Of a stretch of 64,000 bases of DNA, positions 1 through 64,000 are shown in pieces. This stretch comes from a candidate division WWE3 bacterium (GTDB lineage: Bacteria; Patescibacteriota; WWE3; UBA101185; UBA10185). The stretch is taken from contig WJKK01000001.1 of the NCBI GenBank assembly GCA_014729135.1, forward strand, positions 64,593-128,592. The letters are read 5' to 3'. A model generated the notes under the pieces. That model made no database searches and was not told the origin of the DNA. It saw only the letters and a list, made by a program, of their open reading frames with translations. The position numbers and the translations under genes are program-made. Each line of letters begins with the position of its first letter. The first letter of the stretch is position 1.

Positions 1-3000
1 CCTAGCACCTCTGATAGCAGGCACCTTCTACCTATTCAATTTAAACACTCTGGCGACATTCTATTTCCCTATTTTTCCTTTTGTAGCAAGGTTTTACTCG
101 CTTCCACTGCTAACTTTGGCATGGCTAAAAATTCTTGAGAAAAACACAAGTAGAAAAAGCTGGATATTCTTAGGAGTAACACTAATCATCACACTCCCAA
201 GTTACATCATTGCAACCGTATTTATAACCAATATGATTCTTTTGGTATTAGTAAGCATTTTTCGAGGAAATCTAAAAAATTCCCTGAGGGGATTCCTTTT
301 CATAATCTTGATTAATACCTTTTGGCTAATCCCCTTTTCTAGCTACACACTACAAAAATCGGAAATAATGCGGTTAGCACCGACATTTATAGATGCTAAT
401 GAGACCCAACTAAACAAACCAAAGACATATCACTCTCTTAAAAAACAGGCTATTCTGCTTCCCAGCTTCTTCGAAACCACTGTGAAATCCCCAAACCTTG
501 ACAGCAACCTCACAAAACACCTCCACCCCCTAGCAGAAAGACAGGGGCAAGGAAATACAAAGCCGATTTTGTACATTTTCCCCACACTATACATATTATC
601 CTGCCTAATAATATTCCTGAGGCCAAGACAGAACAAAAAGATACTATGGATTCCCACAACTACAATATTCTTCCTTGTCATGACAATGAAAGAATTCTCT
701 GAGCTGGGATTCATCTATGCGTTTCTAGATAAATACCTACCGTTATTTGGTGTAGTATTTCGGTTTGGGGATACTAAATTACATACGTATATAGCCTTTG
801 CAGGAGCTCTTGCCATAGGCATAGCAGCGGGTCAGATCATAAAAAAAACAGAAAACAAAAAAATCTTACAAGGGGGCGTGACCCTAGGGACAACGCTGAT
901 CCTTGTAGCAACGGGAATAGTATTCAGGGAGTATTTTACTGGAAATCTAGTAGGATTTTTTATATACAACAGGATCCCGCAGGCTTACTACGAGATAGCA
1001 GAGACAGTACAAGAAACCTCTAAAGAGGGGCGTGTAGTGCATCTTCCTTATGATGAGAAGGTATATTGGAGGTCTTACGAATGGGGATACATTGGTTCAC
1101 ACTTCTTCGGATACATACTGGAAAATCCCCTGATTGAAAAAACATTCGAACCTGCAAGTATGGAAAACGCATACTTAAATGAGGAGGTACTTGAAATAAC
1201 CAAAAATTCGAGAAATTTGGCAAGCCAGGAAGGGATCAACCGCAGGGCACAGAAACTCTACAAACTTCTAAAAATGGCGGGAGTTAGCCATATAATCCAC
1301 GATGAAACGGTAAAAACAGCTAGTCTTCCACGAGGCCTCCTGTTCTGGGCAAATTTCAATCACAAAGACATAGAAATACTTCTACATGCATTGGAAAAGT
1401 CGGAACTCATAGAAAAACAGGAAACCGCCAATATAGACTTACGTGATTATATATACGATTATGAGAAACTCTTCACGGTTGAAGAGAAGCTTCTACAAGA
1501 ATATAAAATGGGCCCAATTAGGCACTTAACCCTATATAAGGTAAAAGAACCGGAAAGAAAATTTGAATTTGTAAAGGAAATTGTCAATATCAAACCAGGT
1601 AAAAATCTATTGTATGCATTAGAGAACTTAACAGAAAACTTTCGAGAAGCTCCTACGGAAACAGGTTACATTTACTTCCCTTTCAAAACCCCAACAAACA
1701 CTATGAATAAAGAAGAGACAGGGATAAACCTGAAAGTAGGAGAGACCGGGCCAAATGGAAACAACAGCATAGAAACAATGGAGAGCAGCACTCAACATCT
1801 GTTAAATTTAGAAGTTAAAAAGGAGAACGAACAGATTTTCATACGTATAAATGAATTCACCTTACCTCAATTGGACAACAAAAAGTTCTTAAAAAATGTA
1901 GCGGAATTCAGCTATACTCCTGCGGAGGAAAAACAAGACTTCACTACAGACACTCCCAGGTACTTAGCAGACTGGCATGTACTTCCCTATCAAAATTTTG
2001 CCGAAACGAGATTACGCATTGAAGAAACAGTGATACCGCTTCCAAAGAACCAAAATACAAACTACACAGAAATCGCAAACATTTTAGTTCACACAAATGA
2101 CCCCATTATTGAAATTCTAGAACCCGAGATAGCCGTAGAAATCAATCCTGCAGAAATTGCTCTCACTGAAAACCCAAACTGTGTGGGAGACATGCTAGAT
2201 AAATATGAGGTGGAAAGAACATGGAATAACGAAAGCGTGCGAGTTAATGTAACAAATGGATCAGCATGTCTCTGGAGAGGCATTCAAACCGAAATAGATA
2301 AAACACCCTATGCGGAAATTTCTTTGGCAACAAGAGCAAGTACCCAAGATCTGGAAAAAAACTTCAAACCAAATCCTACGGACACAAGCAAACCTCAATT
2401 ACGAAACGTGATAACCTCACTAGAGAAACCAACTATCCTAGAAATATGCCTAAAAGAAGCAAGTACAGATAGGTGCCTAAATAAACACAGACTCCTAAAA
2501 CTAACCCAGGAAGAGAGCACCGCTACAGTGCCAATAAGCTCGAACACCTCTAACAGCCAAAATATCCTAGCGCTATTTACCCTCAAAAACATGGGTTATC
2601 AGAAGATGAAACTGCAAATAAGCGATGTCAGGCTGCACAAATTCGCCAAAACTAACGAATTTGAGGTTAATTTAGCAAATCCGGGCTTAAAAATTGAAAA
2701 CATACAAACAGCAGAAGCAATTGAAATACCAAAAATCCTATCTAATAATTCTTTCTACTACAACCCAGAAATTGAGGGCCTCTATGCCTCTAATGGGGCC
2801 TGCTCCTACAAGAGAAATGGTTACAACACGAATAGACTACTTTCAAATATATGGGTGGGATATACAGAAAACTGCAAAAATGATACTTTCCAAACGGTCC
2901 CCTACTTAGATGAAGGGTTTTATTTGTGGAATTATGAGTATAACCTTGCGTCAGGAAAATTCCCGGAATTTAAAGTAAGTGGTCCGTCAATAACTCTTAT

Positions 3001-3703
3001 TAACAATTGGACATCTTTAAATCAAGGCTATCCGGATATAACCGGGTTTAAGGCTTTTCAGGATCCGGAATATTTCTTTAACAACAGCGGCTACGAGGAT
3101 GTTAAAACCCGCTTGGAGAATCTAAGTTTTCAACAAACGTACGAGTACATCTACCCTCAACCGGGAATGGAGAATAATCAACCTAAAAACTACTCTATAG
3201 AACAATTCGCTGAAAATGAGGGTTTAATTCTAATAAAAAGTTTTGAAATAGTGGAATTACCGAAGCATTGGGAGCATCTTGCCTTAAAAGGACAAGACTA
3301 CAAGGAAGCCTTTGATACCCCTGCAAATTACTCCTACAGAAAAATCCTCCCTTCCCTGTGGAAAATCGAAATAGAAAAAGCGCAAACAGATAAAAATTAT
3401 CTCCTCAAATTCAACGAAGGTTTTGATAAACAATGGACAATGTTTGTTAAAGGAACAAATATTTTACCCAAAAGGATTGAAAAGGCTGGCCATACAAGGT
3501 GCAATGGACTTGTAAACTGCTTTGAAATCGACGTCAGAGATGTAACTTCAAAAGAAAAAACAATAAAGCTATGGGTATTCTATTGGCCGGATGTGTTTTA
3601 CTGGATGGGAATAGCAATCTCTCTAGGCACTCTCGTTGCAGGAGCTATTTACCTAAAACAAAAGCAATCCCCTGTTTTAGCTGACGATAAACCCACCAAC
3701 TAA
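1..3703 (+). CDS. Large polytopic membrane protein, 5'-partial at the window edge; function unknown
   Basis: The ORF track starts at a TTG at 116, but the same frame is open back to nt 2 with hydrophobic residues, so the gene likely begins upstream of the window. Many N-terminal TM helices, an ~800 aa hydrophilic domain, and a C-terminal TM (VFYWMGIAISLGTLVAGAIYL). Stop TAA at 3701-3703. Confidence 0.6.
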   Translation, partial: LAPLIAGTFYLFNLNTLATFYFPIFPFVARFYSLPLLTLAWLKILEKNTSRKSWIFLGVTLIITLPSYIIATVFITNMILLVLVSIFRGNLKNSLRGFLFIILINTFWLIPFSSYTLQKSEIMRLAPTFIDANETQLNKPKTYHSLKKQAILLPSFFETTVKSPNLDSNLTKHLHPLAERQGQGNTKPILYIFPTLYILSCLIIFLRPRQNKKILWIPTTTIFFLVMTMKEFSELGFIYAFLDKYLPLFGVVFRFGDTKLHTYIAFAGALAIGIAAGQIIKKTENKKILQGGVTLGTTLILVATGIVFREYFTGNLVGFFIYNRIPQAYYEIAETVQETSKEGRVVHLPYDEKVYWRSYEWGYIGSHFFGYILENPLIEKTFEPASMENAYLNEEVLEITKNSRNLASQEGINRRAQKLYKLLKMAGVSHIIHDETVKTASLPRGLLFWANFNHKDIEILLHALEKSELIEKQETANIDLRDYIYDYEKLFTVEEKLLQEYKMGPIRHLTLYKVKEPERKFEFVKEIVNIKPGKNLLYALENLTENFREAPTETGYIYFPFKTPTNTMNKEETGINLKVGETGPNGNNSIETMESSTQHLLNLEVKKENEQIFIRINEFTLPQLDNKKFLKNVAEFSYTPAEEKQDFTTDTPRYLADWHVLPYQNFAETRLRIEETVIPLPKNQNTNYTEIANILVHTNDPIIEILEPEIAVEINPAEIALTENPNCVGDMLDKYEVERTWNNESVRVNVTNGSACLWRGIQTEIDKTPYAEISLATRASTQDLEKNFKPNPTDTSKPQLRNVITSLEKPTILEICLKEASTDRCLNKHRLLKLTQEESTATVPISSNTSNSQNILALFTLKNMGYQKMKLQISDVRLHKFAKTNEFEVNLANPGLKIENIQTAEAIEIPKILSNNSFYYNPEIEGLYASNGACSYKRNGYNTNRLLSNIWVGYTENCKNDTFQTVPYLDEGFYLWNYEYNLASGKFPEFKVSGPSITLINNWTSLNQGYPDITGFKAFQDPEYFFNNSGYEDVKTRLENLSFQQTYEYIYPQPGMENNQPKNYSIEQFAENEGLILIKSFEIVELPKHWEHLALKGQDYKEAFDTPANYSYRKILPSLWKIEIEKAQTDKNYLLKFNEGFDKQWTMFVKGTNILPKRIEKAGHTRCNGLVNCFEIDVRDVTSKEKTIKLWVFYWPDVFYWMGIAISLGTLVAGAIYLKQKQSPVLADDKPTN

Positions 3704-4508
3704 GTCTTGGGGGCAAAAGTTTATTGCTTAGAAGCTGGAAAACCCAATATGCCTGCGTTACTAAGCTTCCTTTTTGAACATTATTGTGGGCATATCTATG
3801 AGCCTTATACAAACTGTCAGCCATCTTACCCATGTATTTTAAGGAACCGGCCTCACCGTGCCATCTTACATCTACTAAAACTTCCTGCAGATTGGCTAAC
3901 TTGCCTTTAGCTCCAAGCTTATACCAAAACTGAGTATCATCCGCAGGCCAATAATCCTGCTCGTAACCACCTGCTGAAAGCGCAGTTGACTTTCTATACA
4001 TCACAGTAGGATCTGAAAAGGGTCCCACGTACAACCAATGTTTCCGAATTTTTTCATCTGTAGACATAAACTTTAGAACCATAACTTCCTCACCAAATTC
4101 ATCAAACAAGCGAATCCAAGAGCCAACAGCCACTACATCAGAATGCTTCTCCAAAAAGTCCACCTGCTTTTGCAACCGATCGGGGCGCATTAGGTCATCC
4201 TGATTTAAACGGGCAATACACTCCCCTTTTGCGTTATTTAGGATATGGTTTAAGACGTTAGAAAGCCCCTGATTTTCTTTGTACGAATGAAAGGTAATAT
4301 TAGGATGATTTTGGGCTAAGGCCTTACATACCTCAAAGCTGTCATCTGTGGAACCATCATTTATTAAAAAAATTTCAAAGTCGGTAAAAGTACTCTTTTC
4401 AACAGAGTCTATAGCGTCCTTTATATATTGGGAACCGTTGTAAACGGGAATGGCTACAGTTACTTTGGGGGTTTCTATTTGGGAGGTTTGAATTGTTTTT
4501 GAAGACAT
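3645..4508 (-). CDS. Glycosyltransferase family 2 (GT-A fold)
   Basis: N-terminal VTVAIPVYNGSQYIKDAIDSV...FEIFLINDGSTDDS is a classic GT2 signature. Its 3' end overlaps the upstream gene's 3' end by 59 nt (convergent). Confidence 0.75.
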   Translation of the reverse strand: MSSKTIQTSQIETPKVTVAIPVYNGSQYIKDAIDSVEKSTFTDFEIFLINDGSTDDSFEVCKALAQNHPNITFHSYKENQGLSNVLNHILNNAKGECIARLNQDDLMRPDRLQKQVDFLEKHSDVVAVGSWIRLFDEFGEEVMVLKFMSTDEKIRKHWLYVGPFSDPTVMYRKSTALSAGGYEQDYWPADDTQFWYKLGAKGKLANLQEVLVDVRWHGEAGSLKYMGKMADSLYKAHRYAHNNVQKGSLVTQAYWVFQLLSNKLLPPRLSWWVYRQLKQGIAFVLGK

Positions 4509-4651
4509 GTGATTTTAATTATGAGGTATTTTAGTGAGTAGTTCAATTTTTAGTTTTTAAGAGGTGTGGGAAATAAGTAAGTTGCTTTATTTAAGAAGTT
4601 ATTAAGAGAAAATGTTAAAAGTAATAAGGAAGTAAACGAAGTAAAAAAGAG

Positions 4652-4733
4652 GGCAAAAAAACGGCGCCTACTTACACATGATCCTCTTAAAAGAGATCCT
4701 CCATACATCTGGAGTGTGTAAGTAGACGCCGTC
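4652..4733 (-). terminator. Long imperfect hairpin (19-bp arms 4660-4678 / 4715-4733, ~36-nt loop) followed by a T-run on the minus strand; putative terminator or boundary element of the GC-rich island
   Basis: aacggcgcctacttacaca ... tgtgtaagtagacgccgtc with one mismatch. Plus-strand aaaaaaa at 4652-4658 reads as a U-tail on the minus-strand transcript, just 3' of CDS 4751-5647. Confidence 0.4.
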
Positions 4734-4750
4734 AGAGCGAACGTCGGGAG

Positions 4751-5647
4751 TTAGTCAGAGCCCCACCATGGGAAATCCCGGGCGGGGTTGATGGGAGCTT
4801 CCCCATCTTCGGTCGGGCAGATGACGACGCCACCGTGAGGGTACTCGAGCCGGATTGGCTCGGTGGCGTCGAAGTTGTACTGGATTTCCTCACCATCAAA
4901 CTGATCTAGGATCAGCGTGGTGTTCCCGAACGTACGTCCGGGCTGGAGCCAGTACAGCGCGAAACCCTCCGTGTACGTCACCGGATCGGAGGCTGATGCC
5001 TCCACGGACCGGCGAATTGCGCCGACGTAGTCGGGGCTGTTCGTCAGGCGATCCAGAGCCACGTACAACTCTCCGGAACCCTTGAGGTCGTTGATCATGG
5101 AGACCAGAACCCCGGCCGGGACGCAGGTGGCGTCTCCAACCTGCCGGATGGCGGCTTCACCGTCGATTTCGGGCGCGCCGTCCAAGGCGATCAACCCGAA
5201 GGTGCTCGGGATGTCCGCGGGGCCGGTGACCGCCCAAACGCCAGTGCGCCCGTCAACGATCAGGGGAGTAACGTTCTCCGGAATCCGGCCGTAGAAGCCG
5301 GTCCAGATGACGTACGTCCCAGAGATCGGGTCCAGCGCGGTGGGACCGTTGACGTGGACCTTTCGGGGGTCCGCGTCTAGGAGATCGATGGCGTCGTAGG
5401 GGTCCAACTCACTGAGGGTGATCACCAGTGCGTCGAACTCCTCCGTCGGCTCCACAGTGGGAACCGCGGTCGGCGGGGCGACGGGAACGGGGGTGGAAAC
5501 GACCGTAGGTTCGGCGGGGGGCGTCGCGTCGGAAGACGCATCGCCGCCGAACAGAACGTAGCCGGCGAATCCCAACCCGAGGGCCAGGACGCCGATCGCG
5601 AACAGAACGACCAAAACCCGGACAACGGCCTTCATGTTAATCGTCAT
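4751..5647 (-). CDS. Membrane-anchored or secreted protein with a Pro/Ala/Thr-rich linker, encoded in a high-GC island; function unknown
   Basis: 298 aa. N-terminal TM/signal anchor (VVRVLVVLFAIGVLALGLGFAGYVLF), then a PPAEPTVVSTPVPVAPPTAVPTVEPT linker. Strong RBS (AAGGAGACTTAAAATG). Local GC ~62-65% versus ~40% in the flanks. Confidence 0.6.
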   Translation of the reverse strand: MTINMKAVVRVLVVLFAIGVLALGLGFAGYVLFGGDASSDATPPAEPTVVSTPVPVAPPTAVPTVEPTEEFDALVITLSELDPYDAIDLLDADPRKVHVNGPTALDPISGTYVIWTGFYGRIPENVTPLIVDGRTGVWAVTGPADIPSTFGLIALDGAPEIDGEAAIRQVGDATCVPAGVLVSMINDLKGSGELYVALDRLTNSPDYVGAIRRSVEASASDPVTYTEGFALYWLQPGRTFGNTTLILDQFDGEEIQYNFDATEPIRLEYPHGGVVICPTEDGEAPINPARDFPWWGSD

Positions 5648-5716
5648 TTTAAGTCTCCTTTGCTCACGCCGTTTTGGCGGAGCTAGTAATTGTTCGAGCG
5701 ATCGAGAAACGCGAAA

Positions 5717-6037
5717 TTACTCCCAGACGAAACGGAGCCGGCGGCGGGAGGGGGCGGCGGGTGCCGGAGCGGGTGCCGGGGAAATCTGATTGGCCCGCTC
5801 GAGCAACTCCTGACCACTATCTGTCAGGATAGCGGCCAGCTCCCGCTGGGCCTCAGCCACGCCCTTACGGGCTTCGTCGGCGGCCTCACGGGCCTCCGAG
5901 ACCTCTCCAGCCTTCTCGGCCAGAGTTTGCATCGCCTCGTCGGCGGCCGTCTGGGCGGCCTGATGGGCGGTCATAGCTTCAGTCAAAACCTCTTGTGCCT
6001 CACGCAAACGCTCCTGAACCTCTACCAATGTAGCCAT
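5717..6037 (-). CDS. Small Ala/Glu-rich coiled-coil protein in the high-GC island; function unknown
   Basis: Start placed at MATLVEVQERL, preceded by AAGGAGGAACAGAAAATG; the ORF track's longer start lacks an RBS. Heptad-like AEAQ/EAxxEA composition and a Pro-Ala tail. Confidence 0.5.
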   Translation of the reverse strand: MATLVEVQERLREAQEVLTEAMTAHQAAQTAADEAMQTLAEKAGEVSEAREAADEARKGVAEAQRELAAILTDSGQELLERANQISPAPAPAPAAPSRRRLRFVWE

Positions 6038-6063
6038 TTTCTGTTCCTCCTTAAGGAATGATT

Positions 6064-6087
6064 GGGGCCTGTGGCCCGGTTTTTTTC
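6064..6087 (+). terminator. GC hairpin plus T7 run at the right edge of the GC-rich island
   Basis: ggggcc-tgt-ggccc followed by ggttttttt. Confidence 0.35.
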
Positions 6088-7030
6088 GAACGATTCCATC
6101 TCCGCAAACTTCTGCAGAGTACTGCAAACCTAAAAGCAACTTGGCACTTTAAATCCTCCCAAATCCCACACTTCACATCTAAAAAACAAACAAAAAGTGC
6201 TCAAAATTACTCCCAAGTTAGCAGTACCCTACTTTGGTTTTGCGTAGTGGAGATTCTGAATCAAGTTCAGAATGACGTTTCCCTTGTCAAAGAAGTATTC
6301 CCTTACCGGAACAACGCTTCCCTATCAGAGAAACATCTCCTTGTCGAAATGACGTTTCTTCACGAAAATCAAAAACCTACAAAAAGGAAAAATGACTTCA
6401 AGAATTTAAGCAATACCTTTGTATTTACTAACTAACCCTATTTAATTATCAAACTGCCTTTAAATGGCTAAAAAGCTATTTAAAAATTCAACCCTTAAAA
6501 ACTTTAAGCAAGATTCTTGCTTTTAGACATTAAGAGCTGATTTAGAAACTCCTCCTAATTGCCAAGCAACCTTTGCGGGGTCGCGTGCATGTATATATAA
6601 AGGAGAAATTGCTAAATCATTTGCTATTTAGCTTAGCCTTTATCCTTGTAAGTGCTGTAAGTAACCGAATAAAGCGGCGTAATAGCTTGTTAGCAATGGT
6701 ATCAGTAGTATCAGTGTTATCGGTGTTATCAGGCCAAACTTTGGAGGTTTTTATGTCCTCCTCATTTGCTGATGACTAAATCATACTATGGGACAGGTGA
6801 CTTGTCAAGTGTTATGGGATACTTTTGTGCTGGGCTGCTTCATTGGCCCACTTTAGTGACCCGCAAGAACACAGCACAAGGAACTGGAAAGGAATCTAGG
6901 AGAGTCCTGTCCGCAACATCCCCTAACTGAGGTTTATTATACTACGGGTTATAGGATGTGTCAACTTGTCGCATTGGATAATAATTTTTGTCATCCAAGC
7001 CCTCTTGTTGAAATGCAAAGTGGGGCAAAA

Positions 7031-7360
7031 CTACAAAAGCAACGCAAATTTCCAAGGAACCTTCACCATAGCATCGTTCACCTCCAAAGGGCTTGCTGAA
7101 AAAATCAGGCCGTAATCTCCTCCTATGGAACGCAGCGTTTCTGCAACTTGAGCGTAGTTCTTCCGGCCGGAACCAACCTCAATAATAAGGCGACGATCAG
7201 GACGCTCCAGAATAAAATCAGCGCCCTCCCGCGAACTATCATAGAACAGGGGCTTCTCTACTCCCGAAATCAACATCTCCTGTAAGTATCCGGCGGTAAT
7301 ATCCTCTAAAAGATACCCCTTATATTTTGAATACGCTTCCTCCCCATTAAGGGCGTACAT
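7031..7360 (-). pseudogene. Possible C-terminal remnant of a third COG1373/DUF4143-type ATPase paralog
   Basis: The 109 aa ORF has GADFILERPDRRLIIEVGSGRKNY, resembling the C-terminal (D...ExK-like) segment of the neighbouring ATPases (EIDFVL...GLEVKNT and KEIDLI...GFEFKWG). No ATPase domain is present. Confidence 0.3.
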
Positions 7361-7537
7361 TAAAGAATAGCGAAAGGCTGGTGAAGTAAAGTAATACAGT
7401 AAATGCGCTTACTGTGTCAACGCGTTGATACAGTAAGTGAAAAACCTCTTTCCTGCCTAGTACATAAGCATTTATAGTAAAACTAAGTAACTTATTCGCG
7501 GTCACTACGTTAAATTTTGCATTAAACTATAAATCAG

Positions 7538-8743
7538 CTACAAATCCCAGGCCATAATTGCCTTATCTAAATCCGTGAAGGTGTTGCTAACCACATAGTA
7601 TTCCTCAATACCCGCGGAATTTGCACGTTTTTTAAGGTTAGCCACATCCCTCTTGGTAGCCGTGTTTTTTACCTCTAAACCCACCTCCTCATTTAAAACA
7701 AAATCAATCTCACCTCCGGAAGAAGTCTGATAATAAGATAATTCATGCCTTCCCACCAAATTCATGTAAACACTGTTTTCCAGCTGACTCCCCTCCGCTA
7801 TAGATCCCAAGATATTAGCCAAACCCGTATCCCGAAAATACACCTTTTTTGCAGAAGAAACCGAATTATCTAAACTGGACTTTTGCGCAAGCAAATCAAT
7901 AACATAAGTCATTTTTAGCAACTCCAAATATTGATAAACTTTCTTACGGCTTATCTTAAGGGCATTAGCCAGTACATCTATATTTAGGCGCTGCCCTACT
8001 CTTTGGGTAAGAAGCTTCAATAAATCGCGTAATTTAGCAATGTCCTCAAAATCAGCAAAAGTAGTGACATCCTTTTGAAAGTAAGAATTGATAATGTCAT
8101 GCAACCGCTTTTTCTTCTCTTCCTGACGTGCGGCTAAGACAACCTCCGGAAAGCCTCCGTAACGAATATATTGGGAATAAAGCTCTTTATAGGCGGATTC
8201 ATGGACTTTCCTTTTGTTTGCCGACAATTGAGAAAGGGTATCCTCCCCCTCCGGAATGACCTTCTTTACCTCCTTAAAATCAAGAAATTCCCTAAATGTA
8301 AGCGGATATAGTTCGAAAATATACTTACGACCGGCAAGGCTTTCTGTAAAGTGATTTTTAATATAGTAACTGGAGGATCCTGAGAGGAAAAACTTAATAT
8401 TGTACTTGTCATAGAGATACTTGACTATAGAGGGAAGATTTGGGCTGAATTGTACTTCATCCAGAAAGACATAGGCTCTTGAGGCCTTTTTTGTTAGGTC
8501 AATGCCGCGTTCTTCTAAGGAGCGTGCCACATCTTCATAACTCTTTAGGGTGAAGATATCTCTAACTAAGGCATCTTCCAGGTCAAGAAAAACCTTGTTG
8601 GAAGTCTGAAGTTGCTTGTAAAAGTGGCGCATAACGGAGGTTTTTCCTACACGACGCATGCCTGTTAAAACGATTACCTGGCGGGAATCCATGTATTTGG
8701 CTATTTCTGGCATTATTTGGCGTTGTATTATTTTTTGTTCCAT
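7538..8743 (-). CDS. AAA+ ATPase of the COG1373/DUF4143 family with a C-terminal PD-(D/E)xK-like segment
   Basis: Walker A VIVLTGMRRVGKTS, Walker B-like VFLDEVQ, C-terminal GGEIDFVLNEEVGLEVKNT. Paralog of CDS 10166-11308. Confidence 0.8.
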   Translation of the reverse strand: MEQKIIQRQIMPEIAKYMDSRQVIVLTGMRRVGKTSVMRHFYKQLQTSNKVFLDLEDALVRDIFTLKSYEDVARSLEERGIDLTKKASRAYVFLDEVQFSPNLPSIVKYLYDKYNIKFFLSGSSSYYIKNHFTESLAGRKYIFELYPLTFREFLDFKEVKKVIPEGEDTLSQLSANKRKVHESAYKELYSQYIRYGGFPEVVLAARQEEKKKRLHDIINSYFQKDVTTFADFEDIAKLRDLLKLLTQRVGQRLNIDVLANALKISRKKVYQYLELLKMTYVIDLLAQKSSLDNSVSSAKKVYFRDTGLANILGSIAEGSQLENSVYMNLVGRHELSYYQTSSGGEIDFVLNEEVGLEVKNTATKRDVANLKKRANSAGIEEYYVVSNTFTDLDKAIMAWDL

Positions 8744-8792
8744 ACTTAGGCCTTATTGTACAATACCCCCCCGTTTGTGTGCAAATTCCGAC

Positions 8793-8813
8793 ACAAATAC
8801 CGGGGGTATTTGT
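8793..8813. promoter_or_regulatory. Perfect 9-bp inverted repeat ACAAATACC-GGG-GGTATTTGT, 50-70 bp upstream of ATPase gene 7538-8743; putative operator
   Basis: Seen directly. A near-identical ~45-bp block including the palindrome recurs upstream of the paralogous ATPase (11421-11441). Confidence 0.5.
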
Positions 8814-8843
8814 GCAAAGGCCGTAAAGTAAGGCACTTTAAAA

Positions 8844-9572
8844 TTAGCTACGGGCTATTTCACTATCTAAAAGCATCAACAACTCCGGCTTGAGATGTGG
8901 CAGAATTTTATTAAGTTTGGCGGTATCCATTAAAGGATTGAGATCCTCACGCAAACGCTTTTCGGTTATATGTTTAGTGATAAAATCCCGAAGGTACTCA
9001 AGATACTCTATGTGGGCTTTACCTGTACGCTCCTCCACCACACGAGCATTCACTGCTATCCCCTGCTCAAAAAACCTATGGATATCATAAAAATCGCGAC
9101 CCGCTATCTTGCCTTTTTTTTCAAACCTTGCTGTAGCTGCAACAAGCTTGTTAGAAAACATTGTTTCAGGCGTGTGACCTTGGCAAAACATGCGCACTTC
9201 CTGAAGCTGAGCCCGCTCGTAAGAATTGAAGGAGCTGGGAGCATCGTTGATATCTATTTTTAGGGTGTTTCTTGCGTTCTCGGGCGCATCATAACGGAGA
9301 AAAAACTGCAGGTAGTTGCGGGATTCATCTTTGATCGCCAGATCTAGATCTGCAAAAATAGTGTGCAGCTCCTGCTTTACCTTAGGTGAAGAATCTTGGT
9401 TGAGCAAATCAAAATCCAAATCCACTGAAAATCTATCCAAAAACCCACGAAGTGCTGCGTAGGTACCTCCTTTGAAAACTAGCTCGTTAGCTAAAATTTC
9501 GTTAGAGAGAATTTCCCGCAGTAAGCGCAACAATTGTACCTTGTGTCTGATTAGACGACGCGGGGCTTTCAT
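8844..9572 (-). CDS. abiEii: AbiEii/AbiGii-family nucleotidyltransferase toxin (type IV TA)
   Basis: N-terminal LVFKGGTYAALRGFLDRFSVDLDFDL matches the hallmark FKGGTAL...R.S.DIDF motif of DUF1814/AbiEii. Start overlaps the upstream gene by 4 nt. Confidence 0.8.
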   Translation of the reverse strand: MKAPRRLIRHKVQLLRLLREILSNEILANELVFKGGTYAALRGFLDRFSVDLDFDLLNQDSSPKVKQELHTIFADLDLAIKDESRNYLQFFLRYDAPENARNTLKIDINDAPSSFNSYERAQLQEVRMFCQGHTPETMFSNKLVAATARFEKKGKIAGRDFYDIHRFFEQGIAVNARVVEERTGKAHIEYLEYLRDFITKHITEKRLREDLNPLMDTAKLNKILPHLKPELLMLLDSEIARS

Positions 9573-10132
9573 GACAACACCTCCTTTAGCTCCTGAAAAC
9601 GATCCGAATCTAATACCTGTGGATTGTCCAGATAATAACAGGAACTGTAGTATTCCTTGTCTGCAGCTGCTCTCTCCGGCGTGGCAATCGCATAGGTTGG
9701 AAAATCATGAATACCTGTTCTATCTAGGAGGCGATCCGGCTTCATTTGTTTGCATGTAAAGTGAAAGTTGGCAATAGAATATTCCTTTGTTTTCTGCCCT
9801 ATAAGAGTGATTTTAGGTATGTCTTGGAAAATAACACCTTCTTTTACCAATACTGTTTCAAGTGAGATGTAGGAATAAGGCCCCATTAAGGCGCAACCTA
9901 GCTCATACGGATCGATTTTATCCAGGGGCTTCTTTGCATAAAGTCCTTTATGAACGCGATATAAGAGACCTCGTTTGATGTAACGAGAAACTGTCTTCCA
10001 AAGTGTGTTTTTGTTTTTTATCCCCCAAAGAACCGACATATCATCTGTAGTAAAAAGGTTAGCCGGTGTCTCAAGGAGGCTTTTGAGTTTGTCTCCCTTG
10101 TTTGTCCTGTACATATGTGTACAGGATAACAC
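9569..10132 (-). CDS. abiEi: AbiEi-family antitoxin/transcriptional regulator (type IV TA partner)
   Basis: ...LFTTDDMSVLWGI...LLYRVHKGLYAKKP...DPYELGCALMGPYSYISLETVLVKEGVI fits the AbiEi_4 N-domain plus the conserved P-SYISLESAL segment. Immediately upstream of abiEii and overlapping it. Confidence 0.7.
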   Translation of the reverse strand: MLSCTHMYRTNKGDKLKSLLETPANLFTTDDMSVLWGIKNKNTLWKTVSRYIKRGLLYRVHKGLYAKKPLDKIDPYELGCALMGPYSYISLETVLVKEGVIFQDIPKITLIGQKTKEYSIANFHFTCKQMKPDRLLDRTGIHDFPTYAIATPERAAADKEYYSSCYYLDNPQVLDSDRFQELKEVLS

Positions 10133-10165
10133 AACAGGAATACCTTAGCAAACAATTGGATAGAG

Positions 10166-11308
10166 CTAAGTAATAAAATCCAAATAATTCCCTTTATTCA
10201 TAACCTCATAGGTAGCATTGTCATAAGTTCCCAGCCAATCCCTTGGAGCCTTGGGCTCTTTACTTCCCCACTTAAACTCAAAGCCGTACAGCTTTCCATC
10301 CCTTTCCTCAATCAGGTCAATTTCTTTTTGGTCATATGTCCTCCAGAAGTAGTGGTTAGCATAAATATCCAGATATTCCCTTTTCTTTAGGCGCTCAACA
10401 AACAAATAATTCTCCCATAACATTCCTACGTCATCACGAGTTCCTAAATCGTTGAAATTATTAATAACGGCATTGCGTACGCCATTATCAAGGAAATAGT
10501 ATCTCGAGTTTTTTATCACTTCCTTGCGTAAATTTCGGCTAAACCCTCCTACTCTCTTAATGACAAAAACCTCCTCTAACAAGAAGAGGTACTTTTCGAC
10601 TGTATGAAAGGATAAATTCAAACTGTTAGCAAGGGCAGAAATGGACACTTCATTACCAATTTGAAATGCCAACAACTTTAGTAAATCAAGAAGTTTATCG
10701 GATCTCCTCAGATCTTCTAAAATCAAAAGATCTCTAAACAGATAGTTATCAACTATAGAATTAAGAATCTGCATTTTGGCATCAAGAGAGGGGGCTAAAA
10801 CAATCTCCGGATAAGAACCAAAAATAAGCCTTTCCTCTAGGCGTCCCCGGGTTTCCAAAGGATTTTCATAGGAATTCAGCTCCAATTGGGCAAAAGGATA
10901 AAGCAAATATTGCCACTTACGACCAACTAAAGGCTCTCCTATTTGATTTGCTAAGGAAAAGGAAGAAGATCCTGTAGCAACAACTACTACATCGGGTATA
11001 TTATCAACTATTAACTTGATGTTTAGGCCAATCTTATTGATGTGCTGAGCCTCATCAATAAAGAGGTAGTTATAAGACTCTAGGTTTCTTTTTAGGACTT
11101 CAATGGATTGACTACCTAACCATTCTGACACAAAACGATCTTCTCCCGTTACGGATAAAATAGAAGCTTTGGTTGTTTCTTCTAGCTGTTCTTTTAAGGA
11201 ATTTAGCAGAGTGGTTTTACCCACTCTACGGGGACCATAGATTATTGCAGCCCTCTTTGGTGAGAGGCTCTGCATTATTTTAGATGTGCTGTAGCGTTTT
11301 ATTTTCAT
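10166..11308 (-). CDS. AAA+ ATPase of the COG1373/DUF4143 family with a C-terminal PD-(D/E)xK-like segment (paralog)
   Basis: Walker A AIIYGPRRVGKTT, Walker B YLFIDEAQ, C-terminal KEIDLIEERDGKLYGFEFKWGS. Confidence 0.8.
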   Translation of the reverse strand: MKIKRYSTSKIMQSLSPKRAAIIYGPRRVGKTTLLNSLKEQLEETTKASILSVTGEDRFVSEWLGSQSIEVLKRNLESYNYLFIDEAQHINKIGLNIKLIVDNIPDVVVVATGSSSFSLANQIGEPLVGRKWQYLLYPFAQLELNSYENPLETRGRLEERLIFGSYPEIVLAPSLDAKMQILNSIVDNYLFRDLLILEDLRRSDKLLDLLKLLAFQIGNEVSISALANSLNLSFHTVEKYLFLLEEVFVIKRVGGFSRNLRKEVIKNSRYYFLDNGVRNAVINNFNDLGTRDDVGMLWENYLFVERLKKREYLDIYANHYFWRTYDQKEIDLIEERDGKLYGFEFKWGSKEPKAPRDWLGTYDNATYEVMNKGNYLDFIT

Positions 11309-11420
11309 TTATTCATTTAATAGAGTTACTACGTGCTTCTTACTGCACGTATTTTAGCAAATATACGCAGTATGTGCAAGAGAATTGGCCAATTCGCCTT
11401 CGCTCTATGCAAAATCCAAC

Positions 11421-11441
11421 ACAAGTACCCGGGGTATTTGT
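11421..11441. promoter_or_regulatory. Second copy of the ACAAATACC-N3-GGTATTTGT palindrome (one mismatch), upstream of ATPase gene 10166-11308
   Basis: acaagtacccggggtatttgt within a conserved block (tgcaaaatccaacacaagtaccc...), about 110-130 bp upstream of the 11308 start. Confidence 0.45.
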
Positions 11442-11935
11442 ACCGATACATCAAAAACCTTACCAAACATTTCTGTTAAGAGAAATAATTTCAATTGAAA
11501 CGGGAGTATTTGGTTTTGTCCCCTGTTAGTGAGGTTTGGAAGGGCTCAAATTCTAAAGAGCATTGCTTGCACGTTTGGTAAGGTTGCTTTAAGTTTTAAA
11601 TTAGGTTCTATGTTTCCTACTGTCCAGGAAACATGATCTTATAGAAAGAACACTCTGGGAGTGACGCTTCGGTCGCACATCTTGGGGTGTTTTTTCGTTT
11701 ATTCCTCTCTTTTTTAGTCTAGAGTTCAAAGGATTATCCTCCATCAAATACAGACTTCTTCCTGGAATTACAGCAAATGGAGTATTATTCTGAAGGATTA
11801 TCCTTGGTTTTTTAATACTATTCCCTTTAGTTGCAATAGCCATGCCTTGTTCAACAGAGGGTCGTCCTTTGAAAACCTCATAGACTTAAAAGATTTAAAC
11901 CTTTACAACACATTCCAAAAAAGGTACAATAAACT

Positions 11936-12200
11936 CATGCAAAAAGTCAGCATTAAAGACGCCAGAACCAACCTCTCCTCCATCGTGGAAGATGTCAGTG
12001 AAAGGCAAAAAACCTATGTTGTTACTAAGTACGGGAAACCCCGAGCCCTCATAAAACCTGTTACCTACAAAAATCTCCGGGATCCCTCCCCTAAAGAAGA
12101 CAAAAAGCTCAAAGCATTAAACAGTTCCGCGGGAATGTGGAAAGACAAGGATTATGATTACAAAAGGGAAAATTCACGCTATGAAAACATATTTGATTGA
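11936..12200 (+). CDS. Phd/YefM-family type II antitoxin
   Basis: MQKVSIKDARTNLSSIVEDVSERQKTYVVTKYGKPRALIKP is the canonical Phd/YefM N-terminus. Start chosen at the internal ATG at 11936 rather than the ORF-track start. Confidence 0.65.
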
Positions 12201-12561
12201 TACTAACGTTTTTATTAGGCACTTTAGAGGTGATAAAAAGGCTACGCGCTTTCTGAAAAGCGTGCGAAACAATTCCTACATTTCCTATATTGTGGCAGGC
12301 GAACTGCTCCAAGGAGTGGAGAATAAGAAGGATTTGGCTGTGGTAGAGGATATACTAGATGCTTGGGAAATCGACTGGGGAGATTCTAAGATCCACAAGA
12401 AAGGGCTGGAAATTTTGAAAAACGTTAACCTAAAAAACAAACTGGGCTTACTTGATGCGATTATTGCAGCTACGGCAATAAAAAACGGGAGTGTCTTGGT
12501 TTCGCTTAATCGGAAACATTTCAAGGATGTGGAGGGTTTAGAGCTTAGAGACAAGTTCTAA
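12181..12561 (+). CDS. PIN-domain toxin (VapC-like)
   Basis: MKTYLIDTNVFIRHF... has the PIN acidic residues (D6, E, D). Overlaps the antitoxin gene by 20 nt. Start at the ATG at 12181 rather than the ORF-track 12154. Confidence 0.7.
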   Translation: MKTYLIDTNVFIRHFRGDKKATRFLKSVRNNSYISYIVAGELLQGVENKKDLAVVEDILDAWEIDWGDSKIHKKGLEILKNVNLKNKLGLLDAIIAATAIKNGSVLVSLNRKHFKDVEGLELRDKF

Positions 12562-12684
12562 GCTGAGACTCAACAAATTCGGGCGCCAAAACAGTAACAC
12601 CAGAATTAAAAACCGAAAAAGTAGGAAACTAAGAAAACAGGCTGCCAACTACTTTTAGAAACAGGAAAACCACAGCAACAGCCC

Positions 12685-13791
12685 CTAATCTTCAAAAACC
12701 TCCGCAAAAATCATCCGGCCGGCAGAACCCTGCAAATTCTTCTTCACACAAACCTTAACCTCATCCCCTACCAAAGCCTTGCCTGCCTCCACAATCACCA
12801 TCGTGCCATCCTCTAAATAACCTACCCCCTGACCGTCCTCCTTACCTTCATCCAAAACCTTGATCTCAAACTTTTCACCCGGAAGATAGCGCATCCTTAG
12901 GGCATTTGCCAAGTCATTCAAGTTTAAAACCGAGACTCCCTCAGCTCCCGCTACTTTATTTAAAGAGAAATCCAACGTGACCAAAATCAAATCGTATTTT
13001 TTGGCGTATTTAACAAGGGATTTGTCGACGCCTTCCTCCAAAGGAGTAAATTCCTCTACAACCTCTAAATTTACCTTTTTGTCCTTTCTTAAAGCTTTTA
13101 GCAAGTCTAAACCTCTGCGACCTTTTTGCCGTTTTAGCTTGTCCTTACTGTCTGACAAAGTATGAAGTTCGTCCACAACAAACTCCGGAACTATGAGATC
13201 ACACATTAAAAACCCTGTTTTTGCAATGTCTAAAAGGCGACCATCAATTAAAACGGAGGTGTCCAAAACCATGGAACCTTTGTGTTTTTCCTTTAACAGT
13301 GCTTCCTTTTCTTTGCGGGCTTCTTCCTTAGCCTTGCGCTCCTCCTCCTCTTTTTTCTCGAGCTCCTTCTTATCTTCCCTTTCCTGGCGGGCCTCTCGCA
13401 TTTTATCCGTTTGCTGCTCCCAGAAGTCCGTTACAATGTCGCTAACAGCATCAAAAACGGCTTTTAAAACCCAGTGCTTTAGTGCAGAAAAAGCTTTTGG
13501 TACAACATAGAACCCCACCGAGGCAGTAAATAGGGAGATGAGAAATTCAGCTAAGAATTTGCGACCAAACAGGGGGTAATTATCAAAGAATACCTCATTG
13601 GAAAAGGTAAAACCTAGAATTAAGAAAACTAAGCCTAAAATGACACGGATTACTAGGGAAACTTCTTTTGGGGAGGGCTTGTCGTTGGCGCAGTCGTGGG
13701 CAGATTTTTTGCTTTCACTAGCACGTTTTTCAAAGGTTTTATTCGCTCCCTTGGTAGGAATCAATGTCTGAGTTTGATCTTGTAAAGCCAT
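12685..13791 (-). CDS. Membrane-anchored PIN + TRAM domain protein (YacL-like)
   Basis: N-terminal TM helices, PIN core (MVLDTSVLIDGRLLDIA...), C-terminal TRAM-like beta domain (GDEVKVCVKKNLQGSAGRMIFAEV). Sits downstream of radA as in Firmicutes. Confidence 0.7.
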   Translation of the reverse strand: MALQDQTQTLIPTKGANKTFEKRASESKKSAHDCANDKPSPKEVSLVIRVILGLVFLILGFTFSNEVFFDNYPLFGRKFLAEFLISLFTASVGFYVVPKAFSALKHWVLKAVFDAVSDIVTDFWEQQTDKMREARQEREDKKELEKKEEEERKAKEEARKEKEALLKEKHKGSMVLDTSVLIDGRLLDIAKTGFLMCDLIVPEFVVDELHTLSDSKDKLKRQKGRRGLDLLKALRKDKKVNLEVVEEFTPLEEGVDKSLVKYAKKYDLILVTLDFSLNKVAGAEGVSVLNLNDLANALRMRYLPGEKFEIKVLDEGKEDGQGVGYLEDGTMVIVEAGKALVGDEVKVCVKKNLQGSAGRMIFAEVFED

Positions 13792-13915
13792 TTTTGGTTT
13801 TCATAATCATGTTTTTTACTGTTTTATTGCGTACTTTTGCTGCGGGATTACAAAACATTGCGCTAGTACCTGTCTGTTGGAACGCCGCTGTATTAGGCCA
13901 AATACACCAAACACA

Positions 13916-15241
13916 CTACTGCGCCGAAAAGCCACGCTTAATTGCCTCTGTAATTGATTTTACCTTATGAGGAGTTATTATGTTAGTAAACCCTAGATTT
14001 TCAGCTTCTTGGGCGCGCGCCTCCATATGAGCTACTTTTCGAATTTCCCCTGAAAGTCCGCACTCCCCAAACGCTACTGTCCCCTTTTGTAAGGGCTTAT
14101 CCTTCATGGAAGAAACTAAAGCCAAACAAACGGCTAAATCTGCTGCATTTTCTCTTATGTGCATGCCTCCAACAACACTTAAATAAACGTCGTGTTCAGA
14201 AAAATCCAGTCGATAACGTTTTTCCAAGATGGCCATTAACACCTGAAGTCGATTGCTGCTAAAACCACTCGTTGTTCTTCTTGGGTAGCCAAATGCCGTT
14301 CTTGAAGTTAGCACCTGCACTTCTAAAAGGAGCGGCCTGAAGCCTTCCATGACTGTTGTTACACAGGATCCGGAGGTTTGCTGTCCGGACTGCTCCAAAA
14401 AGATTTCGGAAGGATTTTTGACCTCTAACATGCCCTCTTCAGCCATTTCAAAAATTCCCACCTCTGAAACAGGTCCAAAACGGTTTTTTGTGGTTCTAAG
14501 TATGCGGTACATGTGCTGTGAATCCCCCTCTAGGTAAAGGACGGTGTCTATAATATGCTCCAAAATTTTAGGGCCGGCTATTTCGCCTCCTTTGGTGATG
14601 TGGCCGACTAATACTATTGGAAGGCCTTTCTTTTTTGCTACGTTGGTTAGGCGCTGTGTACACCCTCTAAGTTGGGATATTGAACCGGGAATTCCTGTGA
14701 AATCTGATGAATACAGTGTCTGAATAGAGTCAATTATTGCCAAATCTACATCCTCCCTACTCTCTAGGGTTGCTATTAAGGAGTCTACGTTTGTTTCTGA
14801 TAATAAATGGAGGTTTTCACCGGAGTAGTTCATGCGATTGGAGCGTACTTTAATCTGCGATGGAGATTCTTCACCACATAAATATAGTAGCTGTAAGTTT
14901 GACATATTTTTGGCAACTTGAGTAAGTAATGTACTCTTTCCTATCCCAGGCTCTCCTCCAATGAGTACAACTTGTCCACGAACGAAACCTCCCCCTAAAA
15001 CGCGATCAAATTCACCTATATTGGAGCTGATTCTTTTGAGTTCTTGTGCTTTAACTTGGGATAGCTTTGTGGTCTTGGAAGCTGCTGCTGAACCTTTGTT
15101 GAGGTTAATAGATCCTTTTTGATCTAATTCTATACTCTCTTTTAGAGTGTTCCATTGCCCACAGGAAGGACACTGCCCTACCCAGCGTACGGTCTTATAA
15201 CCGCACTCGCTACATACATAGTTCTTTTTTGGTTTCGCCAT
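13916..15241 (-). CDS. radA: DNA repair protein RadA/Sms
   Basis: N-terminal C4 zinc finger (CSECGYKTVRWVGQCPSCGQW), RecA-like Walker A GGEPGIGKST, KNRFG motif, Lon-protease-like C-terminal domain. Confidence 0.9.
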   Translation of the reverse strand: MAKPKKNYVCSECGYKTVRWVGQCPSCGQWNTLKESIELDQKGSINLNKGSAAASKTTKLSQVKAQELKRISSNIGEFDRVLGGGFVRGQVVLIGGEPGIGKSTLLTQVAKNMSNLQLLYLCGEESPSQIKVRSNRMNYSGENLHLLSETNVDSLIATLESREDVDLAIIDSIQTLYSSDFTGIPGSISQLRGCTQRLTNVAKKKGLPIVLVGHITKGGEIAGPKILEHIIDTVLYLEGDSQHMYRILRTTKNRFGPVSEVGIFEMAEEGMLEVKNPSEIFLEQSGQQTSGSCVTTVMEGFRPLLLEVQVLTSRTAFGYPRRTTSGFSSNRLQVLMAILEKRYRLDFSEHDVYLSVVGGMHIRENAADLAVCLALVSSMKDKPLQKGTVAFGECGLSGEIRKVAHMEARAQEAENLGFTNIITPHKVKSITEAIKRGFSAQ

Positions 15242-15575
15242 GCTTACATTCTACATTAAAAAGGTTAAGGGTTTGTTAAAAAGTTTTCAGAAATTAGAAT
15301 AAAGGAAGTAAAAATCCAAATGGAAAAGCCACTTTTACTCAAACCATTAAGATCGTAAGGCTCCTGTCCTTAAGAAAAAGGCTTCGTCCTCCTAAACTGA
15401 AATATAAAGGGATGGGTTTTTTGCGAGACTTTCGCAGCGGGCTTTAACCAAAATACTAAAAACATCTGAATAATTGAAGGCCCGCGAGAACGAGCTGCTG
15501 CCGACACGCTTGAAAAAAGGGCAGACGGCGGTTCGAGCAAAAAACCCTCCCTTTAAGCTTGTTTGAAGAGGACAA

Positions 15576-17906
15576 TTAAAGCACACGGACCAAAACACTA
15601 TCATCACGTCCAACAGCGCTCAACTTCAAAGGACGCTCAGTATGCTCCAGCAAAACCTCCGCAATCCTATCCAAAAGCTCCCGCTCCACCGTCCTCCGCA
15701 AAGCCCGTGCACCATACTCATCAGAGTAACCAAGCTTCAACAAAACCTCTTTAGCCTTGTGCGAAAAGCGAATCGTAACATCCTGCTCCTCCAGATTCGC
15801 TCTAACGTCCCCCAGCATTAAATCAAGTATCTGATACTGATCATCCTTGCTTAAACGCTTAAAAACCACAATCTCGTCTAATCTATTTAAAAGCTCCGGT
15901 TTCAAAATTTTCTTTAAATTACTTCGCAAGCGCTTCTCCAAAGAAGTATCATTTAAAAACTTAGGTTCAAAGCCAATACCCTTTCTATGAACAATCTCCG
16001 TACCCAAATTGCTGGTTAAAACTACAACGGCAGAAGAAAAATCAAACGTTGTGCCTTTAGCATCCACAAGCTCCCCTTCTTCAGTAATTTGCAACAATAT
16101 GTTCAAAACATCCGGGTGTGCCTTCTCTATCTCGTCAAAGAGCACCAAGCTTCCCGGATTACGCTCTATTTTCGACGTTAATTCACCCCCATCGCCGTAA
16201 CCAACATATCCCGGAGGAGCTCCCACCAAACGCGCCACTGTATGCTTTTCACCAAAATCAGACATATCTAAGCGAATTAAGGAGTCCTCACCAAAAAATT
16301 CGTCTGATAAAACCTTGGCAAGCTCGGTTTTTCCTACACCTGTGGGCCCTAAAAAGAGAAAGTTCCCTAGAGGGCGCTTTTTAGAACGCAGGCCCAAACG
16401 AGCCCGAAGTAATGCGCGCGAAACTAAAGCAACAGCTTCGTCCTGACCTATTATTCTTTCCTTTATGCGCAGCTCTAAACTACTTAATGAGCTAATATCT
16501 GAATCAAAAACCTCTTCCGGTTCTTCATCATAGTCTTCAAAGGCCGTTTCAACGTCACGCTTGGCAACACGATAGTGCTGCTTACCAAACATCTGCACCT
16601 CATTTACAGACATCTTCTGTTCTATACCCGCAATCAAATCTCGAATCCTAAGTGCCTCATCATATTCCCTAACTTCCAAACTTTTATCTAAACCTTGAGT
16701 CAGCAAAATCGACTCCTCTAAAAGATCCTTGTACTCTTCCGGAACCTGTGCTTTTCGCAACAAAACCTTGGAAGCAGCTCTATCAAGAAGCTCTATGCCT
16801 TTTTGAGGAAACTTATTATCCAAATCCAGGTTTTCCACCTTTTCAAAAACATGCTGAACTATATCCGGTGTAAAGTTCACACTATGGTGCTCCCCAAGAT
16901 AAGCTGCAACAGATTCTAAAATCTCGCGAGTTTTCTCTTCATTGGGCTCATCCAACTCAACTACTCTAAAATTACTTAAAACCCGAGGATTTTCGGACAC
17001 CAAGCGAGAATAAACCTCGTCTGAAATTGTTGCTATTACAGGAATATTCAAATCATCCATTTGCGCCCTGAAAGAATTGTAAATCAAAGGAACTGCAATC
17101 CCTGTATTTGTAGTAAAGAAAAGATCTTCAAAGTTTTTGATACTAATAATTACCCGATTTAGCTTTTGAAGCTCTGCATAAAAGGCTGCCAGTGTTGCCT
17201 CCAAATCACCCTTATTTAAATTGTTGGTAATAAGCGTCAAAAGGTCCACTTCATAAATCCTATAACCAAGCAATCCGGAAGGCACCTCCATTTCATTCAT
17301 CTTTTGTGCCAACAACTTAACAAGCGTGCGCTTACCTACACCCGGATCCCCTACAATTAAAGGATTTGCATTCTCTTTTTGAAGCAAAATGCTCATAACA
17401 GAGGGCAGCACCTCCCTATCAACTAAAACTCTATCGGGTTCTGCTGCTACTTGAAGATTTAAATGTGTAGCAAAGAGGTCAATTATTGCTGCTTCCTCCT
17501 TCTTCGGAGCCTCTGCAAAAATCTGAGGAAAAACACTCATTCGAGAAAGTTTTTGTTGAGCACTTTCATAAAGATCAGAATTATTTAGCTTTAGCAAGGA
17601 TAAAAACAGGTGCTCAGAACCAACGTAGGGTTGCTGCAAACGAAGCGCTTCAAAATACGCACCCTTCACTAAATTACCTATATCAACACTTTTCGGAAGG
17701 TCATCGTGGTCAATTTCCAGAACTTGAACCAAACGTTTACCCATTCCGGAAACTTCAGCTATAGCTGCAAGCACATCCCCCGAAGACACCTCCAAAGAAT
17801 CAGAAAACGAAGAAGACCGCTTCTCTCCCTTAGAAAAGCTGCCACCTGCAACTTGCAAAAGCACCTTTTTTGCCTTAAGAGTAAGCCTGTTGATTTTATA
17901 AACCAT
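15576..17906 (-). CDS. clpC: Clp/Hsp100-family AAA+ chaperone (ClpC-like, two NBDs)
   Basis: Clp_N-like N-terminus, NBD1 P-loop GDPGVGKRT (non-canonical R after GK), NBD2 P-loop FLFLGPTGVGKTELAK, sensor/ClpB_D2-small C-terminus. Confidence 0.8.
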   Translation of the reverse strand: MVYKINRLTLKAKKVLLQVAGGSFSKGEKRSSSFSDSLEVSSGDVLAAIAEVSGMGKRLVQVLEIDHDDLPKSVDIGNLVKGAYFEALRLQQPYVGSEHLFLSLLKLNNSDLYESAQQKLSRMSVFPQIFAEAPKKEEAAIIDLFATHLNLQVAAEPDRVLVDREVLPSVMSILLQKENANPLIVGDPGVGKRTLVKLLAQKMNEMEVPSGLLGYRIYEVDLLTLITNNLNKGDLEATLAAFYAELQKLNRVIISIKNFEDLFFTTNTGIAVPLIYNSFRAQMDDLNIPVIATISDEVYSRLVSENPRVLSNFRVVELDEPNEEKTREILESVAAYLGEHHSVNFTPDIVQHVFEKVENLDLDNKFPQKGIELLDRAASKVLLRKAQVPEEYKDLLEESILLTQGLDKSLEVREYDEALRIRDLIAGIEQKMSVNEVQMFGKQHYRVAKRDVETAFEDYDEEPEEVFDSDISSLSSLELRIKERIIGQDEAVALVSRALLRARLGLRSKKRPLGNFLFLGPTGVGKTELAKVLSDEFFGEDSLIRLDMSDFGEKHTVARLVGAPPGYVGYGDGGELTSKIERNPGSLVLFDEIEKAHPDVLNILLQITEEGELVDAKGTTFDFSSAVVVLTSNLGTEIVHRKGIGFEPKFLNDTSLEKRLRSNLKKILKPELLNRLDEIVVFKRLSKDDQYQILDLMLGDVRANLEEQDVTIRFSHKAKEVLLKLGYSDEYGARALRRTVERELLDRIAEVLLEHTERPLKLSAVGRDDSVLVRVL

Positions 17907-17966
17907 AATGCCTAAAAACTGGTCCTACTAAATCCCAAATCCAAATCCAAACCCAAGTTCAATCCT

Positions 17967-19082
17967 CTAACTCATTTTCTCCAAAAGTCGAGTACTTAAA
18001 GCCAGCTTCTGATTGTCACTATCAACCAAAGTCACAATAGCCTCTACTTCTTCACCGGCCTCCAAAGGACCACTAGCCTCAGAAACATGAATCAATCCCT
18101 CAAGCCCCTGCTCCACCGTAACAAAAGCACCAAAAGGAACAATACGACTTACGGTTCCGGTAATCTTTGTACCAACGGGATACTTCTCCTGAACGTCTTC
18201 CCAAGGATTAGGAATCAAACGCTTAACGCTTAAAGCAAGCTTTCCGGAGTCCTCATCAATTCCCAAAACTTTAACCTCAATCTTTTCACCTACTTTATAG
18301 TAATTACCGGGGTTGTTGACCTTTTCCCAAGCAATCTCACTGATATGAACAAGCCCTTCAACACCTTCCAAATCCACAAAAATTCCAAAAGGCATTAATC
18401 CTGTTACTATGCCGGTTAAAATGTCGCCAACCTCAATTTTTTCTAGCTTTTCCTGGCGGGCTTCATCGCTGTAGGCTCTGGTAGCTTCCTTTTCGGAAAG
18501 AACCAAACGATTCTTGTCCATGTCCACCTCAATTACCTTTACCTTCAACTCTTTACCTTCCAAAACCTTAAGGGATTCCTTCAATTCCGCTTCACTGCCG
18601 GCAGCAAACTTAGCAATATCTTCTGCAAAGTGAACGCGATCCAAATGGGAAAGGGGTACAAATCCGCGGAGCCCCATGCAGTCAACCAAAAGGCCTCCTT
18701 TATTATATTCTTGAACCTTTACGTCTAAGACGATTTCATTTTCAAAGGCGTCTTCAACGATTTTCCACTGTCGATCTTTTTCGCAACGCTTAAAGGATAA
18801 AACTACATAACCTTGGCTATTTTCAGGTTGAACTACTGCTGCTAAAGCGGTGTCTCCCGGTTCTAGATTTCGGGCACTTAAAATACTGTCACCAAGCTCA
18901 GAACCTGAAACAACACCTTCAGCCTTGGCACCTATGTCCAATAAAACTTGTTCGTGAGACACACTTATCACTACACCTTCAACTAATTCTCCGGGGTGAA
19001 ATTGTTTAACTTGAATACCATGCTCTTCTAAGAGCTGATCCATTACAGAGGATTCTGTATGGACTTTTTTTGCATTTGCCAT
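17967..19082 (-). CDS. rpsA: 30S ribosomal protein S1 (short, ~4 S1 domains)
   Basis: Repeated S1 OB-fold motifs (G-x-V-x-G-x-V, FGAFV/FGIFV). Confidence 0.8.
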   Translation of the reverse strand: MANAKKVHTESSVMDQLLEEHGIQVKQFHPGELVEGVVISVSHEQVLLDIGAKAEGVVSGSELGDSILSARNLEPGDTALAAVVQPENSQGYVVLSFKRCEKDRQWKIVEDAFENEIVLDVKVQEYNKGGLLVDCMGLRGFVPLSHLDRVHFAEDIAKFAAGSEAELKESLKVLEGKELKVKVIEVDMDKNRLVLSEKEATRAYSDEARQEKLEKIEVGDILTGIVTGLMPFGIFVDLEGVEGLVHISEIAWEKVNNPGNYYKVGEKIEVKVLGIDEDSGKLALSVKRLIPNPWEDVQEKYPVGTKITGTVSRIVPFGAFVTVEQGLEGLIHVSEASGPLEAGEEVEAIVTLVDSDNQKLALSTRLLEKMS

Positions 19083-19206
19083 AATAAATTCTCTCGCTTT
19101 GATTAAATTTTTAATACATTCTTTGACTATTCCCCATGGAGGGGACTACAAAGGATCCTACAACAAAACGACAAACCAGTAGGATTTGGATGCGATTTAT
19201 AAACAT

Positions 19207-19338
19207 TATCCCGGCGACGACCTATCTTCCCAGACACGCGGTCTAGTATTTTCAGCGCTGGTAAGTTTAACTTCTCTGTTCGGAATGGATGTCCCGACAA
19301 GCGGGACGTAGAGGTGGGTCCTTACCGCCATCGTCACC
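19207..19338 (-). rRNA. rrf: 5S rRNA
   Basis: The reverse complement reads ...ccattccgaacagagaagttaaacttaccagcgctgaaaatactagaccgcgtgtctgggaag... with helix I ends ctcggtgacgatggcgg / ggtcgtcgccgg. Boundaries are approximate. Confidence 0.6.
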
Positions 19339-20170
19339 GAGATGATGCTTATAAACTGAGCTCATAACGGATATCCCCTTTCTTGCTCAGGCTTCCCTTC
19401 GGTCAGAATTCGCTCAAAAGGGGATATCCGAAATTCGCTAGGTGTATGAAGGCGAGAAGTGAAATGCTTCCTAACCTAATACACAAAAGTGCTTGTTTTA
19501 CTTTGAACAAGGGGATTCCCTTTTGCACGACATTTCGGAGCAAAGCGACGTCGTGGAGTGCAAAAGCGGAAACACTTGTTCAAATCCAACAAGAACAAGC
19601 ACAAATATTCTATTTTCAAAGAAATCAAGTAGATCAACTGCGCTCAATTGCCTCACAAGTTATTTAACAACTCGTAAGCTAGAAAAGAAGCGCAACATTA
19701 GTACTGCTCGGCTGAGAATTCCTCCAAACGTCATCATTTTTCCTAAGCAAAAGGGCAAGCCCAATTACTTTTGGAAGGCCGATTCAGTAAGAGAAATATC
19801 TACACACCCCTTACGGGGCTTACACCTACAGCCTATCAACCTGGTAGTCTCCCAGGAGTTGCGACCCACTTAAAGTGGGATAGTCCTAATCTTGAGGTGT
19901 GCTTCGTGCTTAGATGCTTTCAGCGCTTATCACGTCCGAACGTAGCTACCCAGCGATGCTCCTGGCGGAACAACTGGTACACTAGAGGTTCGTTCATTCC
20001 GGTCCTCTCGTACTAGGAATGACTCCTCTCAGGACTTTGCGCCTGTTGCGGAAAGGGACCGAGCTGTCTCACGACGCTCTAAACCCAACTAACGCGCCTT
20101 TTTAATGGACGAACAGTCCAACCTTTGGGACCTTCTCCAGCCCCAGGATAAGACGAGTCGACATCGCATG

Positions 20171-21006
20171 TTAATCAATTATTACTAATTGCACTGACTA
20201 TATCTTCTTCCTCATTCCTTTAAACCATCCATTTGTTTAAAGAGATAGGAGTCGGCGTATTATGAAAGTTTAAAATACAACACTTTACTCAAGTCTTCCA
20301 TCTCGCCCGCTTTTACGGGCTCAGTCGATACGGGGTCATAACAAAAGTTTATACTTCATACTCTCTATTATCAGAGGCTCCGTTAAGGTATTAAACCTTT
20401 TAACGCATCTCTTATAAAGGCGTATTCTGAAGTAAATTTTATCCTTATTCAAAGAGCCTTCTAAACCAAGTTCAGTTAGCTTTTTGAGAAGAAAACTCTG
20501 ATCCTCCAGGTCAAATTGTTGAGTATTGAAATAAACAGAATCCCTGTCTTTAGAACCATCATCCATAAACCATACAGCTAAAATCAAAGGATCTAGCTTT
20601 AGGTTTCTAGGAATGGTCTTGTACTCTTTTTGAGAATAATAATCCTCATAGAATACATTCAGTTCAGGCAGACTTCTGGTTGTAAATCTATAAGAAAAAC
20701 GGTTTTTCCCGGATTTTCTTAATTTTGGAGGAGTTAAAACATAAGATTTCAACTTCTCATACAACCAAAAGACATAGTCTTTCTGTTTATTAGAGTGGTT
20801 TATCTCCAAAAGAGTATTTTTTCTCCTTCGTAAAGAACCATCTCCCAACAATTTCCCTGTTATTATGGATTTTTGGACTTTTGTCAGACTTCCCACGGTA
20901 TCATCCATGTACAAAATAATACCACAATGTACATTAGGACTCCACCGTTATTAGCCGAATTTTTGGTACCGAATTACTTCGATAGCACCCCTTTCTATTT
21001 CCTTGT
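20171..21006 (-). mobile_element. Group I intron in 23S domain V, at the E. coli ~U2500 site (GGCACCU|CGAUGUCG)
   Basis: The exon junction reconstructs the conserved GGCACCTCGATGTCG. The upstream exon ends in U and the intron ends in G. It contains a LAGLIDADG ORF and shares 5' and 3' sequence blocks with the 16S intron. Confidence 0.75.
20336..20914 (-). CDS. LAGLIDADG homing endonuclease (single-chain, two motifs) inside the 23S intron
   Basis: Motifs ITGKLLGDGSL and ILAVWFMDDGSKD. N-terminus MYMDDTVGSL is paralogous to the 16S-intron ORF. Confidence 0.8.
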   Translation of the reverse strand: MYMDDTVGSLTKVQKSIITGKLLGDGSLRRRKNTLLEINHSNKQKDYVFWLYEKLKSYVLTPPKLRKSGKNRFSYRFTTRSLPELNVFYEDYYSQKEYKTIPRNLKLDPLILAVWFMDDGSKDRDSVYFNTQQFDLEDQSFLLKKLTELGLEGSLNKDKIYFRIRLYKRCVKRFNTLTEPLIIESMKYKLLL

Positions 21007-21049
21007 AGGTGCCAAACAGTGCCGCCGCTGTGGGCGCTCGGGCACTATT

Positions 21050-21080
<31 letters not shown>

Positions 21081-23140
21081 ATAAGTTCCGGGCCTACCAT
21101 TAGGCACTCGGAAGATCACTAAGACCTACTTTCGTATCTGCGCGATTTGTATATCTTGCAGTCAAGCTCCCATATACCTTTACGCTTACATCCCGATTTC
21201 CATCCGGGACAAGGGAACCTTTGTGCTCCTGCGTTACTCTTTAGCAGGAATCCGCCCCAGATAAACTGCCCTTCAAACATTGTCCTCTCACCCGATAAGG
21301 GCGAACAGTTAGGCTTGCACTAGTGAAAGAGAGGTGTTTCATCGACGTCCTCCAGTCGTTAAACGGGAGAACTCCCTCCTACTCTACACAGTCAATAGCA
21401 CGCACCAATGTCAGAATACAGTAAAGCTCCACGGGGTCTTTCTGTCCAGCAACAGGTAACCGGCATCTTTACCGGTAGTTCAATTTCACCGAGTTCGTGA
21501 CTAAGAGAGTGCTCAAGTCGTTACACCTTTCGTGCGGGTCGATAATTATTCGACAAGGGATTACGCTACCATAGAACAGTTATAGTTACTGCTGCCGTTC
21601 ACCCGAGCTTGAACCGAAAGCTCATTCCACTCCTAAGAGGGGAAATCACCTCCAGTCTTAACTTACAGGCACTGGGCAGGTGTCGGCCCCTATACCTCCT
21701 CTTGCGAGTTTAGCAGAGACCTGTGTTTTTAATAAACAGTCGCTTGAGCCATTTCTGTGCCCCCCACGCAATTAAGCATGGGGCATCCTTTTCCCTAAGT
21801 TACGGATGTAATTTGCCTAGTTCCTCGGCCACGATTCTCTCGTTCGCCTTAGTATTCTCTACTTGTCTACCTGTGTCGGTTTGCGGTACGGATACTAAAA
21901 AACCTCCCTAGAAGCTTTTCCCGGGAGCTTAACGCAACCGGATCACGCCTTTCGACGCTTTTCCCCCGGCTCACGTGAGTCTCCTTGCGGAGACAACGCC
22001 CGTACGGATTTGCCTGTACGGACTAGCTTGCCTTCGGGACTCAAATCCATAATGAGCCCGGCCTATCAAACTCCGTCCCTCCATTGGTAAAAACGGTTTT
22101 TCAGTAGTGCAGGAATATTAACCTGCTGTCCATTAGCTACGCCTTTCGGCCTCACCTTAGGACCGACTAACCCTCCGATGACTGACATTGCGGAGGAACC
22201 CTTAGACTTTCGGCGAGGTGGGTTTTCACCACCTTCTCGTTACTCATGCCAGCATTCTCTCTTGATAACGCTCCAGCAGCCCTCGCGGGTCTACCTTCTG
22301 TGCTACGTTCAAGCTCTTTTGAAGCCGATCCTGATTTACATCAGGATGACATCTTTAAAAGTTTGAATGTTATCAATGCTCCCCTACCTTCTGCCTCCTA
22401 CAAGAGGAGACAAAACCATAGTGTCGGTTCTTTGCTTGAGTCCCGTTAAATTTTCGGCGCAAGGCCGTTTAACTAGTGAGCTGTTACGCTTTCTTTAAAG
22501 GTTTGCTGCTTCTAAGCTAACCTCCTAGCTGTCTAAACAGACTTACTTCCTTTCTCACTAAGCATTCCACACAAGGTGGAACCCCCACAAAAGTGGGGAA
22601 AGATTTGGGACCTTAACTGATGGTCTGGGATGTTTCCCTTTCGCGCTAGGAACTTGCTCCCTAGAACTGACTCCCGGTCAACGGATTTGCGCATTCGGAG
22701 TTTGGTAAGAGTTAGTACGCAAAAGCGCCTAATCTCTTTTCAGTATCTCTACCTCACAAATCCTATAAGACCAAGGCTATACCTACATATATTTCGGGGA
22801 GAACCAGCTATTGCCAAGTTCGATTACCGTTTCAGCCCTAACCACAGGTCATCCGAGCATTTTTCCACATACACCGGTTCGGGCCTCCATCCACCTCTCG
22901 ATGGACTTCACCCTGCCCATGGTTAGATCACTTGGCTTCGGGTCTAATAGCACGTACTTATCGCCCGTTAAGACTTGGTTTCCCTTTGCCTCCACGACTG
23001 AATCGTTTAAGCTTGCACGTGCAATTAACTCGCTGGCTCATTTTTCAATAGGCACAATATCACCCGAACTTATCCGAAGATAAGTGGGCTCTATCAGCTT
23101 GACTGTGTACGGTTTCAGATTCTATTTCACTCCCCTATCC

Positions 23141-23185
<45 letters not shown>

Positions 23186-24262
23186 GTCTTGACGTGTTTA
23201 GCCTTAGCAGATGGTCCTGCTTCCTTCACACGAGGTTACCGTGTCTCGTGTTACTCTGGACAACTCAAGAAGATTCTTTGTTTCGTTTACGGGGCTATTA
23301 CCCTCTTTGGCTCCACTTTCCAGGAAGATTCTCCTACAAAAAATTTTCTAACTTCTTTTGTCTTAAAGACATAGAGTTTCCGAACCGCCAAGCACAAATA
23401 TAATTTGTGCTTGCCTTTGGGCTGATTCCCGTTCGCTCGCCGCTACTAGGGAAATTACTTAATTTAGTTTCCTTTCCTCCGGTTACTAAGATGTTTCAGT
23501 TCACCGAGTTACCTTCTCTTTACCTATACCCCACGAATTGTGAGGTTTTAGTAAAGGATAACTGTATTAAACAGATGGGTTTCCCCATTCGGAGACCCCC
23601 GGCTAATAACGCTTCTTATCAGCTGACCGAGGTTTATCGCAGATTGGCGCGTCCTTCTTCGGCATCAAGACCCAAGGCATCCACCATACACATTGAGTAT
23701 CTTTTCCAGCTTACAAGTTGGCACACAACCTGTAAGACAGTAATAAAGGTATTTCCTTTATTACGAGGAATATCTCCTTTTTGTTTTAAGGCACTCTCAA
23801 AGGGAGCGTCTTACCGCCGCCCTTAACGCCTTCTCAGGAGATATTTCATTCGATGAGGAAACGAGGTCCTCACCACGTTTCCTACAATTGAACATTTGAT
23901 ACTTTTAAAACGTTTGGTTTTACCCTTACGTTTTATCTGTATTGTTGATCTACTTAATTTTCAAAGATCTGTTAAGTTTGCGCGTGTGATTGCTTTTGCG
24001 TTCACATTTGGCAAAGTTAACTTAGCAAACAAAAGTGAGAGCATTCTAGTGCAGACACTTTGTTTATGCTTTTCAAGTTGGCTAAAGCCTAACTTGAACG
24101 GCTTCTGAAAACCTCTCTAAAGAAGTTCTCAAGACTGACAATCTCGAGGAGAGATCGTCAATCTTAAAAACTCCTAGTTAATCGGCTTTAATGAAACGTT
24201 TTGAGCCGAGAGGCATTGTATCATATGGTTTTTCAATGTAAATGACCCAAAAAGTTCCGCGA

Positions 24263-24335
24263 AATTTCAAAATACTCAATCCGCCTTCGGCGGATTTCGG
24301 GCATAAGCAAATCTTCCAGATTTGCTTAAGCGCAT
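24263..24335 (-). other. Two hairpins 3' of tRNA-Ala, before the 23S 5' end; possible processing or termination structures
   Basis: Near-palindrome gcataagcaaatcttccagatttgcttaagc (24301-24333) and aatccgccttcggcggatt (24278-24296) with a weak T-run on the minus strand. A copy of the first palindrome also lies 5' of tRNA-Ile at 27886-27918. Confidence 0.35.
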
Positions 24336-24357
24336 TAAAGTGCCTTTGGCACTTTAA

Positions 24358-24434
24358 TGGTGGACTCGGCGGGAATCGAACCCGCGACCTCCGCCATGCA
24401 AAGACGATGCTCTAGCCAACTGAGCTACGAGCCC
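24358..24434 (-). tRNA. tRNA-Ala (anticodon UGC), CCA encoded
   Basis: The reverse complement gggctcgtagctcagttggctagagcatcgtctttgcatggcggaggtcgcgggttcgattcccgccgagtccacca folds as a cloverleaf. Anticodon loop cuUUGCAug. Confidence 0.85.
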
Positions 24435-24478
24435 AAAAACCTGCCTCCGGCAGTTTTTGGGTCCAAGCAAACGTCAAA

Positions 24479-24520
24479 GACGTTTGTTTGCTACCTAAAA
24501 GGTTACAAAGTAACCTTTTA
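24479..24520. repeat. 42-bp direct repeat, copy 1, containing a perfect hairpin aaaaggttac-aaa-gtaacctttt
   Basis: gacgtttgtttgctacctaaaaggttacaaagtaacctttta. Second copy at 24711-24753. Confidence 0.6.
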
Positions 24521-24710
24521 CCCGAGAACCACCTACGGAAGCTCAAGGACTTAACAAAACGCCTTGCGTTTTGTTATGCCCAAAAATTTCAAAGAAATTT
24601 TTGGGGCCAGGTAAATGCGATTGAACAGGAGCATTTAGCTGGACCGTAAAACTTCTATGAAGTTTTACAAGGCATCCGAAAAAAGCTCAAGAGAGCTTTT
24701 ACGCAAAAAA

Positions 24711-24753
24711 GACGTTTGTTTGCTACCTAAAAGGTTACGAAGTAACCCTTTAA
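24711..24753. repeat. 42-bp direct repeat, copy 2 (2-3 mismatches)
   Basis: gacgtttgtttgctacctaaaaggttacgaagtaaccctttaa. Confidence 0.6.
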
Positions 24754-24883
24754 TCCTGCACAAAGTACAAATAAAGCAACTCCAAATATTAAATTAAAAA
24801 CCGGGATATCAGAGCCTCTTTTTTAAAGAGGATTAATTCCATTCCTAGTGAATCCATCAATGAATCCACGCAACAATAAGTTA

Positions 24884-26113
24884 TCATTCAAACAGGCGCA
24901 TGTCAACACTTTTAAGCAAATTCTTCAGACCATTTAACCCCTTCGAATGTTCCCCCGCTTCAGAAACAACCTCCTCATACATTTCAAGCGTCTGACTTGC
25001 AACATTAGACCAATCCATATGGGAAACCTTCTCCTTAGCTGCCAAACACAGCGCCTGATAATCCTCCTGGGGCAAACTTGCCAACTCCTTTAACTTAGCA
25101 GCAAAATCCTTGGGAGCCGTTTCCAAAGGAAAGTTATAACCCACCGAAACATCCACAAACTCATTAGTAGTTTCATTTTCCAAAGACACAATAGGCGTAC
25201 CCGAAGCCAAAGCCTCCAAAACCGACAAACTCTGAACCTCCTTTAGTGAAGCGGACACAAAGAAATGAGACTCTTCAAGCATTTTAGGTATCTTCTTATG
25301 AGGTACTTTACCTACAAAACTAACTAAAACCTCTGCTTTTTCAACTTTATTCTTCAGAAGTTCATCATAACCATCATTCAATGGAACCCCTATTAGATTG
25401 AGCTCAAACTCCTTTTTGGGTAAATGTTTCATAGCATCTATTAAATACGCCTGATTCTTGCGCTTGTTAAGGTAACCAACAAAAATCAGCTTTTTTGGAG
25501 TTGCTGTAATGTCCGCGCAAGACAAGTCTGCGTAATTTTCGAGGTTTCGCCCGTTAGGTATCGTATAAACAGGCGTTTCTAAGTCGTAAGTTTCCAAGTC
25601 TTTTAAAACGGAGTCGTTTATGGCGATGATTGCAGAGGACTTCTTTAGAAACAGGTCAAAGTAACTGTCAAAAACTTTAGAGTCAAAAAGCGATTGCATC
25701 TTTGGAAAGAGCTCTGCTAAACCAAAAGTCACAACCTCTGAGGGAATTGTGTGAGAGGTGAAAACCGTAGGTGTCTTATTTTTTAGTGCCCACAAAAGAG
25801 AAACAAAAGCTGCAGGACCTTGATCATGAAAGTGGATTATGTCGGGAGAAAAGTCACGCAAAACTTTAAGGAGGGAGTTGATTTTTACAGGGTCCAGAAG
25901 CGGTAAAATGACGTCTTGCTTTTTTCTACCGGAAATCTCAAATTGAGTAAAGGTTTTTGTCGTTTTTGTTTTCCCAGTTTCTTCTCCGGAGAGGATTAAA
26001 AGGATATTGTTTTCGGAGGGCGTTTTTGACAAAACTTCTGCAAGCTCCCGGGCTACACGGCCATCCCCTCCTGAGCTATTTGCTGATGCACTGGAAACAA
26101 AAGCGATATTCAT
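24884..26113 (-). CDS. Glycosyltransferase family 4 (GT-B fold)
   Basis: The C-terminal E-x7-E region (EAEVLVSFVGKVPHKKIPKMLEESHFFVSASLKEVQSLSVLEALASGTPIV) is typical of GT4. Confidence 0.75.
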   Translation of the reverse strand: MNIAFVSSASANSSGGDGRVARELAEVLSKTPSENNILLILSGEETGKTKTTKTFTQFEISGRKKQDVILPLLDPVKINSLLKVLRDFSPDIIHFHDQGPAAFVSLLWALKNKTPTVFTSHTIPSEVVTFGLAELFPKMQSLFDSKVFDSYFDLFLKKSSAIIAINDSVLKDLETYDLETPVYTIPNGRNLENYADLSCADITATPKKLIFVGYLNKRKNQAYLIDAMKHLPKKEFELNLIGVPLNDGYDELLKNKVEKAEVLVSFVGKVPHKKIPKMLEESHFFVSASLKEVQSLSVLEALASGTPIVSLENETTNEFVDVSVGYNFPLETAPKDFAAKLKELASLPQEDYQALCLAAKEKVSHMDWSNVASQTLEMYEEVVSEAGEHSKGLNGLKNLLKSVDMRLFE

Positions 26114-26140
26114 GGCAGTTTGAATTCTAGCACACCCGAA

Positions 26141-26325
26141 AAGGGACAGTCCTCTAAGGGGACAGTCCTTTTTAAAACCTACTCTGAAATTCTAGTCTAA
26201 ATAGAAGGGGCTTTAAAAGAGAAACTCTATCGCAAAAGTCAAAAATCAACTTCCTTAACTTCCGAAACTTCTAGTTTAACTAGAATTACTAAAGAGGACA
26301 GTCCTTTAAGAGGACTGTCCCTTCC
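26141..26325. mobile_element. MITE-like composite palindromic element (module A-B' ... B-A) in the GT4 / relA divergent intergenic region
   Basis: Left end aaagggacagtcctctaaggggacagtcc...attctagtctaaatagaa. Right end cttctagtttaactagaattactaaagaggacagtcctttaagaggactgtccc. The ends are imperfect inverted copies of each other (~60 bp). Confidence 0.45.
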
Positions 26326-26354
26326 AGACAAAGCTGCGGTATAATAAGGGCACC

Positions 26355-27770
26355 ATGTCCCTCCCCCAAGCCAAAAAACTGGCAGAAAAAATCTACAAAA
26401 ACAAAACCCGCTTATCCGGGGAAACCTACTACGAACATGCTCTAGAAATCGCGAACCGCCTAAAAAAGTATGGAATCCAGGAAGAAATCACTCTAATAAC
26501 AGCAATCCTCCATCACGCCCTCGACGAGAAAAAAACAACAGCCCAATCCGAAATTGCAGAAATCAGCAAAGAAGCTGCAGACCTTCTAGAGAAATACAAG
26601 CGCCTCACAAAAACCGACATAAAAACAGAATCCCTTACCACTTATAACGAGCGCTACATAATGCAAACTTTTGTAAATCTGGTGGAAGACATTCGAGTCC
26701 TTATAATTAGAGCCGTAGATAAATTGCATGCCCTGGAAAATTCCTGGGCCTTGGAAAAGGAGAAACGTGAGGAGGCTGCTCAAAGAGCCCTTTACCTTTA
26801 TGCCCCCCTTGCAAAAATCCTGGGAGTATCGAAAATTTCAAAAGACCTGGAGGATACAGCGTTTAAAATCCTATACCCGGACAAATACTTTAAAATCAAA
26901 AAAAGTGTACAGAAGCGTTCTTGGGGTACTAAAAAGATTTTTAGGGAGGTGGAAAAGTTTTTAAAGGAGATTCTAGCGGAACAGGGTATTGAGAACTTTA
27001 AGATTCAATATCGGGTTAAAAGTGCTTATAGTTTGCATCGAAAGGTAGAGCGCTACAAAAAGGAAGGTAAGGCGCTGGGCGAGGATTTGAGTAAGATTTA
27101 TGATCTTTTTGCACTTCGTCTCGTTCTTAATACAGTGGAAGAGTGTTACCTAACAGAAAACCTCCTGGCACAACTTTGGGAGGAAATTCCAAACGAACGG
27201 GATGACTACATTAAAAATCCCCGAAGCACAGGTTACCAATCAATCCATAATGCCTTTCAAATTGACAACGACTTCATTGCGGAAGTGCAAATTCGAACGC
27301 ATGAAATGCATCAACAAGCGGAGTTTGGCATTAGTTCGCATCTTTTGTATAAGATTGGGGATAAAGGGGCAAAGTCAAAGGCCGTAGATAAATTCAAAAA
27401 GTACCTCCAAAAACATCCGGAATGGTTTAAGGATTTGAACTTCTGGGAGATTGCGCCGGATAAAAAGTATATACCTAAAACTCCCTTTAGTGACAATATT
27501 TACACGTTTACACCAAAGGGGGATATTATTGAGCTGCCTAAGGGGGCTTCAGTTGTAGATTTTGCCTATAAGGTGCATACGGAGGTGGGCAATAATTGTG
27601 CGGGAGCCTTTGTTAATGGGAAAATTGTTAAGTTGGATCATGTTTTGAGGACGGGGGATACGGTGAAGATTAAGGTGGATAAGCGTAAGCGGCGTCCAAG
27701 TAAGGATTGGCTGGAGTTTGTGGAGACGCGGGCAGCGAAGATTCATATTAATCGTGCCTGGCGGGAGTGA
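26355..27770 (+). CDS. relA: RelA/SpoT-family (p)ppGpp synthetase: degenerate HD, synthetase and TGS domains, no ACT domain
   Basis: HD region ETYYEHALEIANRL...ILHHALDEK (canonical LHD replaced by LHH). Synthetase motifs YSLHRKVE, DLFALRLVL, YQSIHNAF, EVQIRTHEMHQQAEFG. TGS IYTFTPKGDIIELPKGASVVDFAYKVHTEVG. Confidence 0.85.
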   Translation: MSLPQAKKLAEKIYKNKTRLSGETYYEHALEIANRLKKYGIQEEITLITAILHHALDEKKTTAQSEIAEISKEAADLLEKYKRLTKTDIKTESLTTYNERYIMQTFVNLVEDIRVLIIRAVDKLHALENSWALEKEKREEAAQRALYLYAPLAKILGVSKISKDLEDTAFKILYPDKYFKIKKSVQKRSWGTKKIFREVEKFLKEILAEQGIENFKIQYRVKSAYSLHRKVERYKKEGKALGEDLSKIYDLFALRLVLNTVEECYLTENLLAQLWEEIPNERDDYIKNPRSTGYQSIHNAFQIDNDFIAEVQIRTHEMHQQAEFGISSHLLYKIGDKGAKSKAVDKFKKYLQKHPEWFKDLNFWEIAPDKKYIPKTPFSDNIYTFTPKGDIIELPKGASVVDFAYKVHTEVGNNCAGAFVNGKIVKLDHVLRTGDTVKIKVDKRKRRPSKDWLEFVETRAAKIHINRAWRE

Positions 27771-27787
27771 TAGCTATTCAAAGTATT

Positions 27788-27864
27788 TATGGTGGGCGTT
27801 CATGGACTCGAACCATGGGCCTCTCCCTTATCAGAGGAGTGCTCTTACCATCTGAGCTAAACGC
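27788..27864 (-). tRNA. tRNA-Ile (anticodon GAU), CCA encoded
   Basis: The reverse complement gggcgtttagctcagatggtaagagcactcctctgataagggagaggcccatggttcgagtccatgaacgcccacca. Anticodon loop cuGAUaa. Begins 18 nt after the relA stop on the opposite strand. Confidence 0.85.
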
Positions 27865-27871
27865 CCTTGAA

Positions 27872-27892
27872 ATACTCGCCTACGGCGAGTTT
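27872..27892 (+). terminator. Putative intrinsic terminator for relA, located antisense and just beyond tRNA-Ile
   Basis: ctcgcc-tac-ggcgag followed by tttt. Confidence 0.4.
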
Positions 27893-27980
27893 TCAAGCTT
27901 AAGCAAATCTGAAAGATTTGCTTATGCCGTGCAAGTCCGAAGGACTTGTACGATAAGCCTTTGTAAACAAATTTTTTTGG

Positions 27981-28018
27981 TGATCAAAATGTGAGCGTAC
28001 TAACGCGAGCATTTTGAC
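27981..28018. repeat. 38-bp repeat R1 (hairpin caaaatgYgagcg-tactaa-cgcgagcattttg), upstream (5') of tRNA-Ile
   Basis: tgatcaaaatgtgagcgtactaacgcgagcattttgac. A near-identical copy R2 sits 5' of the 16S. Confidence 0.6.
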
Positions 28019-28652
28019 CTCCCTAACAAGTTCTGTAAGAACTTGTTAGTACTGTTGAAATTTCAAGCGTGCCCTGGATGGACACAACCCAACCAAAGCT
28101 CGCCTATAATAGCACAAACAAACTCCACACCCAACCACTAAAACTGCTAAAATAACTCCATGAACCCTGCCACAAACAAAACCCTCCAGAAAATACTAAT
28201 CCCACTTCTTATAGCAACCATCCTAAGCATCAACAAAATCCTAAATATACAAAGCGCTCAGCAAGTCATGCGCGTTTTTGTGAGAATTTTTGTAATTACG
28301 TCTGTGATTTTTGTTGGAATTAAGCTAGTCCCGCAAATTTTTAACCATATTGTTAACGATTAAAAAGAAAAAACGACAGCCCCTTCAGAGTTAACTTCCC
28401 TCTTCCGGGGCTTTAGTCTATTCATCTTCCTCCTCCATAAATTCGACTAAAAATTCCTCGAGGGTCATTGAACACGAATTCCCCGAAGAACGATCTTTGC
28501 CAAAAATTCCCCACAGAAAAAGCAAGAGCAAAGCACCAAACAACAACCACTCATCCATCAGAAACCTCCTTTGAAAGTTGCAAAAATACCACCAACCTGC
28601 CAAGTATACTAAAACAACAAACCAAATTTTAAAAACAAAACAAATAAGAATA

Positions 28653-28684
28653 AAACAAAAAAAGCCTACCATTACGGTAGGCTT
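28653..28684 (-). terminator. Intrinsic terminator ~300 nt downstream of the 16S 3' end
   Basis: Minus-strand hairpin aagcctacc-gtaat-ggtaggctt followed by a 7-nt T-run (plus-strand aaaaaaa before the stem). Confidence 0.5.
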
Positions 28685-29422
28685 AATTTAAAAATCACTT
28701 ATATTTGCTTCAACTTCTCTCTAAACTCAAAATTCAAGAAACCAAAGGCAAAAAGAATGCTCATCTACGAGTTTTGTTATGTGTGAATATTCACCACACA
28801 ACGGCTCACTCGAAACCTTCCCAAAGCTGCTTGTGAGTTACACAGCTCTACTGACTACACGATTTAGGGATTATCACATGTAGTAGGTGTTTCTTCTTTT
28901 GAAGGGCTTTTTTGTAAGTTCATACAAAAAAGATTCCTGCAATCAAAAACACTTGTTACTCCTTAGAAAGGAGGTGATCCAGCCGCAGATTCCCCTACGG
29001 CTACCTTGTTACGACTTCACCCTCATTACTGATTTCACCATGGGACCCCTTAAAAGAGGTACTTCAGGTGACCTCAGCTTTGCTGATGTGACGGGCAGTG
29101 TGTGCAAGACCCGAGAACGTATTCACCGTCGTTTTGCTGACCGACGATTACTAGCGATTCCAACTTCATGAAGTCGAATTGCAGACTTCAATCCGAACTG
29201 AGATGCGCTTTAGGGATTAGCTTTACCTTACGGTATCGCGATACTCTCTGTACGCACCATTGTAGCATGCTTCTAGCCCCAGTCATAAGGGCAATACCGA
29301 CTTGACGTCGTCCCCGCCTTCCTCCATCTTACGATGGCAGTTCCGCTAGAGTGATACAACTAGCAGTAAGGGTTGCGCTCGTTAACCCACTTAAGGGTAC
29401 GCCTCACGGTACGAGCTGACGA

Positions 29423-30294
29423 CCATGTGTAATTCCATTGTTTCCAATGGCACTGACTATATCATCATCCCAATTTTTGCATTGGGAGATCGGCGTGTTA
29501 TGAAAGCGTTTATCCCCACTCATGATTATGTGAGGTAACTTCCATCTCTCCTATAAAAGGATCAGTCGATACGGGGTCATTGTAGTTTTCCGGAAATAGA
29601 ATACTTCCCGATGCCTTCTAGAAACTTAGATAGGGTACTTTTTGAAAAGTACAAACAATAAGTTCCGGCAGCAGAATATCTATATACGGATGTATTTATT
29701 CCTGTGAGTAGGGATCGATCAAGGGATAATTCCGTTGAATCGCCATAAACAATTCTACAGAAAGTTCCCTCCGGAGATATTGAACCATCTCCATCAAATC
29801 TACCCGCAAAATAGGGATAAATACATTCCTTTGCAAGATGTTTCCTATTGGAAAGAGAATATAGGAATTCTCTAACTAAAGGCCTTGAATTAACATAAAC
29901 GTGATAGGCCATTGAAACATTTTTCGAACACTTGCAAAAAGACTTTTTAAATCCTTCGAAACGCTTTGGAATCTCATTACCGTAAATACGGACTCTAACT
30001 CTCTCTTTAGGAAACCTTTCTAAAAGGAAATCTAAAGATCTATAGAGTAAGGTAAGATTCGTATTACTTAGTCCTATGCTGCTGGTTCGTAAATAACGAT
30101 CAGCACCCCAAAGACCAAGAATATAAGCATCTTCTGGATTTGTAAGTAAACTACCAAGACTTCCCACGGTATTGTCCATACACTTATATTAGCATAAGAT
30201 GTATTAGGATTTCACCGTTATTAGCCGATTTTTTCGATAGCGATTACTCGCTAAAGGGCCATCGTTGACGCAGGCCTAAGCCTGCTTTGTGCAT
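29423..30294 (-). mobile_element. Group I intron in 16S between GCAUGGCU and GUCGUCAGCUCG (E. coli ~1059/1060), carrying a LAGLIDADG ORF
   Basis: The exon junction reconstructs ...acaggtgttgcatggct|gtcgtcagctcgtaccg. The upstream exon ends in U and the intron ends in G. Shares cagtcgatacggggtcat and gatatagtcagtgc blocks with the 23S intron. Confidence 0.7.
29577..30179 (-). CDS. LAGLIDADG homing endonuclease inside the 16S intron
   Basis: MDNTVGSLGSLL N-terminus, motif 1 AYILGLWGADRYL, motif 2 YPYFAGRFDGDGSIS. Confidence 0.75.
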   Translation of the reverse strand: MDNTVGSLGSLLTNPEDAYILGLWGADRYLRTSSIGLSNTNLTLLYRSLDFLLERFPKERVRVRIYGNEIPKRFEGFKKSFCKCSKNVSMAYHVYVNSRPLVREFLYSLSNRKHLAKECIYPYFAGRFDGDGSISPEGTFCRIVYGDSTELSLDRSLLTGINTSVYRYSAAGTYCLYFSKSTLSKFLEGIGKYSISGKLQ

Positions 30295-30578
30295 AGCCAT
30301 GCAACACCTGTGTATGCTTCCTAATAAATTAAGATCGGGCACCTTTCGGATTCCTACTACAAACATGTCAAGACTGGGTGAGGTTCTTGGGTTAGCAACC
30401 AATTAAAGAGCATGCTCCACCGCTTGTGCGGGTCCCCGCCAATTCCTTTGAGTTTCAGCCTTGCGACAATACTCCCCAGGCGGCCTGCTTAACGCGTTAG
30501 CTTCGACGCTCAGTCTTAAGACCAAGTATCTAGCAGGCATAGTTTACGGCTAGGAATACAAGGGTATCTACATATTGT

Positions 30579-30886
30579 TACTATGGTTGGATTGATTACC
30601 AACTCCTCATATCGCTATGAGGATCGGACTATATCATTATCTCAACGAATTGAGATATTTGGCGTATAGTCTCTGAGGATTTCCATACTAAAGTGTCCCT
30701 TACTATGGATCTTTCCTGCTGATTGTCTGCACCGGAAGCATTTTTAGGCATTATGAATATTATAGTAATTGTTGTTACCTAATTCAATACCTAGCCCCGG
30801 ATACTCAGATGTTCCAGCATATAGCCAAATTTTAACTCTATAAGGTCGCCCTAATAGAGGGACCGATACCTTGTTGATCCTTTTCT
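30579..30886 (-). mobile_element. ORF-less ~300-nt insertion in 16S near E. coli ~770-785; putative small intron
   Basis: The exon sequence ...gacgaaagctaggggag is followed by non-rRNA sequence until ...tagatacccttgtattcctagccgtaaac resumes. Shares motifs (ttggcgtatagtctctgagg, ccagcatatagccaaatttt) with the insertion at 31150-31512. Boundaries are approximate. Confidence 0.5.
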
Positions 30887-31149
30887 CTCCCCTAGCTTTC
30901 GTCTCTCAGCGTCAGCACAGCCCCAGACAGTTGGCTTCCCCCTTGGTGTTCCTCGTGATATCAACGCATTTCACTGCTTCACCACGAATTCCACTGTCCC
31001 CTAGCTGGCTCTAGTAATACAGTATTGAAAGCAGTCTCTCGGTTGGGCCGAAAGATTTAACCTCCAACTTATATTACCGCCTACAGAACTCTTTACGCCC
31101 AGTAAATCCGGATAATGCTTGCACCCTACGTTTGACCGCTGCTGCTGGC

Positions 31150-31512
31150 TTCTGCTATAGGTTAACCCCCATACTGCAGCTTGTGAGTTATTAATTAACT
31201 CGCCTTGGACTATCTCTTCATCCTCATTCACCTTGGTTAAGGGAAAAAAGGAGTTTGGCGTATAGTCTCTGAGGGCTTTCTCATCATTAGTACAAAAACA
31301 AAATAATATTGCGTACTAAATTAGAGGTTGCCTGCTGATTGTATTGCAATCCATAAGTGGAGCGCGGTTCGCCCCTTTTCGAATTTCCAAAGGATTGTCA
31401 CTGGAGTTTAACTCCGAGTACCTTTGTATTAACAATAGTTTCCAGCATATAGCCAAATTTTCTTATCTAGTGTTACCACTAGAACTACGCACCTGGTCTT
31501 CTTTCAGACCTT
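31150..31512 (-). mobile_element. ORF-less 363-nt insertion in 16S that splits the 515F primer site (ggctaactacgt | gccagcagcagcgg); putative small intron
   Basis: Both exon halves are seen in the sequence. The insertion begins with an inverted repeat aactacgtaaggtctgaaagaagaccaggtgcgtagtt (P1-like). Related to the 30579-30886 element. Confidence 0.55.
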
Positions 31513-32140
31513 ACGTAGTTAGCCGGTGCTTTTTAACGTGAGTTTACAACCCGAAGGCATTCATCCTCCACGCGGCGTCGCTGCGTCAGACTTTCGTCCA
31601 TTGCGCAAGATTCCCGATTGCTGCCTCCCGTAGGAGTGAGGCCCGTGTCTCAGTGCCCCTCTGCCGGTACATCCTCTCAGATCCGGTACCCGTCATAGCC
31701 TTGGTGAGCTTTTACCTCACCAACAAGCTGATAGGCCACAGGCTCGTCCCTAACCGATAAATCTTTGGAGTTTCCTCCACATCGGGTATTAGTTCACCTT
31801 TCGGTGAATTATTCCCGAGTTAGGGGTAGATTCCTATGTATTACTCAGCCGTTCGCCACTAACTATTTAAGGTGTCTACCCGAAGGTAGACGATATAAAT
31901 AGTCCGTTCGACTTGCATACCTTAGGCACGCCGCTAGCATTAATCCTGAACCAGGATCAAATTCTCAAAAAAACATTCTTTTTGCCTTCAGTCCCTCGAA
32001 TAAAATTTCAAGAAACTTAAAGACAAGCGATTTTTAGCTCTATTTAGGTTTTCAATGTGCAAAATAACTAAGTCCAGTTGAAATTAGATATAAACTAATT
32101 CTAAGTAGGAATTATTTAAGCTCGTGAAAACCTAAATAGT

Positions 32141-32178
32141 TGATCAAAATGCGAGCGTACTAACGCGAGCATTTTGAA
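32141..32178. repeat. 38-bp repeat R2, ~165 nt 5' of the 16S 5' end
   Basis: tgatcaaaatgcgagcgtactaacgcgagcattttgaa, ~36/38 identical to R1. Confidence 0.6.
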
Positions 32179-32447
32179 CTACCTCAAAGGTTTCCAAAGG
32201 AAACCTTTGCGAATCCTAATCCTAGAAACCAAACTTAATTTCAATAAGGAATTTTAAAATAAACCCCTCCTGCCAAGATCATAACACACAAAAACTCCCA
32301 AACCTCAGCAATAAGGAAGATACCAAGTAAAACCAACCTCGTCAACCCTTTCTTATTGCGGCATACTTTCCACAATAATTCCCACCAGAATCTACAAACG
32401 GATACCTAAGGAGCTACTACCACCCGTAATATGAAAATCCCATACGA

Positions 32448-33020
32448 TTACACTAAAAAAGGCTCATTTTTCGCTAATAGTGTATAGGAACATGTATATT
32501 CCCCGGGCCAAGAACCATCAGGATCTCTCTCATATACTCTTTTAAAGGCATACATCTCAATCTCGGGACCTTGAAGACGGCTCTCAGCACCGCCTCTATC
32601 TGCGGCTAACTCGGAGCCTACATGTAAAAAAGCGCTGGAACCCTGAGTACCTCTAGAGCGAATGCTTATAGTCATGACCTCTAAATCGTTATCTAGCGCA
32701 TCTTTGGAGATACGCTCCCGATCTACTAGGGGGATATTTGCCTTAGCTAAAGCCCCCTCCACAGAATCCTCAAACTCCCTTTCGGAAGCAGAACCCCCCT
32801 CGACATCCCTCACAACGGGAACCAACTCCTCCCAAATACCTGCCGCCCTCTCTTCAAAAGCATCTGCCACTCTAATGCGCTCCGCGTAATCTCCCACCCA
32901 AGTAACCTCGCCCCAAAAAGGCTCAGGACGCTCCCCAGAGGCTTCAATGTCCTCTTGAAAACGTTCCTCCCCCTTCCTAACACTAGAGCGACTATTAACT
33001 TCTTTGTTACTACCTGCCAT
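32448..33020 (-). CDS. Acidic hypothetical protein
   Basis: 190 aa ORF, Glu/Asp-rich, no recognisable motifs. Local GC ~50%, above the window average. Confidence 0.4.
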   Translation of the reverse strand: MAGSNKEVNSRSSVRKGEERFQEDIEASGERPEPFWGEVTWVGDYAERIRVADAFEERAAGIWEELVPVVRDVEGGSASEREFEDSVEGALAKANIPLVDRERISKDALDNDLEVMTISIRSRGTQGSSAFLHVGSELAADRGGAESRLQGPEIEMYAFKRVYERDPDGSWPGEYTCSYTLLAKNEPFLV

Positions 33021-33103
33021 ATAATATCTCCTTTCTTGAAATAAGTATTTGATGCAAAACAGCTAGCTCGCACGGATAAATTTTAACACATTCTAAAACA
33101 ACC

Positions 33104-34324
33104 TTATGCATCCCTTCTGAGGAGAGAACGCAACCCCTTAACGAACCTGCCAGAATCTTCGCGACGCAAACTTAGAAACTCCGCATCCCGAAAATAAACC
33201 ATTAAGGCAGGACCAACTAAAGTACTCACCATACTCAAAACCACCAAAGCCGTGATCAACTTATCATCCATTAACCCAACGGAGCGTGCCGTATGCGCAA
33301 CCGCTAAAGTAGTTGACAACTGCGGAATAGAGGAAGCTCCAAAGAAAGCGCCTTCAGAAGGATTAAAGCCAACAAGCCAAGCCCCCAACCATCCACTTAA
33401 AAACTTAGAAAGGATTGAGCCAAAAACGATAAGCAAAATCAACGGCAAAGAAGAATTCACCTCAAATAAAAGAGAAACATCCGTTTGGGTTCCCACATAA
33501 ACAAAAAATGTGGGAATAAAAAAGCCATAACTTAAAGCGCGAATTTTAGCCTTTAAAACCTCGTCATCAATAGTTTCGGATAAAACTACTCCGGCAAAGA
33601 AACCCCCTACAATAGGGTGCAAACCTAAAACTTCAAACAAGATAACCGTTCCCAATAAAACCAAAAACACAGAACGAAGCTGGTCTTGAAAAGGGTCATC
33701 CCCTGCAGTTAAATCCGCTACAAAGGCCTGCAGCTTTGGGAGAAGCAGGCGTAATCCAACGACGATAGCCAACAACAACGGATAGAAAAAGTAAGGAGGC
33801 AAATTGCTTACAGGCTTAATATCCTGCAGTAGTACAGACAAAAGTATCAAACTGAGTACATCTTGTATAATACTCGTTGTAGTAACTGCCCGGCCTATTT
33901 TTAAATCGAACAAATCGTTAGCTTCTAGGGTGGGAATGACCACAGCAACCGAAGATGAAATGAAGACGGTGCCTAAAAGTAAAAGCGTTGTAAAAGAGTA
34001 GCCATAGTAATAGGCAATGGCTAAGCCGGCTACAAAAGGAATTAGGCCGTTAACTAGGGAAAGTAGAAATAGGCTGGGGGCGGATTCCTTGAAGCTGGAC
34101 AATTTTACTTCTAAGCCGGCCATAAACATTAAAAAGATTAGGCCTAAATCTGAAATAAATTCTATGGTGGAGTCGGATTCAAAAAACCCCAAACCGTGCG
34201 GGCCAATGGCTATTCCCCCTAGAATTAGGGCAGCCACCCAAGGAAGATGCAACTTTTTTAATAAGGTTGATGAAAAAAGGCCAATAAAGAGTACTAAAAA
34301 GAAGGCGGGCAGTGCTGTTTGCAT
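33104..34324 (-). CDS. Monovalent cation:proton antiporter (CPA2, Kef/NapA-like); transporter domain only
   Basis: About 12 predicted TM helices. The N-terminus LKKLHLPWVAALILGGIAIGPHGLGF is typical of the CPA2 core. Confidence 0.75.
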   Translation of the reverse strand: MQTALPAFFLVLFIGLFSSTLLKKLHLPWVAALILGGIAIGPHGLGFFESDSTIEFISDLGLIFLMFMAGLEVKLSSFKESAPSLFLLSLVNGLIPFVAGLAIAYYYGYSFTTLLLLGTVFISSSVAVVIPTLEANDLFDLKIGRAVTTTSIIQDVLSLILLSVLLQDIKPVSNLPPYFFYPLLLAIVVGLRLLLPKLQAFVADLTAGDDPFQDQLRSVFLVLLGTVILFEVLGLHPIVGGFFAGVVLSETIDDEVLKAKIRALSYGFFIPTFFVYVGTQTDVSLLFEVNSSLPLILLIVFGSILSKFLSGWLGAWLVGFNPSEGAFFGASSIPQLSTTLAVAHTARSVGLMDDKLITALVVLSMVSTLVGPALMVYFRDAEFLSLRREDSGRFVKGLRSLLRRDA

Positions 34325-34363
34325 AGGCTTATTCTAGCACTTTGGAAAAGGTAATTCCAAAAA

Positions 34364-35677
34364 CTACTCTATCTTTTCGATTTCAATTTTTTTCGTTTTA
34401 AAAAGCAGGCTCAAATTCTCATACAGCCTTTCCGGCTTGGCCACAGGCTCACAAGTCACCAAAACCACATGCACAGCATTCAACTCCGGCCAAGTATGCA
34501 CCGTTAAACTGGAAGTGGACAGCGTGTAATTAAACGTATAGCCTCCACGAGAAAAACGAGTAATATCTGTATCCACCACTTTAAGCCTGTGGTAGTCACA
34601 AAACTTGCCTAAAATCTTTTGTAGACGGTTTTTTGACGATAAAAGCGGCTCCGGAACGTCATAAAGCTTAAACGTAAAGTGCTCTACAAAGGGAAAATCT
34701 GCTGAATGAGGCTCTTGATAAGTGTAAATATTAGTAATTTTCTTTTTTAAAGGCTGATGTGTTGAGGAAAGCGTCTCCAGCAGATAGAGTGAACTGGCAC
34801 TTCCAATAGACTCTGCACCATGATAACGAGCAAAACGATTAATCTTTTCTTTTATCAGCAAATTGTACTTTGCAATAAGTTCCTGAATTTGGAAAGTCTT
34901 TTCAGGCGTTTTAAAACTGTTGCCATAGTAAAGGTAAATATGCTTTCCGGAATTTGGCCCCAAAAATTGCAAAGCCCACTCTAAAAACAACTTAATTCCT
35001 GCGGTAGTATAAGGAGGATCCGTAACTACAACATCAAAACGTCCTCTTAGTTCGGGGCGCAATTCATTTCTGGCATCATAAAGCTCTGTGCGAATGTTTT
35101 CAAAACCCTGCTCTTCCACAATGGAGTTAATCGTATCCAAGATATCCTGGTCAATATCAAAAACCGTAATTTGCGTATACGGAGTTTCAGCTAATCCCAT
35201 AACCACCGACAATAAGTCGTCCTCTCCCAACAGGGCGATTCGCTTACCTTCCAGATCGCCTCTAGCCTCCATGATTTTCACCTTTGCCACCGAAGTATTA
35301 ACCGTAGCAAAAAATTGGTCATACTCTCTTTTTGGAGCTAAATCATGCGCTTTTCGAATTTCCATGAGACGATCCTCTAGGTCAGGATCAGCAAATTCCA
35401 CGAGCGACCAAGCGTATGGTTTTGGAGCCAGTTCTTCAATTTCAGAGGTATATTCCAGTTTAAATAGAATTTCGTCCCCTTCCGGCTCTTGTAAAAGTGT
35501 GGAAATAGTGGATTTGAACCTGCGAAGCGTCTCCTTTGGAAGGCCTGTTTTTCTTATTAGAGAGGCGTTAGTCATTCCCGGATTTTTTAAAATCAGGTAC
35601 AAGATTCCCTCAATTTGAGGTTTTGAAAGACCTTTGTTTTGTTTCTGAATCTCTGTTATTGAGAGCACGGCTGACAT
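34364..35677 (-). CDS. Putative bifunctional polyamine-synthesis protein: N-terminal wHTH + DPPY-motif Rossmann domain (BpsA/DUF43-like aminopropyltransferase candidate) fused to a C-terminal SpeH-like S-adenosylmethionine decarboxylase
   Basis: N-terminal FDVVVTDPPYT within a Rossmann-like region. C-terminal ...HGAESIGSASS... and SLTVHTWPELNAVHVVLVTC resemble prokaryotic AdoMetDC (the E-S self-cleavage site and the HTWPE motif). Confidence 0.5.
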   Translation of the reverse strand: MSAVLSITEIQKQNKGLSKPQIEGILYLILKNPGMTNASLIRKTGLPKETLRRFKSTISTLLQEPEGDEILFKLEYTSEIEELAPKPYAWSLVEFADPDLEDRLMEIRKAHDLAPKREYDQFFATVNTSVAKVKIMEARGDLEGKRIALLGEDDLLSVVMGLAETPYTQITVFDIDQDILDTINSIVEEQGFENIRTELYDARNELRPELRGRFDVVVTDPPYTTAGIKLFLEWALQFLGPNSGKHIYLYYGNSFKTPEKTFQIQELIAKYNLLIKEKINRFARYHGAESIGSASSLYLLETLSSTHQPLKKKITNIYTYQEPHSADFPFVEHFTFKLYDVPEPLLSSKNRLQKILGKFCDYHRLKVVDTDITRFSRGGYTFNYTLSTSSLTVHTWPELNAVHVVLVTCEPVAKPERLYENLSLLFKTKKIEIEKIE

Positions 35678-35683
35678 TATAGC

Positions 35684-35706
35684 AGCATTCTAGTTTAAAT
35701 AGAAAT
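35684..35706. repeat. Solo copy of palindromic module B (TTCTAGTTTAAATAGAA) in the 35677 / 35749 divergent intergenic region
   Basis: cattctagtttaaatagaaatt. Confidence 0.5.
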
Positions 35707-35748
35707 TAGGGTATTGAAAATTGTTATTTTTGTGTCAAAATTAGATCA

Positions 35749-38193
35749 ATGGATGTTTGGGAAAGAATTAGGAGAATAAATAAGGCATTTTCACACGAGG
35801 CTTTGCTAAAGGCAATAAAAAAGCTTTTTATATTTTTAATGTTTGCTATTTTTTGCTTAATAATAATTCCGCAAAAAGCGTTAGCCAACTCCACAGGATC
35901 CCCCTGGGAAAGCGTGTTAGATAAAGAAAACTTAGTAAGTTTGGAAATTGCCCCTTATGGAATCTTAGTCGGCCAAAAATCGCATGCTCACTGGCAAAAT
36001 CCTTATAACGGCATTTTCATTTCCCGCGACTTTGGTAACACTTGGGAGGAATTTGCATTAGGCGGATACGGCATTATGGACACCAAAGTTGTCGACAACC
36101 GAATTTATGCTGCAGCTCACTTTTCCACGCCCATGCATCCTGCAGGACTTTATTACTCCGACGACTACGGAGCCACCTGGATTCATCGCGGGCAAGACTG
36201 GAAGGCTACAACAGTAGAAGTGGCGGGGGATACTATCTATTTGGGAACAATTTCTAATGGATTATGGATTTCCCGCAACAATGGAATTACCTGGGAGAAT
36301 GCCTTTAAATATGAAGTTAAACCCGGAACGCATATTCATAAAATTTGGCGTAACGGGGATGTGATGTTTATTAAAACCAACTCAGGCTTGCTGGTTTCCT
36401 ATGATGATGGCAAAAACTTTGAAATTAATGATCAGCTTTCTACAGCTGTTGGGAGATGTGTTTTGCTGACGCCTACAAGAATTTATGCAGGAACCCGCGA
36501 TGTTGGCCTTTTGTTTTCGGAAGATTTGGGCGCAACTTGGGAAACCACTAAAAGATTGCGTAGTTTGGACACTTCCCTTTTGGTTAAGGCCGGTCGAAAT
36601 ATTTTAGCTGCAGCTGAAACCTATGCCCCTTATGAAACTATCTATTTGTCAAAGGATCAGGGCAAAAGTTGGGCGGATACGTTAATTACGGATTTGGTGG
36701 AGCCTTATGGAATCTTGGATGTTGGTGTAATTCCGGGGGCACCTACTTCAGAAATCTTTGCGGTTGTAGCGCAGGAAGGTATTTATAAAATGGAAATTGC
36801 AAATGCACCGACTAGCTTTCCGTTTTTAGGTGATTTATGGGAAGGACAGGAATCAACAGAGTTAATTAGCACAATTACTTCCTTTTTTGATCACGAATAC
36901 CCCCTACTTGGGTACACTTCTTATTCGGAATCCGAAAATTCAGCACAAACAACAACAAACTTTCTAGGTCAACGTGAAAAAGAGCCTGTTATATATTACT
37001 CCTCTCATAACGGTTACGATTTTGGTCTAAAATACGGCACAAAAATTATTGCCCCTGCTGCAGGAATTGCCAACTATTACTACTGCCCCGCTTGTGGACA
37101 TGCTATTAAAATTGATCATCAAAACGGCTATGAAACAACTTACATGCACTTGCAGAAAGAAGATTTGGTTACGGAGGATTCTGCAGGAAATGTGGCGGTA
37201 GAGGCAGGGGATACTATTGGAAAGGTTGGAATGACAGGGAATACAACGGGGCCGCATCTTCATTTTCAGATTAAAAAAGACACCGACTATGACGGCAGTT
37301 TTGACGATGAATTTCCTACGGGTATGACGGATCCGTTTGGGTGGCAGAATAGTTTGGTGTGGGATCCATGGGCAACTTTTACCTGGCAGGATAATCAAGG
37401 ACCTCATCGGGGAAGTTCTTCGGAGTATTTGTGGGCAGCCGATTGGTCCTCATGGGAAGTTCGAGAGACTTTTAGAGAGTCGGGAGCTTTAATGGAACTG
37501 GCAGATATTCGCGTTGAAATACCGGCCACTATTAAGCCCTATCCCCTCCACATGAAAGTGCAAAAATATGCAAAAGTAACTCCACCGAATTCTAAGTTGA
37601 AATTTATTGAGGGTAGTTCTTTTATTGTGGAGGCAACGGATTTTGCAGGAGAAACTGTGCATAAGCTAGATGACTTTTTGACTTTGAAGTTTAAGGTGCC
37701 CACGGATCTATCCGAGAACGTTCTTAAAGATAGTTTGAAGTTTTTCCACTGGGATAGTCTTGAGGGGGCTTGGGAAGCTCTTACAACTAAACTGGATCCA
37801 TCAGGGGAGTATTTGCAAGCTAAGACAGATGAGATTAGCAATTTTGCAGTTTTTGGAGAGGTTTTGACACCGGCTGACGAAAGTGTAGGTGAGACAACTT
37901 TGGAGTTTGAGGCTACCGGATCAGGGAAATGGCTACAGGAGCCTCCATTGGTGACGTTGACAAATGCTGCGGGAAATCGTGTTTTTTATGCCGTTGGGAA
38001 AGAAAATGAGTACTGGCAGGAATATACGGAACCTTTTGTTGTAGAAAATGAAGGTGTTGTTGAGGTGCGCTTTAGAGCATTGGATGAAGCGGGAAACGTG
38101 GAAAATACTAAGGCACAAACTTTTTACATTGATCCTTCACGGGAGGTGCTTGGAACGGTAAAAATTGAGAATGCAAGGTTTACAGTGCAATAA
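35749..38193 (+). CDS. Secreted/anchored Asp-box (BNR-type) beta-propeller + M23 (LytM) metallopeptidase + C-terminal Ig-like region
   Basis: N-terminal TM/signal. Six S-x-D-x-G-x-(T/S)-W repeats (SRDFGNTW, SDDYGATW, SRNNGITW, SYDDGKNF, SEDLGATW, SKDQGKSW). M23 motifs HNGYDFG (HxxxD) and GPHLHFQ (HxH). Confidence 0.8.
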   Translation: MDVWERIRRINKAFSHEALLKAIKKLFIFLMFAIFCLIIIPQKALANSTGSPWESVLDKENLVSLEIAPYGILVGQKSHAHWQNPYNGIFISRDFGNTWEEFALGGYGIMDTKVVDNRIYAAAHFSTPMHPAGLYYSDDYGATWIHRGQDWKATTVEVAGDTIYLGTISNGLWISRNNGITWENAFKYEVKPGTHIHKIWRNGDVMFIKTNSGLLVSYDDGKNFEINDQLSTAVGRCVLLTPTRIYAGTRDVGLLFSEDLGATWETTKRLRSLDTSLLVKAGRNILAAAETYAPYETIYLSKDQGKSWADTLITDLVEPYGILDVGVIPGAPTSEIFAVVAQEGIYKMEIANAPTSFPFLGDLWEGQESTELISTITSFFDHEYPLLGYTSYSESENSAQTTTNFLGQREKEPVIYYSSHNGYDFGLKYGTKIIAPAAGIANYYYCPACGHAIKIDHQNGYETTYMHLQKEDLVTEDSAGNVAVEAGDTIGKVGMTGNTTGPHLHFQIKKDTDYDGSFDDEFPTGMTDPFGWQNSLVWDPWATFTWQDNQGPHRGSSSEYLWAADWSSWEVRETFRESGALMELADIRVEIPATIKPYPLHMKVQKYAKVTPPNSKLKFIEGSSFIVEATDFAGETVHKLDDFLTLKFKVPTDLSENVLKDSLKFFHWDSLEGAWEALTTKLDPSGEYLQAKTDEISNFAVFGEVLTPADESVGETTLEFEATGSGKWLQEPPLVTLTNAAGNRVFYAVGKENEYWQEYTEPFVVENEGVVEVRFRALDEAGNVENTKAQTFYIDPSREVLGTVKIENARFTVQ

Positions 38194-38194
38194 C

Positions 38195-39268
38195 TTAGCC
38201 GGAAATAATGCCTCCACCAAGAACTTTTTCCCCATCATAAAAAACAGCACTCTGACCGGGAGCAAGACCGAACAGTTCCTCCTCTGTTGTTACCTGCAAC
38301 TTTCCCGAATCTGTACCTGCAGAAATCTCGGCAGCATGAAAATCACCTAAATTACGAATACGAACGGCTGCCTTAAAAGGAATCTCCGGTTCTTCGCAAA
38401 TCCAGTGTAAATCCTCCACTAAAAACCGGGAACGCGTAACCTCCTCCTTAGGACCTACCACTAAAAGATTTTTCTCAACATCCTTAGCCACTACATACAA
38501 AGGAACACCTTGATATTTAGTGATATTAAAGCCATGGCGCTGGCCTATTGTGTAAAACCAAGCACCTTCATGCGTTCCAATTACATTTCCGGAAGTATCC
38601 GTAACCTGCCCCTGCTTAGCATCAATACGCTCCTGCAAAAACTCCCTAATGTCTACCTCTCCAATAAAGCAAATACCTACACTGTCGGGCTTGTTGTGAA
38701 TTCTCAAACCCAGCTTCTTGGCTGTAGCGCGGACATCTTCTTTTAGATACGTGCCTAAAGGAAACATGATTTTTTGAAGTTGATTTTGATTAAGGCGATA
38801 TAAAAAGTAGGATTGATCTTTAGTTTTGTCTTTGCCGGAAAGAAGGTTTATGCACTTGGCTTTTGGATTCTCTTCCAAACGCGCGTAATGGCCTGTTGCC
38901 ACAAAATCAAAGCCTTCCTTTAAAGCCCACTCCAAAAAGATTCCAAACTTTATCATCGAATTGCATAAAATATCAGGATTTGGCGTGCGCCCTGCTTTAT
39001 ATTCCGAATAAAAATATTGAATAATCTTTTCCTCGTATTCCTCAATAAATTCAAGGTGCTGAAATTTAAGGCCTAATTCTGTAGCTACATGAATGGCATC
39101 GTTACGAGCAGAGTCGCCTCCACATCCCGGTCGATCGAAATCCCAACATTGCAAATAAAAGGCGGTAACGTCATGTCCCTGTTCCTGAAGGAGATGTGCA
39201 GCTACAGCGGAGTCTACCCCTCCGCTAAGACCAACGGCTATTTTCTTTTTCTCTTTGGAATGTGACAT
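38195..39268 (-). CDS. mnmA: tRNA-specific 2-thiouridylase MnmA
   Basis: PP-loop KIAVGLSGGVDSAVAA; conserved C-terminal architecture. Confidence 0.9.
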   Translation of the reverse strand: MSHSKEKKKIAVGLSGGVDSAVAAHLLQEQGHDVTAFYLQCWDFDRPGCGGDSARNDAIHVATELGLKFQHLEFIEEYEEKIIQYFYSEYKAGRTPNPDILCNSMIKFGIFLEWALKEGFDFVATGHYARLEENPKAKCINLLSGKDKTKDQSYFLYRLNQNQLQKIMFPLGTYLKEDVRATAKKLGLRIHNKPDSVGICFIGEVDIREFLQERIDAKQGQVTDTSGNVIGTHEGAWFYTIGQRHGFNITKYQGVPLYVVAKDVEKNLLVVGPKEEVTRSRFLVEDLHWICEEPEIPFKAAVRIRNLGDFHAAEISAGTDSGKLQVTTEEELFGLAPGQSAVFYDGEKVLGGGIISG

Positions 39269-39314
39269 ATAGGGAAAGTATACCTCAGCTAAAAATTTCA
39301 GCTAGAATAAGGAA

Positions 39315-39944
39315 GTGTCTCATCTAAAACTCCATGTAAGAATAGTAAAATTTGCGCTCAAACAAATGGAACAAAACGGTTATACAAACATGCCAAAAAA
39401 AAGAATCTTATTCTTCACCAAAATCCTATCACCGGACTTGGCGCATATGCATAAAAATTTCGGGGGTGAAAACTGGTACAAACGCTTCAGTCACATGAAT
39501 ACAAAAACAATTAAAGGCTCAATTAAAAAAGCGAAAAGAGAGCATAAACTCCTAAGAAAAAATCTAAAGAACCAAAGGGGAACAGCTAAAAATTTGGCAT
39601 GGGTAGCTCATTACATAGTGGATTCCTTGGAACCAATGCATTTGATTGATTGGAAAAGAAAAATAAAACCAAAACAATTTAGGAGACATTTCTACATAGA
39701 AAACCAAACGAAAAATATAGAAATTAGAGCAAGCGAAAACACGGAGCCGGAGAATGAAAAAAGCCTGGAAAAACTATTAGAGAGGGAAAGCTCTAAAATC
39801 AGAAGTAGAAATCTGGAGAATCTTTATCCAGATGGAATGAGCGAAATCTTAGAAATCTACAAAGAGGAAATCATACCTCTGCAGCTAAAAATCACTCTCC
39901 AAACCTGGAAAGAAGCTCTCTTAAAACCCCGGGCTAAACAATAG
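39315..39944 (+). CDS. Basic hypothetical protein with a zinc-PLC / S1-P1-nuclease-like H-Y-x3-D-x3-P-x-H motif
   Basis: VAHYIVDSLEPMHLID resembles the PROSITE zinc-dependent phospholipase C site (H-Y-x-[GT]-D-...-P-x-H). There is no signal peptide, so the assignment is weak. Confidence 0.4.
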   Translation: MSHLKLHVRIVKFALKQMEQNGYTNMPKKRILFFTKILSPDLAHMHKNFGGENWYKRFSHMNTKTIKGSIKKAKREHKLLRKNLKNQRGTAKNLAWVAHYIVDSLEPMHLIDWKRKIKPKQFRRHFYIENQTKNIEIRASENTEPENEKSLEKLLERESSKIRSRNLENLYPDGMSEILEIYKEEIIPLQLKITLQTWKEALLKPRAKQ

Positions 39945-40464
39945 AAGTAACCTCAGAGGCCCTCTTTAGGCTATCCTCTGCAAGACCTAAACCACACTCA
40001 CCCACCGCTTGCTCCATACGGGCACCAATTTCTTGAATAATATCCAAAGCCTCCTCATAAGAAAGGCGTCGAAAATTATGCGGAAAATAATGAAAAACAC
40101 GATTCCTACCGCGATGCCATGTCTCCCATAGCTCATCAGCTAAATCCACTTTTTTAGTTTCTTTCAAACACATCCGTCCAAATTGACGTGAATGCGACTT
40201 CCTATATCTAGGACTTAAAATACGGCCCACACGAATTTCATCTCCATAAAAGTCCTCCTCGTTAATCACATCCATGTCCAAAAAGAGCTTTTTCAAAAAG
40301 CCCTCATAAGCTTTTGCGAAAGGAAAAACTAAATAAGAAAAATCAGAAACTTTTTGATCTCTTTCAGGGGGTAAATCCAGGAGGCTTTCACCATCACTAA
40401 TTAAACCCTGAATATCTCCTTCCATGTAAGCCCAAACTGCTGATTTTTTATTTATTATTTCCAT
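39934..40464 (-). CDS. Hypothetical protein with a HEPN-like R-N-x3-H motif
   Basis: WHRGRNRVFHYF contains RNxxxH in a predicted helical protein. Convergent with, and overlapping by 11 nt, the PLC-like gene. Confidence 0.4.
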   Translation of the reverse strand: MEIINKKSAVWAYMEGDIQGLISDGESLLDLPPERDQKVSDFSYLVFPFAKAYEGFLKKLFLDMDVINEEDFYGDEIRVGRILSPRYRKSHSRQFGRMCLKETKKVDLADELWETWHRGRNRVFHYFPHNFRRLSYEEALDIIQEIGARMEQAVGECGLGLAEDSLKRASEVTSIV

Positions 40465-40481
40465 ATCCTTTTATTCTTAAA

Positions 40482-43115
40482 CTACCCCGCCAACGACTCA
40501 ACCCTTCTACTATGCAGCTGAGACCTAAAGAGCCACTTCGAAAGCTCAATTAAAACAAACATCAAAGCAGAAGCACCCCCTACCCATAGCCAGCGACCCC
40601 CAATAGGAACCAACCCAAAAATATCCCTTAACAAAGGTGTATAAGGAACCAGTTGAAAAACCATTCCCAAGGCTACCGCCCCTATCAGCCAAGTATTCCC
40701 AAAAATTTTCTCCTTCCAAAACGGCAGTGTTAAAGTGCGCACCGAAAACACATAAACCAGCGAATCCAATCCCACATTTGCAAAAACCACAGAGCGAGCA
40801 AGCGTCAAATCCCCCGTAGTCTTCAAAGTCACCCAATAAAGCAAAAGCGTAAAAGCACCGCCTGTTAGAGACACCAATCCTATAAGCATGTAAATCCATG
40901 ACACCACAAGATTTTCATTTGGAGATCTTGGAGGACGCTCCATAATTCCTTTAGTTTTTGGATCCAGCGTAAGAGCAAGGTTAGGAAACCCATCGGATAT
41001 AACATTTATCCAAAGTATCTGAATTGGCTTTATAGGTAGGGGGAACTTAAAAAGGGTAGTGGTTAAGACTAAAACAATACCGGAGAAGGCATCACACATT
41101 AAATATAGGATGATCTTTCTAATGTTATCAAAAATACCGCGACCCTCCTCAATTGCAGCCACTATAGTAGAAAAACTGGAATCCAACAAAACCAAATCCG
41201 CGGATTCCTTGGAGACATCGGAAGCTTCCCCCACCACAATCCCTATATCTGCTTTAGAAACAGCCGGAGCGTCATTGACACCATCGCCCATCATAGCCAC
41301 AATCTCGTTGTTACGCTTTAAAACCTCCACAATCTTAAGCTTTTGATCCGGCTTAGTTCGTGCAAACAACAAAGGAGTCCCCGGGGCCGACTTGGAAATC
41401 AAATCCAAAAGAGCCTCCTCAGACATCTCCCACAACTCTGCCCCTGTGATTACGTGCTCATCCTTAACTGCTAAATCCAACTCCTCCATAACGGACAAGG
41501 CAGTTTTAGCATAATCACCAGTAATAACTATCAAACGAATACCGGCTTTACTCGTTTTCGCCAAAGAATCCTTAACATCGGCCCTAACCGGATCCGTAAA
41601 CGCCAAAAGACCAACCCACTCAAAGCCACCGGAAGTGTCGGCATCAGACAACTCCTCTTTCGCACTAGAAACCACCTTACGCGCCATTCCAATAATGCGC
41701 TTGCCTTCCGAAGTCATCTCATCCAAACGGGTCATCAACTTTTCCTTTTCATCAGAGTCCAAATCACACTTTTCCATAACAACTTCAGGGGCACCATTCA
41801 TAAAAACCACTTTAGAATCATCATGCCACTTATTTAAACTTGCAAAATACTGATAATCAGAGGAAAAAGGGATGCTATCCAAACGGGAAAAATTTCGACT
41901 TATGTCCTTAGCAGAATCCACCAGCTGACTTCCCCACTCCCAAGCAGCAATAACAACGGGATCGTCCAAATCATTAGCCAAAATAGACTGCATGGCAAGC
42001 TCCTTTTGATCGCCAATCATACCCACAACTTTCATCTTACCTTCAGTTAAAGTGCCGGTCTTATCAACACAAATCGTAGTCACACCCCCTAGAGTTTCGG
42101 CTGAAGCCAAGTTACGAACCAAGCCTTTGCGCGCCAAAATCCGTTGCATACCAATAGCCAAAACCACAGTCAGGCCAACCAACAATCCTTCAGGAATGGA
42201 GGAAACAGCCAAGGCTACAGAAGTTGTAAAAATCTCCGTTAAGTCATTGCCTAAGAGCATGCCTACAACAAAGACCAAGACAGTCAATCCCAAAACCAAG
42301 AACGTCAGCTGCTTACTAAATTTGTTGAGCTGCCGACTTAAAGGCGTCTTCTCCTTTTCCGTACTAACCGACAAAGCAATCTTGCCCATCTCTGTGTACT
42401 CCCCTGTAGCTGTCACCAAGAGCTTCCCCGTTCCTGCCGTCACCATGGTTCCCATAAATCCTTTTTGCCCTTTGGCTTTATCCACCGGAACCGACTCGCC
42501 CGTTAAAATTGCCTCCTCCACAAACAGCCGGTTAACTTCTACAAACTCGCCATCCGCCGGAACCTTGTCACCCTGGCGCAACAAAACGATGTCTCCGGGA
42601 ACCACCTCTTCTAAGGCAATAGTTAAAACTTCGCCATCCCGAATAACGCGAACCTGCGGATGAACCAACTTCTTTAGGGCTTCCAAGGCTTTACCGGCGC
42701 GCTCCTCCTGCACAAAGCCTAAAATTGTGTTTATAAAAACTGCAAAGGAAATGACCAAAGCATCCGTGTATTCGCCTAGGGCCACCGTAACGGCAGCGGC
42801 AGCAAGCAAAATGTAGACAAGGGGGCTTTTAAACTGAGCCAAAAAGATAGCTAAACTTGAGGGGGGTTTTTCTTCGGGGAGGCAGTTGCAGCCGTATTTT
42901 TTAAAGCGCTCGTCTGCTTGTTCTTTGGTGAGGCCGGTTTCCAGGGGTGTTTGTAGTTCTTTGCGTGAGATGGCTCCACCGGAGGGTGTTAGGGTTTCTT
43001 TAGATTTTTTAGAATCGCTAGTTCCGGGGGCTTTACGACCCCTCCCTTTGCCCCGCTCCCTCAACGAATCCCCTAACTCCTCCTGACTACTCTTGGCAGC
43101 ATCTTCTTTAACCAT
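40482..43115 (-). CDS. P-type ATPase, Ca2+(/cation)-transporting (P2-type), with a Lys/Gly-rich N-terminal extension
   Basis: DKTGTLT, TGDYAKTA and MMGDGVNDAPA motifs; 10 TM helices. Confidence 0.9.
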   Translation of the reverse strand: MVKEDAAKSSQEELGDSLRERGKGRGRKAPGTSDSKKSKETLTPSGGAISRKELQTPLETGLTKEQADERFKKYGCNCLPEEKPPSSLAIFLAQFKSPLVYILLAAAAVTVALGEYTDALVISFAVFINTILGFVQEERAGKALEALKKLVHPQVRVIRDGEVLTIALEEVVPGDIVLLRQGDKVPADGEFVEVNRLFVEEAILTGESVPVDKAKGQKGFMGTMVTAGTGKLLVTATGEYTEMGKIALSVSTEKEKTPLSRQLNKFSKQLTFLVLGLTVLVFVVGMLLGNDLTEIFTTSVALAVSSIPEGLLVGLTVVLAIGMQRILARKGLVRNLASAETLGGVTTICVDKTGTLTEGKMKVVGMIGDQKELAMQSILANDLDDPVVIAAWEWGSQLVDSAKDISRNFSRLDSIPFSSDYQYFASLNKWHDDSKVVFMNGAPEVVMEKCDLDSDEKEKLMTRLDEMTSEGKRIIGMARKVVSSAKEELSDADTSGGFEWVGLLAFTDPVRADVKDSLAKTSKAGIRLIVITGDYAKTALSVMEELDLAVKDEHVITGAELWEMSEEALLDLISKSAPGTPLLFARTKPDQKLKIVEVLKRNNEIVAMMGDGVNDAPAVSKADIGIVVGEASDVSKESADLVLLDSSFSTIVAAIEEGRGIFDNIRKIILYLMCDAFSGIVLVLTTTLFKFPLPIKPIQILWINVISDGFPNLALTLDPKTKGIMERPPRSPNENLVVSWIYMLIGLVSLTGGAFTLLLYWVTLKTTGDLTLARSVVFANVGLDSLVYVFSVRTLTLPFWKEKIFGNTWLIGAVALGMVFQLVPYTPLLRDIFGLVPIGGRWLWVGGASALMFVLIELSKWLFRSQLHSRRVESLAG

Positions 43116-43146
43116 AAATCAATGCTAACATAATTATGTATAATCA

Positions 43147-44106
43147 ATGAGTATGTTCATAATCGGAAACCTTGCCCTCATCTTAATCAGCGCCATCGTC
43201 CTAGTAAAAGCCGTAGACATCTTCATAAACTCCTCCACAAAAATTGCACAACACTTTGGAATCTCCGGATACACCATCAGCTTCCTTTTAGTTGCCATAG
43301 CCACCTCCTTACCGGAAACCGTCGTAGCCATAACCTCCGGACTCTCTAAAAAGACCCTCCTAGCCTATGGAGACGCCATGGGATCCAACATTACTTTAAT
43401 TACCTTGATCATTGCCTTGCCTATCTTGTTAGGAACCGGTATGGCCACCAGAAGCGTGCTCCACTCCAAAGACGCCTACTACGCCACCTTTTTTGCCTTC
43501 TTGCCGGCCTTGTTAAGTTTTGACGGGAATTTAAGGCGTGTTGATGGGTTGATCTTAGTAACAGCCTACGTTTATTATTTGCGAAGCGTTATGCGCCGCA
43601 GTAAAGGTTTTGAAAAGTTTGTCCAAAGGTTTGACCACATTAACATTTGGAAGGCATGGGTAATGTTTGGATTGTCCTTGGCGTTTTTGTTGGGTTCTAG
43701 TCGCGGGATTGTCTTTGCTGCCATTAACATCAGCCAAACTTTGGGATGGGCGCTAAGCTTTGTTGGATTGACGGTTACTTCTCTGGGCACATCTTTACCG
43801 GAAATAGCCTTTGTTATCTCTTCCAAAGCTAAGAGTAATCACCGGGAAATTTTGGGCGACGTTGTGGGAAGTGTTGTAGCAAACTCCACTTTAGTTTTAG
43901 GAACGGCTTCTTTAATTTATCCAATTGAACTGGAATATTCGTCTTTTGGAAGTTCTACTATTTTCTTTTTAACAATTGCATTGCTTTTGTTTCTAAAGTT
44001 CACAAGAAGTAAGGAGAGGCTGGACCGCTATGAGGCGTTTCTTTTGTTGGGTGTTTATGTTTTGTTTTTGGTAACGCAGTATTTGCTGCAGACGCAAATC
44101 CACTAG
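43147..44106 (+). CDS. CaCA-family Na+(/H+):Ca2+ exchanger (YrbG-like)
   Basis: Two alpha-repeats (GYTISFLLVAIATSLPE and LGWALSFVGLTVTSLGTSLPE). Divergent from the Ca2+-ATPase. Confidence 0.8.
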   Translation: MSMFIIGNLALILISAIVLVKAVDIFINSSTKIAQHFGISGYTISFLLVAIATSLPETVVAITSGLSKKTLLAYGDAMGSNITLITLIIALPILLGTGMATRSVLHSKDAYYATFFAFLPALLSFDGNLRRVDGLILVTAYVYYLRSVMRRSKGFEKFVQRFDHINIWKAWVMFGLSLAFLLGSSRGIVFAAINISQTLGWALSFVGLTVTSLGTSLPEIAFVISSKAKSNHREILGDVVGSVVANSTLVLGTASLIYPIELEYSSFGSSTIFFLTIALLLFLKFTRSKERLDRYEAFLLLGVYVLFLVTQYLLQTQIH

Positions 44107-44198
44107 TTTTTTAGAGTGATTTAGGATGTGGAAGGAGGCGGTAAGCTAATACGTAGGCTTACCTGAGAGTCGTAAAACTCTCTTAACCTCCTCCAAAA

Positions 44199-44423
44199 TT
44201 ACGACAAAATAAATACGTGCCCACAGGAGGGACAAGTCAATCTATCCTGTCTGTTTTCGGGATGCAAAGGCGAACCATGCTTCCCGGAACGATTAATACG
44301 GCGGGAAACAACAACAGATTCCCCTGCAACACTTCCGCGATCAAACCCGTGATCGCACTGAGGACATTGCACTTGACTCTTCTTCCGCATAACAACCCCC
44401 TTTAATTTCCCACAAGTTAACAT
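44199..44423 (-). CDS. Small zinc-ribbon protein (CxxC...CxxC), hypothetical
   Basis: CPQCDHG ... CPSCGHV. Could start at the internal Met (MRKKS). Confidence 0.3.
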   Translation of the reverse strand: MLTCGKLKGVVMRKKSQVQCPQCDHGFDRGSVAGESVVVSRRINRSGKHGSPLHPENRQDRLTCPSCGHVFILS

Positions 44424-44585
44424 AGAACAACACCCTTAAGTGAGGCAAAGAGGTACCCCTTCTTCGTTCAGGTTGACCTAAAGGTCAAAATTCTCTCAGA
44501 AGGGGTACCTCTTTCCCCACAGCATCAAAAACGTGAGAGGGGAGAAACAGGGCACAACCTCCTCCCTTGGTATAATAACAGCACA

Positions 44586-45782
44586 ATGAAAAACACCTCC
44601 GACGCCTCTACAAATACAAACAAAAAACCCAAAATAGCCATTGTTCACGACTACCTCCTCCAATACGGCGGGGCAGAAAAAACTCTAGAAGCCATTTTAG
44701 AACTATTCCCTAACGCCCCAATCTACACAGGCCTCTACGCCCCTAAAAACCTTCCCGAAACAATCACCAAAAGAAAAGTCTACTCACTAAAAAACCCCTT
44801 AGTTAGAGCATTTTCCAAACATTTTACATTCATAATGCCCATGATCTTTGAAAACTTCGATTTGACAAAATATGACATAGTGATCTCTGACTCTTCAGCA
44901 TGGGCAAAAGGAGTCATAACCCAACCGGATCAGCTTCACATCAGCTACATTCACACACCTCCCCGCTTTTTATACAAATACTCCGTTGAAAGCCCAAAAA
45001 GATTTAAGTGGTACTACAAGCCAATAGTTGCTGTTTTGGATCACTTCCTAAGAATTTGGGATTATTGTGCCGGCCAACGCCCTGATTATCTTTTAACTAA
45101 CTCTCAAACAACAGCAGCAAGAATTAATAAGTTTTATGGGCGGGAGGCTAGAGTGGTTCACCCTCCTGTGGAGGCGGATCTGGCTAAAACTACTGCAACG
45201 GAACAAGAAAAAAACGCAACTAAACCCGCTAAGGCGATGCAAGCACCCTACTTTTGCTCTTTAGGAAGGCTGGCAGCTTACAAAAACACGCATCTTCTTG
45301 TGCAGGCTTTTAATCTTTTGGGGTGGGATTTGATAGTAATGGGAACAGGTCCCGAAGAGCGAAAACTTAAGAAACTCGCACAAAATAACCCTAAAATTAA
45401 GATAACAGGGCGCGTTACGGAGGAGCAGAAGAATCAAATTCTGGCAGGGTGTAAAGGGCTTATTTTTCCTGTGGTTGAGGAAGATTGGGGAATTGTCCCT
45501 TTGGAGGCGATGTCGCATGGAAAGCCGGTTTTAGCCCACAAATCAGGAGGAGCAACAGAAACGGTTAAGGCGGGAGTCACGGGGATGTTTTTTGAGTCTT
45601 TAGAGCTGGAGGATTTCATTAATTCGATTAAAATTTTTAATCAAAATATTGAAGAGGACCTTTACAAGGAGGAGAAAATTAAGCAGTCCGTAGGTAACTT
45701 TTCAAAGGAGACGTTTAAACAAGAGTTTTTGGAGTTTGTAAAAGAAAAGTATCGGCTTCATAAAGAGGAGAATCAAATTTAA
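44586..45782 (+). CDS. Glycosyltransferase family 4
   Basis: N-terminal KIAIVHDYLLQYGGAEK; C-terminal EDWGIVPLEAMSHGKPVLA (E-x7-E). Confidence 0.8.
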   Translation: MKNTSDASTNTNKKPKIAIVHDYLLQYGGAEKTLEAILELFPNAPIYTGLYAPKNLPETITKRKVYSLKNPLVRAFSKHFTFIMPMIFENFDLTKYDIVISDSSAWAKGVITQPDQLHISYIHTPPRFLYKYSVESPKRFKWYYKPIVAVLDHFLRIWDYCAGQRPDYLLTNSQTTAARINKFYGREARVVHPPVEADLAKTTATEQEKNATKPAKAMQAPYFCSLGRLAAYKNTHLLVQAFNLLGWDLIVMGTGPEERKLKKLAQNNPKIKITGRVTEEQKNQILAGCKGLIFPVVEEDWGIVPLEAMSHGKPVLAHKSGGATETVKAGVTGMFFESLELEDFINSIKIFNQNIEEDLYKEEKIKQSVGNFSKETFKQEFLEFVKEKYRLHKEENQI

Positions 45783-45784
45783 GC

Positions 45785-46717
45785 ATGCCGGAGTTTCCGG
45801 AGGTTTACACAATTGTTAAGGACTTGGACCGTGTTGTTAAAAGAAGGAAGTTTAGGCGTGTTGAGATTGAAGAGGGCTATAAAGTCTTGCCCGAAAACTC
45901 TAAGTTTAAGGAGGCTGTGGAAGGAAAAGCAGCTGAAGGCGCTGAACAAATTGCCAAAAACATTATCATAAAACTGGAAGGAAACGCTTACATAAACATC
46001 CATTTGGCAATGAGCGGTCAAGTGCTTTTGAAAAAGAAAAACAAAAAACTACGTTGGGAACGGGTTACTTTTACTTTAGAGCCTTTACAAGAGCAGATCC
46101 CAAAACAGATCCAGAAAGATGCCCCGAACACAAAGGAGAACGGAAAAAAAGAGACCAACTCAATCCTCTACCTTGCATACCGCAGCATTCGCATGTTTGG
46201 AAAAGTTGAGCTGTTAAATCAAATCCAATATGAAGAACTAAAGAAAAAGTACGGACCCCCTCCCCTGTTTAAAGAGGTGGACGCTAAAAAATTCCATGAA
46301 ATAATCAGGTCAAGAAATACAAACATTAAAAATTTGCTCATGGATCAGACAAAAATAGGCGGTTTGGGTAACATTTATGCCACAGAAGCCCTTTTTAGGG
46401 CTCAAATACACCCTGAAAGTCGAACGCAAAACATCTCCCTTGAAAAAAGTGAAAAACTTTGGCGGGCAGTTAAAGAGGTTACAAATGAGGGTATTAAAAA
46501 CAGAGGTTCTACCTTGGAGGATGAGCTTTATGTTGATATTTTTGGGAAGAAGGGCACCCAACAGGAGCATTTTCAGGTTTATAGTCGGGAAGTTTGCGTT
46601 AAGTGCAAGGGAAAAATCAAGCGAAAAAAGATTTCAGGCCGTAATACTTATTTTTGTAAAACTTGTCAGGAACTTGTTGAAAAGGAAAAAACTAAGGAGG
46701 GGCTATTTGACGCCTAG
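45785..46717 (+). CDS. mutM: Fpg/Nei-family DNA glycosylase (formamidopyrimidine-DNA glycosylase-like)
   Basis: N-terminal MPEFPEVYT (catalytic Pro2/Glu3), H2TH region, C-terminal zinc finger CVKCKGKI...FCKTCQ. Confidence 0.75.
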   Translation: MPEFPEVYTIVKDLDRVVKRRKFRRVEIEEGYKVLPENSKFKEAVEGKAAEGAEQIAKNIIIKLEGNAYINIHLAMSGQVLLKKKNKKLRWERVTFTLEPLQEQIPKQIQKDAPNTKENGKKETNSILYLAYRSIRMFGKVELLNQIQYEELKKKYGPPPLFKEVDAKKFHEIIRSRNTNIKNLLMDQTKIGGLGNIYATEALFRAQIHPESRTQNISLEKSEKLWRAVKEVTNEGIKNRGSTLEDELYVDIFGKKGTQQEHFQVYSREVCVKCKGKIKRKKISGRNTYFCKTCQELVEKEKTKEGLFDA

Positions 46718-46768
46718 TTTCGGTTTAGGCAAAGTTCTCTTTAGGCAGGGAAAGAAAAGCAAAAACAC

Positions 46769-47911
46769 ATGTATCTAAAACACCTCCAATTAACAAATTA
46801 TCGAAATCATGAAGATAAGAAGCTTGTTTTTGATGCTGCCGGAAAGTTGATAGTAGGACCAAATGGTTCGGGAAAAACAAATATTATAGAAGCAATTAAT
46901 TTTTTGGCTACAGGGAAGCCGTTTCGAGCGGGTTACGACAGGGAGGTTATTATGCATGGTAAGTCTTTGGCTGCCATTAAAGCGCAAGTGATTGAGGGGA
47001 TTTCGCAGGAGGAGAAAGAAGCTCGGGCAATTCCGGAGGATCAAGAGACTCCGGCGGGACATCAGGAAACTCCGCAAAAAAACGAAAACAAGCCCATCAC
47101 CATAGGCATAGGCATCCAAAAAAGCGACAAATATGAAAACGCCTCTTCTAAAAAAGTGAAGATTAACGGAAAAAGCACAAAAATAGGCTCTCTGGCAGAA
47201 AAGGTTAATACAGTTTTGTTCTCGCCTCTTGACATGAATTTGCTAACGAATTCGCCGTCAACTAGGCGCAATTTTTTTGACGACGTTTTGGAGCAGGCTA
47301 GCAAAGAATATAAAAAGGCTCGCCGCGACTTTCGTAAAGCCCGCCGTCAAAAGAATAAAATTTTGGAAATTATCAGGGAGACGGGAAAAGGGCATTCTCA
47401 GCTGGATTATTGGAATAAAAAGGTTTTGGAAATGGGTCAGGTGATTCAAGAAAACCGGAAAAAGCTGGCAGAATACTTTAATGATCAGATGGATTCTCAT
47501 TTGGAGACGCTGGATCCAAGTTTGGAGTGTACGTTTGTTTATGACGCGAATTTGATAAATCAGGAGCGTTTGGAGATTTATGCGGAAAAGGAGTTGGCTG
47601 CGGGGACTAGTTTGATTGGTCCTCATAGAGATGATTTTTATTTGGAACAGGAGAAAATCTCAAATCTGGCTGACTATGCTTCTAGAGGGCAACAGCGTAC
47701 GCTGATTTTAACTTTGAAGCTGTGTGTTTTGGAGTTTTTGGAGGGGGTTGTAGGAAAAAAGCCGATTTTACTTTTGGATGATATTTTCTCGGAGTTGGAT
47801 GAGACGCATAGGGGTGTGTTGGAAAATTTGGTTAGGTCTCAACAGACTATCTTGACCGCAACAGAGGTTCCAAAGGGCTTTGAATCTTTTCCAATTGAGG
47901 AGCTGAAGTAG
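46769..47911 (+). CDS. recF: DNA replication and repair protein RecF
   Basis: LQLTNYRNHEDKKLVFDAAGKLIVGPNGSGKTNIIEAI; SMC-like signature and a C-terminal Walker B (LLLDDIFSELD). Confidence 0.85.
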   Translation: MYLKHLQLTNYRNHEDKKLVFDAAGKLIVGPNGSGKTNIIEAINFLATGKPFRAGYDREVIMHGKSLAAIKAQVIEGISQEEKEARAIPEDQETPAGHQETPQKNENKPITIGIGIQKSDKYENASSKKVKINGKSTKIGSLAEKVNTVLFSPLDMNLLTNSPSTRRNFFDDVLEQASKEYKKARRDFRKARRQKNKILEIIRETGKGHSQLDYWNKKVLEMGQVIQENRKKLAEYFNDQMDSHLETLDPSLECTFVYDANLINQERLEIYAEKELAAGTSLIGPHRDDFYLEQEKISNLADYASRGQQRTLILTLKLCVLEFLEGVVGKKPILLLDDIFSELDETHRGVLENLVRSQQTILTATEVPKGFESFPIEELK

Positions 47912-48533
47912 CTATCTAAACAGCGCTTAAAACTTAAACCAAGTCGGAAAAACTCCTGAGATACTCTTGCCTGCTTGCGTTTCACTAACAACTACGCAAA
48001 CGCGCGCTAAGCAAGAGTATCTCACACATGTTCTAGTAGAGAAACCAAAAAAGAACGGCAAAAACAAAGCCGCAGCCCGCAAGACGGTTCCTCGGTCCAC
48101 ACTCGGTACCCGCTGTACCCTCGCCAAGATGCGCCAAGTCAGCAACTCGCGCAGGGTTACGGGATACCTTGACTATCCCTATCAGCAGGTAGGCAAGACC
48201 AATTAAGAAAACAACGACTGTCCAATTCATCGTAAAACCTCCTTCTCTATGAAAACTAGGCTAAATTGACAACGCGGTCGCATTATAGGATAAGCTGTCC
48301 TACCCTGCAAACATCTCTAACAAAAATAAATTTGGAAGGGCTTACGAAAGCACTTGCTTTAGAGCGAATTTTGATCCAAAGGATCAACGTGAGCGAAAAA
48401 GCAAGTGCAAAGTAAGACCATTTTCCAAATAAAAATGACAAGTTGCGGGAAATATGCAAGAATTACACAGAAACCAAAAAAGATTAGCGAAAACGGCGAA
48501 GTCCTCCGTTGAAACCGCCCTATAAACAAAAAC

Positions 48534-49622
48534 ATGTACATCCCCGAATACACCATTACTAATAAAACCCTCCAAAATATAACCGTCATTGAATACTTAA
48601 AGGCTGTGGCTGAAACCAAAGTCATCCTACCCTCCTGGGAAAAAAACCTCAAAAAAGAAGCGCAGGTGCAATTTATAAAAAACAATTTGAATCTTTTAGG
48701 AATTAGAACCGATGTTAAGGAAATTAAGAAGTATCTGGATGGATTGGTTAAAAAGCCCGCAGAGCTGGTTGAAAACATCAAAAAGAGTATGGATTATGTG
48801 CAAATTCTAGTTCAAAGCCCTGAAATAGGGGAAGAAGACTTGCGAGTGCTTTATGGGATTTTGTTGGGGCAGGTACTGGAGGGGGGAACACAAGATACTC
48901 CTGCGAAGGTCACGAAAATGTATAGGGAAACTCCTGTGGAGAACAAGCCAAATCCGGAAGAGCTTCTGGCAGAAACCGTGGGCCTTTTTGACTGGCTAAA
49001 CAGTCTTGACGGGCGGGAGACGCATCCGTTGATAAAGGCGGCAATTGTGAAGGCAAGATTTACGCAGTTAATGCCTCTGAAAAATTATAATGAGTTAATG
49101 GGAAATTTGCTGGCTTTTTATGTTTTAAGTACAGGAAAGTATGGAATTAAGAATTTTGCTCATTTGGAGGTGGCTTATGCGGAGGATGCTGCGGGTTATA
49201 GGGAAGCGCAAAAGGATCTGGCGATAACTTGGACGGTGCGGGAAAACTCTGCGGAAACTCCGGAAAATTTGGATGCGGGAACTGTTCCGGAAGAGGAGGA
49301 TTTAACTCCTTGGATTGACTTTTATATAAGCGCGATGGCCTCTAAGGCGGCTTCTATTAAGGAGGAAATTTTGCTGCTGTCAAAGGATACAAAGATTGCA
49401 ACGGCAACGGGAAGGGCTAAGCTTTCTAAGCGTCAGGAGAGGATTATTCGGTATTTGCAGGATTATGGGATGTTGCAGAATAAGGATTTTGGACGTTTGT
49501 TTCCGGAGATTTCGGAGGATACGGTTTTGAGGGAGTTGAAGAAGTTGATAAAGAAGGATTTGGTTGTTAAACGGGGCCGTACAAAGTCTTCGCGCTATGA
49601 GTTGAAGCAGGAGGGTTTGTAA
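48534..49622 (+). CDS. Fic/Doc-fold protein with a degenerate active-site motif
   Basis: THPLIKAAIVKARFTQLMPLKNYNELMGNLLAFYVL aligns to the Fic core hPl..A...H..f..IHPF.DGNGR..R, but the H-P-F-x-D-G-N-G-R residues are replaced (MPLKNYNELMGN). C-terminal wHTH-like region. Confidence 0.55.
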   Translation: MYIPEYTITNKTLQNITVIEYLKAVAETKVILPSWEKNLKKEAQVQFIKNNLNLLGIRTDVKEIKKYLDGLVKKPAELVENIKKSMDYVQILVQSPEIGEEDLRVLYGILLGQVLEGGTQDTPAKVTKMYRETPVENKPNPEELLAETVGLFDWLNSLDGRETHPLIKAAIVKARFTQLMPLKNYNELMGNLLAFYVLSTGKYGIKNFAHLEVAYAEDAAGYREAQKDLAITWTVRENSAETPENLDAGTVPEEEDLTPWIDFYISAMASKAASIKEEILLLSKDTKIATATGRAKLSKRQERIIRYLQDYGMLQNKDFGRLFPEISEDTVLRELKKLIKKDLVVKRGRTKSSRYELKQEGL

Positions 49623-49822
49623 AGGGACAGTCCTCTTAAAGGACTGTCCCCTTTTGAAATCCTAGTTTAACTAGAATATGGAAAATCAATCCAACGCTTA
49701 CTTTGAGCCTTAGGTAGGATTTTTTATTACAAAAAAACCGTATAGTAATTTCTATTTATAGTGGATTTACTGAAGCAAAATTAGAAAGGACTGTCCTCGT
49801 GGAGGACTGTCCCTATTTCTTG
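49621..49822. mobile_element. Second MITE-like composite element (A-B ... B'-A)
   Basis: Left end gggacagtcctcttaaaggactgtcccc + tcctagtttaactagaa. Right end degenerate B (ttctatttatagtgga) + aggactgtcctcgtggaggactgtccc. Lies between the fic-like gene and the DUF4870 gene. Confidence 0.45.
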
Positions 49823-49896
49823 CCCCTATTTCCCTAAACCGGAAGTTGCAAGAAATGGCGTAAAAAAGTATCATAAAAACAGAAACAAGCAATTCC

Positions 49897-50253
49897 ATGA
49901 ACAACACCGCCCAATCAACAAACACAAACGAAAAACCTTACCAAATGGAACCAAACATCGAAGCAGCTCTCAGCTACCTTCCTCTTGTAGGCATCGCTAT
50001 CCTCTTAATGGAAAAGGAAAACAAATTCGTTCGCTTTCATGCCTTTCAATCCATATTCTTTTGGATAGCCTCATTTGCAATCTACAGCATGTTCTTTTCC
50101 CTGCGCATTTTACTCATAGGATTTTTCCTAACCCCTCTTGTAAACATTGCCATAACAATAACTTGGTTGTGGCTTGTTTGGAAAGCCTACAACAAAAGCA
50201 AACCGGAGCTTCCAGTTATTGGAAAGTTAGCGCAAGAACGAGTTGACAAATAG
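49897..50253 (+). CDS. DUF4870-type small membrane protein
   Basis: SYLPLVGIAILLMEKENKFVRFHAFQSIFFWIA matches the DUF4870 signature; 3 TM helices. Confidence 0.6.
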   Translation: MNNTAQSTNTNEKPYQMEPNIEAALSYLPLVGIAILLMEKENKFVRFHAFQSIFFWIASFAIYSMFFSLRILLIGFFLTPLVNIAITITWLWLVWKAYNKSKPELPVIGKLAQERVDK

Positions 50254-50264
50254 ACTGCCAAAAT

Positions 50265-50570
50265 ATGCAAAACATTGCTGACATTTTGGACAAGAAAGAT
50301 ATCGAAGGCGATTCTAGAAATAAGTACGAGTTTCAGGCTTATGGAAATCGCTTAGCGGAGGAGTTTGGAGACCCACAGCATCGCTCCTTGTATATTAAGC
50401 TGGCTAAAGAAGAGGATCGGTCTTTAGTGGAGCGGGCACGTGAATTTGTTCTAAGATCAGAAAATGCTACTACTAAAGGGAGACTTTTTATGTGGAAGCT
50501 TTCGGAGTTGAAGAAGGAGCGGAAGCAAAAGAAAAAGAGAAAAACTTCTGATGAGAACGAAACAGATTAG
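50265..50570 (+). CDS. Hypothetical charged protein
   Basis: ORF only; Lys/Glu-rich C-terminus. Confidence 0.35.
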   Translation: MQNIADILDKKDIEGDSRNKYEFQAYGNRLAEEFGDPQHRSLYIKLAKEEDRSLVERAREFVLRSENATTKGRLFMWKLSELKKERKQKKKRKTSDENETD

Positions 50571-50635
50571 CTGGTGAAGTTTTAGAGCTTGCGCAAAATC
50601 GGTATTAATAAAGTACAAAAGAAAACTATAGGAAT

Positions 50636-51193
50636 ATGAAAGAAAAATTATTAGGAAAGATTTTTAAAATATATAAGCTACCTCTTTTAGTCTCCTTAAC
50701 TGTCTTTATAGTAATAACAGCCCTTGCGGTACTAAAGGAACCTTTAGAAATAGGGGTGGTATTTCTAGGAAGCCTTCTGGGAACGTTCTTTTTGGACTTA
50801 GACTACATTATATACGCCTATTTCACTGATATGAGTACAGACTTTTCTCGAACTTTAAGAGGATTCTTTAAACATAACGATTACAGCAATGCCGTGTCCT
50901 ACATCTACTACAATAAAGACAAGGTAAAGGAAAAGACGTTGCAGAGTATTTTGTTTCAAATTGTCATAGGTGCTTTTAGCATTTTTATGGTTTTCTCTCC
51001 TATAAACTATTTCGCAAAAGCCGTAGTAATATCGGTCTACGTGAACTCGCTTTATAGGTTGGCAGAAAGATACGCAAAACACGACACAAACGACTGGTTT
51101 TGGATGCTAAAAGACAAACCATCCGAAAAAAACGTGAAAATATATTTGGCAGTACATGTCATAACTTTTCTGGTTGTCATTCAGTTTCTATAA
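50636..51193 (+). CDS. Hypothetical membrane protein
   Basis: Four to five predicted TM helices. Confidence 0.45.
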   Translation: MKEKLLGKIFKIYKLPLLVSLTVFIVITALAVLKEPLEIGVVFLGSLLGTFFLDLDYIIYAYFTDMSTDFSRTLRGFFKHNDYSNAVSYIYYNKDKVKEKTLQSILFQIVIGAFSIFMVFSPINYFAKAVVISVYVNSLYRLAERYAKHDTNDWFWMLKDKPSEKNVKIYLAVHVITFLVVIQFL

Positions 51194-51312
51194 GTGCTAA
51201 CTTTTCAGACTTTTTTAACACTTCTCTTGAGTTTAACACTTCTCTTGAGTTTTTTCCTCTATCTAAAGGGTAGCAACAAATTATTAAAAGAGTATTAACC
51301 TAAAATTATAAA

Positions 51313-52089
51313 ATGGCACTTTATGGAATCTTAATTAGCCTGGGAGCACTTCTTGCCTTCTTTATAGGGGAGAAGGCTGTTAAAAAAAGAAATCTCCCGC
51401 TGACAACTTACTATCACGCCGTCAACGGAGCCCTTATTGGAGGACTTGTTGGTGGCAGGCTTTATCACATCCTGGACTACTGGAGTCTTTACAGCAGGAA
51501 CCCCTTACTAATTTTACAGGTGTGGAAGGGTGGAATGGGGATCTTTGGCGCCTTATTTGGTGGAGTTATAGGAATTGGCTTAATTCTGTTTCTAGCTGCA
51601 AAGAAAAAATGCGAAGAAACCCTAACAAGCGGATTCCTCCTAAAATGGTTGGACATCTTTGCTTTGGGAGTCCCTTTAATACAGGCAATTGGAAGATGGG
51701 GAAATTTTTTTAATCACGAACTCTATGGAAAAGAGACAAATTTATCTTGGGGACTAGCTTTCGAAGGCAAACGCTATCATCCCCTGTTTCTTTATGAGTC
51801 TATTGCAAACTTTGCTTTGTTTTTGATCCTGCTAGAAATTGAAAGATCTTGGAGTCCCGAAAATCCTACTAAACAAGATAACCAAACCGCAACTACGTTT
51901 AAATCGGGAACTATCTTTTTCACTTATTTAACGGGATACGGGCTAATCAGGTTTTTCCTGGAGTTTCTTAGGCTACGCTCCTGGACTTTACATGGAATAA
52001 ATGTCGCCCAAACTATTTCACTACTTTTCATTCTTACAGGAATCTACAACCTAAGGAAAAGAAGGATCCTCCTTCGGGAAAACAACTAA
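51313..52089 (+). CDS. lgt: Prolipoprotein diacylglyceryl transferase
   Basis: Lgt signature GRWGNFFNHELYG; multi-TM. Confidence 0.8.
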   Translation: MALYGILISLGALLAFFIGEKAVKKRNLPLTTYYHAVNGALIGGLVGGRLYHILDYWSLYSRNPLLILQVWKGGMGIFGALFGGVIGIGLILFLAAKKKCEETLTSGFLLKWLDIFALGVPLIQAIGRWGNFFNHELYGKETNLSWGLAFEGKRYHPLFLYESIANFALFLILLEIERSWSPENPTKQDNQTATTFKSGTIFFTYLTGYGLIRFFLEFLRLRSWTLHGINVAQTISLLFILTGIYNLRKRRILLRENN

Positions 52090-52243
52090 AATCCCTTTGC
52101 CAAAGCACGGGAATAGAAAACTAATAAGGATAATCCTTAATCAAGAGCGCTAAAATGGCTCTATAAAAGGGAGATCCCAGAAAAACACAAGGATTATCCT
52201 TACTAAAACTCTCAAAAATCAAAAGCATGATAGGATTTAAACA

Positions 52244-52687
52244 ATGAAAGTTTACATGGCAGCAGATCATGCAGGGTTTGAGCTAAAAGAGCATCTAAAA
52301 AAATACTTACATGAAGAAGGATACGCTGTGATAGATAATGGTCCCAAAGAGTACGACAAACAGGACGATTATCCCCTAACAACAGAAAAAACAATCAAAC
52401 ATATTGACGCTAATCCCCAGGAACGTGCTGTTCTAATCTGCAAAAACGGCGTGGGAGTTACAATTTTTGCAAACAAATTTAAACGAGTTAGAGCAGGGCT
52501 TTCATGGACTCCCCATCATGCCAAATCGCATAAGCTGGACGATCACACCAACATCCTTACGCTTCCGGCTGCTTACATCACCCCTCAAAAAGCTGTTGAA
52601 ATTACGCTTGCCTGGCTGCAAACTTTGCCCAGTGCAGAACCTCGCCATGAAAGAAGAATCCGTCAAATTGAAGAGCTTAGTGCTTAA
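52244..52687 (+). CDS. rpiB: Ribose-5-phosphate isomerase B (RpiB/LacAB family)
   Basis: MKVYMAADHAGFELK...LICKNGVGVTI. Confidence 0.85.
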   Translation: MKVYMAADHAGFELKEHLKKYLHEEGYAVIDNGPKEYDKQDDYPLTTEKTIKHIDANPQERAVLICKNGVGVTIFANKFKRVRAGLSWTPHHAKSHKLDDHTNILTLPAAYITPQKAVEITLAWLQTLPSAEPRHERRIRQIEELSA

Positions 52688-52693
52688 ACTTTT

Positions 52694-53443
52694 ATGATTA
52701 TTCCCACCATTCTGGAGAAAAACCTGGAAACGCTTGAGAAGAGGTTGCAAAAAACTGTTCCATTTTCTCCCGTTGTAGAGGTCGATTTGGCAGACGGTAA
52801 ACTTTTTGATGGAAAAACCTATCCGGATTTGAAAATAATTGTTAACTCCTACACAAGAATGGTTGCTGAGCTGACTAAAACCTCTGCTGAGCGGAATCAT
52901 GGAGAGCAAAGGAGATCACAAAAGCCCTCACACACTCGGAAGAATCCCACACCTCTACTAGACATCCACCTAATGGTCAAAGACCCCTTCCCCTACTTGG
53001 AAATCAACGCCAAAGGAATAATCCATAAAATAAGTGCTCATGTGGAAGCTCCTATAAACATGGCTAAGTGGCTGGAAGAGGCTAAACAAAAAAGCTACAA
53101 AGCAGGAATAGCAATAGCTCCCAAAACTCCCCTGAAAAAACTGGAAAATCTTGTTTCACAGGCAGATTATGTGCAATTTCTTACAATCACCCCCGGAAAA
53201 CAAGGGCAACCCTTTCAGCCACAAGTCCTGGAAACAATTAAAACCTTCCGCAAAAGTCATCCGCAAAAGGAAATCCAAGTGGATGGAGGCGTCAAAAAAC
53301 ACAACATTAAAGACGTATTGCAAGCAGGTGTAAATAATGTTGTAATTGGTTCTGCTATTGTTAGAGCAGAAAATCCGCAGGAGGCTTATGAGGATTTTGT
53401 TAAAATCGAAAGGGAGTTTCATGAAGCGCAAACCCAAATTTAA
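52694..53443 (+). CDS. rpe: Ribulose-phosphate 3-epimerase (with an internal insertion)
   Basis: DIHLMV, VDGGV...AGVNNVVIGSAI. Confidence 0.7.
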   Translation: MIIPTILEKNLETLEKRLQKTVPFSPVVEVDLADGKLFDGKTYPDLKIIVNSYTRMVAELTKTSAERNHGEQRRSQKPSHTRKNPTPLLDIHLMVKDPFPYLEINAKGIIHKISAHVEAPINMAKWLEEAKQKSYKAGIAIAPKTPLKKLENLVSQADYVQFLTITPGKQGQPFQPQVLETIKTFRKSHPQKEIQVDGGVKKHNIKDVLQAGVNNVVIGSAIVRAENPQEAYEDFVKIEREFHEAQTQI

Positions 53444-53527
53444 GGGAGTCCCTATCAACCGAAAAAGCTTTTAACAACTGCAGGAAAAACAAAAAACGCA
53501 AAAGACAATAATCAAACAAAAACAAAC

Positions 53528-54154
53528 ATGCCCAAATCCAAAAAAATAAAAAATAAAATCAAAAAAATCGCCTTCCTTGGAGGCTCCTCCTGGAAAAAAG
53601 AAGACAAACCCTATAAGGACGCCTACAAAACCGCCAGACTCCTTGCTGAAAACGGCTATGAAATTGTTAATGGAGGGGGTCCCGGAATCATGCGGGCAGC
53701 AACACGAGGCGGTAAGGCTGGCGGAGGAGAAGTTTTAGCTATTACATATCACCCCAATAAAAAGAAGAAAAACTATGAAGGGATCGATTCGGGGAACAAC
53801 TTTGACGAGGAAATTATTACTTTAGACTATTTTGATCGCACAAAAGTGATGCTGCAGAATTCTGATGTGCATATTGTTTTTAACGGGAGCACGGGAACAA
53901 TTAGCGAATTTGGTATGACGTGGGCAAGTTCGCGCATTCATGAGGGAAATCATAAGCCTATTGTTTTGTTTGGAGCTTTTTGGGAAGAAATTTTAGAGGT
54001 TATCCGCAAAAATATGTTGATGCGCCCGGGTGAGGTGGAGTTACTGAAGGTCTGCACTAAACCGGAGGAGGTTTTGGAGTTTGTGGAGAGTGTGGAAGGT
54101 AAATCAACTGACCCACCGGAAAAGAATAAGGAACAGATTAACTCCTTAACATAA
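53528..54154 (+). CDS. LOG-family protein (TIGR00730 Rossmann fold; lysine decarboxylase-like)
   Basis: IAFLGGSS...GYEIVNGGGPGIMRAATRGGKAGGGEVLAI. Confidence 0.8.
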   Translation: MPKSKKIKNKIKKIAFLGGSSWKKEDKPYKDAYKTARLLAENGYEIVNGGGPGIMRAATRGGKAGGGEVLAITYHPNKKKKNYEGIDSGNNFDEEIITLDYFDRTKVMLQNSDVHIVFNGSTGTISEFGMTWASSRIHEGNHKPIVLFGAFWEEILEVIRKNMLMRPGEVELLKVCTKPEEVLEFVESVEGKSTDPPEKNKEQINSLT

Positions 54155-54185
54155 AACTCTTCTAAAAAGCGGTGTTATACTTAAC

Positions 54186-55133
54186 ATGATGTCACTGCCC
54201 AAAAGTACAGGAACAGCCAAAACCGTTAAACAAAACCAGCGAAGAGTCACCTACACAAAAGCAGGTCTGCAAAAAATCGCCCATGAGCTTCGCATTGATG
54301 TCCTAAAAATGCTCGAAAAAGCAAAATCCGGACACCCCGCAAGCGCCCTAGGAACAGCCGAGATCTTCTCCGTTTTATACTGGGACTACCTCAACATCAG
54401 CCCGCAAAACGCCCAAGACCCCTCCCGCGATAAATTCATCCTCTCTAACGGCCACATCTGCCCCATTTTATACGCCACCTTAGCAAAAAAAGGATTCTTC
54501 CCGGAAACCGAATTAAACTCCCTCAGAAAAATAAACGCCCTGCTGCAAGGGCATCCCGACAGAAACATCCCCGGAATAGAAACAACAGCAGGATCGCTAG
54601 GCCAAGGATTATCCCTAGCAACAGGCATAGCGCTAACCCAAAAAATAGAAGCCGATACCGCAAACACTGCCGGCAACACCGCCACCACCACAAAAGTCAT
54701 AGTCATGACAAGCGACGGAGAGCTCAACGAAGGCCAAACCTGGGAAGCAGCAATGTACGCACCCCGCCACTCCCATACGCCCAAGTACACCTTAGACAAC
54801 TTAACTTGGATAATCGACCGCAACAACATTCAAATTAGCGGGCACACAAATGAAGTTTTGCCCCTAGAAAACCTCCGAGAAAAACTGGAAAGCTTTAACT
54901 GGTACGTCCTGGAAATTGATGGCCACAACATTTCCGAAATTCAAGGAGCACTAAAAATGGCCGAAAACATAACATCGCGTCCAACTGTTATAATTGCACA
55001 TACGATTCCCGGAAAAGGCGTGGACTTCATGGAAAAAGATCCGAAATGGCATGGTAAAGCTCCTAACCGAGAGCAAATGCAAGACGCAGTTGCACAAATT
55101 AAAAATTTATTAAAAAATATTAAGGATTATTAA
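54186..55133 (+). CDS. Transketolase, N-terminal (TPP-binding) subunit of a split enzyme
   Basis: HPASALGTAEIFSVLY...ILSNGH...GSLGQGLSLATGIAL. Confidence 0.85.
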   Translation: MMSLPKSTGTAKTVKQNQRRVTYTKAGLQKIAHELRIDVLKMLEKAKSGHPASALGTAEIFSVLYWDYLNISPQNAQDPSRDKFILSNGHICPILYATLAKKGFFPETELNSLRKINALLQGHPDRNIPGIETTAGSLGQGLSLATGIALTQKIEADTANTAGNTATTTKVIVMTSDGELNEGQTWEAAMYAPRHSHTPKYTLDNLTWIIDRNNIQISGHTNEVLPLENLREKLESFNWYVLEIDGHNISEIQGALKMAENITSRPTVIIAHTIPGKGVDFMEKDPKWHGKAPNREQMQDAVAQIKNLLKNIKDY

Positions 55134-55163
55134 ACCGCCATTAAGGCCACTAAACACAAAAAT

Positions 55164-55715
55164 ATGAAATCAATAAAGCTTCACATCAACTTAATTCCCC
55201 TATTAATAATTTTGTTCCTCATTGGAGGCGCCGGTTACTTTTTGTTTGGCCAGGATTTGGAAATTCCTATAGAGGATCGCAAAACTAAAATTACCCGTAT
55301 TGAAGGCTTTCCTAGAATGATGTATGTGGATGAGGAGCGTGAAAAGATTCATCGGGTTTTGAAGTCGGAGGAAGAGTTGAATGAGTTTTTAAATGAGGTG
55401 GATCCGGAGGGGCGTCTGGAGTTTAATGAGGATGTTAATTTTGACCGCAACTATTTGATTGGCACAACAACAGATACTCTTGAGGGCGAAAATCACGAGT
55501 ATAAGATCCGCAAGATTTACAAGGATACGGATGATCAGACTTTGACTATTTCAAGGGAGCGTGTGGATCCGGATGAGGATTGTGAGCTTGATGGTGGTAA
55601 GAACATTTGGATTGATATCGTTAAGATTAATAAAACTGATTGGAAAATAGATTTTGAACTCGTAAAAAAGATACTGCCCTGTGACGAGGAAATCAACGAA
55701 ACAACTGAAGAGTAA
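55164..55715 (+). CDS. Hypothetical membrane-anchored acidic protein inserted between the two transketolase halves
   Basis: N-terminal TM (LIPLLIILFLIGGAGYFLF); no known motifs. Its 3' end overlaps the transketolase C-subunit start by ~35 nt. Confidence 0.5.
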   Translation: MKSIKLHINLIPLLIILFLIGGAGYFLFGQDLEIPIEDRKTKITRIEGFPRMMYVDEEREKIHRVLKSEEELNEFLNEVDPEGRLEFNEDVNFDRNYLIGTTTDTLEGENHEYKIRKIYKDTDDQTLTISRERVDPDEDCELDGGKNIWIDIVKINKTDWKIDFELVKKILPCDEEINETTEE

Positions 55716-56670
55716 GTCAACCCGAGACGCTTTTGGTGAAGTGCTTCCGGAGTTGGCGGAGAAAATTCCCGAACTTGTTGTTTTAACCGCCGATTTAGCG
55801 GACTCCACCAGAGTAACCGGCTTTGCGGAAAAATACCCTAAACGCTTCTTTCAAATAGGAGTTGCTGAACAAAACATGGCCTCGCTGGCTGTGGGAATGT
55901 CTTTAGCAGGAAAAATTCCGGTGATAACCTCCTTTGGAGTCTTTTCGCCCGCTAAAAATTGGGATCAAATTAGGGTGGGTGTGTGCATGAATGAGGCTAA
56001 CGTTAAGATCGTTTCAACGCATTGCGGAATTAACGTGGGTGAGGATGGCGCTACTCATCAGGCTTTGGAGGATATTGCTTTGATGCGCGTTTTGCCGGGT
56101 ATGAAGGTTTTTTCTCCTGTGGATTTCGAAGAAACTAAGGAGGTGGTGAGGGCTGCTTTTTTGGAGGAGGGCCCAGCATATGTGAGGTTAACACGTGCAA
56201 AAACTCCTGTGTTAGAGGAGGCTTCTGCAAAAGGAAGTAAGAATTTCAAAGTTGGCTCCCCTTATGTCTTGGAAGAGGGTACTAAAGTAGCCCTTGTAGG
56301 TACGGGACCAATCCTAACGGAGGGACTTTTTCCCGCGCGGGAAATTAACGAAAAGTATCCCGAGAGCATAAAAGTTGTGAATATTCCTACAATTAAACCC
56401 TTGGATGTGAAAAAGTTTTTAGGCACTCTAGAAGGAATTTCTCATGTTGTAACTTTGGAAGAGCATCAAATAACGGGAGGGTTGGGGAGTTTGGTAAGTG
56501 AGATTCTTTCAATGGAGGGGCTGCAAAAACCACGAAAGATAGTTAGAATGGGAATGCAGGATACATTTGGGGAATCAGGAAGTTATGAGGATTTAAAGAA
56601 AAAGTTCGGCTTAGATAGTGAGAGTATTAAAAAAGTTTTACTGAAAGAACTTAAAGAAGCAGGAATTTAA
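55681..56670 (+). CDS. Transketolase, C-terminal (Pyr + C-terminal domain) subunit
   Basis: TRDAFGEVLPEL...VVLTADLADST...GVAEQNMASLAVGMSLAG. Confidence 0.85.
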   Translation: MTRKSTKQLKSKSTRDAFGEVLPELAEKIPELVVLTADLADSTRVTGFAEKYPKRFFQIGVAEQNMASLAVGMSLAGKIPVITSFGVFSPAKNWDQIRVGVCMNEANVKIVSTHCGINVGEDGATHQALEDIALMRVLPGMKVFSPVDFEETKEVVRAAFLEEGPAYVRLTRAKTPVLEEASAKGSKNFKVGSPYVLEEGTKVALVGTGPILTEGLFPAREINEKYPESIKVVNIPTIKPLDVKKFLGTLEGISHVVTLEEHQITGGLGSLVSEILSMEGLQKPRKIVRMGMQDTFGESGSYEDLKKKFGLDSESIKKVLLKELKEAGI

Positions 56671-56674
56671 AAAA

Positions 56675-57640
56675 ATGAATCAGGAAAAACAACAACTGGA
56701 CCTTTTAACAATAGGAGACACCTCCATAGACCTCTTCATGAAAATCGATGAAAACTTCGTGTGGGACGTTTATCCCGACACCGAAGAGGACCTCTGCTTT
56801 CATCACGGGAGCAAGATCCCCGTAAACTCCTTTGAAACTTCGATTGCCGGAAACTCCTGTAACGTTGCCGTGGGAGCCACAAAACTAGGCCTAAAAACTG
56901 CCATCTACACAGAGCTTGGCGACGACTCCAACGGGGAACGCGTAATTCGTGAACTGCAGCAAAAAGGCGTAATCACCAACTACTGTATTAAAAACAAAGG
57001 AACCCCGACAAACGTGCACTCTATTATTGTTTATGCCGGCGACAGAACGATCTTTTCCTATCATGAACCTAGAGATTACAAGCTTTACTCCTGGCCGAAA
57101 CCTAAATGGATCTTTTATTCCTCGTTGGCAAAGGGATTTGATAGTTTTCAGGAGGAATTAGTGCAGTATGCAAAGGATAATCCGGAAATTGGGGTGGCGT
57201 TTAATCCGGGAAGCCAGCAGCTTCGGGAAGGGGTGGAGACGCTAAAAAATGCTTTGGAAATTGCGGATGTTTTGTTTGTAAATAAGCAGGAAGCGCAGGA
57301 TTTGGCGCAGTCAAAGGAGGAGGGTTTGGAAAAGTTGCATGGGATGTTGCAGGAGTTGGGGCCTAAAGTGACGGTTATCACACTGGGAGATGAAGGATCT
57401 ACAGCTCATGACGGGACTAAGATGGTTACGGAGGGTATTTATGAGAAGGATGCCAAGATTATGGATAAAACGGGAGCCGGTGACTCTTATGCTACAGGAT
57501 TTATTGCAGCCCTGCATTATAAAAAGCCTTTAAAGACTGCTATGAAGTGGGGAGCAGCTAATTCTTCGCATGTTATTCGTAAGATTGGGGCCATTAAAGG
57601 GCTACTAAACAAAACTCAAATTGAAAATCTTGTTAAGTAA
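56675..57640 (+). CDS. PfkB-family carbohydrate/nucleoside kinase (ribokinase-like)
   Basis: C-terminal DKTGAGDSYATGFIAAL (the PfkB motif). Confidence 0.8.
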   Translation: MNQEKQQLDLLTIGDTSIDLFMKIDENFVWDVYPDTEEDLCFHHGSKIPVNSFETSIAGNSCNVAVGATKLGLKTAIYTELGDDSNGERVIRELQQKGVITNYCIKNKGTPTNVHSIIVYAGDRTIFSYHEPRDYKLYSWPKPKWIFYSSLAKGFDSFQEELVQYAKDNPEIGVAFNPGSQQLREGVETLKNALEIADVLFVNKQEAQDLAQSKEEGLEKLHGMLQELGPKVTVITLGDEGSTAHDGTKMVTEGIYEKDAKIMDKTGAGDSYATGFIAALHYKKPLKTAMKWGAANSSHVIRKIGAIKGLLNKTQIENLVK

Positions 57641-57806
57641 GGATAATCCTTTCAAAATCTTGGTAAAATGTCTTACCTAGAGTCATTAAAAGAAACCCAA
57701 CAGGGATTGTCCTTGTCTAAATGTCTCGAAACTCCGCAAACAAAGCAAATTTGGCAAAAAATGCAAGGATCATCCTTACTCGAAAATGTGCTAACATAAA
57801 CTCAAC

Positions 57807-58754
57807 ATGAAAGTACTAATCACACGAAAAATCCCCGACGCAGGCATTAGATTGTTAAAAGAACATCCGGAACTGGAACTCGACTACAGACAAGGCGCTC
57901 CCCTCTCAAAGGAAGAACTCATCAAAGCAATCAAAGACGCCGATGCAATCATCCCTGTAATCCCCGATCAAATAGACGCCGACATCATAAACGCAGCCGA
58001 CAACTTGAAACTCATTGCCACCTACTCCGTTGGATACGACCACATCAACCTGGAAGCAGCAAAATCAAAAAGCGTCTACGTTTCCAACACACCCGGAGAC
58101 CTAACCGAATCCGTTGCAGAGCACACCATAGCTCTCATGATGGCCGTGGGGAAAAAGATAGTCCAGGGCGACAAATACGTTAGAGAAGGCAACTACAATT
58201 ATTGGGATCCTATGCTTTATTTAGGGCCTCAGTTTATGGGCAAGACGTTGGGAATTGTGGGATTCGGCAGGATTGGCCAACACGTAGCTGACATTGCTAG
58301 AGATGGCTTTAACATGCGCATAGTTTATTCGGATCCTAAGGTGATCCCAAATAGCGGGGCAGAACGACTCTCCTTGGAGGAGCTTTTGGAAACTTCGGAC
58401 GTGATTTCCCTAAACTGCAATCTTTGCCCTGCCACGCATCACTTAATTGACGAGGCGCAGCTTAAGATGATGAAACCGACAGCTATCTTGATTAATACGG
58501 CAAGAGGTCCGGTGATTAATGAGAAGGCTTTAATGAGGGCGTTAGAAGAGGAGTGGATTGAGGGCGCCGGCCTGGATGTGTTTGAGGAGGAGCCAAATGT
58601 TCCGGAGGAGTTGCGCGATTTGAAGAATGTAGTTTTAACTCCGCATATTGCAAGCGCTACCAGGGAGGCAAGAATTGAGATGGCTACTATGGCGGCTAAG
58701 AATGTGATTGAGGTGCTTGTTAATGGAAATGAGCCTGTTAATAAGGTGGCCTAA
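57807..58754 (+). CDS. D-isomer-specific 2-hydroxyacid dehydrogenase (glycerate / hydroxypyruvate reductase-like)
   Basis: NAD-binding GIVGFGRIGQHVA and a catalytic R...E...H arrangement. Confidence 0.85.
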   Translation: MKVLITRKIPDAGIRLLKEHPELELDYRQGAPLSKEELIKAIKDADAIIPVIPDQIDADIINAADNLKLIATYSVGYDHINLEAAKSKSVYVSNTPGDLTESVAEHTIALMMAVGKKIVQGDKYVREGNYNYWDPMLYLGPQFMGKTLGIVGFGRIGQHVADIARDGFNMRIVYSDPKVIPNSGAERLSLEELLETSDVISLNCNLCPATHHLIDEAQLKMMKPTAILINTARGPVINEKALMRALEEEWIEGAGLDVFEEEPNVPEELRDLKNVVLTPHIASATREARIEMATMAAKNVIEVLVNGNEPVNKVA

Positions 58755-58809
58755 GTAGATATCTACGGCAGCAGTTTTTTACAAGGGGCATACTCAAAAA
58801 CAAACAAAA

Positions 58810-59850
58810 ATGAACTTCATAAAACGAAACATCCCCATACTAATCACTGGAATCGCCCTACTAATCCTCTTTTTCATTATCATAGGACTGTCGCAAACAA
58901 AAGAACCTCAAACTCCAGGACTCTCCACAGTAACCGAAGCAGAACTTATAGCAGCACACACCTACATCCTGGGCTCACCCGATGCTGCCTTCAGCTTGGT
59001 CATGTTTGCAGACTTAACCTCCGCAAATCAAGCAGCTTACTATCAAACGCTGCAAAACCTCTATGGGGAAAACAGTCGCTACCTAAAAATTGCTCTTCGC
59101 CACATGCCTCAAAACGATCAGGCTAAACTAAGGGCAAAAGCAGCTCAAGCAGCAGGCGAGCAAGGCAAGTTTTGGGAGTTTGCGGAAGTACTTTACAACA
59201 GGGTCGAGGATGAGTTGAATTCGAAGGAGTTGTCAAAGATTGCGGAGGCGCTGGCCTTAAGCACAAAGGAGTTTGAGACAGATTTGAAGGATGAGGCTTT
59301 TGACACTGTTGTTGAAATGGATTTAAAGGATGCAAAAAAGCTTGAGCTGACAACGCCTCCGGAGTTTTTCCTAAATGAAGATAAATTAGCAGTTACGAGC
59401 CCTCAGGATTTGGAGCAGCAGGTTCAGGCGGAAATTGATCGAGTTAAGCAGTACCGTCTTAATCGGGAACGCTCCCAAACGGAGGATCCTAACGGTGACG
59501 GCGTTGAAACGGATGCGGGTAATCCGGCGGGAGGCGAGTCGAAGCCCGGCACAAATCTAAATGCGCGTCAGTTAAAGTGGCTGCAAACTGTAAAGGAAAT
59601 TAGCTTTACTGAAGAGGGATGGAATCCTAAGGAAGCTTCTGTTGTGAAAAATCAGGTGGTTCGCTGGACTAATACAACGGAGGAGGAGATTGAGATTGAG
59701 CAGCTGGATAAGCTTTATGATGATTTTGAGGAGAATAAGGTTATAGCGCCGGGGGAGACTTTGGAGTTTAAGTTTACTCGTCCGGGAGTGTGGCGCTATC
59801 AGGAGGCAGGTTCCCTTTCTTGGGGTATGGTTTTTGTTGAGAACTACTAG
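58810..59850 (+). CDS. Secreted/anchored DsbA-like thioredoxin-fold protein lacking CxxC, plus a C-terminal beta-sandwich (cupredoxin-like?) domain
   Basis: N-terminal TM. The expected CxxC position reads VMFADLTSANQ, with no Cys. C-terminal VVRWTNTTEEEIEI...GVWRYQEAGSLSWGMVFV. Confidence 0.45.
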   Translation: MNFIKRNIPILITGIALLILFFIIIGLSQTKEPQTPGLSTVTEAELIAAHTYILGSPDAAFSLVMFADLTSANQAAYYQTLQNLYGENSRYLKIALRHMPQNDQAKLRAKAAQAAGEQGKFWEFAEVLYNRVEDELNSKELSKIAEALALSTKEFETDLKDEAFDTVVEMDLKDAKKLELTTPPEFFLNEDKLAVTSPQDLEQQVQAEIDRVKQYRLNRERSQTEDPNGDGVETDAGNPAGGESKPGTNLNARQLKWLQTVKEISFTEEGWNPKEASVVKNQVVRWTNTTEEEIEIEQLDKLYDDFEENKVIAPGETLEFKFTRPGVWRYQEAGSLSWGMVFVENY

Positions 59851-59983
59851 GGAGTAGCTGGGGGAAGTATCCCACCCCCTCTTCACGTTTCGCTTCGATT
59901 TACGTTTGAAAAAAAAGTGGAAAATCTCGCTGCAAAAGTTCATCGGAGGGAGATACTTCCCCCAAAAACTATCCAAAGCTGCA

Positions 59984-60634
59984 TCAATCCTCAAGAGAAA
60001 AGGCGGAAGGGCACACCTCACTCAAAAAACACTCATCACACTTTGGACTTCGCGCCGTACACACATACCTCCCATGTAAAACCACAGAGGACGAGTAAAG
60101 CTGCCACATCTCCTTTGGTAAAAGCTCCATCAAATCCTGCTCCACCTTCTTAGGACGCGTCTCCTCTGTAAGGCCCAAGCGCTTGCTAACACGCTTAATA
60201 TGCGTATCAACAACGATACCCTCGGTTATTCCCCAAAGCTCCTGCAAAATCACGTTAGCACTTTTGCGGGCAATCCCGGGAAGACTAGTTAGATCTTTCA
60301 TGTTTTGAGGAACCTTACCGTTAAAGTCATGCACAATCTTGGTGGCGGTTTTTACCAGGCGCTCGCCTTTTGTTTTGTGATAGTTGACCCCATAAATATC
60401 CTTCTGCACTTGTGTAGGATCGGCGGAGGCAAGCGTTTGCCAATCCGGATATTTTTGAAAGAGAGTCTTTGTGATTTCGTTAACTTTCTTATCCGTTGTT
60501 TGCGCAGAAAGCATAACTGCAATAACCAGCTGCATTTCACCCTTGTAATTAAGCTCTATTTCAGGCTCGGGATAGTGCTTTTTAAGCAGGTCTAGTATTT
60601 TTTGTACTTCAGGCATGTATCTAGTATACGACAT
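59984..60634 (-). CDS. nth: Endonuclease III (Nth), [4Fe-4S] DNA glycosylase
   Basis: HhH-GPD region (LTSLPGIARKSANVIL), catalytic VDTHIKR, cluster C-x6-C-x2-C-x5-C (CTARSPKCDECFLSEVC). Confidence 0.9.
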   Translation of the reverse strand: MSYTRYMPEVQKILDLLKKHYPEPEIELNYKGEMQLVIAVMLSAQTTDKKVNEITKTLFQKYPDWQTLASADPTQVQKDIYGVNYHKTKGERLVKTATKIVHDFNGKVPQNMKDLTSLPGIARKSANVILQELWGITEGIVVDTHIKRVSKRLGLTEETRPKKVEQDLMELLPKEMWQLYSSSVVLHGRYVCTARSPKCDECFLSEVCPSAFSLED

Positions 60635-60640
60635 AAGGAG

Positions 60641-60669
60641 CGAACAAAAGGGGCAGTCCTCTTAAAGGA
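60641..60669. repeat. Degenerate solo copy of palindromic module A, just upstream of nth
   Basis: aggggcagtcctcttaaaggaatgtcaag. Confidence 0.35.
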
Positions 60670-60938
60670 ATGTCAAGCGTAGCAAAGCTACCTTGACTTC
60701 TTAGGTAAATGAGAGCGAAGCGATCATTTAGCTATGCTGTCCCCTAAATATGCTGTCCCTCCATCGAGCAAAGGCTTGACTTATAGAAAAAAGTGAAATA
60801 GACTCTGAATCAAGAAAGGACTCGGAGATGGGGTCTTTTCCTTTGGGGGCGTTCCCCAATTAGTTGTTTCAGGGAGCGCCCCTGAATCAATCTGTCGCCA
60901 CATTTCTCCCCAACTGCAAGTAACCGCAAACCCTACTC

Positions 60939-61745
60939 CTAAATCGCGTACTCCCCCAAAACCAACACCTCAAACATCCGCTGCCAATCACCAACAGACA
61001 AAGCCTGCGGCCGCTTAGTACCATCCACCGAAGAGCGCGCCAACTCCGCATCCGTAAAAGGCTTATTCAACATTTTCCGAGGCGTCTGAAACCCCTTATG
61101 CAAAAACCCCTCAAACTTATCTATCATATTCAAATCAGCAAGATACTCCGGCAGAGCCTCCCTACGAGTTAAACGAACAATTCCCCCATCCACTTTAGGC
61201 ACAGGCTTAAAAACCTCCCTGGGAACCTCCTTTAAATAATCCACCTCAAAAAACGTCTGCAAAAACACCGACAAATAAGAAGCATCCGGCGCCTTAGCAG
61301 AAATCTTTTCAGCAACCTCCTTTTGAATTAGCAGAACACACGTTTCGGGGAGGCGCGGCAGCTTCACCAGCATGTGCAAAATTGGAGAGGTGATGTAGTA
61401 AGGCAACGAACCTAAAACCTTAAAAGGAGTATTCTCCGCAGCAAATTCCTTAGCTTTTTTAGGCAACCACTCCAGAATATCCGCCTCTACAACAGAAACG
61501 TTAACCGTAGTTTTAAACATCTGCTCCAGTTTAGAAATGAAACGAGAATCTATTTCAACAGCATAAATTTTAGAACCGTACTCAAATAGAGCTTCTGAAA
61601 GCGTTTGAGTCACTGCCCCTAATCCAGGACCTATTTCAACAACAATGTCATCAGAGGCAAGCTGCAAGGAGTTAACCATGTATTTGGAAATGTCTTCGCT
61701 GAGCATGAAATTTTGACCTAGGGATTTTTTTGGTTTGTAAGGCAT
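60939..61745 (-). CDS. rsmA: 16S rRNA (adenine1518/1519-N6)-dimethyltransferase RsmA/KsgA
   Basis: KSLGQNFMLSEDI, VVEIGPGLGAVT. Start set at MPYKPKK (ATG at 61745); the longer ORF-track N-terminus lacks support. Confidence 0.85.
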   Translation of the reverse strand: MPYKPKKSLGQNFMLSEDISKYMVNSLQLASDDIVVEIGPGLGAVTQTLSEALFEYGSKIYAVEIDSRFISKLEQMFKTTVNVSVVEADILEWLPKKAKEFAAENTPFKVLGSLPYYITSPILHMLVKLPRLPETCVLLIQKEVAEKISAKAPDASYLSVFLQTFFEVDYLKEVPREVFKPVPKVDGGIVRLTRREALPEYLADLNMIDKFEGFLHKGFQTPRKMLNKPFTDAELARSSVDGTKRPQALSVGDWQRMFEVLVLGEYAI

Positions 61746-62075
61746 GTGGATATTATAAGGGATTTTTGGCGTAAAAAAGGGGGAAGTGAGGGGAAAACAC
61801 CCCTTTTGAGCGAATTTTGAAAAATCTAAAGGATAGATAAGAGAAACCCTCCTTTGAAAGAACTTTTGCAACGTAAAAGTTTGCAAAACTTTTGCGACTC
61901 ATCGACAATCCGTTAGTGACGGATTTCGATGTGGCTAACAAGTTGCAAAGCAACTTGTTAGAACTGTCTTTTTGGGTAACAAAAAAAGGAAGTTGAGCGA
62001 AACGTGAGAGAAAAGGAGGGTTTCTCTTAAAAGCAGCCTTAAAGGAATTTCCTTGAATGAATCTAAAGAAGCCTT

Positions 62076-64000
62076 TTACACCCAGTTAAAATCCCCGCGA
62101 TCATAATCCAGCTCATCCAAAAACTCCCCCACCGAAGACTGCTTCCTCAAAAACCTCCGCGTACCCGAACTCCCCTCAAAAACAAGCAACCCCTCATCAA
62201 TCTCACCAATAAAACGACTCGGCTGATTTGCCTGCACACTCCCAAAATAAACCCGCGACTTCGTATTCGTCATAAAAACCTTCTCCTTAGCCCGCGTAAT
62301 AGCCACATAACAAAGCCGACGCTCCTCCTCCAACTCCGCAACCTCCCCAATAGACTGACTATGCGGAAAAAGACCCTCCTCCATGCCCACCATAAAAATC
62401 AACGGAAACTCCAAACCCTTAGAAGCATGAATTGTCATTAAAGTAACAGCATCCAGCGAATGAGCATCCGGGCGATCAGCACTTTCAATTAACGAAACAT
62501 TCTCCAAAAACTCCCCCAAATCCTCAAACAAACCCGCCACAGAACGAAGCTCACGCAAGTTTTCCAGGCGCTCCTTATTTTCCTCCGAACCATCATCAAG
62601 CCACTCCAGATAGCCCGACTTCTCCAAAACCAGATCCAAAAGCTCCAAAGTAGTAGCCCCTTGCGCTGCTGCGGCAATCCACTTTTGCCAAGGCAACTTC
62701 GACTTCTCCTCAATAAGCTCAAGATCCCACCCCGAATCCTTAATCTTCCCAAGCGTCACCTTGCCAATCCCCCGAGTAGGCGTGTTAATAATGCGCTCCC
62801 AAGAAACCGCATCCTTAGGATTGTACAGGACCCGCAAATACGAAATTGCATCCTTAATTTCCTTTCGAGCATAGAAGCGAAAACCTCCAATAATCTTGTA
62901 AGGAATGCTTGATTTAATAAAAGCCTCCTCCAGATTTCGCGATTGAGCATTCGTCCGATATAAAACTGCTATGTCTTTATAAGAAGCTCCTTCAGAAACG
63001 GCATCCAGAATTTTATCCACCACAAAATCAGCTTCTGCCTTTTCGTTATAAGCCGTATAAACAGTCAGCTTTTCGCCTTGTCCATTTTGTGTATGCAAAT
63101 CCAGCGGGATGTGGCTGGAATTGTTGTTAATAACATGTTTTGCTGCATCCAAAATATTTTGAGTCGACCTATAATTTTCTTCCAAATTGTAAACCTGAGC
63201 ATCTTTATAATCGCTTTGAAAATTTAAAATATTGCGATAATCGGCTCCTCTAAAGCTGTAAATTGCCTGTGCCATATCGCCCACTACGTATAAATTGCGA
63301 TGCTTTTTAGCCAGAAGCTTTGTTATGGAGTATTGCGCTTTGTTAGTGTCCTGATACTCGTCAACCAAAACATGCTGAAAAAAGTTTTGATATTTGGCTA
63401 AAACTTGCGGATGCTCTACAAAAAGCCGAACCGTTTCCATAAGCAAGTCGTCAAAATCTAGCGCTTTATTTTTGCGGAGGCGCTTTTGATATTCGTGATA
63501 AATTTTTGCTGCTGTTCTTTGAAAGTAACCTTTAGCATAGCCGCTATATTCCAGCGGGGTAACTAATTCGGTTTTGGCCCCTGAAATAGCATATAAAACT
63601 GCTTTCGGCCGGATCTTCTTGGAGTCGATGCCAAAGTCTTTAATTATGGTTTTTACAAGGGCTCTTTGGTCGTAGGTGTCGTAAATTACGAAATCGTTGG
63701 GAATTCCCAGATGCTTGCCGTCCCGCCGGAGGATTCGTGAGCTAATGGAGTGAAACGTGCCACTCCAGGAGAGTTTGCCGGAAAAGGTGTCTAAAAGGTG
63801 GCCAACGCGTTCTTTAATTTCGCCGGCAGCTTTGTTGGTAAAGGTTACAGCTAGAATGTTTTGTTGCGGGATGTTTTTTGTGTGGATTAGGTAGGCCACG
63901 CGATGTGTAAGTACGCGAGTTTTACCACTTCCGGGGCCGGCTACTACTAGAGCAGGGCCGTTTTGGTGCTCTACTGCTGCTTTTTGCTGTGGGTTTAGTT
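62076..64000 (-). CDS. UvrD/PcrA/Rep-family superfamily-1 DNA helicase, 5'-partial: the N-terminus lies beyond the window end
   Basis: The frame stays open to nt 64000 (…NGPALVVAGPGSGKTRVLTHRVAYLIH = Walker A); the ORF-track start is an internal GTG. Motifs TFTNKAA, DEYQDTN, VGDMAQAIYSFRGA, TIHASKGLEFP. Confidence 0.85.
   Translation of the reverse strand, partial: LNPQQKAAVEHQNGPALVVAGPGSGKTRVLTHRVAYLIHTKNIPQQNILAVTFTNKAAGEIKERVGHLLDTFSGKLSWSGTFHSISSRILRRDGKHLGIPNDFVIYDTYDQRALVKTIIKDFGIDSKKIRPKAVLYAISGAKTELVTPLEYSGYAKGYFQRTAAKIYHEYQKRLRKNKALDFDDLLMETVRLFVEHPQVLAKYQNFFQHVLVDEYQDTNKAQYSITKLLAKKHRNLYVVGDMAQAIYSFRGADYRNILNFQSDYKDAQVYNLEENYRSTQNILDAAKHVINNNSSHIPLDLHTQNGQGEKLTVYTAYNEKAEADFVVDKILDAVSEGASYKDIAVLYRTNAQSRNLEEAFIKSSIPYKIIGGFRFYARKEIKDAISYLRVLYNPKDAVSWERIINTPTRGIGKVTLGKIKDSGWDLELIEEKSKLPWQKWIAAAAQGATTLELLDLVLEKSGYLEWLDDGSEENKERLENLRELRSVAGLFEDLGEFLENVSLIESADRPDAHSLDAVTLMTIHASKGLEFPLIFMVGMEEGLFPHSQSIGEVAELEEERRLCYVAITRAKEKVFMTNTKSRVYFGSVQANQPSRFIGEIDEGLLVFEGSSGTRRFLRKQSSVGEFLDELDYDRGDFNWV

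Follow-up and report, generated by a model that had tools for sequence, protein, structure and literature searches.

The sequenced gene and its two modules

The DNA studied here, a 64-kb stretch from a WWE3 (CPR) bacterium that is called the window below, raises the question whether a single polypeptide may both make decarboxylated S-adenosylmethionine (dcSAM) and pass on its aminopropyl group. The candidate is an open reading frame on the minus strand at 34364 to 35677, which starts with ATG and encodes 437 aa; its reality and exact position were confirmed with the list of open reading frames and by re-translation. NCBI lists a 100% identical protein, encoded on an 864-kb contig, under the name 'putative methyltransferase [candidate division WWE3 bacterium]'. 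A sequence-only reading had described the product as a fusion of a BpsA/DUF43-like DPPY Rossmann transferase with a pyruvoyl-type S-adenosylmethionine decarboxylase (AdoMetDC), and Pfam, PDB searches, profile alignment and fold comparison all backed this description. The transferase module comprises residues 1 to 319 and the decarboxylase residues 333 to 437. The AlphaFold model of the protein has a mean pLDDT of 88.5. Within the window, the fusion is the sole copy of both the BpsA-type and the AdoMetDC-type domain. The domain identities, the folds, the conservation of the catalytic residues and the recurrent coupling of the two genes are established by the analyses below. The gene is laid out as follows:

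34364 to 35677, minus strand: whole gene, BpsA-like transferase/AdoMetDC fusion (stop codon at 34364 to 34366)
35393 to 35677, minus strand: winged-helix-like N-terminal domain, residues ~1 to 95, homologous to the BpsA N-domain (weak HTH_24 match, profile, model)
34721 to 35377, minus strand: BpsA-family Rossmann catalytic domain, residues 101 to 319, with a conserved IYT tail at 317 to 319 (PF01861, PDB profile, Foldseek)
34682 to 34720, minus strand: flexible linker, residues 320 to 332, YQEPHSADFPFVE (pLDDT, gene boundaries in unfused genomes)
34367 to 34681, minus strand: class-1b AdoMetDC-like (SpeH/SpeD) domain, residues 333 to 437 (PF02675, TIGR03330 below cut-off, Foldseek)

The transferase module

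Residues 101 to 308 matched the Pfam family PF01861 (BpsA_C) with an E value of 1e-39 and 136.7 bits (cut-off 27), and a weak match to HTH_24 was obtained for residues 24 to 53. A sequence search of the PDB returned BpsA (5xnc/2qm3) at about 7e-23, and querying with the family profile returned it at 1e-36. When the AlphaFold model was compared to BpsA structures with Foldseek, E values ranged from 2e-23 to 2e-18, the value of 2e-23 being that to 5xnc (Tk-BpsA), over ~350 columns. Positions 16 to 287 of the family profile align with residues 41 to 314 of 2qm3, and the alignment with 5xnc starts at position 63. Both profile alignment and Foldseek showed the plan of 5xnc and 2qm3, a winged-helix N-domain joined to a Rossmann catalytic domain; the winged-helix start and the Rossmann context that had been proposed for the DPPY motif agree with the weak HTH_24 match and with the profile and fold matches to BpsA. 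In the model, the N-domain has helices at residues 7 to 13, 19 to 31, 37 to 44 and 48 to 57. Its conserved motif TGLPKETL occupies residues 44 to 51 (window 35525 to 35548), K48 and E49 are invariant in an alignment of 39 sequences, and the aligned domain lacks the CxxC insert found in canonical BpsA. DnrK-type small-molecule methyltransferases were also among the fold matches, and in these the winged-helix N-domain is a dimerization module.

Three motifs of the catalytic domain were located by alignment:

35216 to 35227, minus strand: GEDD, residues 151 to 154, equivalent to GDDD of BpsA (Tk Gly157 to Asp160; alignment to 5xnc)
35006 to 35020, minus strand: DPPYT, motif IV, residues 220 to 224; Asp220 is equivalent to Tk-BpsA Asp225
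34802 to 34819, minus strand: GAESIG, clade-specific transferase motif, residues 287 to 292, following Tyr285 (equivalent to Tk Tyr290)

GDDD is present in all 55 other fused proteins and in 20 of 22 unfused ones; the window protein has GEDD, and G151, D153 and D154 are invariant. The acidic loop stands in for the GxGxG motif of methyltransferases in the alignment, and from this place at motif I it is predicted to bind the aminopropyl group of dcSAM. In BpsA, Asp159 and Asp160 of GDDD are essential, and the acceptor site is formed by Asp225, Glu259, Tyr290 and Tyr316 (review PMC12979288). This acceptor-site set is only partly kept in the fusion family: Asp225 (D220) and Tyr290 (Y285) are conserved, but Glu259 and Tyr316 are not. 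The position of Glu259 is occupied by Phe in fused and by Asp in unfused proteins, and the ~18-residue insert that bears Tyr316 in canonical BpsA is replaced by GAESIG. DPPYT, which in the window ends the stretch FDVVVTDPPYT (residues 214 to 224, window 35006 to 35038), occurs in 77/77 CPR proteins, whereas six canonical BpsA sequences have DPPET or DPPDT.

GAESIG is found exactly in 39/55 fused proteins and in all 22 unfused BpsA-like proteins, which have no decarboxylase domain. This bears on two stretches that the sequence-only reading had cited as SpeH signatures: SLTVHTWPELNAVHVVLVTC (residues 390 to 409, window 34451 to 34510) does belong to the decarboxylase, but AESIGSASS (residues 288 to 296, window 34790 to 34816) lies in the transferase module and has to be withdrawn as a decarboxylase signature.

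To any N6-adenine methyltransferase model of Pfam, matches remained below the gathering score, and the N-module contained no target-recognition domain; PF01861 and, for the C-terminal domain, PF02675 scored far above their cut-offs. An adenine methyltransferase with its target-recognition domain, which would have spoken against the proposed fusion, was accordingly not found by Pfam. The sub-threshold scores were 18.9 for N6-adenineMlase (<23.2), 13.2 for MTS (<23), 16.1 for Eco57I (<25.3) and 13.3 for UPF0020 (<22.3), and PrmC and related NCBIfam models scored far under their cut-offs. No SpeE-family domain was matched in the Pfam scan of the fusion protein. METTL5 was matched both by the family profile (4e-07) and by fold (TM 0.74). 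DPPY-type modules are near-neutral to basic, whereas canonical BpsA is strongly acidic; the window's module is itself acidic, with a pI of 5.4. Charge was considered as a means to discriminate between a polyamine and a nucleic-acid acceptor and was dropped, since the window's module is acidic and thermophily confounds the comparison.

The decarboxylase domain

The C-terminal domain matched PF02675 (AdoMet_dc) at residues 333 to 436 with an E value of 3.4e-17 and 63.2 bits (cut-off 25). Sequence searches of the PDB returned T. maritima AdoMetDC at 5e-06, and 1tlu/1vr7 at 9e-07, and with the family profile as query AdoMetDC was returned at 5e-10. Foldseek aligned the model with T. maritima AdoMetDC (1vr7) at a TM score of 0.80 and an rmsd of 2.0 Å over 107 columns, so that the structure comparison matched known enzymes for both halves of the proposed fusion. 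TIGR03330, the NCBIfam equivalog model for AdoMetDC with a trusted cut-off of 75.65 bits, was the only NCBIfam match to the domain, at 49.5 to 53.6 bits and thus under the cut-off. Fused and unfused CPR decarboxylase domains scored about 50 to 71 bits (49.5 to 70.8 for the unfused ones), likewise under 75.65, and the C-terminal domains of non-CPR fusions (Bacillota, Xenorhabdus, Asgard archaea) exceeded it with 90 to 120 bits. Alignment placed the following residues:

34511 to 34513, minus strand: Ser389, predicted pyruvoyl precursor, aligned with T. maritima Ser63
34484 to 34498, minus strand: HTWPE, residues 394 to 398; His394 is equivalent to Tm His68 and Glu398 to Tm Glu72
34451 to 34453, minus strand: Cys409, equivalent to Tm Cys83, conserved catalytic/processing cysteine

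Ser389, the conserved serine on which the assignment of the C-terminal domain had been made to depend, is present and invariant (39/39 and 55/55 relatives). The predicted processing site lies between T388 and S389 within 'LSTSSLTVHTWPE', and the computed cleavage products are a 44.5-kDa beta chain (1 to 388) and a 5.6-kDa alpha chain (389 to 437). HTWPE is kept in 53 of the 55 fused proteins and Phe375, equivalent to Tm Phe49, in 55/55; we take Phe49 and Glu72 of HTWPE to be the AdoMet-binding residues in the T. maritima structures. Cys409 is a cysteine in all 55 fused proteins (as TC, SC, IC or VC). The 39-sequence alignment shows no variation at G379, S389, H394 and C409, the Gly/Ser/His/Cys set for SpeD-fold enzymes being taken from PMC10407285. 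In the window, the pyruvoyl serine stands in the context Thr-Ser-Ser, and most members of the fused clade have Asn-Ser-Asn, in contrast to the canonical Glu-Ser-His.

SpeD homologues of the ODC type have GHFAN instead of HTWPE (PMC10407285 Fig. S5). The window protein carries STSSLTVHTWPE and has neither the ETSL.SGHFAN context of the ODC type nor its 5-residue insert before the processing strand. An HMM of CPR SpeH scored characterized AdoMetDCs at 48 to 63 bits and characterized ODC-type (SpeDC) domains at 5 to 14 bits; for the ADC type (SpeDA) the comparison is indirect, the reference set consisting of AdoMetDC and ODC-type proteins only. Over the whole fusion protein, G151, D153, D154, D220-PPYT224, Y285, F375, S389, H394-TWPE398 and C409 are invariant or nearly so. 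Given pairwise identities of 33 to 84% among the fused proteins compared, the catalytic residues are under purifying selection.

Linker, gene pair and phylogenetic distribution

The linker has a pLDDT of <50 at residues 321 to 328 of the AlphaFold model, and its position coincides with the stop/start overlap of separate genes in unfused genomes. In a sister CPR clade, a BpsA-like gene of ~327 aa is followed by a SpeH-like gene of 113 to 132 aa with an overlap of 8 to 29 nt, and the SpeH-like genes carry canonical S(E/Q)SH...HTWPE...TC motifs. The unfused BpsA-like proteins stop 1 to 5 residues past IYT and have no acidic cluster. In the alignment, IYT takes the position of LY(N/D), which in canonical BpsA is followed by DEE(A/S)STT, and among the 10 residues past IYT at least three are acidic in 82% of the fused proteins (two in the window), at most a loose counterpart of the BpsA carrier cluster. 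At 20 unfused loci, no conserved neighbor was found beyond the BpsA-like/SpeH-like pair itself. An association of degenerate GDDD with loss of the SpeH partner (2/6 loci without a partner, 0/16 with one; p of about 0.065, calculated by hand) was suggestive only and was dropped.

The fusion was found in at least 56 species of Patescibacteria, counted from species-level genomes, and proteins of the same architecture are encoded in Xenorhabdus, Enterococcus, Vagococcus, Erysipelothrix and Asgard archaea. As these include organisms with large genomes (Xenorhabdus, Enterococcus, Asgard archaea), the earlier rationale that the fusion is suited to a reduced genome is unsupported. In a neighbor-joining tree, canonical BpsA was split from all DPPY-type proteins in 200/200 bootstrap replicates, with a mean identity of about 25%, and the architecture appeared in three well-supported clades. 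The DPPY-type proteins form a large subfamily, sister to BpsA, for which cluster representatives number in the hundreds. Within CPR, fused and unfused proteins form supported clades of their own, but the rooting of the two together, on which the direction of the event (fusion or fission) depends, is weak. A sister group of CPR-type modules has as fusion partner a KsgA/Dim1-like rRNA adenine dimethylase fold; the catalytic motif of this partner is degenerate, and AdoMetDC is missing from these fusions. The Vagococcus fusion gene is followed after 24 nt by a GNAT gene, and a BpsA_C-GNAT fusion exists as well. A scan of viral contigs returned no relatives.

Pfam scans of about 47 open reading frames detected no other polyamine gene in the 64-kb window, and no gene for diamine or polyamine synthesis or import, SAM synthesis or MTA salvage. 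The PF03641 match 'possible lysine decarboxylase' at 53528 to 54154 belongs to a LOG/SLOG-type protein and was rejected as a polyamine gene. Conserved neighbors were also rejected as a clue to the acceptor, since the surroundings in WWE3 relatives (M23 peptidase, MnmA, Fpg, GT4, rRNA operon) are merely syntenic; the Na+/H+ exchanger downstream in the window is not conserved among these relatives.

Proposed function

We propose, with a probability of roughly two in three, that the fusion protein is a bifunctional polyamine-type enzyme which makes dcSAM and uses it to aminopropylate an amine acceptor. Self-processing, both enzyme activities, channeling and the acceptor are inferred. The SpeH-like domain would cleave itself between Thr388 and Ser389 and convert Ser389 into the pyruvoyl cofactor; the alpha chain of 49 residues would remain bound to the 44.5-kDa remainder. 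The C-terminal domain would then decarboxylate S-adenosylmethionine, and the resulting dcSAM would be bound by the BpsA-family module, whose acidic GEDD/GDDD loop takes the place of the methyltransferase GxGxG. Transfer of the aminopropyl group would occur to an amine in the DPPY/Tyr285 pocket, with release of methylthioadenosine. The fusion would hold the producer and the consumer of dcSAM in proximity and at a fixed 1:1 ratio.

Functional coupling is supported by the overlapping gene pair, by the fusion in three clades and by the replacement of GxGxG with GDDD. For the acceptor, a free di- or polyamine is most probable; the GNAT gene next to the Vagococcus fusion and the BpsA_C-GNAT fusion hint at an amine or polyamine. 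Against the bifunctional reading stand the TIGR03330 scores below cut-off, the altered serine context, the changed acceptor and carrier features of BpsA, the non-acidic modules and the lack of pathway genes in the 64-kb window.

Relation to known enzymes

With BpsA (EC 2.5.1.128; T. kodakarensis and Thermus thermophilus, 5xnc and 6j27; P. furiosus, 2qm3) the fusion protein shares PF01861, the winged helix and Rossmann fold, the GDDD loop (Asp159/Asp160), the motif IV Asp (Asp225), Tyr290 and the (I/L)Y tail motif. It is not a BpsA orthologue, because it is about 25% identical, falls in a separate clade, has DPPY for DPPE and lacks the ~18-residue Tyr316 insert; the CxxC insert is also missing, Glu259 is replaced and the module is not strongly acidic. 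The tree places the enzyme in the 'DPPY-type' subfamily, apart from the characterized N4-bis(aminopropyl)spermidine synthases. Canonical BpsA is a single-domain protein of ~350 aa, whereas the window protein has two modules in 437 aa. Where BpsA has its flexible acidic C-terminal tail, the carrier of the aminopropyl group, the fusion has the linker and AdoMetDC, and unfused relatives have no such tail. BpsA is found in thermophiles and the DPPY type in mesophiles. The BpsA family works by a ping-pong mechanism and not by direct SN2 (review PMC12979288).

The decarboxylase shares with class 1b SpeH/SpeD (T. maritima 1tlu/1vr7, B. subtilis type) the fold (TM 0.80), a domain length of ~105 residues and the equivalents of Ser63, His68, Glu72, Cys83 and Phe49. 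It differs in its attachment to the C-terminal end of a transferase, in its score (49.5 to 53.6 versus 75.65 bits) and in its cleavage context (Thr-Ser-Ser, in the clade mostly Asn-Ser-Asn, versus Glu-Ser-His). A dcSAM producer and consumer are also joined in bacterial AdoMetDC-SpmSyn fusions, for example of Ca. Pelagibacter, a delta-proteobacterium and Krumholzibacteria. Animal spermine synthase descends from bacterial AdoMetDC-aminopropyltransferase fusions, in which both domains are functional (PMC11107197, PMC12803844). The present fusion is a variant of these: AdoMetDC-SpmSyn starts with AdoMetDC, followed by a transferase of the SpeE family, whereas here a BpsA-family transferase comes first and AdoMetDC last. 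The SpeD1-SpeD2 (AdoMetDC-ODC) fusions and neofunctionalized SpeD homologues of CPR and other uncultured phyla (PMC10407285) likewise have pyruvoyl SpeD-fold domains within fusion proteins. The window protein keeps HTWPE, lacks the ODC-type ETSL.SGHFAN signature and the insert, and has a transferase as partner, not a second decarboxylase. Motif IV (DPPYT at 220 to 224) is shared with the (D/N)PPY amino-methyltransferases (N6-adenine/N5-glutamine), but GEDD/GDDD replaces their glycine-rich motif I and no HMM match to them was above threshold.

Alternative explanations

The protein may be a true N4-bis(aminopropyl)spermidine synthase like Thermococcus/Thermus BpsA that has its own dcSAM supply, in which case CPR bacteria would make branched polyamines. 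BpsA is its closest characterized homologue, relatives are annotated in databases as 'bis-aminopropyl spermidine synthase family protein', the equivalents of GDDD, Asp225 and Tyr290 are conserved, and most fused proteins have an acidic stretch past IYT, at the site of the BpsA carrier cluster. We nevertheless regard this as improbable, if well worth bearing in mind, in view of the identity of about 25% to canonical BpsA, the separate clade (200/200), DPPY in place of DPPE, Phe or Asp at Glu259, the missing Tyr316 insert, the unfused relatives without acidic tail and the window, in which no spermidine source was found. Aminopropylation of a macromolecule instead of a free polyamine, be it at adenine N6 of rRNA or tRNA or at a protein amide or amine, is unlikely. 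We keep it in consideration because DPPY is motif IV of N6-adenine/N5-glutamine methyltransferases, METTL5 is matched by profile and fold, the modules are not acidic like BpsA, the winged-helix N-domain has conserved basic residues, and sister CPR-type modules are fused to the KsgA/Dim1-like fold. Yet we know of no aminopropylated nucleotide or protein residue of such kind; winged-helix N-domains also dimerize small-molecule methyltransferases, the KsgA-like partner is degenerate in its catalytic motif and occurs without AdoMetDC, GNAT partners suit small amines, and the window's own module is acidic. That DPPY-type enzymes are not polyamine synthases at all but dcSAM-dependent macromolecule aminopropyltransferases, with AdoMetDC as a private donor pool, appears quite unlikely.

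The C-terminal domain might alternatively be a neofunctionalized SpeD homologue, an L-arginine or L-ornithine decarboxylase that gives agmatine or putrescine and not dcSAM. Such homologues exist in CPR (PMC10407285), and the CPR domain falls under the AdoMetDC equivalog cut-off and has an altered Glu-Ser-His context. There is little to expect from this explanation, since HTWPE and Phe375 are kept where the ODC type has GHFAN and the 5-residue insert, the CPR HMM prefers AdoMetDCs (48 to 63 versus 5 to 14 bits), relatives of the same architecture exceed the equivalog cut-off, and a dcSAM-dependent partner would make little sense without a dcSAM source; the ADC-type (SpeDA) subtype is less firmly excluded than the ODC type. 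An ordinary SAM-dependent methyltransferase, as in the NCBI annotation, whose fusion is unrelated to aminopropyl transfer would fit the class I Rossmann fold with DPPY and the weak Pfam matches to N6-adenineMlase, MTS, Cons_hypoth95 and others. It is very unlikely: all methyltransferase matches in Pfam are under the gathering score while PF01861 reaches 136.7 bits, the BpsA-typical acidic GDDD loop stands in place of a glycine-rich SAM motif I, and the AdoMetDC coupling in three clades would be left unexplained. Finally, the AdoMetDC-like domain could be catalytically dead and serve oligomerization only, as does the N-terminal domain of animal spermine synthase. The human enzyme sets a precedent (PMC12803844) and the domain is diverged and under the equivalog cut-off, but Ser389 and Phe375 are invariant in 55 species, and His394, Glu398 and Cys409 nearly so, which is unexpected for a structural remnant. 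In unfused relatives, moreover, the canonical motifs are kept in a separate SpeH-like gene, and we consider a dead domain highly improbable.

Implications of a probable bifunctional fusion

In the literature searched, mostly outside subscription journals, no description of a BpsA-AdoMetDC fusion or of WWE3 polyamine synthesis was found. In a 2026 review, BpsA is portrayed as restricted phylogenetically to thermophiles. Mesophiles among CPR, Bacillota, Xenorhabdus and Asgard archaea have members of the DPPY-type subfamily, which as a rule come with AdoMetDC, either fused or encoded by an overlapping gene; aminopropyl transfer of the BpsA type may thus be far more widespread than branched-polyamine chemistry suggests. 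CPR bacteria carry out almost no biosynthesis, so a conserved module that takes in SAM and puts out an aminopropylated amine would tell what CPR cells still make. A self-contained module of this type predicts that the amine acceptor is scavenged by the cells. Should a macromolecule be the acceptor, the aminopropyl modification would be of a previously unknown kind. The cultured carriers Vagococcus fluvialis, Xenorhabdus and Erysipelothrix make the function directly testable.

Domain architecture and predicted fold

The ORF on the minus strand at 34364..35677 (437 codons, ATG start) was recovered in the ORF list, and its translation contained all motifs quoted in the sequence-only reading:

Residues 214-224, FDVVVTDPPYT
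Residues 288-296, AESIGSASS
Residues 390-409, SLTVHTWPELNAVHVVLVTC

The Pfam search matched BpsA_C (PF01861) to residues 101-308 (E = 1e-39) and AdoMet_dc (PF02675) to residues 333-436 (E = 3.4e-17), without overlap between the two, and gave a weak winged-helix match at residues 24-53. Each of the two domains occurs as a single copy within the 64-kb window. A PDB sequence search retrieved the BpsA structures 2qm3 and 5xnc (~7e-23) and the T. maritima AdoMetDC (5e-06). The AlphaFold2 model, built from 39 relatives, had a mean pLDDT of 88.5 and showed two folded modules and a disordered linker (residues 321-328, pLDDT <50). In Foldseek the first ~320 residues resembled BpsA of T. kodakarensis, P. 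furiosus and T. thermophilus (E = 2e-23 to 6e-18), and the last ~107 residues resembled the T. maritima AdoMetDC (TM 0.80, rmsd 2.0 Å). The Pfam, PDB and Foldseek matches support the proposed fusion of a BpsA-like transferase with a pyruvoyl AdoMetDC. The AESIGSASS motif had been taken as a SpeH signature, but these residues belong to the transferase module. A methyltransferase identity of the N-terminal part was also considered, and every generic methyltransferase family stayed under its gathering score in Pfam. The identical protein in NCBI is named 'putative methyltransferase [candidate division WWE3 bacterium]' and lies on an 864-kb contig.

The transferase module differs from canonical BpsA

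At the GDDD loop of BpsA the window protein reads GEDD, a singleton, as GDDD was present in 55/55 other fused proteins. Both essential Asp residues of the loop were invariant in the alignment of 39 homologues and in the fused proteins; in BpsA they correspond to Asp159 and Asp160, described as essential for positioning the aminopropyl group of dcSAM (PMC12979288). This acidic loop takes the place of the glycine-rich motif with which methyltransferases bind SAM, and from the sequence it is the strongest argument for dcSAM instead of SAM. Asp220 (Asp225 in T. kodakarensis) and Tyr285 (Tyr290 in T. kodakarensis) were also conserved.

Canonical BpsA is a single-domain protein of ~350 aa from thermophiles, and the CPR module shares only ~25% identity with it and lacks the CxxC insert of its N-domain. 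The DPPE motif of canonical BpsA is DPPY in 77/77 CPR sequences, and the position of Glu259 is occupied by Phe in the fused CPR proteins and by Asp in the unfused ones. An insert of ~18 residues that carries Tyr316 in BpsA is missing, and a clade-specific GAESIG motif is found there instead. The CPR module ends in a conserved IYT, aligned with the LY(N/D) that precedes the acidic carrier tail of BpsA; beyond it the linker of most fused proteins contains an acidic stretch, but unfused proteins end within 1-5 residues. Canonical BpsA modules are strongly acidic (median pI 5.0, net charge -13.5), whereas DPPY-type modules are near-neutral to basic, with the exception of the module of the window protein (pI 5.4). 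The window protein is no orthologue of the characterised BpsA, and the label 'BpsA-like' is not to be taken as 'makes branched-chain polyamines'.

The decarboxylase module retains its catalytic residues

Alignment of the window protein to T. maritima SpeH gave the following equivalences.

Residues of T. maritima SpeH and their counterparts in the window protein
Ser63 (pyruvoyl): Ser389
His68: His394
Glu72: Glu398
Cys83: Cys409
Phe49: Phe375
Ser55: Thr381

The presumed pyruvoyl precursor held up in this comparison: Ser389, together with Phe375, was invariant in the 39 homologues and in 55 fused proteins from GTDB species genomes, and in the same sets H394-TWPE398 and Cys409 were invariant or nearly so. 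Pairwise identity among the fused proteins was only 33-84%. The pyruvoyl Ser is flanked as Thr-Ser-Ser in the window protein and mostly as Asn-Ser-Asn in the fused clade, in contrast to the canonical Glu-Ser-His. From the sequence, self-cleavage is predicted to yield chains of 44.5 kDa and 5.6 kDa.

Distribution and phylogeny

An initial database search yielded 214 clusters; of the 120 listed, almost all were ~435 aa long and contained both Pfam domains, and identities were 43-74%. In GTDB species genomes, 80 loci were found with titles nearly all from Patescibacteria lineages (among them WWE3, Woese-, Ames-, Shapiro-, Roizman-, Chisholm-, Blackburn-, Nealson- and Nomurabacteria, and Paceibacterota), except for a few TPA records labelled Gammaproteobacteria, Nevskiaceae or just 'bacterium'. 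Fused ORFs of 419-466 aa were present at 56 of the 80 loci and an unfused BpsA-like ORF of ~317-330 aa at 22. At most unfused loci a separate SpeH-like gene of 113-132 aa followed, overlapping the BpsA-like ORF by 8-29 nt, and this overlap point coincides with the linker position of the fused proteins. These stand-alone SpeH-like genes have the canonical LS(E/Q)SHL.IHTWPE...TC motifs, and apart from the gene pair itself no conserved neighbour was found at the unfused loci.

At six unfused loci (L066, L070, L072, L074, L078, L082) the sequence examined contained no SpeH-like gene, and in two of them the central Asp of GDDD was lost (GDGD in L070, GDND in L082); at L062 and L068 the SpeH-like gene was present only as fragments. 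The complete Woesebacteria Ch104a genome (CP055308) carries two near-identical unfused copies (L064, L075). The WWE3 MAG RIFOXYD1_FULL_39_9 (MEWG01; loci L017 and L067) has both a fused gene, 49% identical to the window protein, and an unfused BpsA-like/SpeH-like pair (36% identical), which suggests two paralogous modules that differ in the acceptor residue at the Glu259 position (Phe or Asp).

A phmmer search run exhaustively over 1.84 billion representatives yielded 1446 relatives with E<=1e-3, of which 764 reached E<=1e-10 and 94 reached E<=1e-30. More distant relatives with BpsA_C and AdoMet_dc in one protein (436-516 aa) came from Enterococcus, Xenorhabdus (nine members), Vagococcus fluvialis (109 members) and Erysipelothrix, and among archaea from Heimdall-, Loki- and Odinarchaeota; all are named 'adenosylmethionine decarboxylase' at NCBI. 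This range speaks against the earlier suggestion that links the fusion to reduced genomes; it is not an adaptation peculiar to them. In a neighbor-joining tree of the transferase modules (200 bootstrap replicates), DPPY-type proteins were split from canonical BpsA in 200/200, and CPR (179/200), Asgard (188/200) and Bacillota plus Xenorhabdus (192/200) groups were recovered. Within CPR, the fused clade (171-200/200) was distinct from the unfused clade (91-186/200). The fusion of BpsA-like and AdoMetDC domains is old, recurrent and extends beyond CPR.

Fusions of AdoMetDC with aminopropyltransferases are known and functionally validated, but there the AdoMetDC is N-terminal and the transferase belongs to the SpeE family (PMC11107197, PMC12803844). 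According to a 2026 review, BpsA is phylogenetically confined to thermophiles. No description of a BpsA-family/AdoMetDC fusion, of DPPY-type BpsA homologues or of WWE3 polyamine synthesis was found in the literature searched. Public databases already show the architecture under automatically assigned names, which means that the novelty does not lie in the sequence; the type of enzyme is as yet uncharacterised.

Proposed activity

The product of AdoMetDC, dcSAM, is an aminopropyl donor. We consider it probable, at about 0.65, that the window protein is a bifunctional enzyme that would convert SAM to dcSAM and then transfer the aminopropyl group to an amine. Pyruvoyl chemistry at the residue derived from Ser389 would produce dcSAM, and the Rossmann module would pass its aminopropyl group to the amine with release of MTA. 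The fusion would keep producer and consumer in a fixed ratio and close to each other, and dcSAM may be channelled between the modules. This bifunctional reading follows from a partner homologous to a dcSAM-dependent aminopropyltransferase and the retention of the dcSAM-positioning Asp pair. The recurrent physical coupling, as a fusion in each of three clades and as overlapping genes in a fourth, is the classic kind of evidence that both activities belong to one pathway.

The main rival for the C-terminal domain is a neofunctionalised SpeD-type ornithine/arginine decarboxylase, as is known from CPR (PMC10407285). CPR domains, fused or unfused, scored 50-71 bits against the TIGR03330 AdoMetDC equivalog, below its cut-off of 75.65, and the domains of the distant non-CPR fusions exceeded this cut-off with 90-120 bits. 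This rival is disfavoured by a profile of the CPR domains, which gave 48-63 bits on four characterised AdoMetDC domains versus 5-14 bits on two characterised ODC-type domains, in a comparison that covered AdoMetDC and ODC-type references, so that the ADC subtype is disfavoured less firmly; the ODC-type signature ETSL.SGHFAN and its insert are also absent from the domain. The invariance of the catalytic residues makes it unlikely that the domain is dead and purely structural like that of animal spermine synthase.

Acceptor and product

Candidate acceptors are a diamine, a triamine or agmatine, each obtained by scavenging, or spermidine as for BpsA; a macromolecular amino group is less likely. 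In Vagococcus fluvialis (L085, 10001-11796) a gene for a 144-aa GNAT acetyltransferase lies 24 nt downstream of the BpsA_C-AdoMet_dc gene, and a metagenomic protein of 549 aa (P0352) joins a BpsA-like module to a GNAT domain via a zinc-ribbon-like linker. Both hint at a small-amine acceptor, and the GNAT partners point to acetylation of the aminopropylated product.

Hints away from small amines come from the DPPY motif, common to N6-adenine and N5-glutamine methyltransferases, from the profile and fold likeness to METTL5, and from fusions of 550-614 aa (P0285, P0295, P0337, P0343, P0354, P0358, P0365, P0369; locus L086, 8001-9788). In these, a CPR-type module (GDDD, DPPYT, GAESIG, IYT) is joined to a ~270-aa KsgA/Dim1-like rRNA adenine dimethylase fold in place of AdoMetDC. 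The KsgA/Dim1-like part (best PDB match 1zq9, 3e-5) has an intact motif I (GSGIG) and a degenerate catalytic NLPY (YLPT); in P0337 the GDDD loop is degenerate as well (GDYD).

In Xenorhabdus kozodoii (L084, 10001-21235) the fusion gene adjoins, on the opposite strand, a natural-product-like cluster with a fatty-acid desaturase, a saccharopine-dehydrogenase-like protein, a 1481-aa PKS (KS-AT-KR-PP) and an AMP-binding/PP-binding protein. This fusion may supply aminopropyl groups for a polyamine-containing metabolite.

Genomic surroundings

On one side of the fusion gene an M23 peptidase gene is transcribed divergently from it; downstream lies a Na+/H+ exchanger gene. WWE3 relatives keep the upstream synteny but not the exchanger, and no polyamine gene adjoins their fusion gene. 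Among about 47 ORFs of the 64 kb that were compared with Pfam, there was no gene for making or importing diamines or polyamines, none for SAM synthetase and none for MTA salvage. The ORF at 53528-54154 was rejected as a cadaverine/polyamine gene: its matches are to PF03641 ('Possible lysine decarboxylase') and SLOG cluster4. PF03641 is the LOG-type family, and its Pfam name misleads.

The rRNA operon (19209-31972, minus strand) has greatly expanded genes with group I introns and large insertions with LAGLIDADG endonucleases, as is typical of CPR/Patescibacteria:

16S, 3.0 kb span, minus strand, group I introns at 30605-30877 and 31184-31522, LAGLIDADG_3 ORF at 29577-30179
23S, 3.9 kb span, minus strand, LAGLIDADG_2 homing-endonuclease ORF at 20336-20914
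19209-19341, minus strand, 5S

The 16S-23S spacer (24358-27866) is unusually interrupted by two protein genes between tRNA-Ile (27790-27866) and tRNA-Ala (24358-24434):

26355-27770, plus strand, RelA/SpoT-type (p)ppGpp synthetase/hydrolase
24884-26113, minus strand, GT4 glycosyltransferase

Toxin-antitoxin or defence-type genes are clustered at 7538-13791, and also occur at 39934-40464:

7538-8743 and 10166-11308, two AAA_14/DUF4143 ATPases
8844-10132, AbiEii/AbiEi pair
12154-12561, PIN protein
12685-13791, PIN-TRAM protein
39934-40464, weak HEPN (RNase LS-like) protein

The region at 116-6435 includes a 1195-aa ORF (116-3703) with no Pfam match. At 4001-6000 the G+C content rises to 0.54 (versus ~0.42); the ORF at 4751-5647 and small neighbouring ORFs there have no Pfam match, and this high-G+C segment may be foreign DNA.
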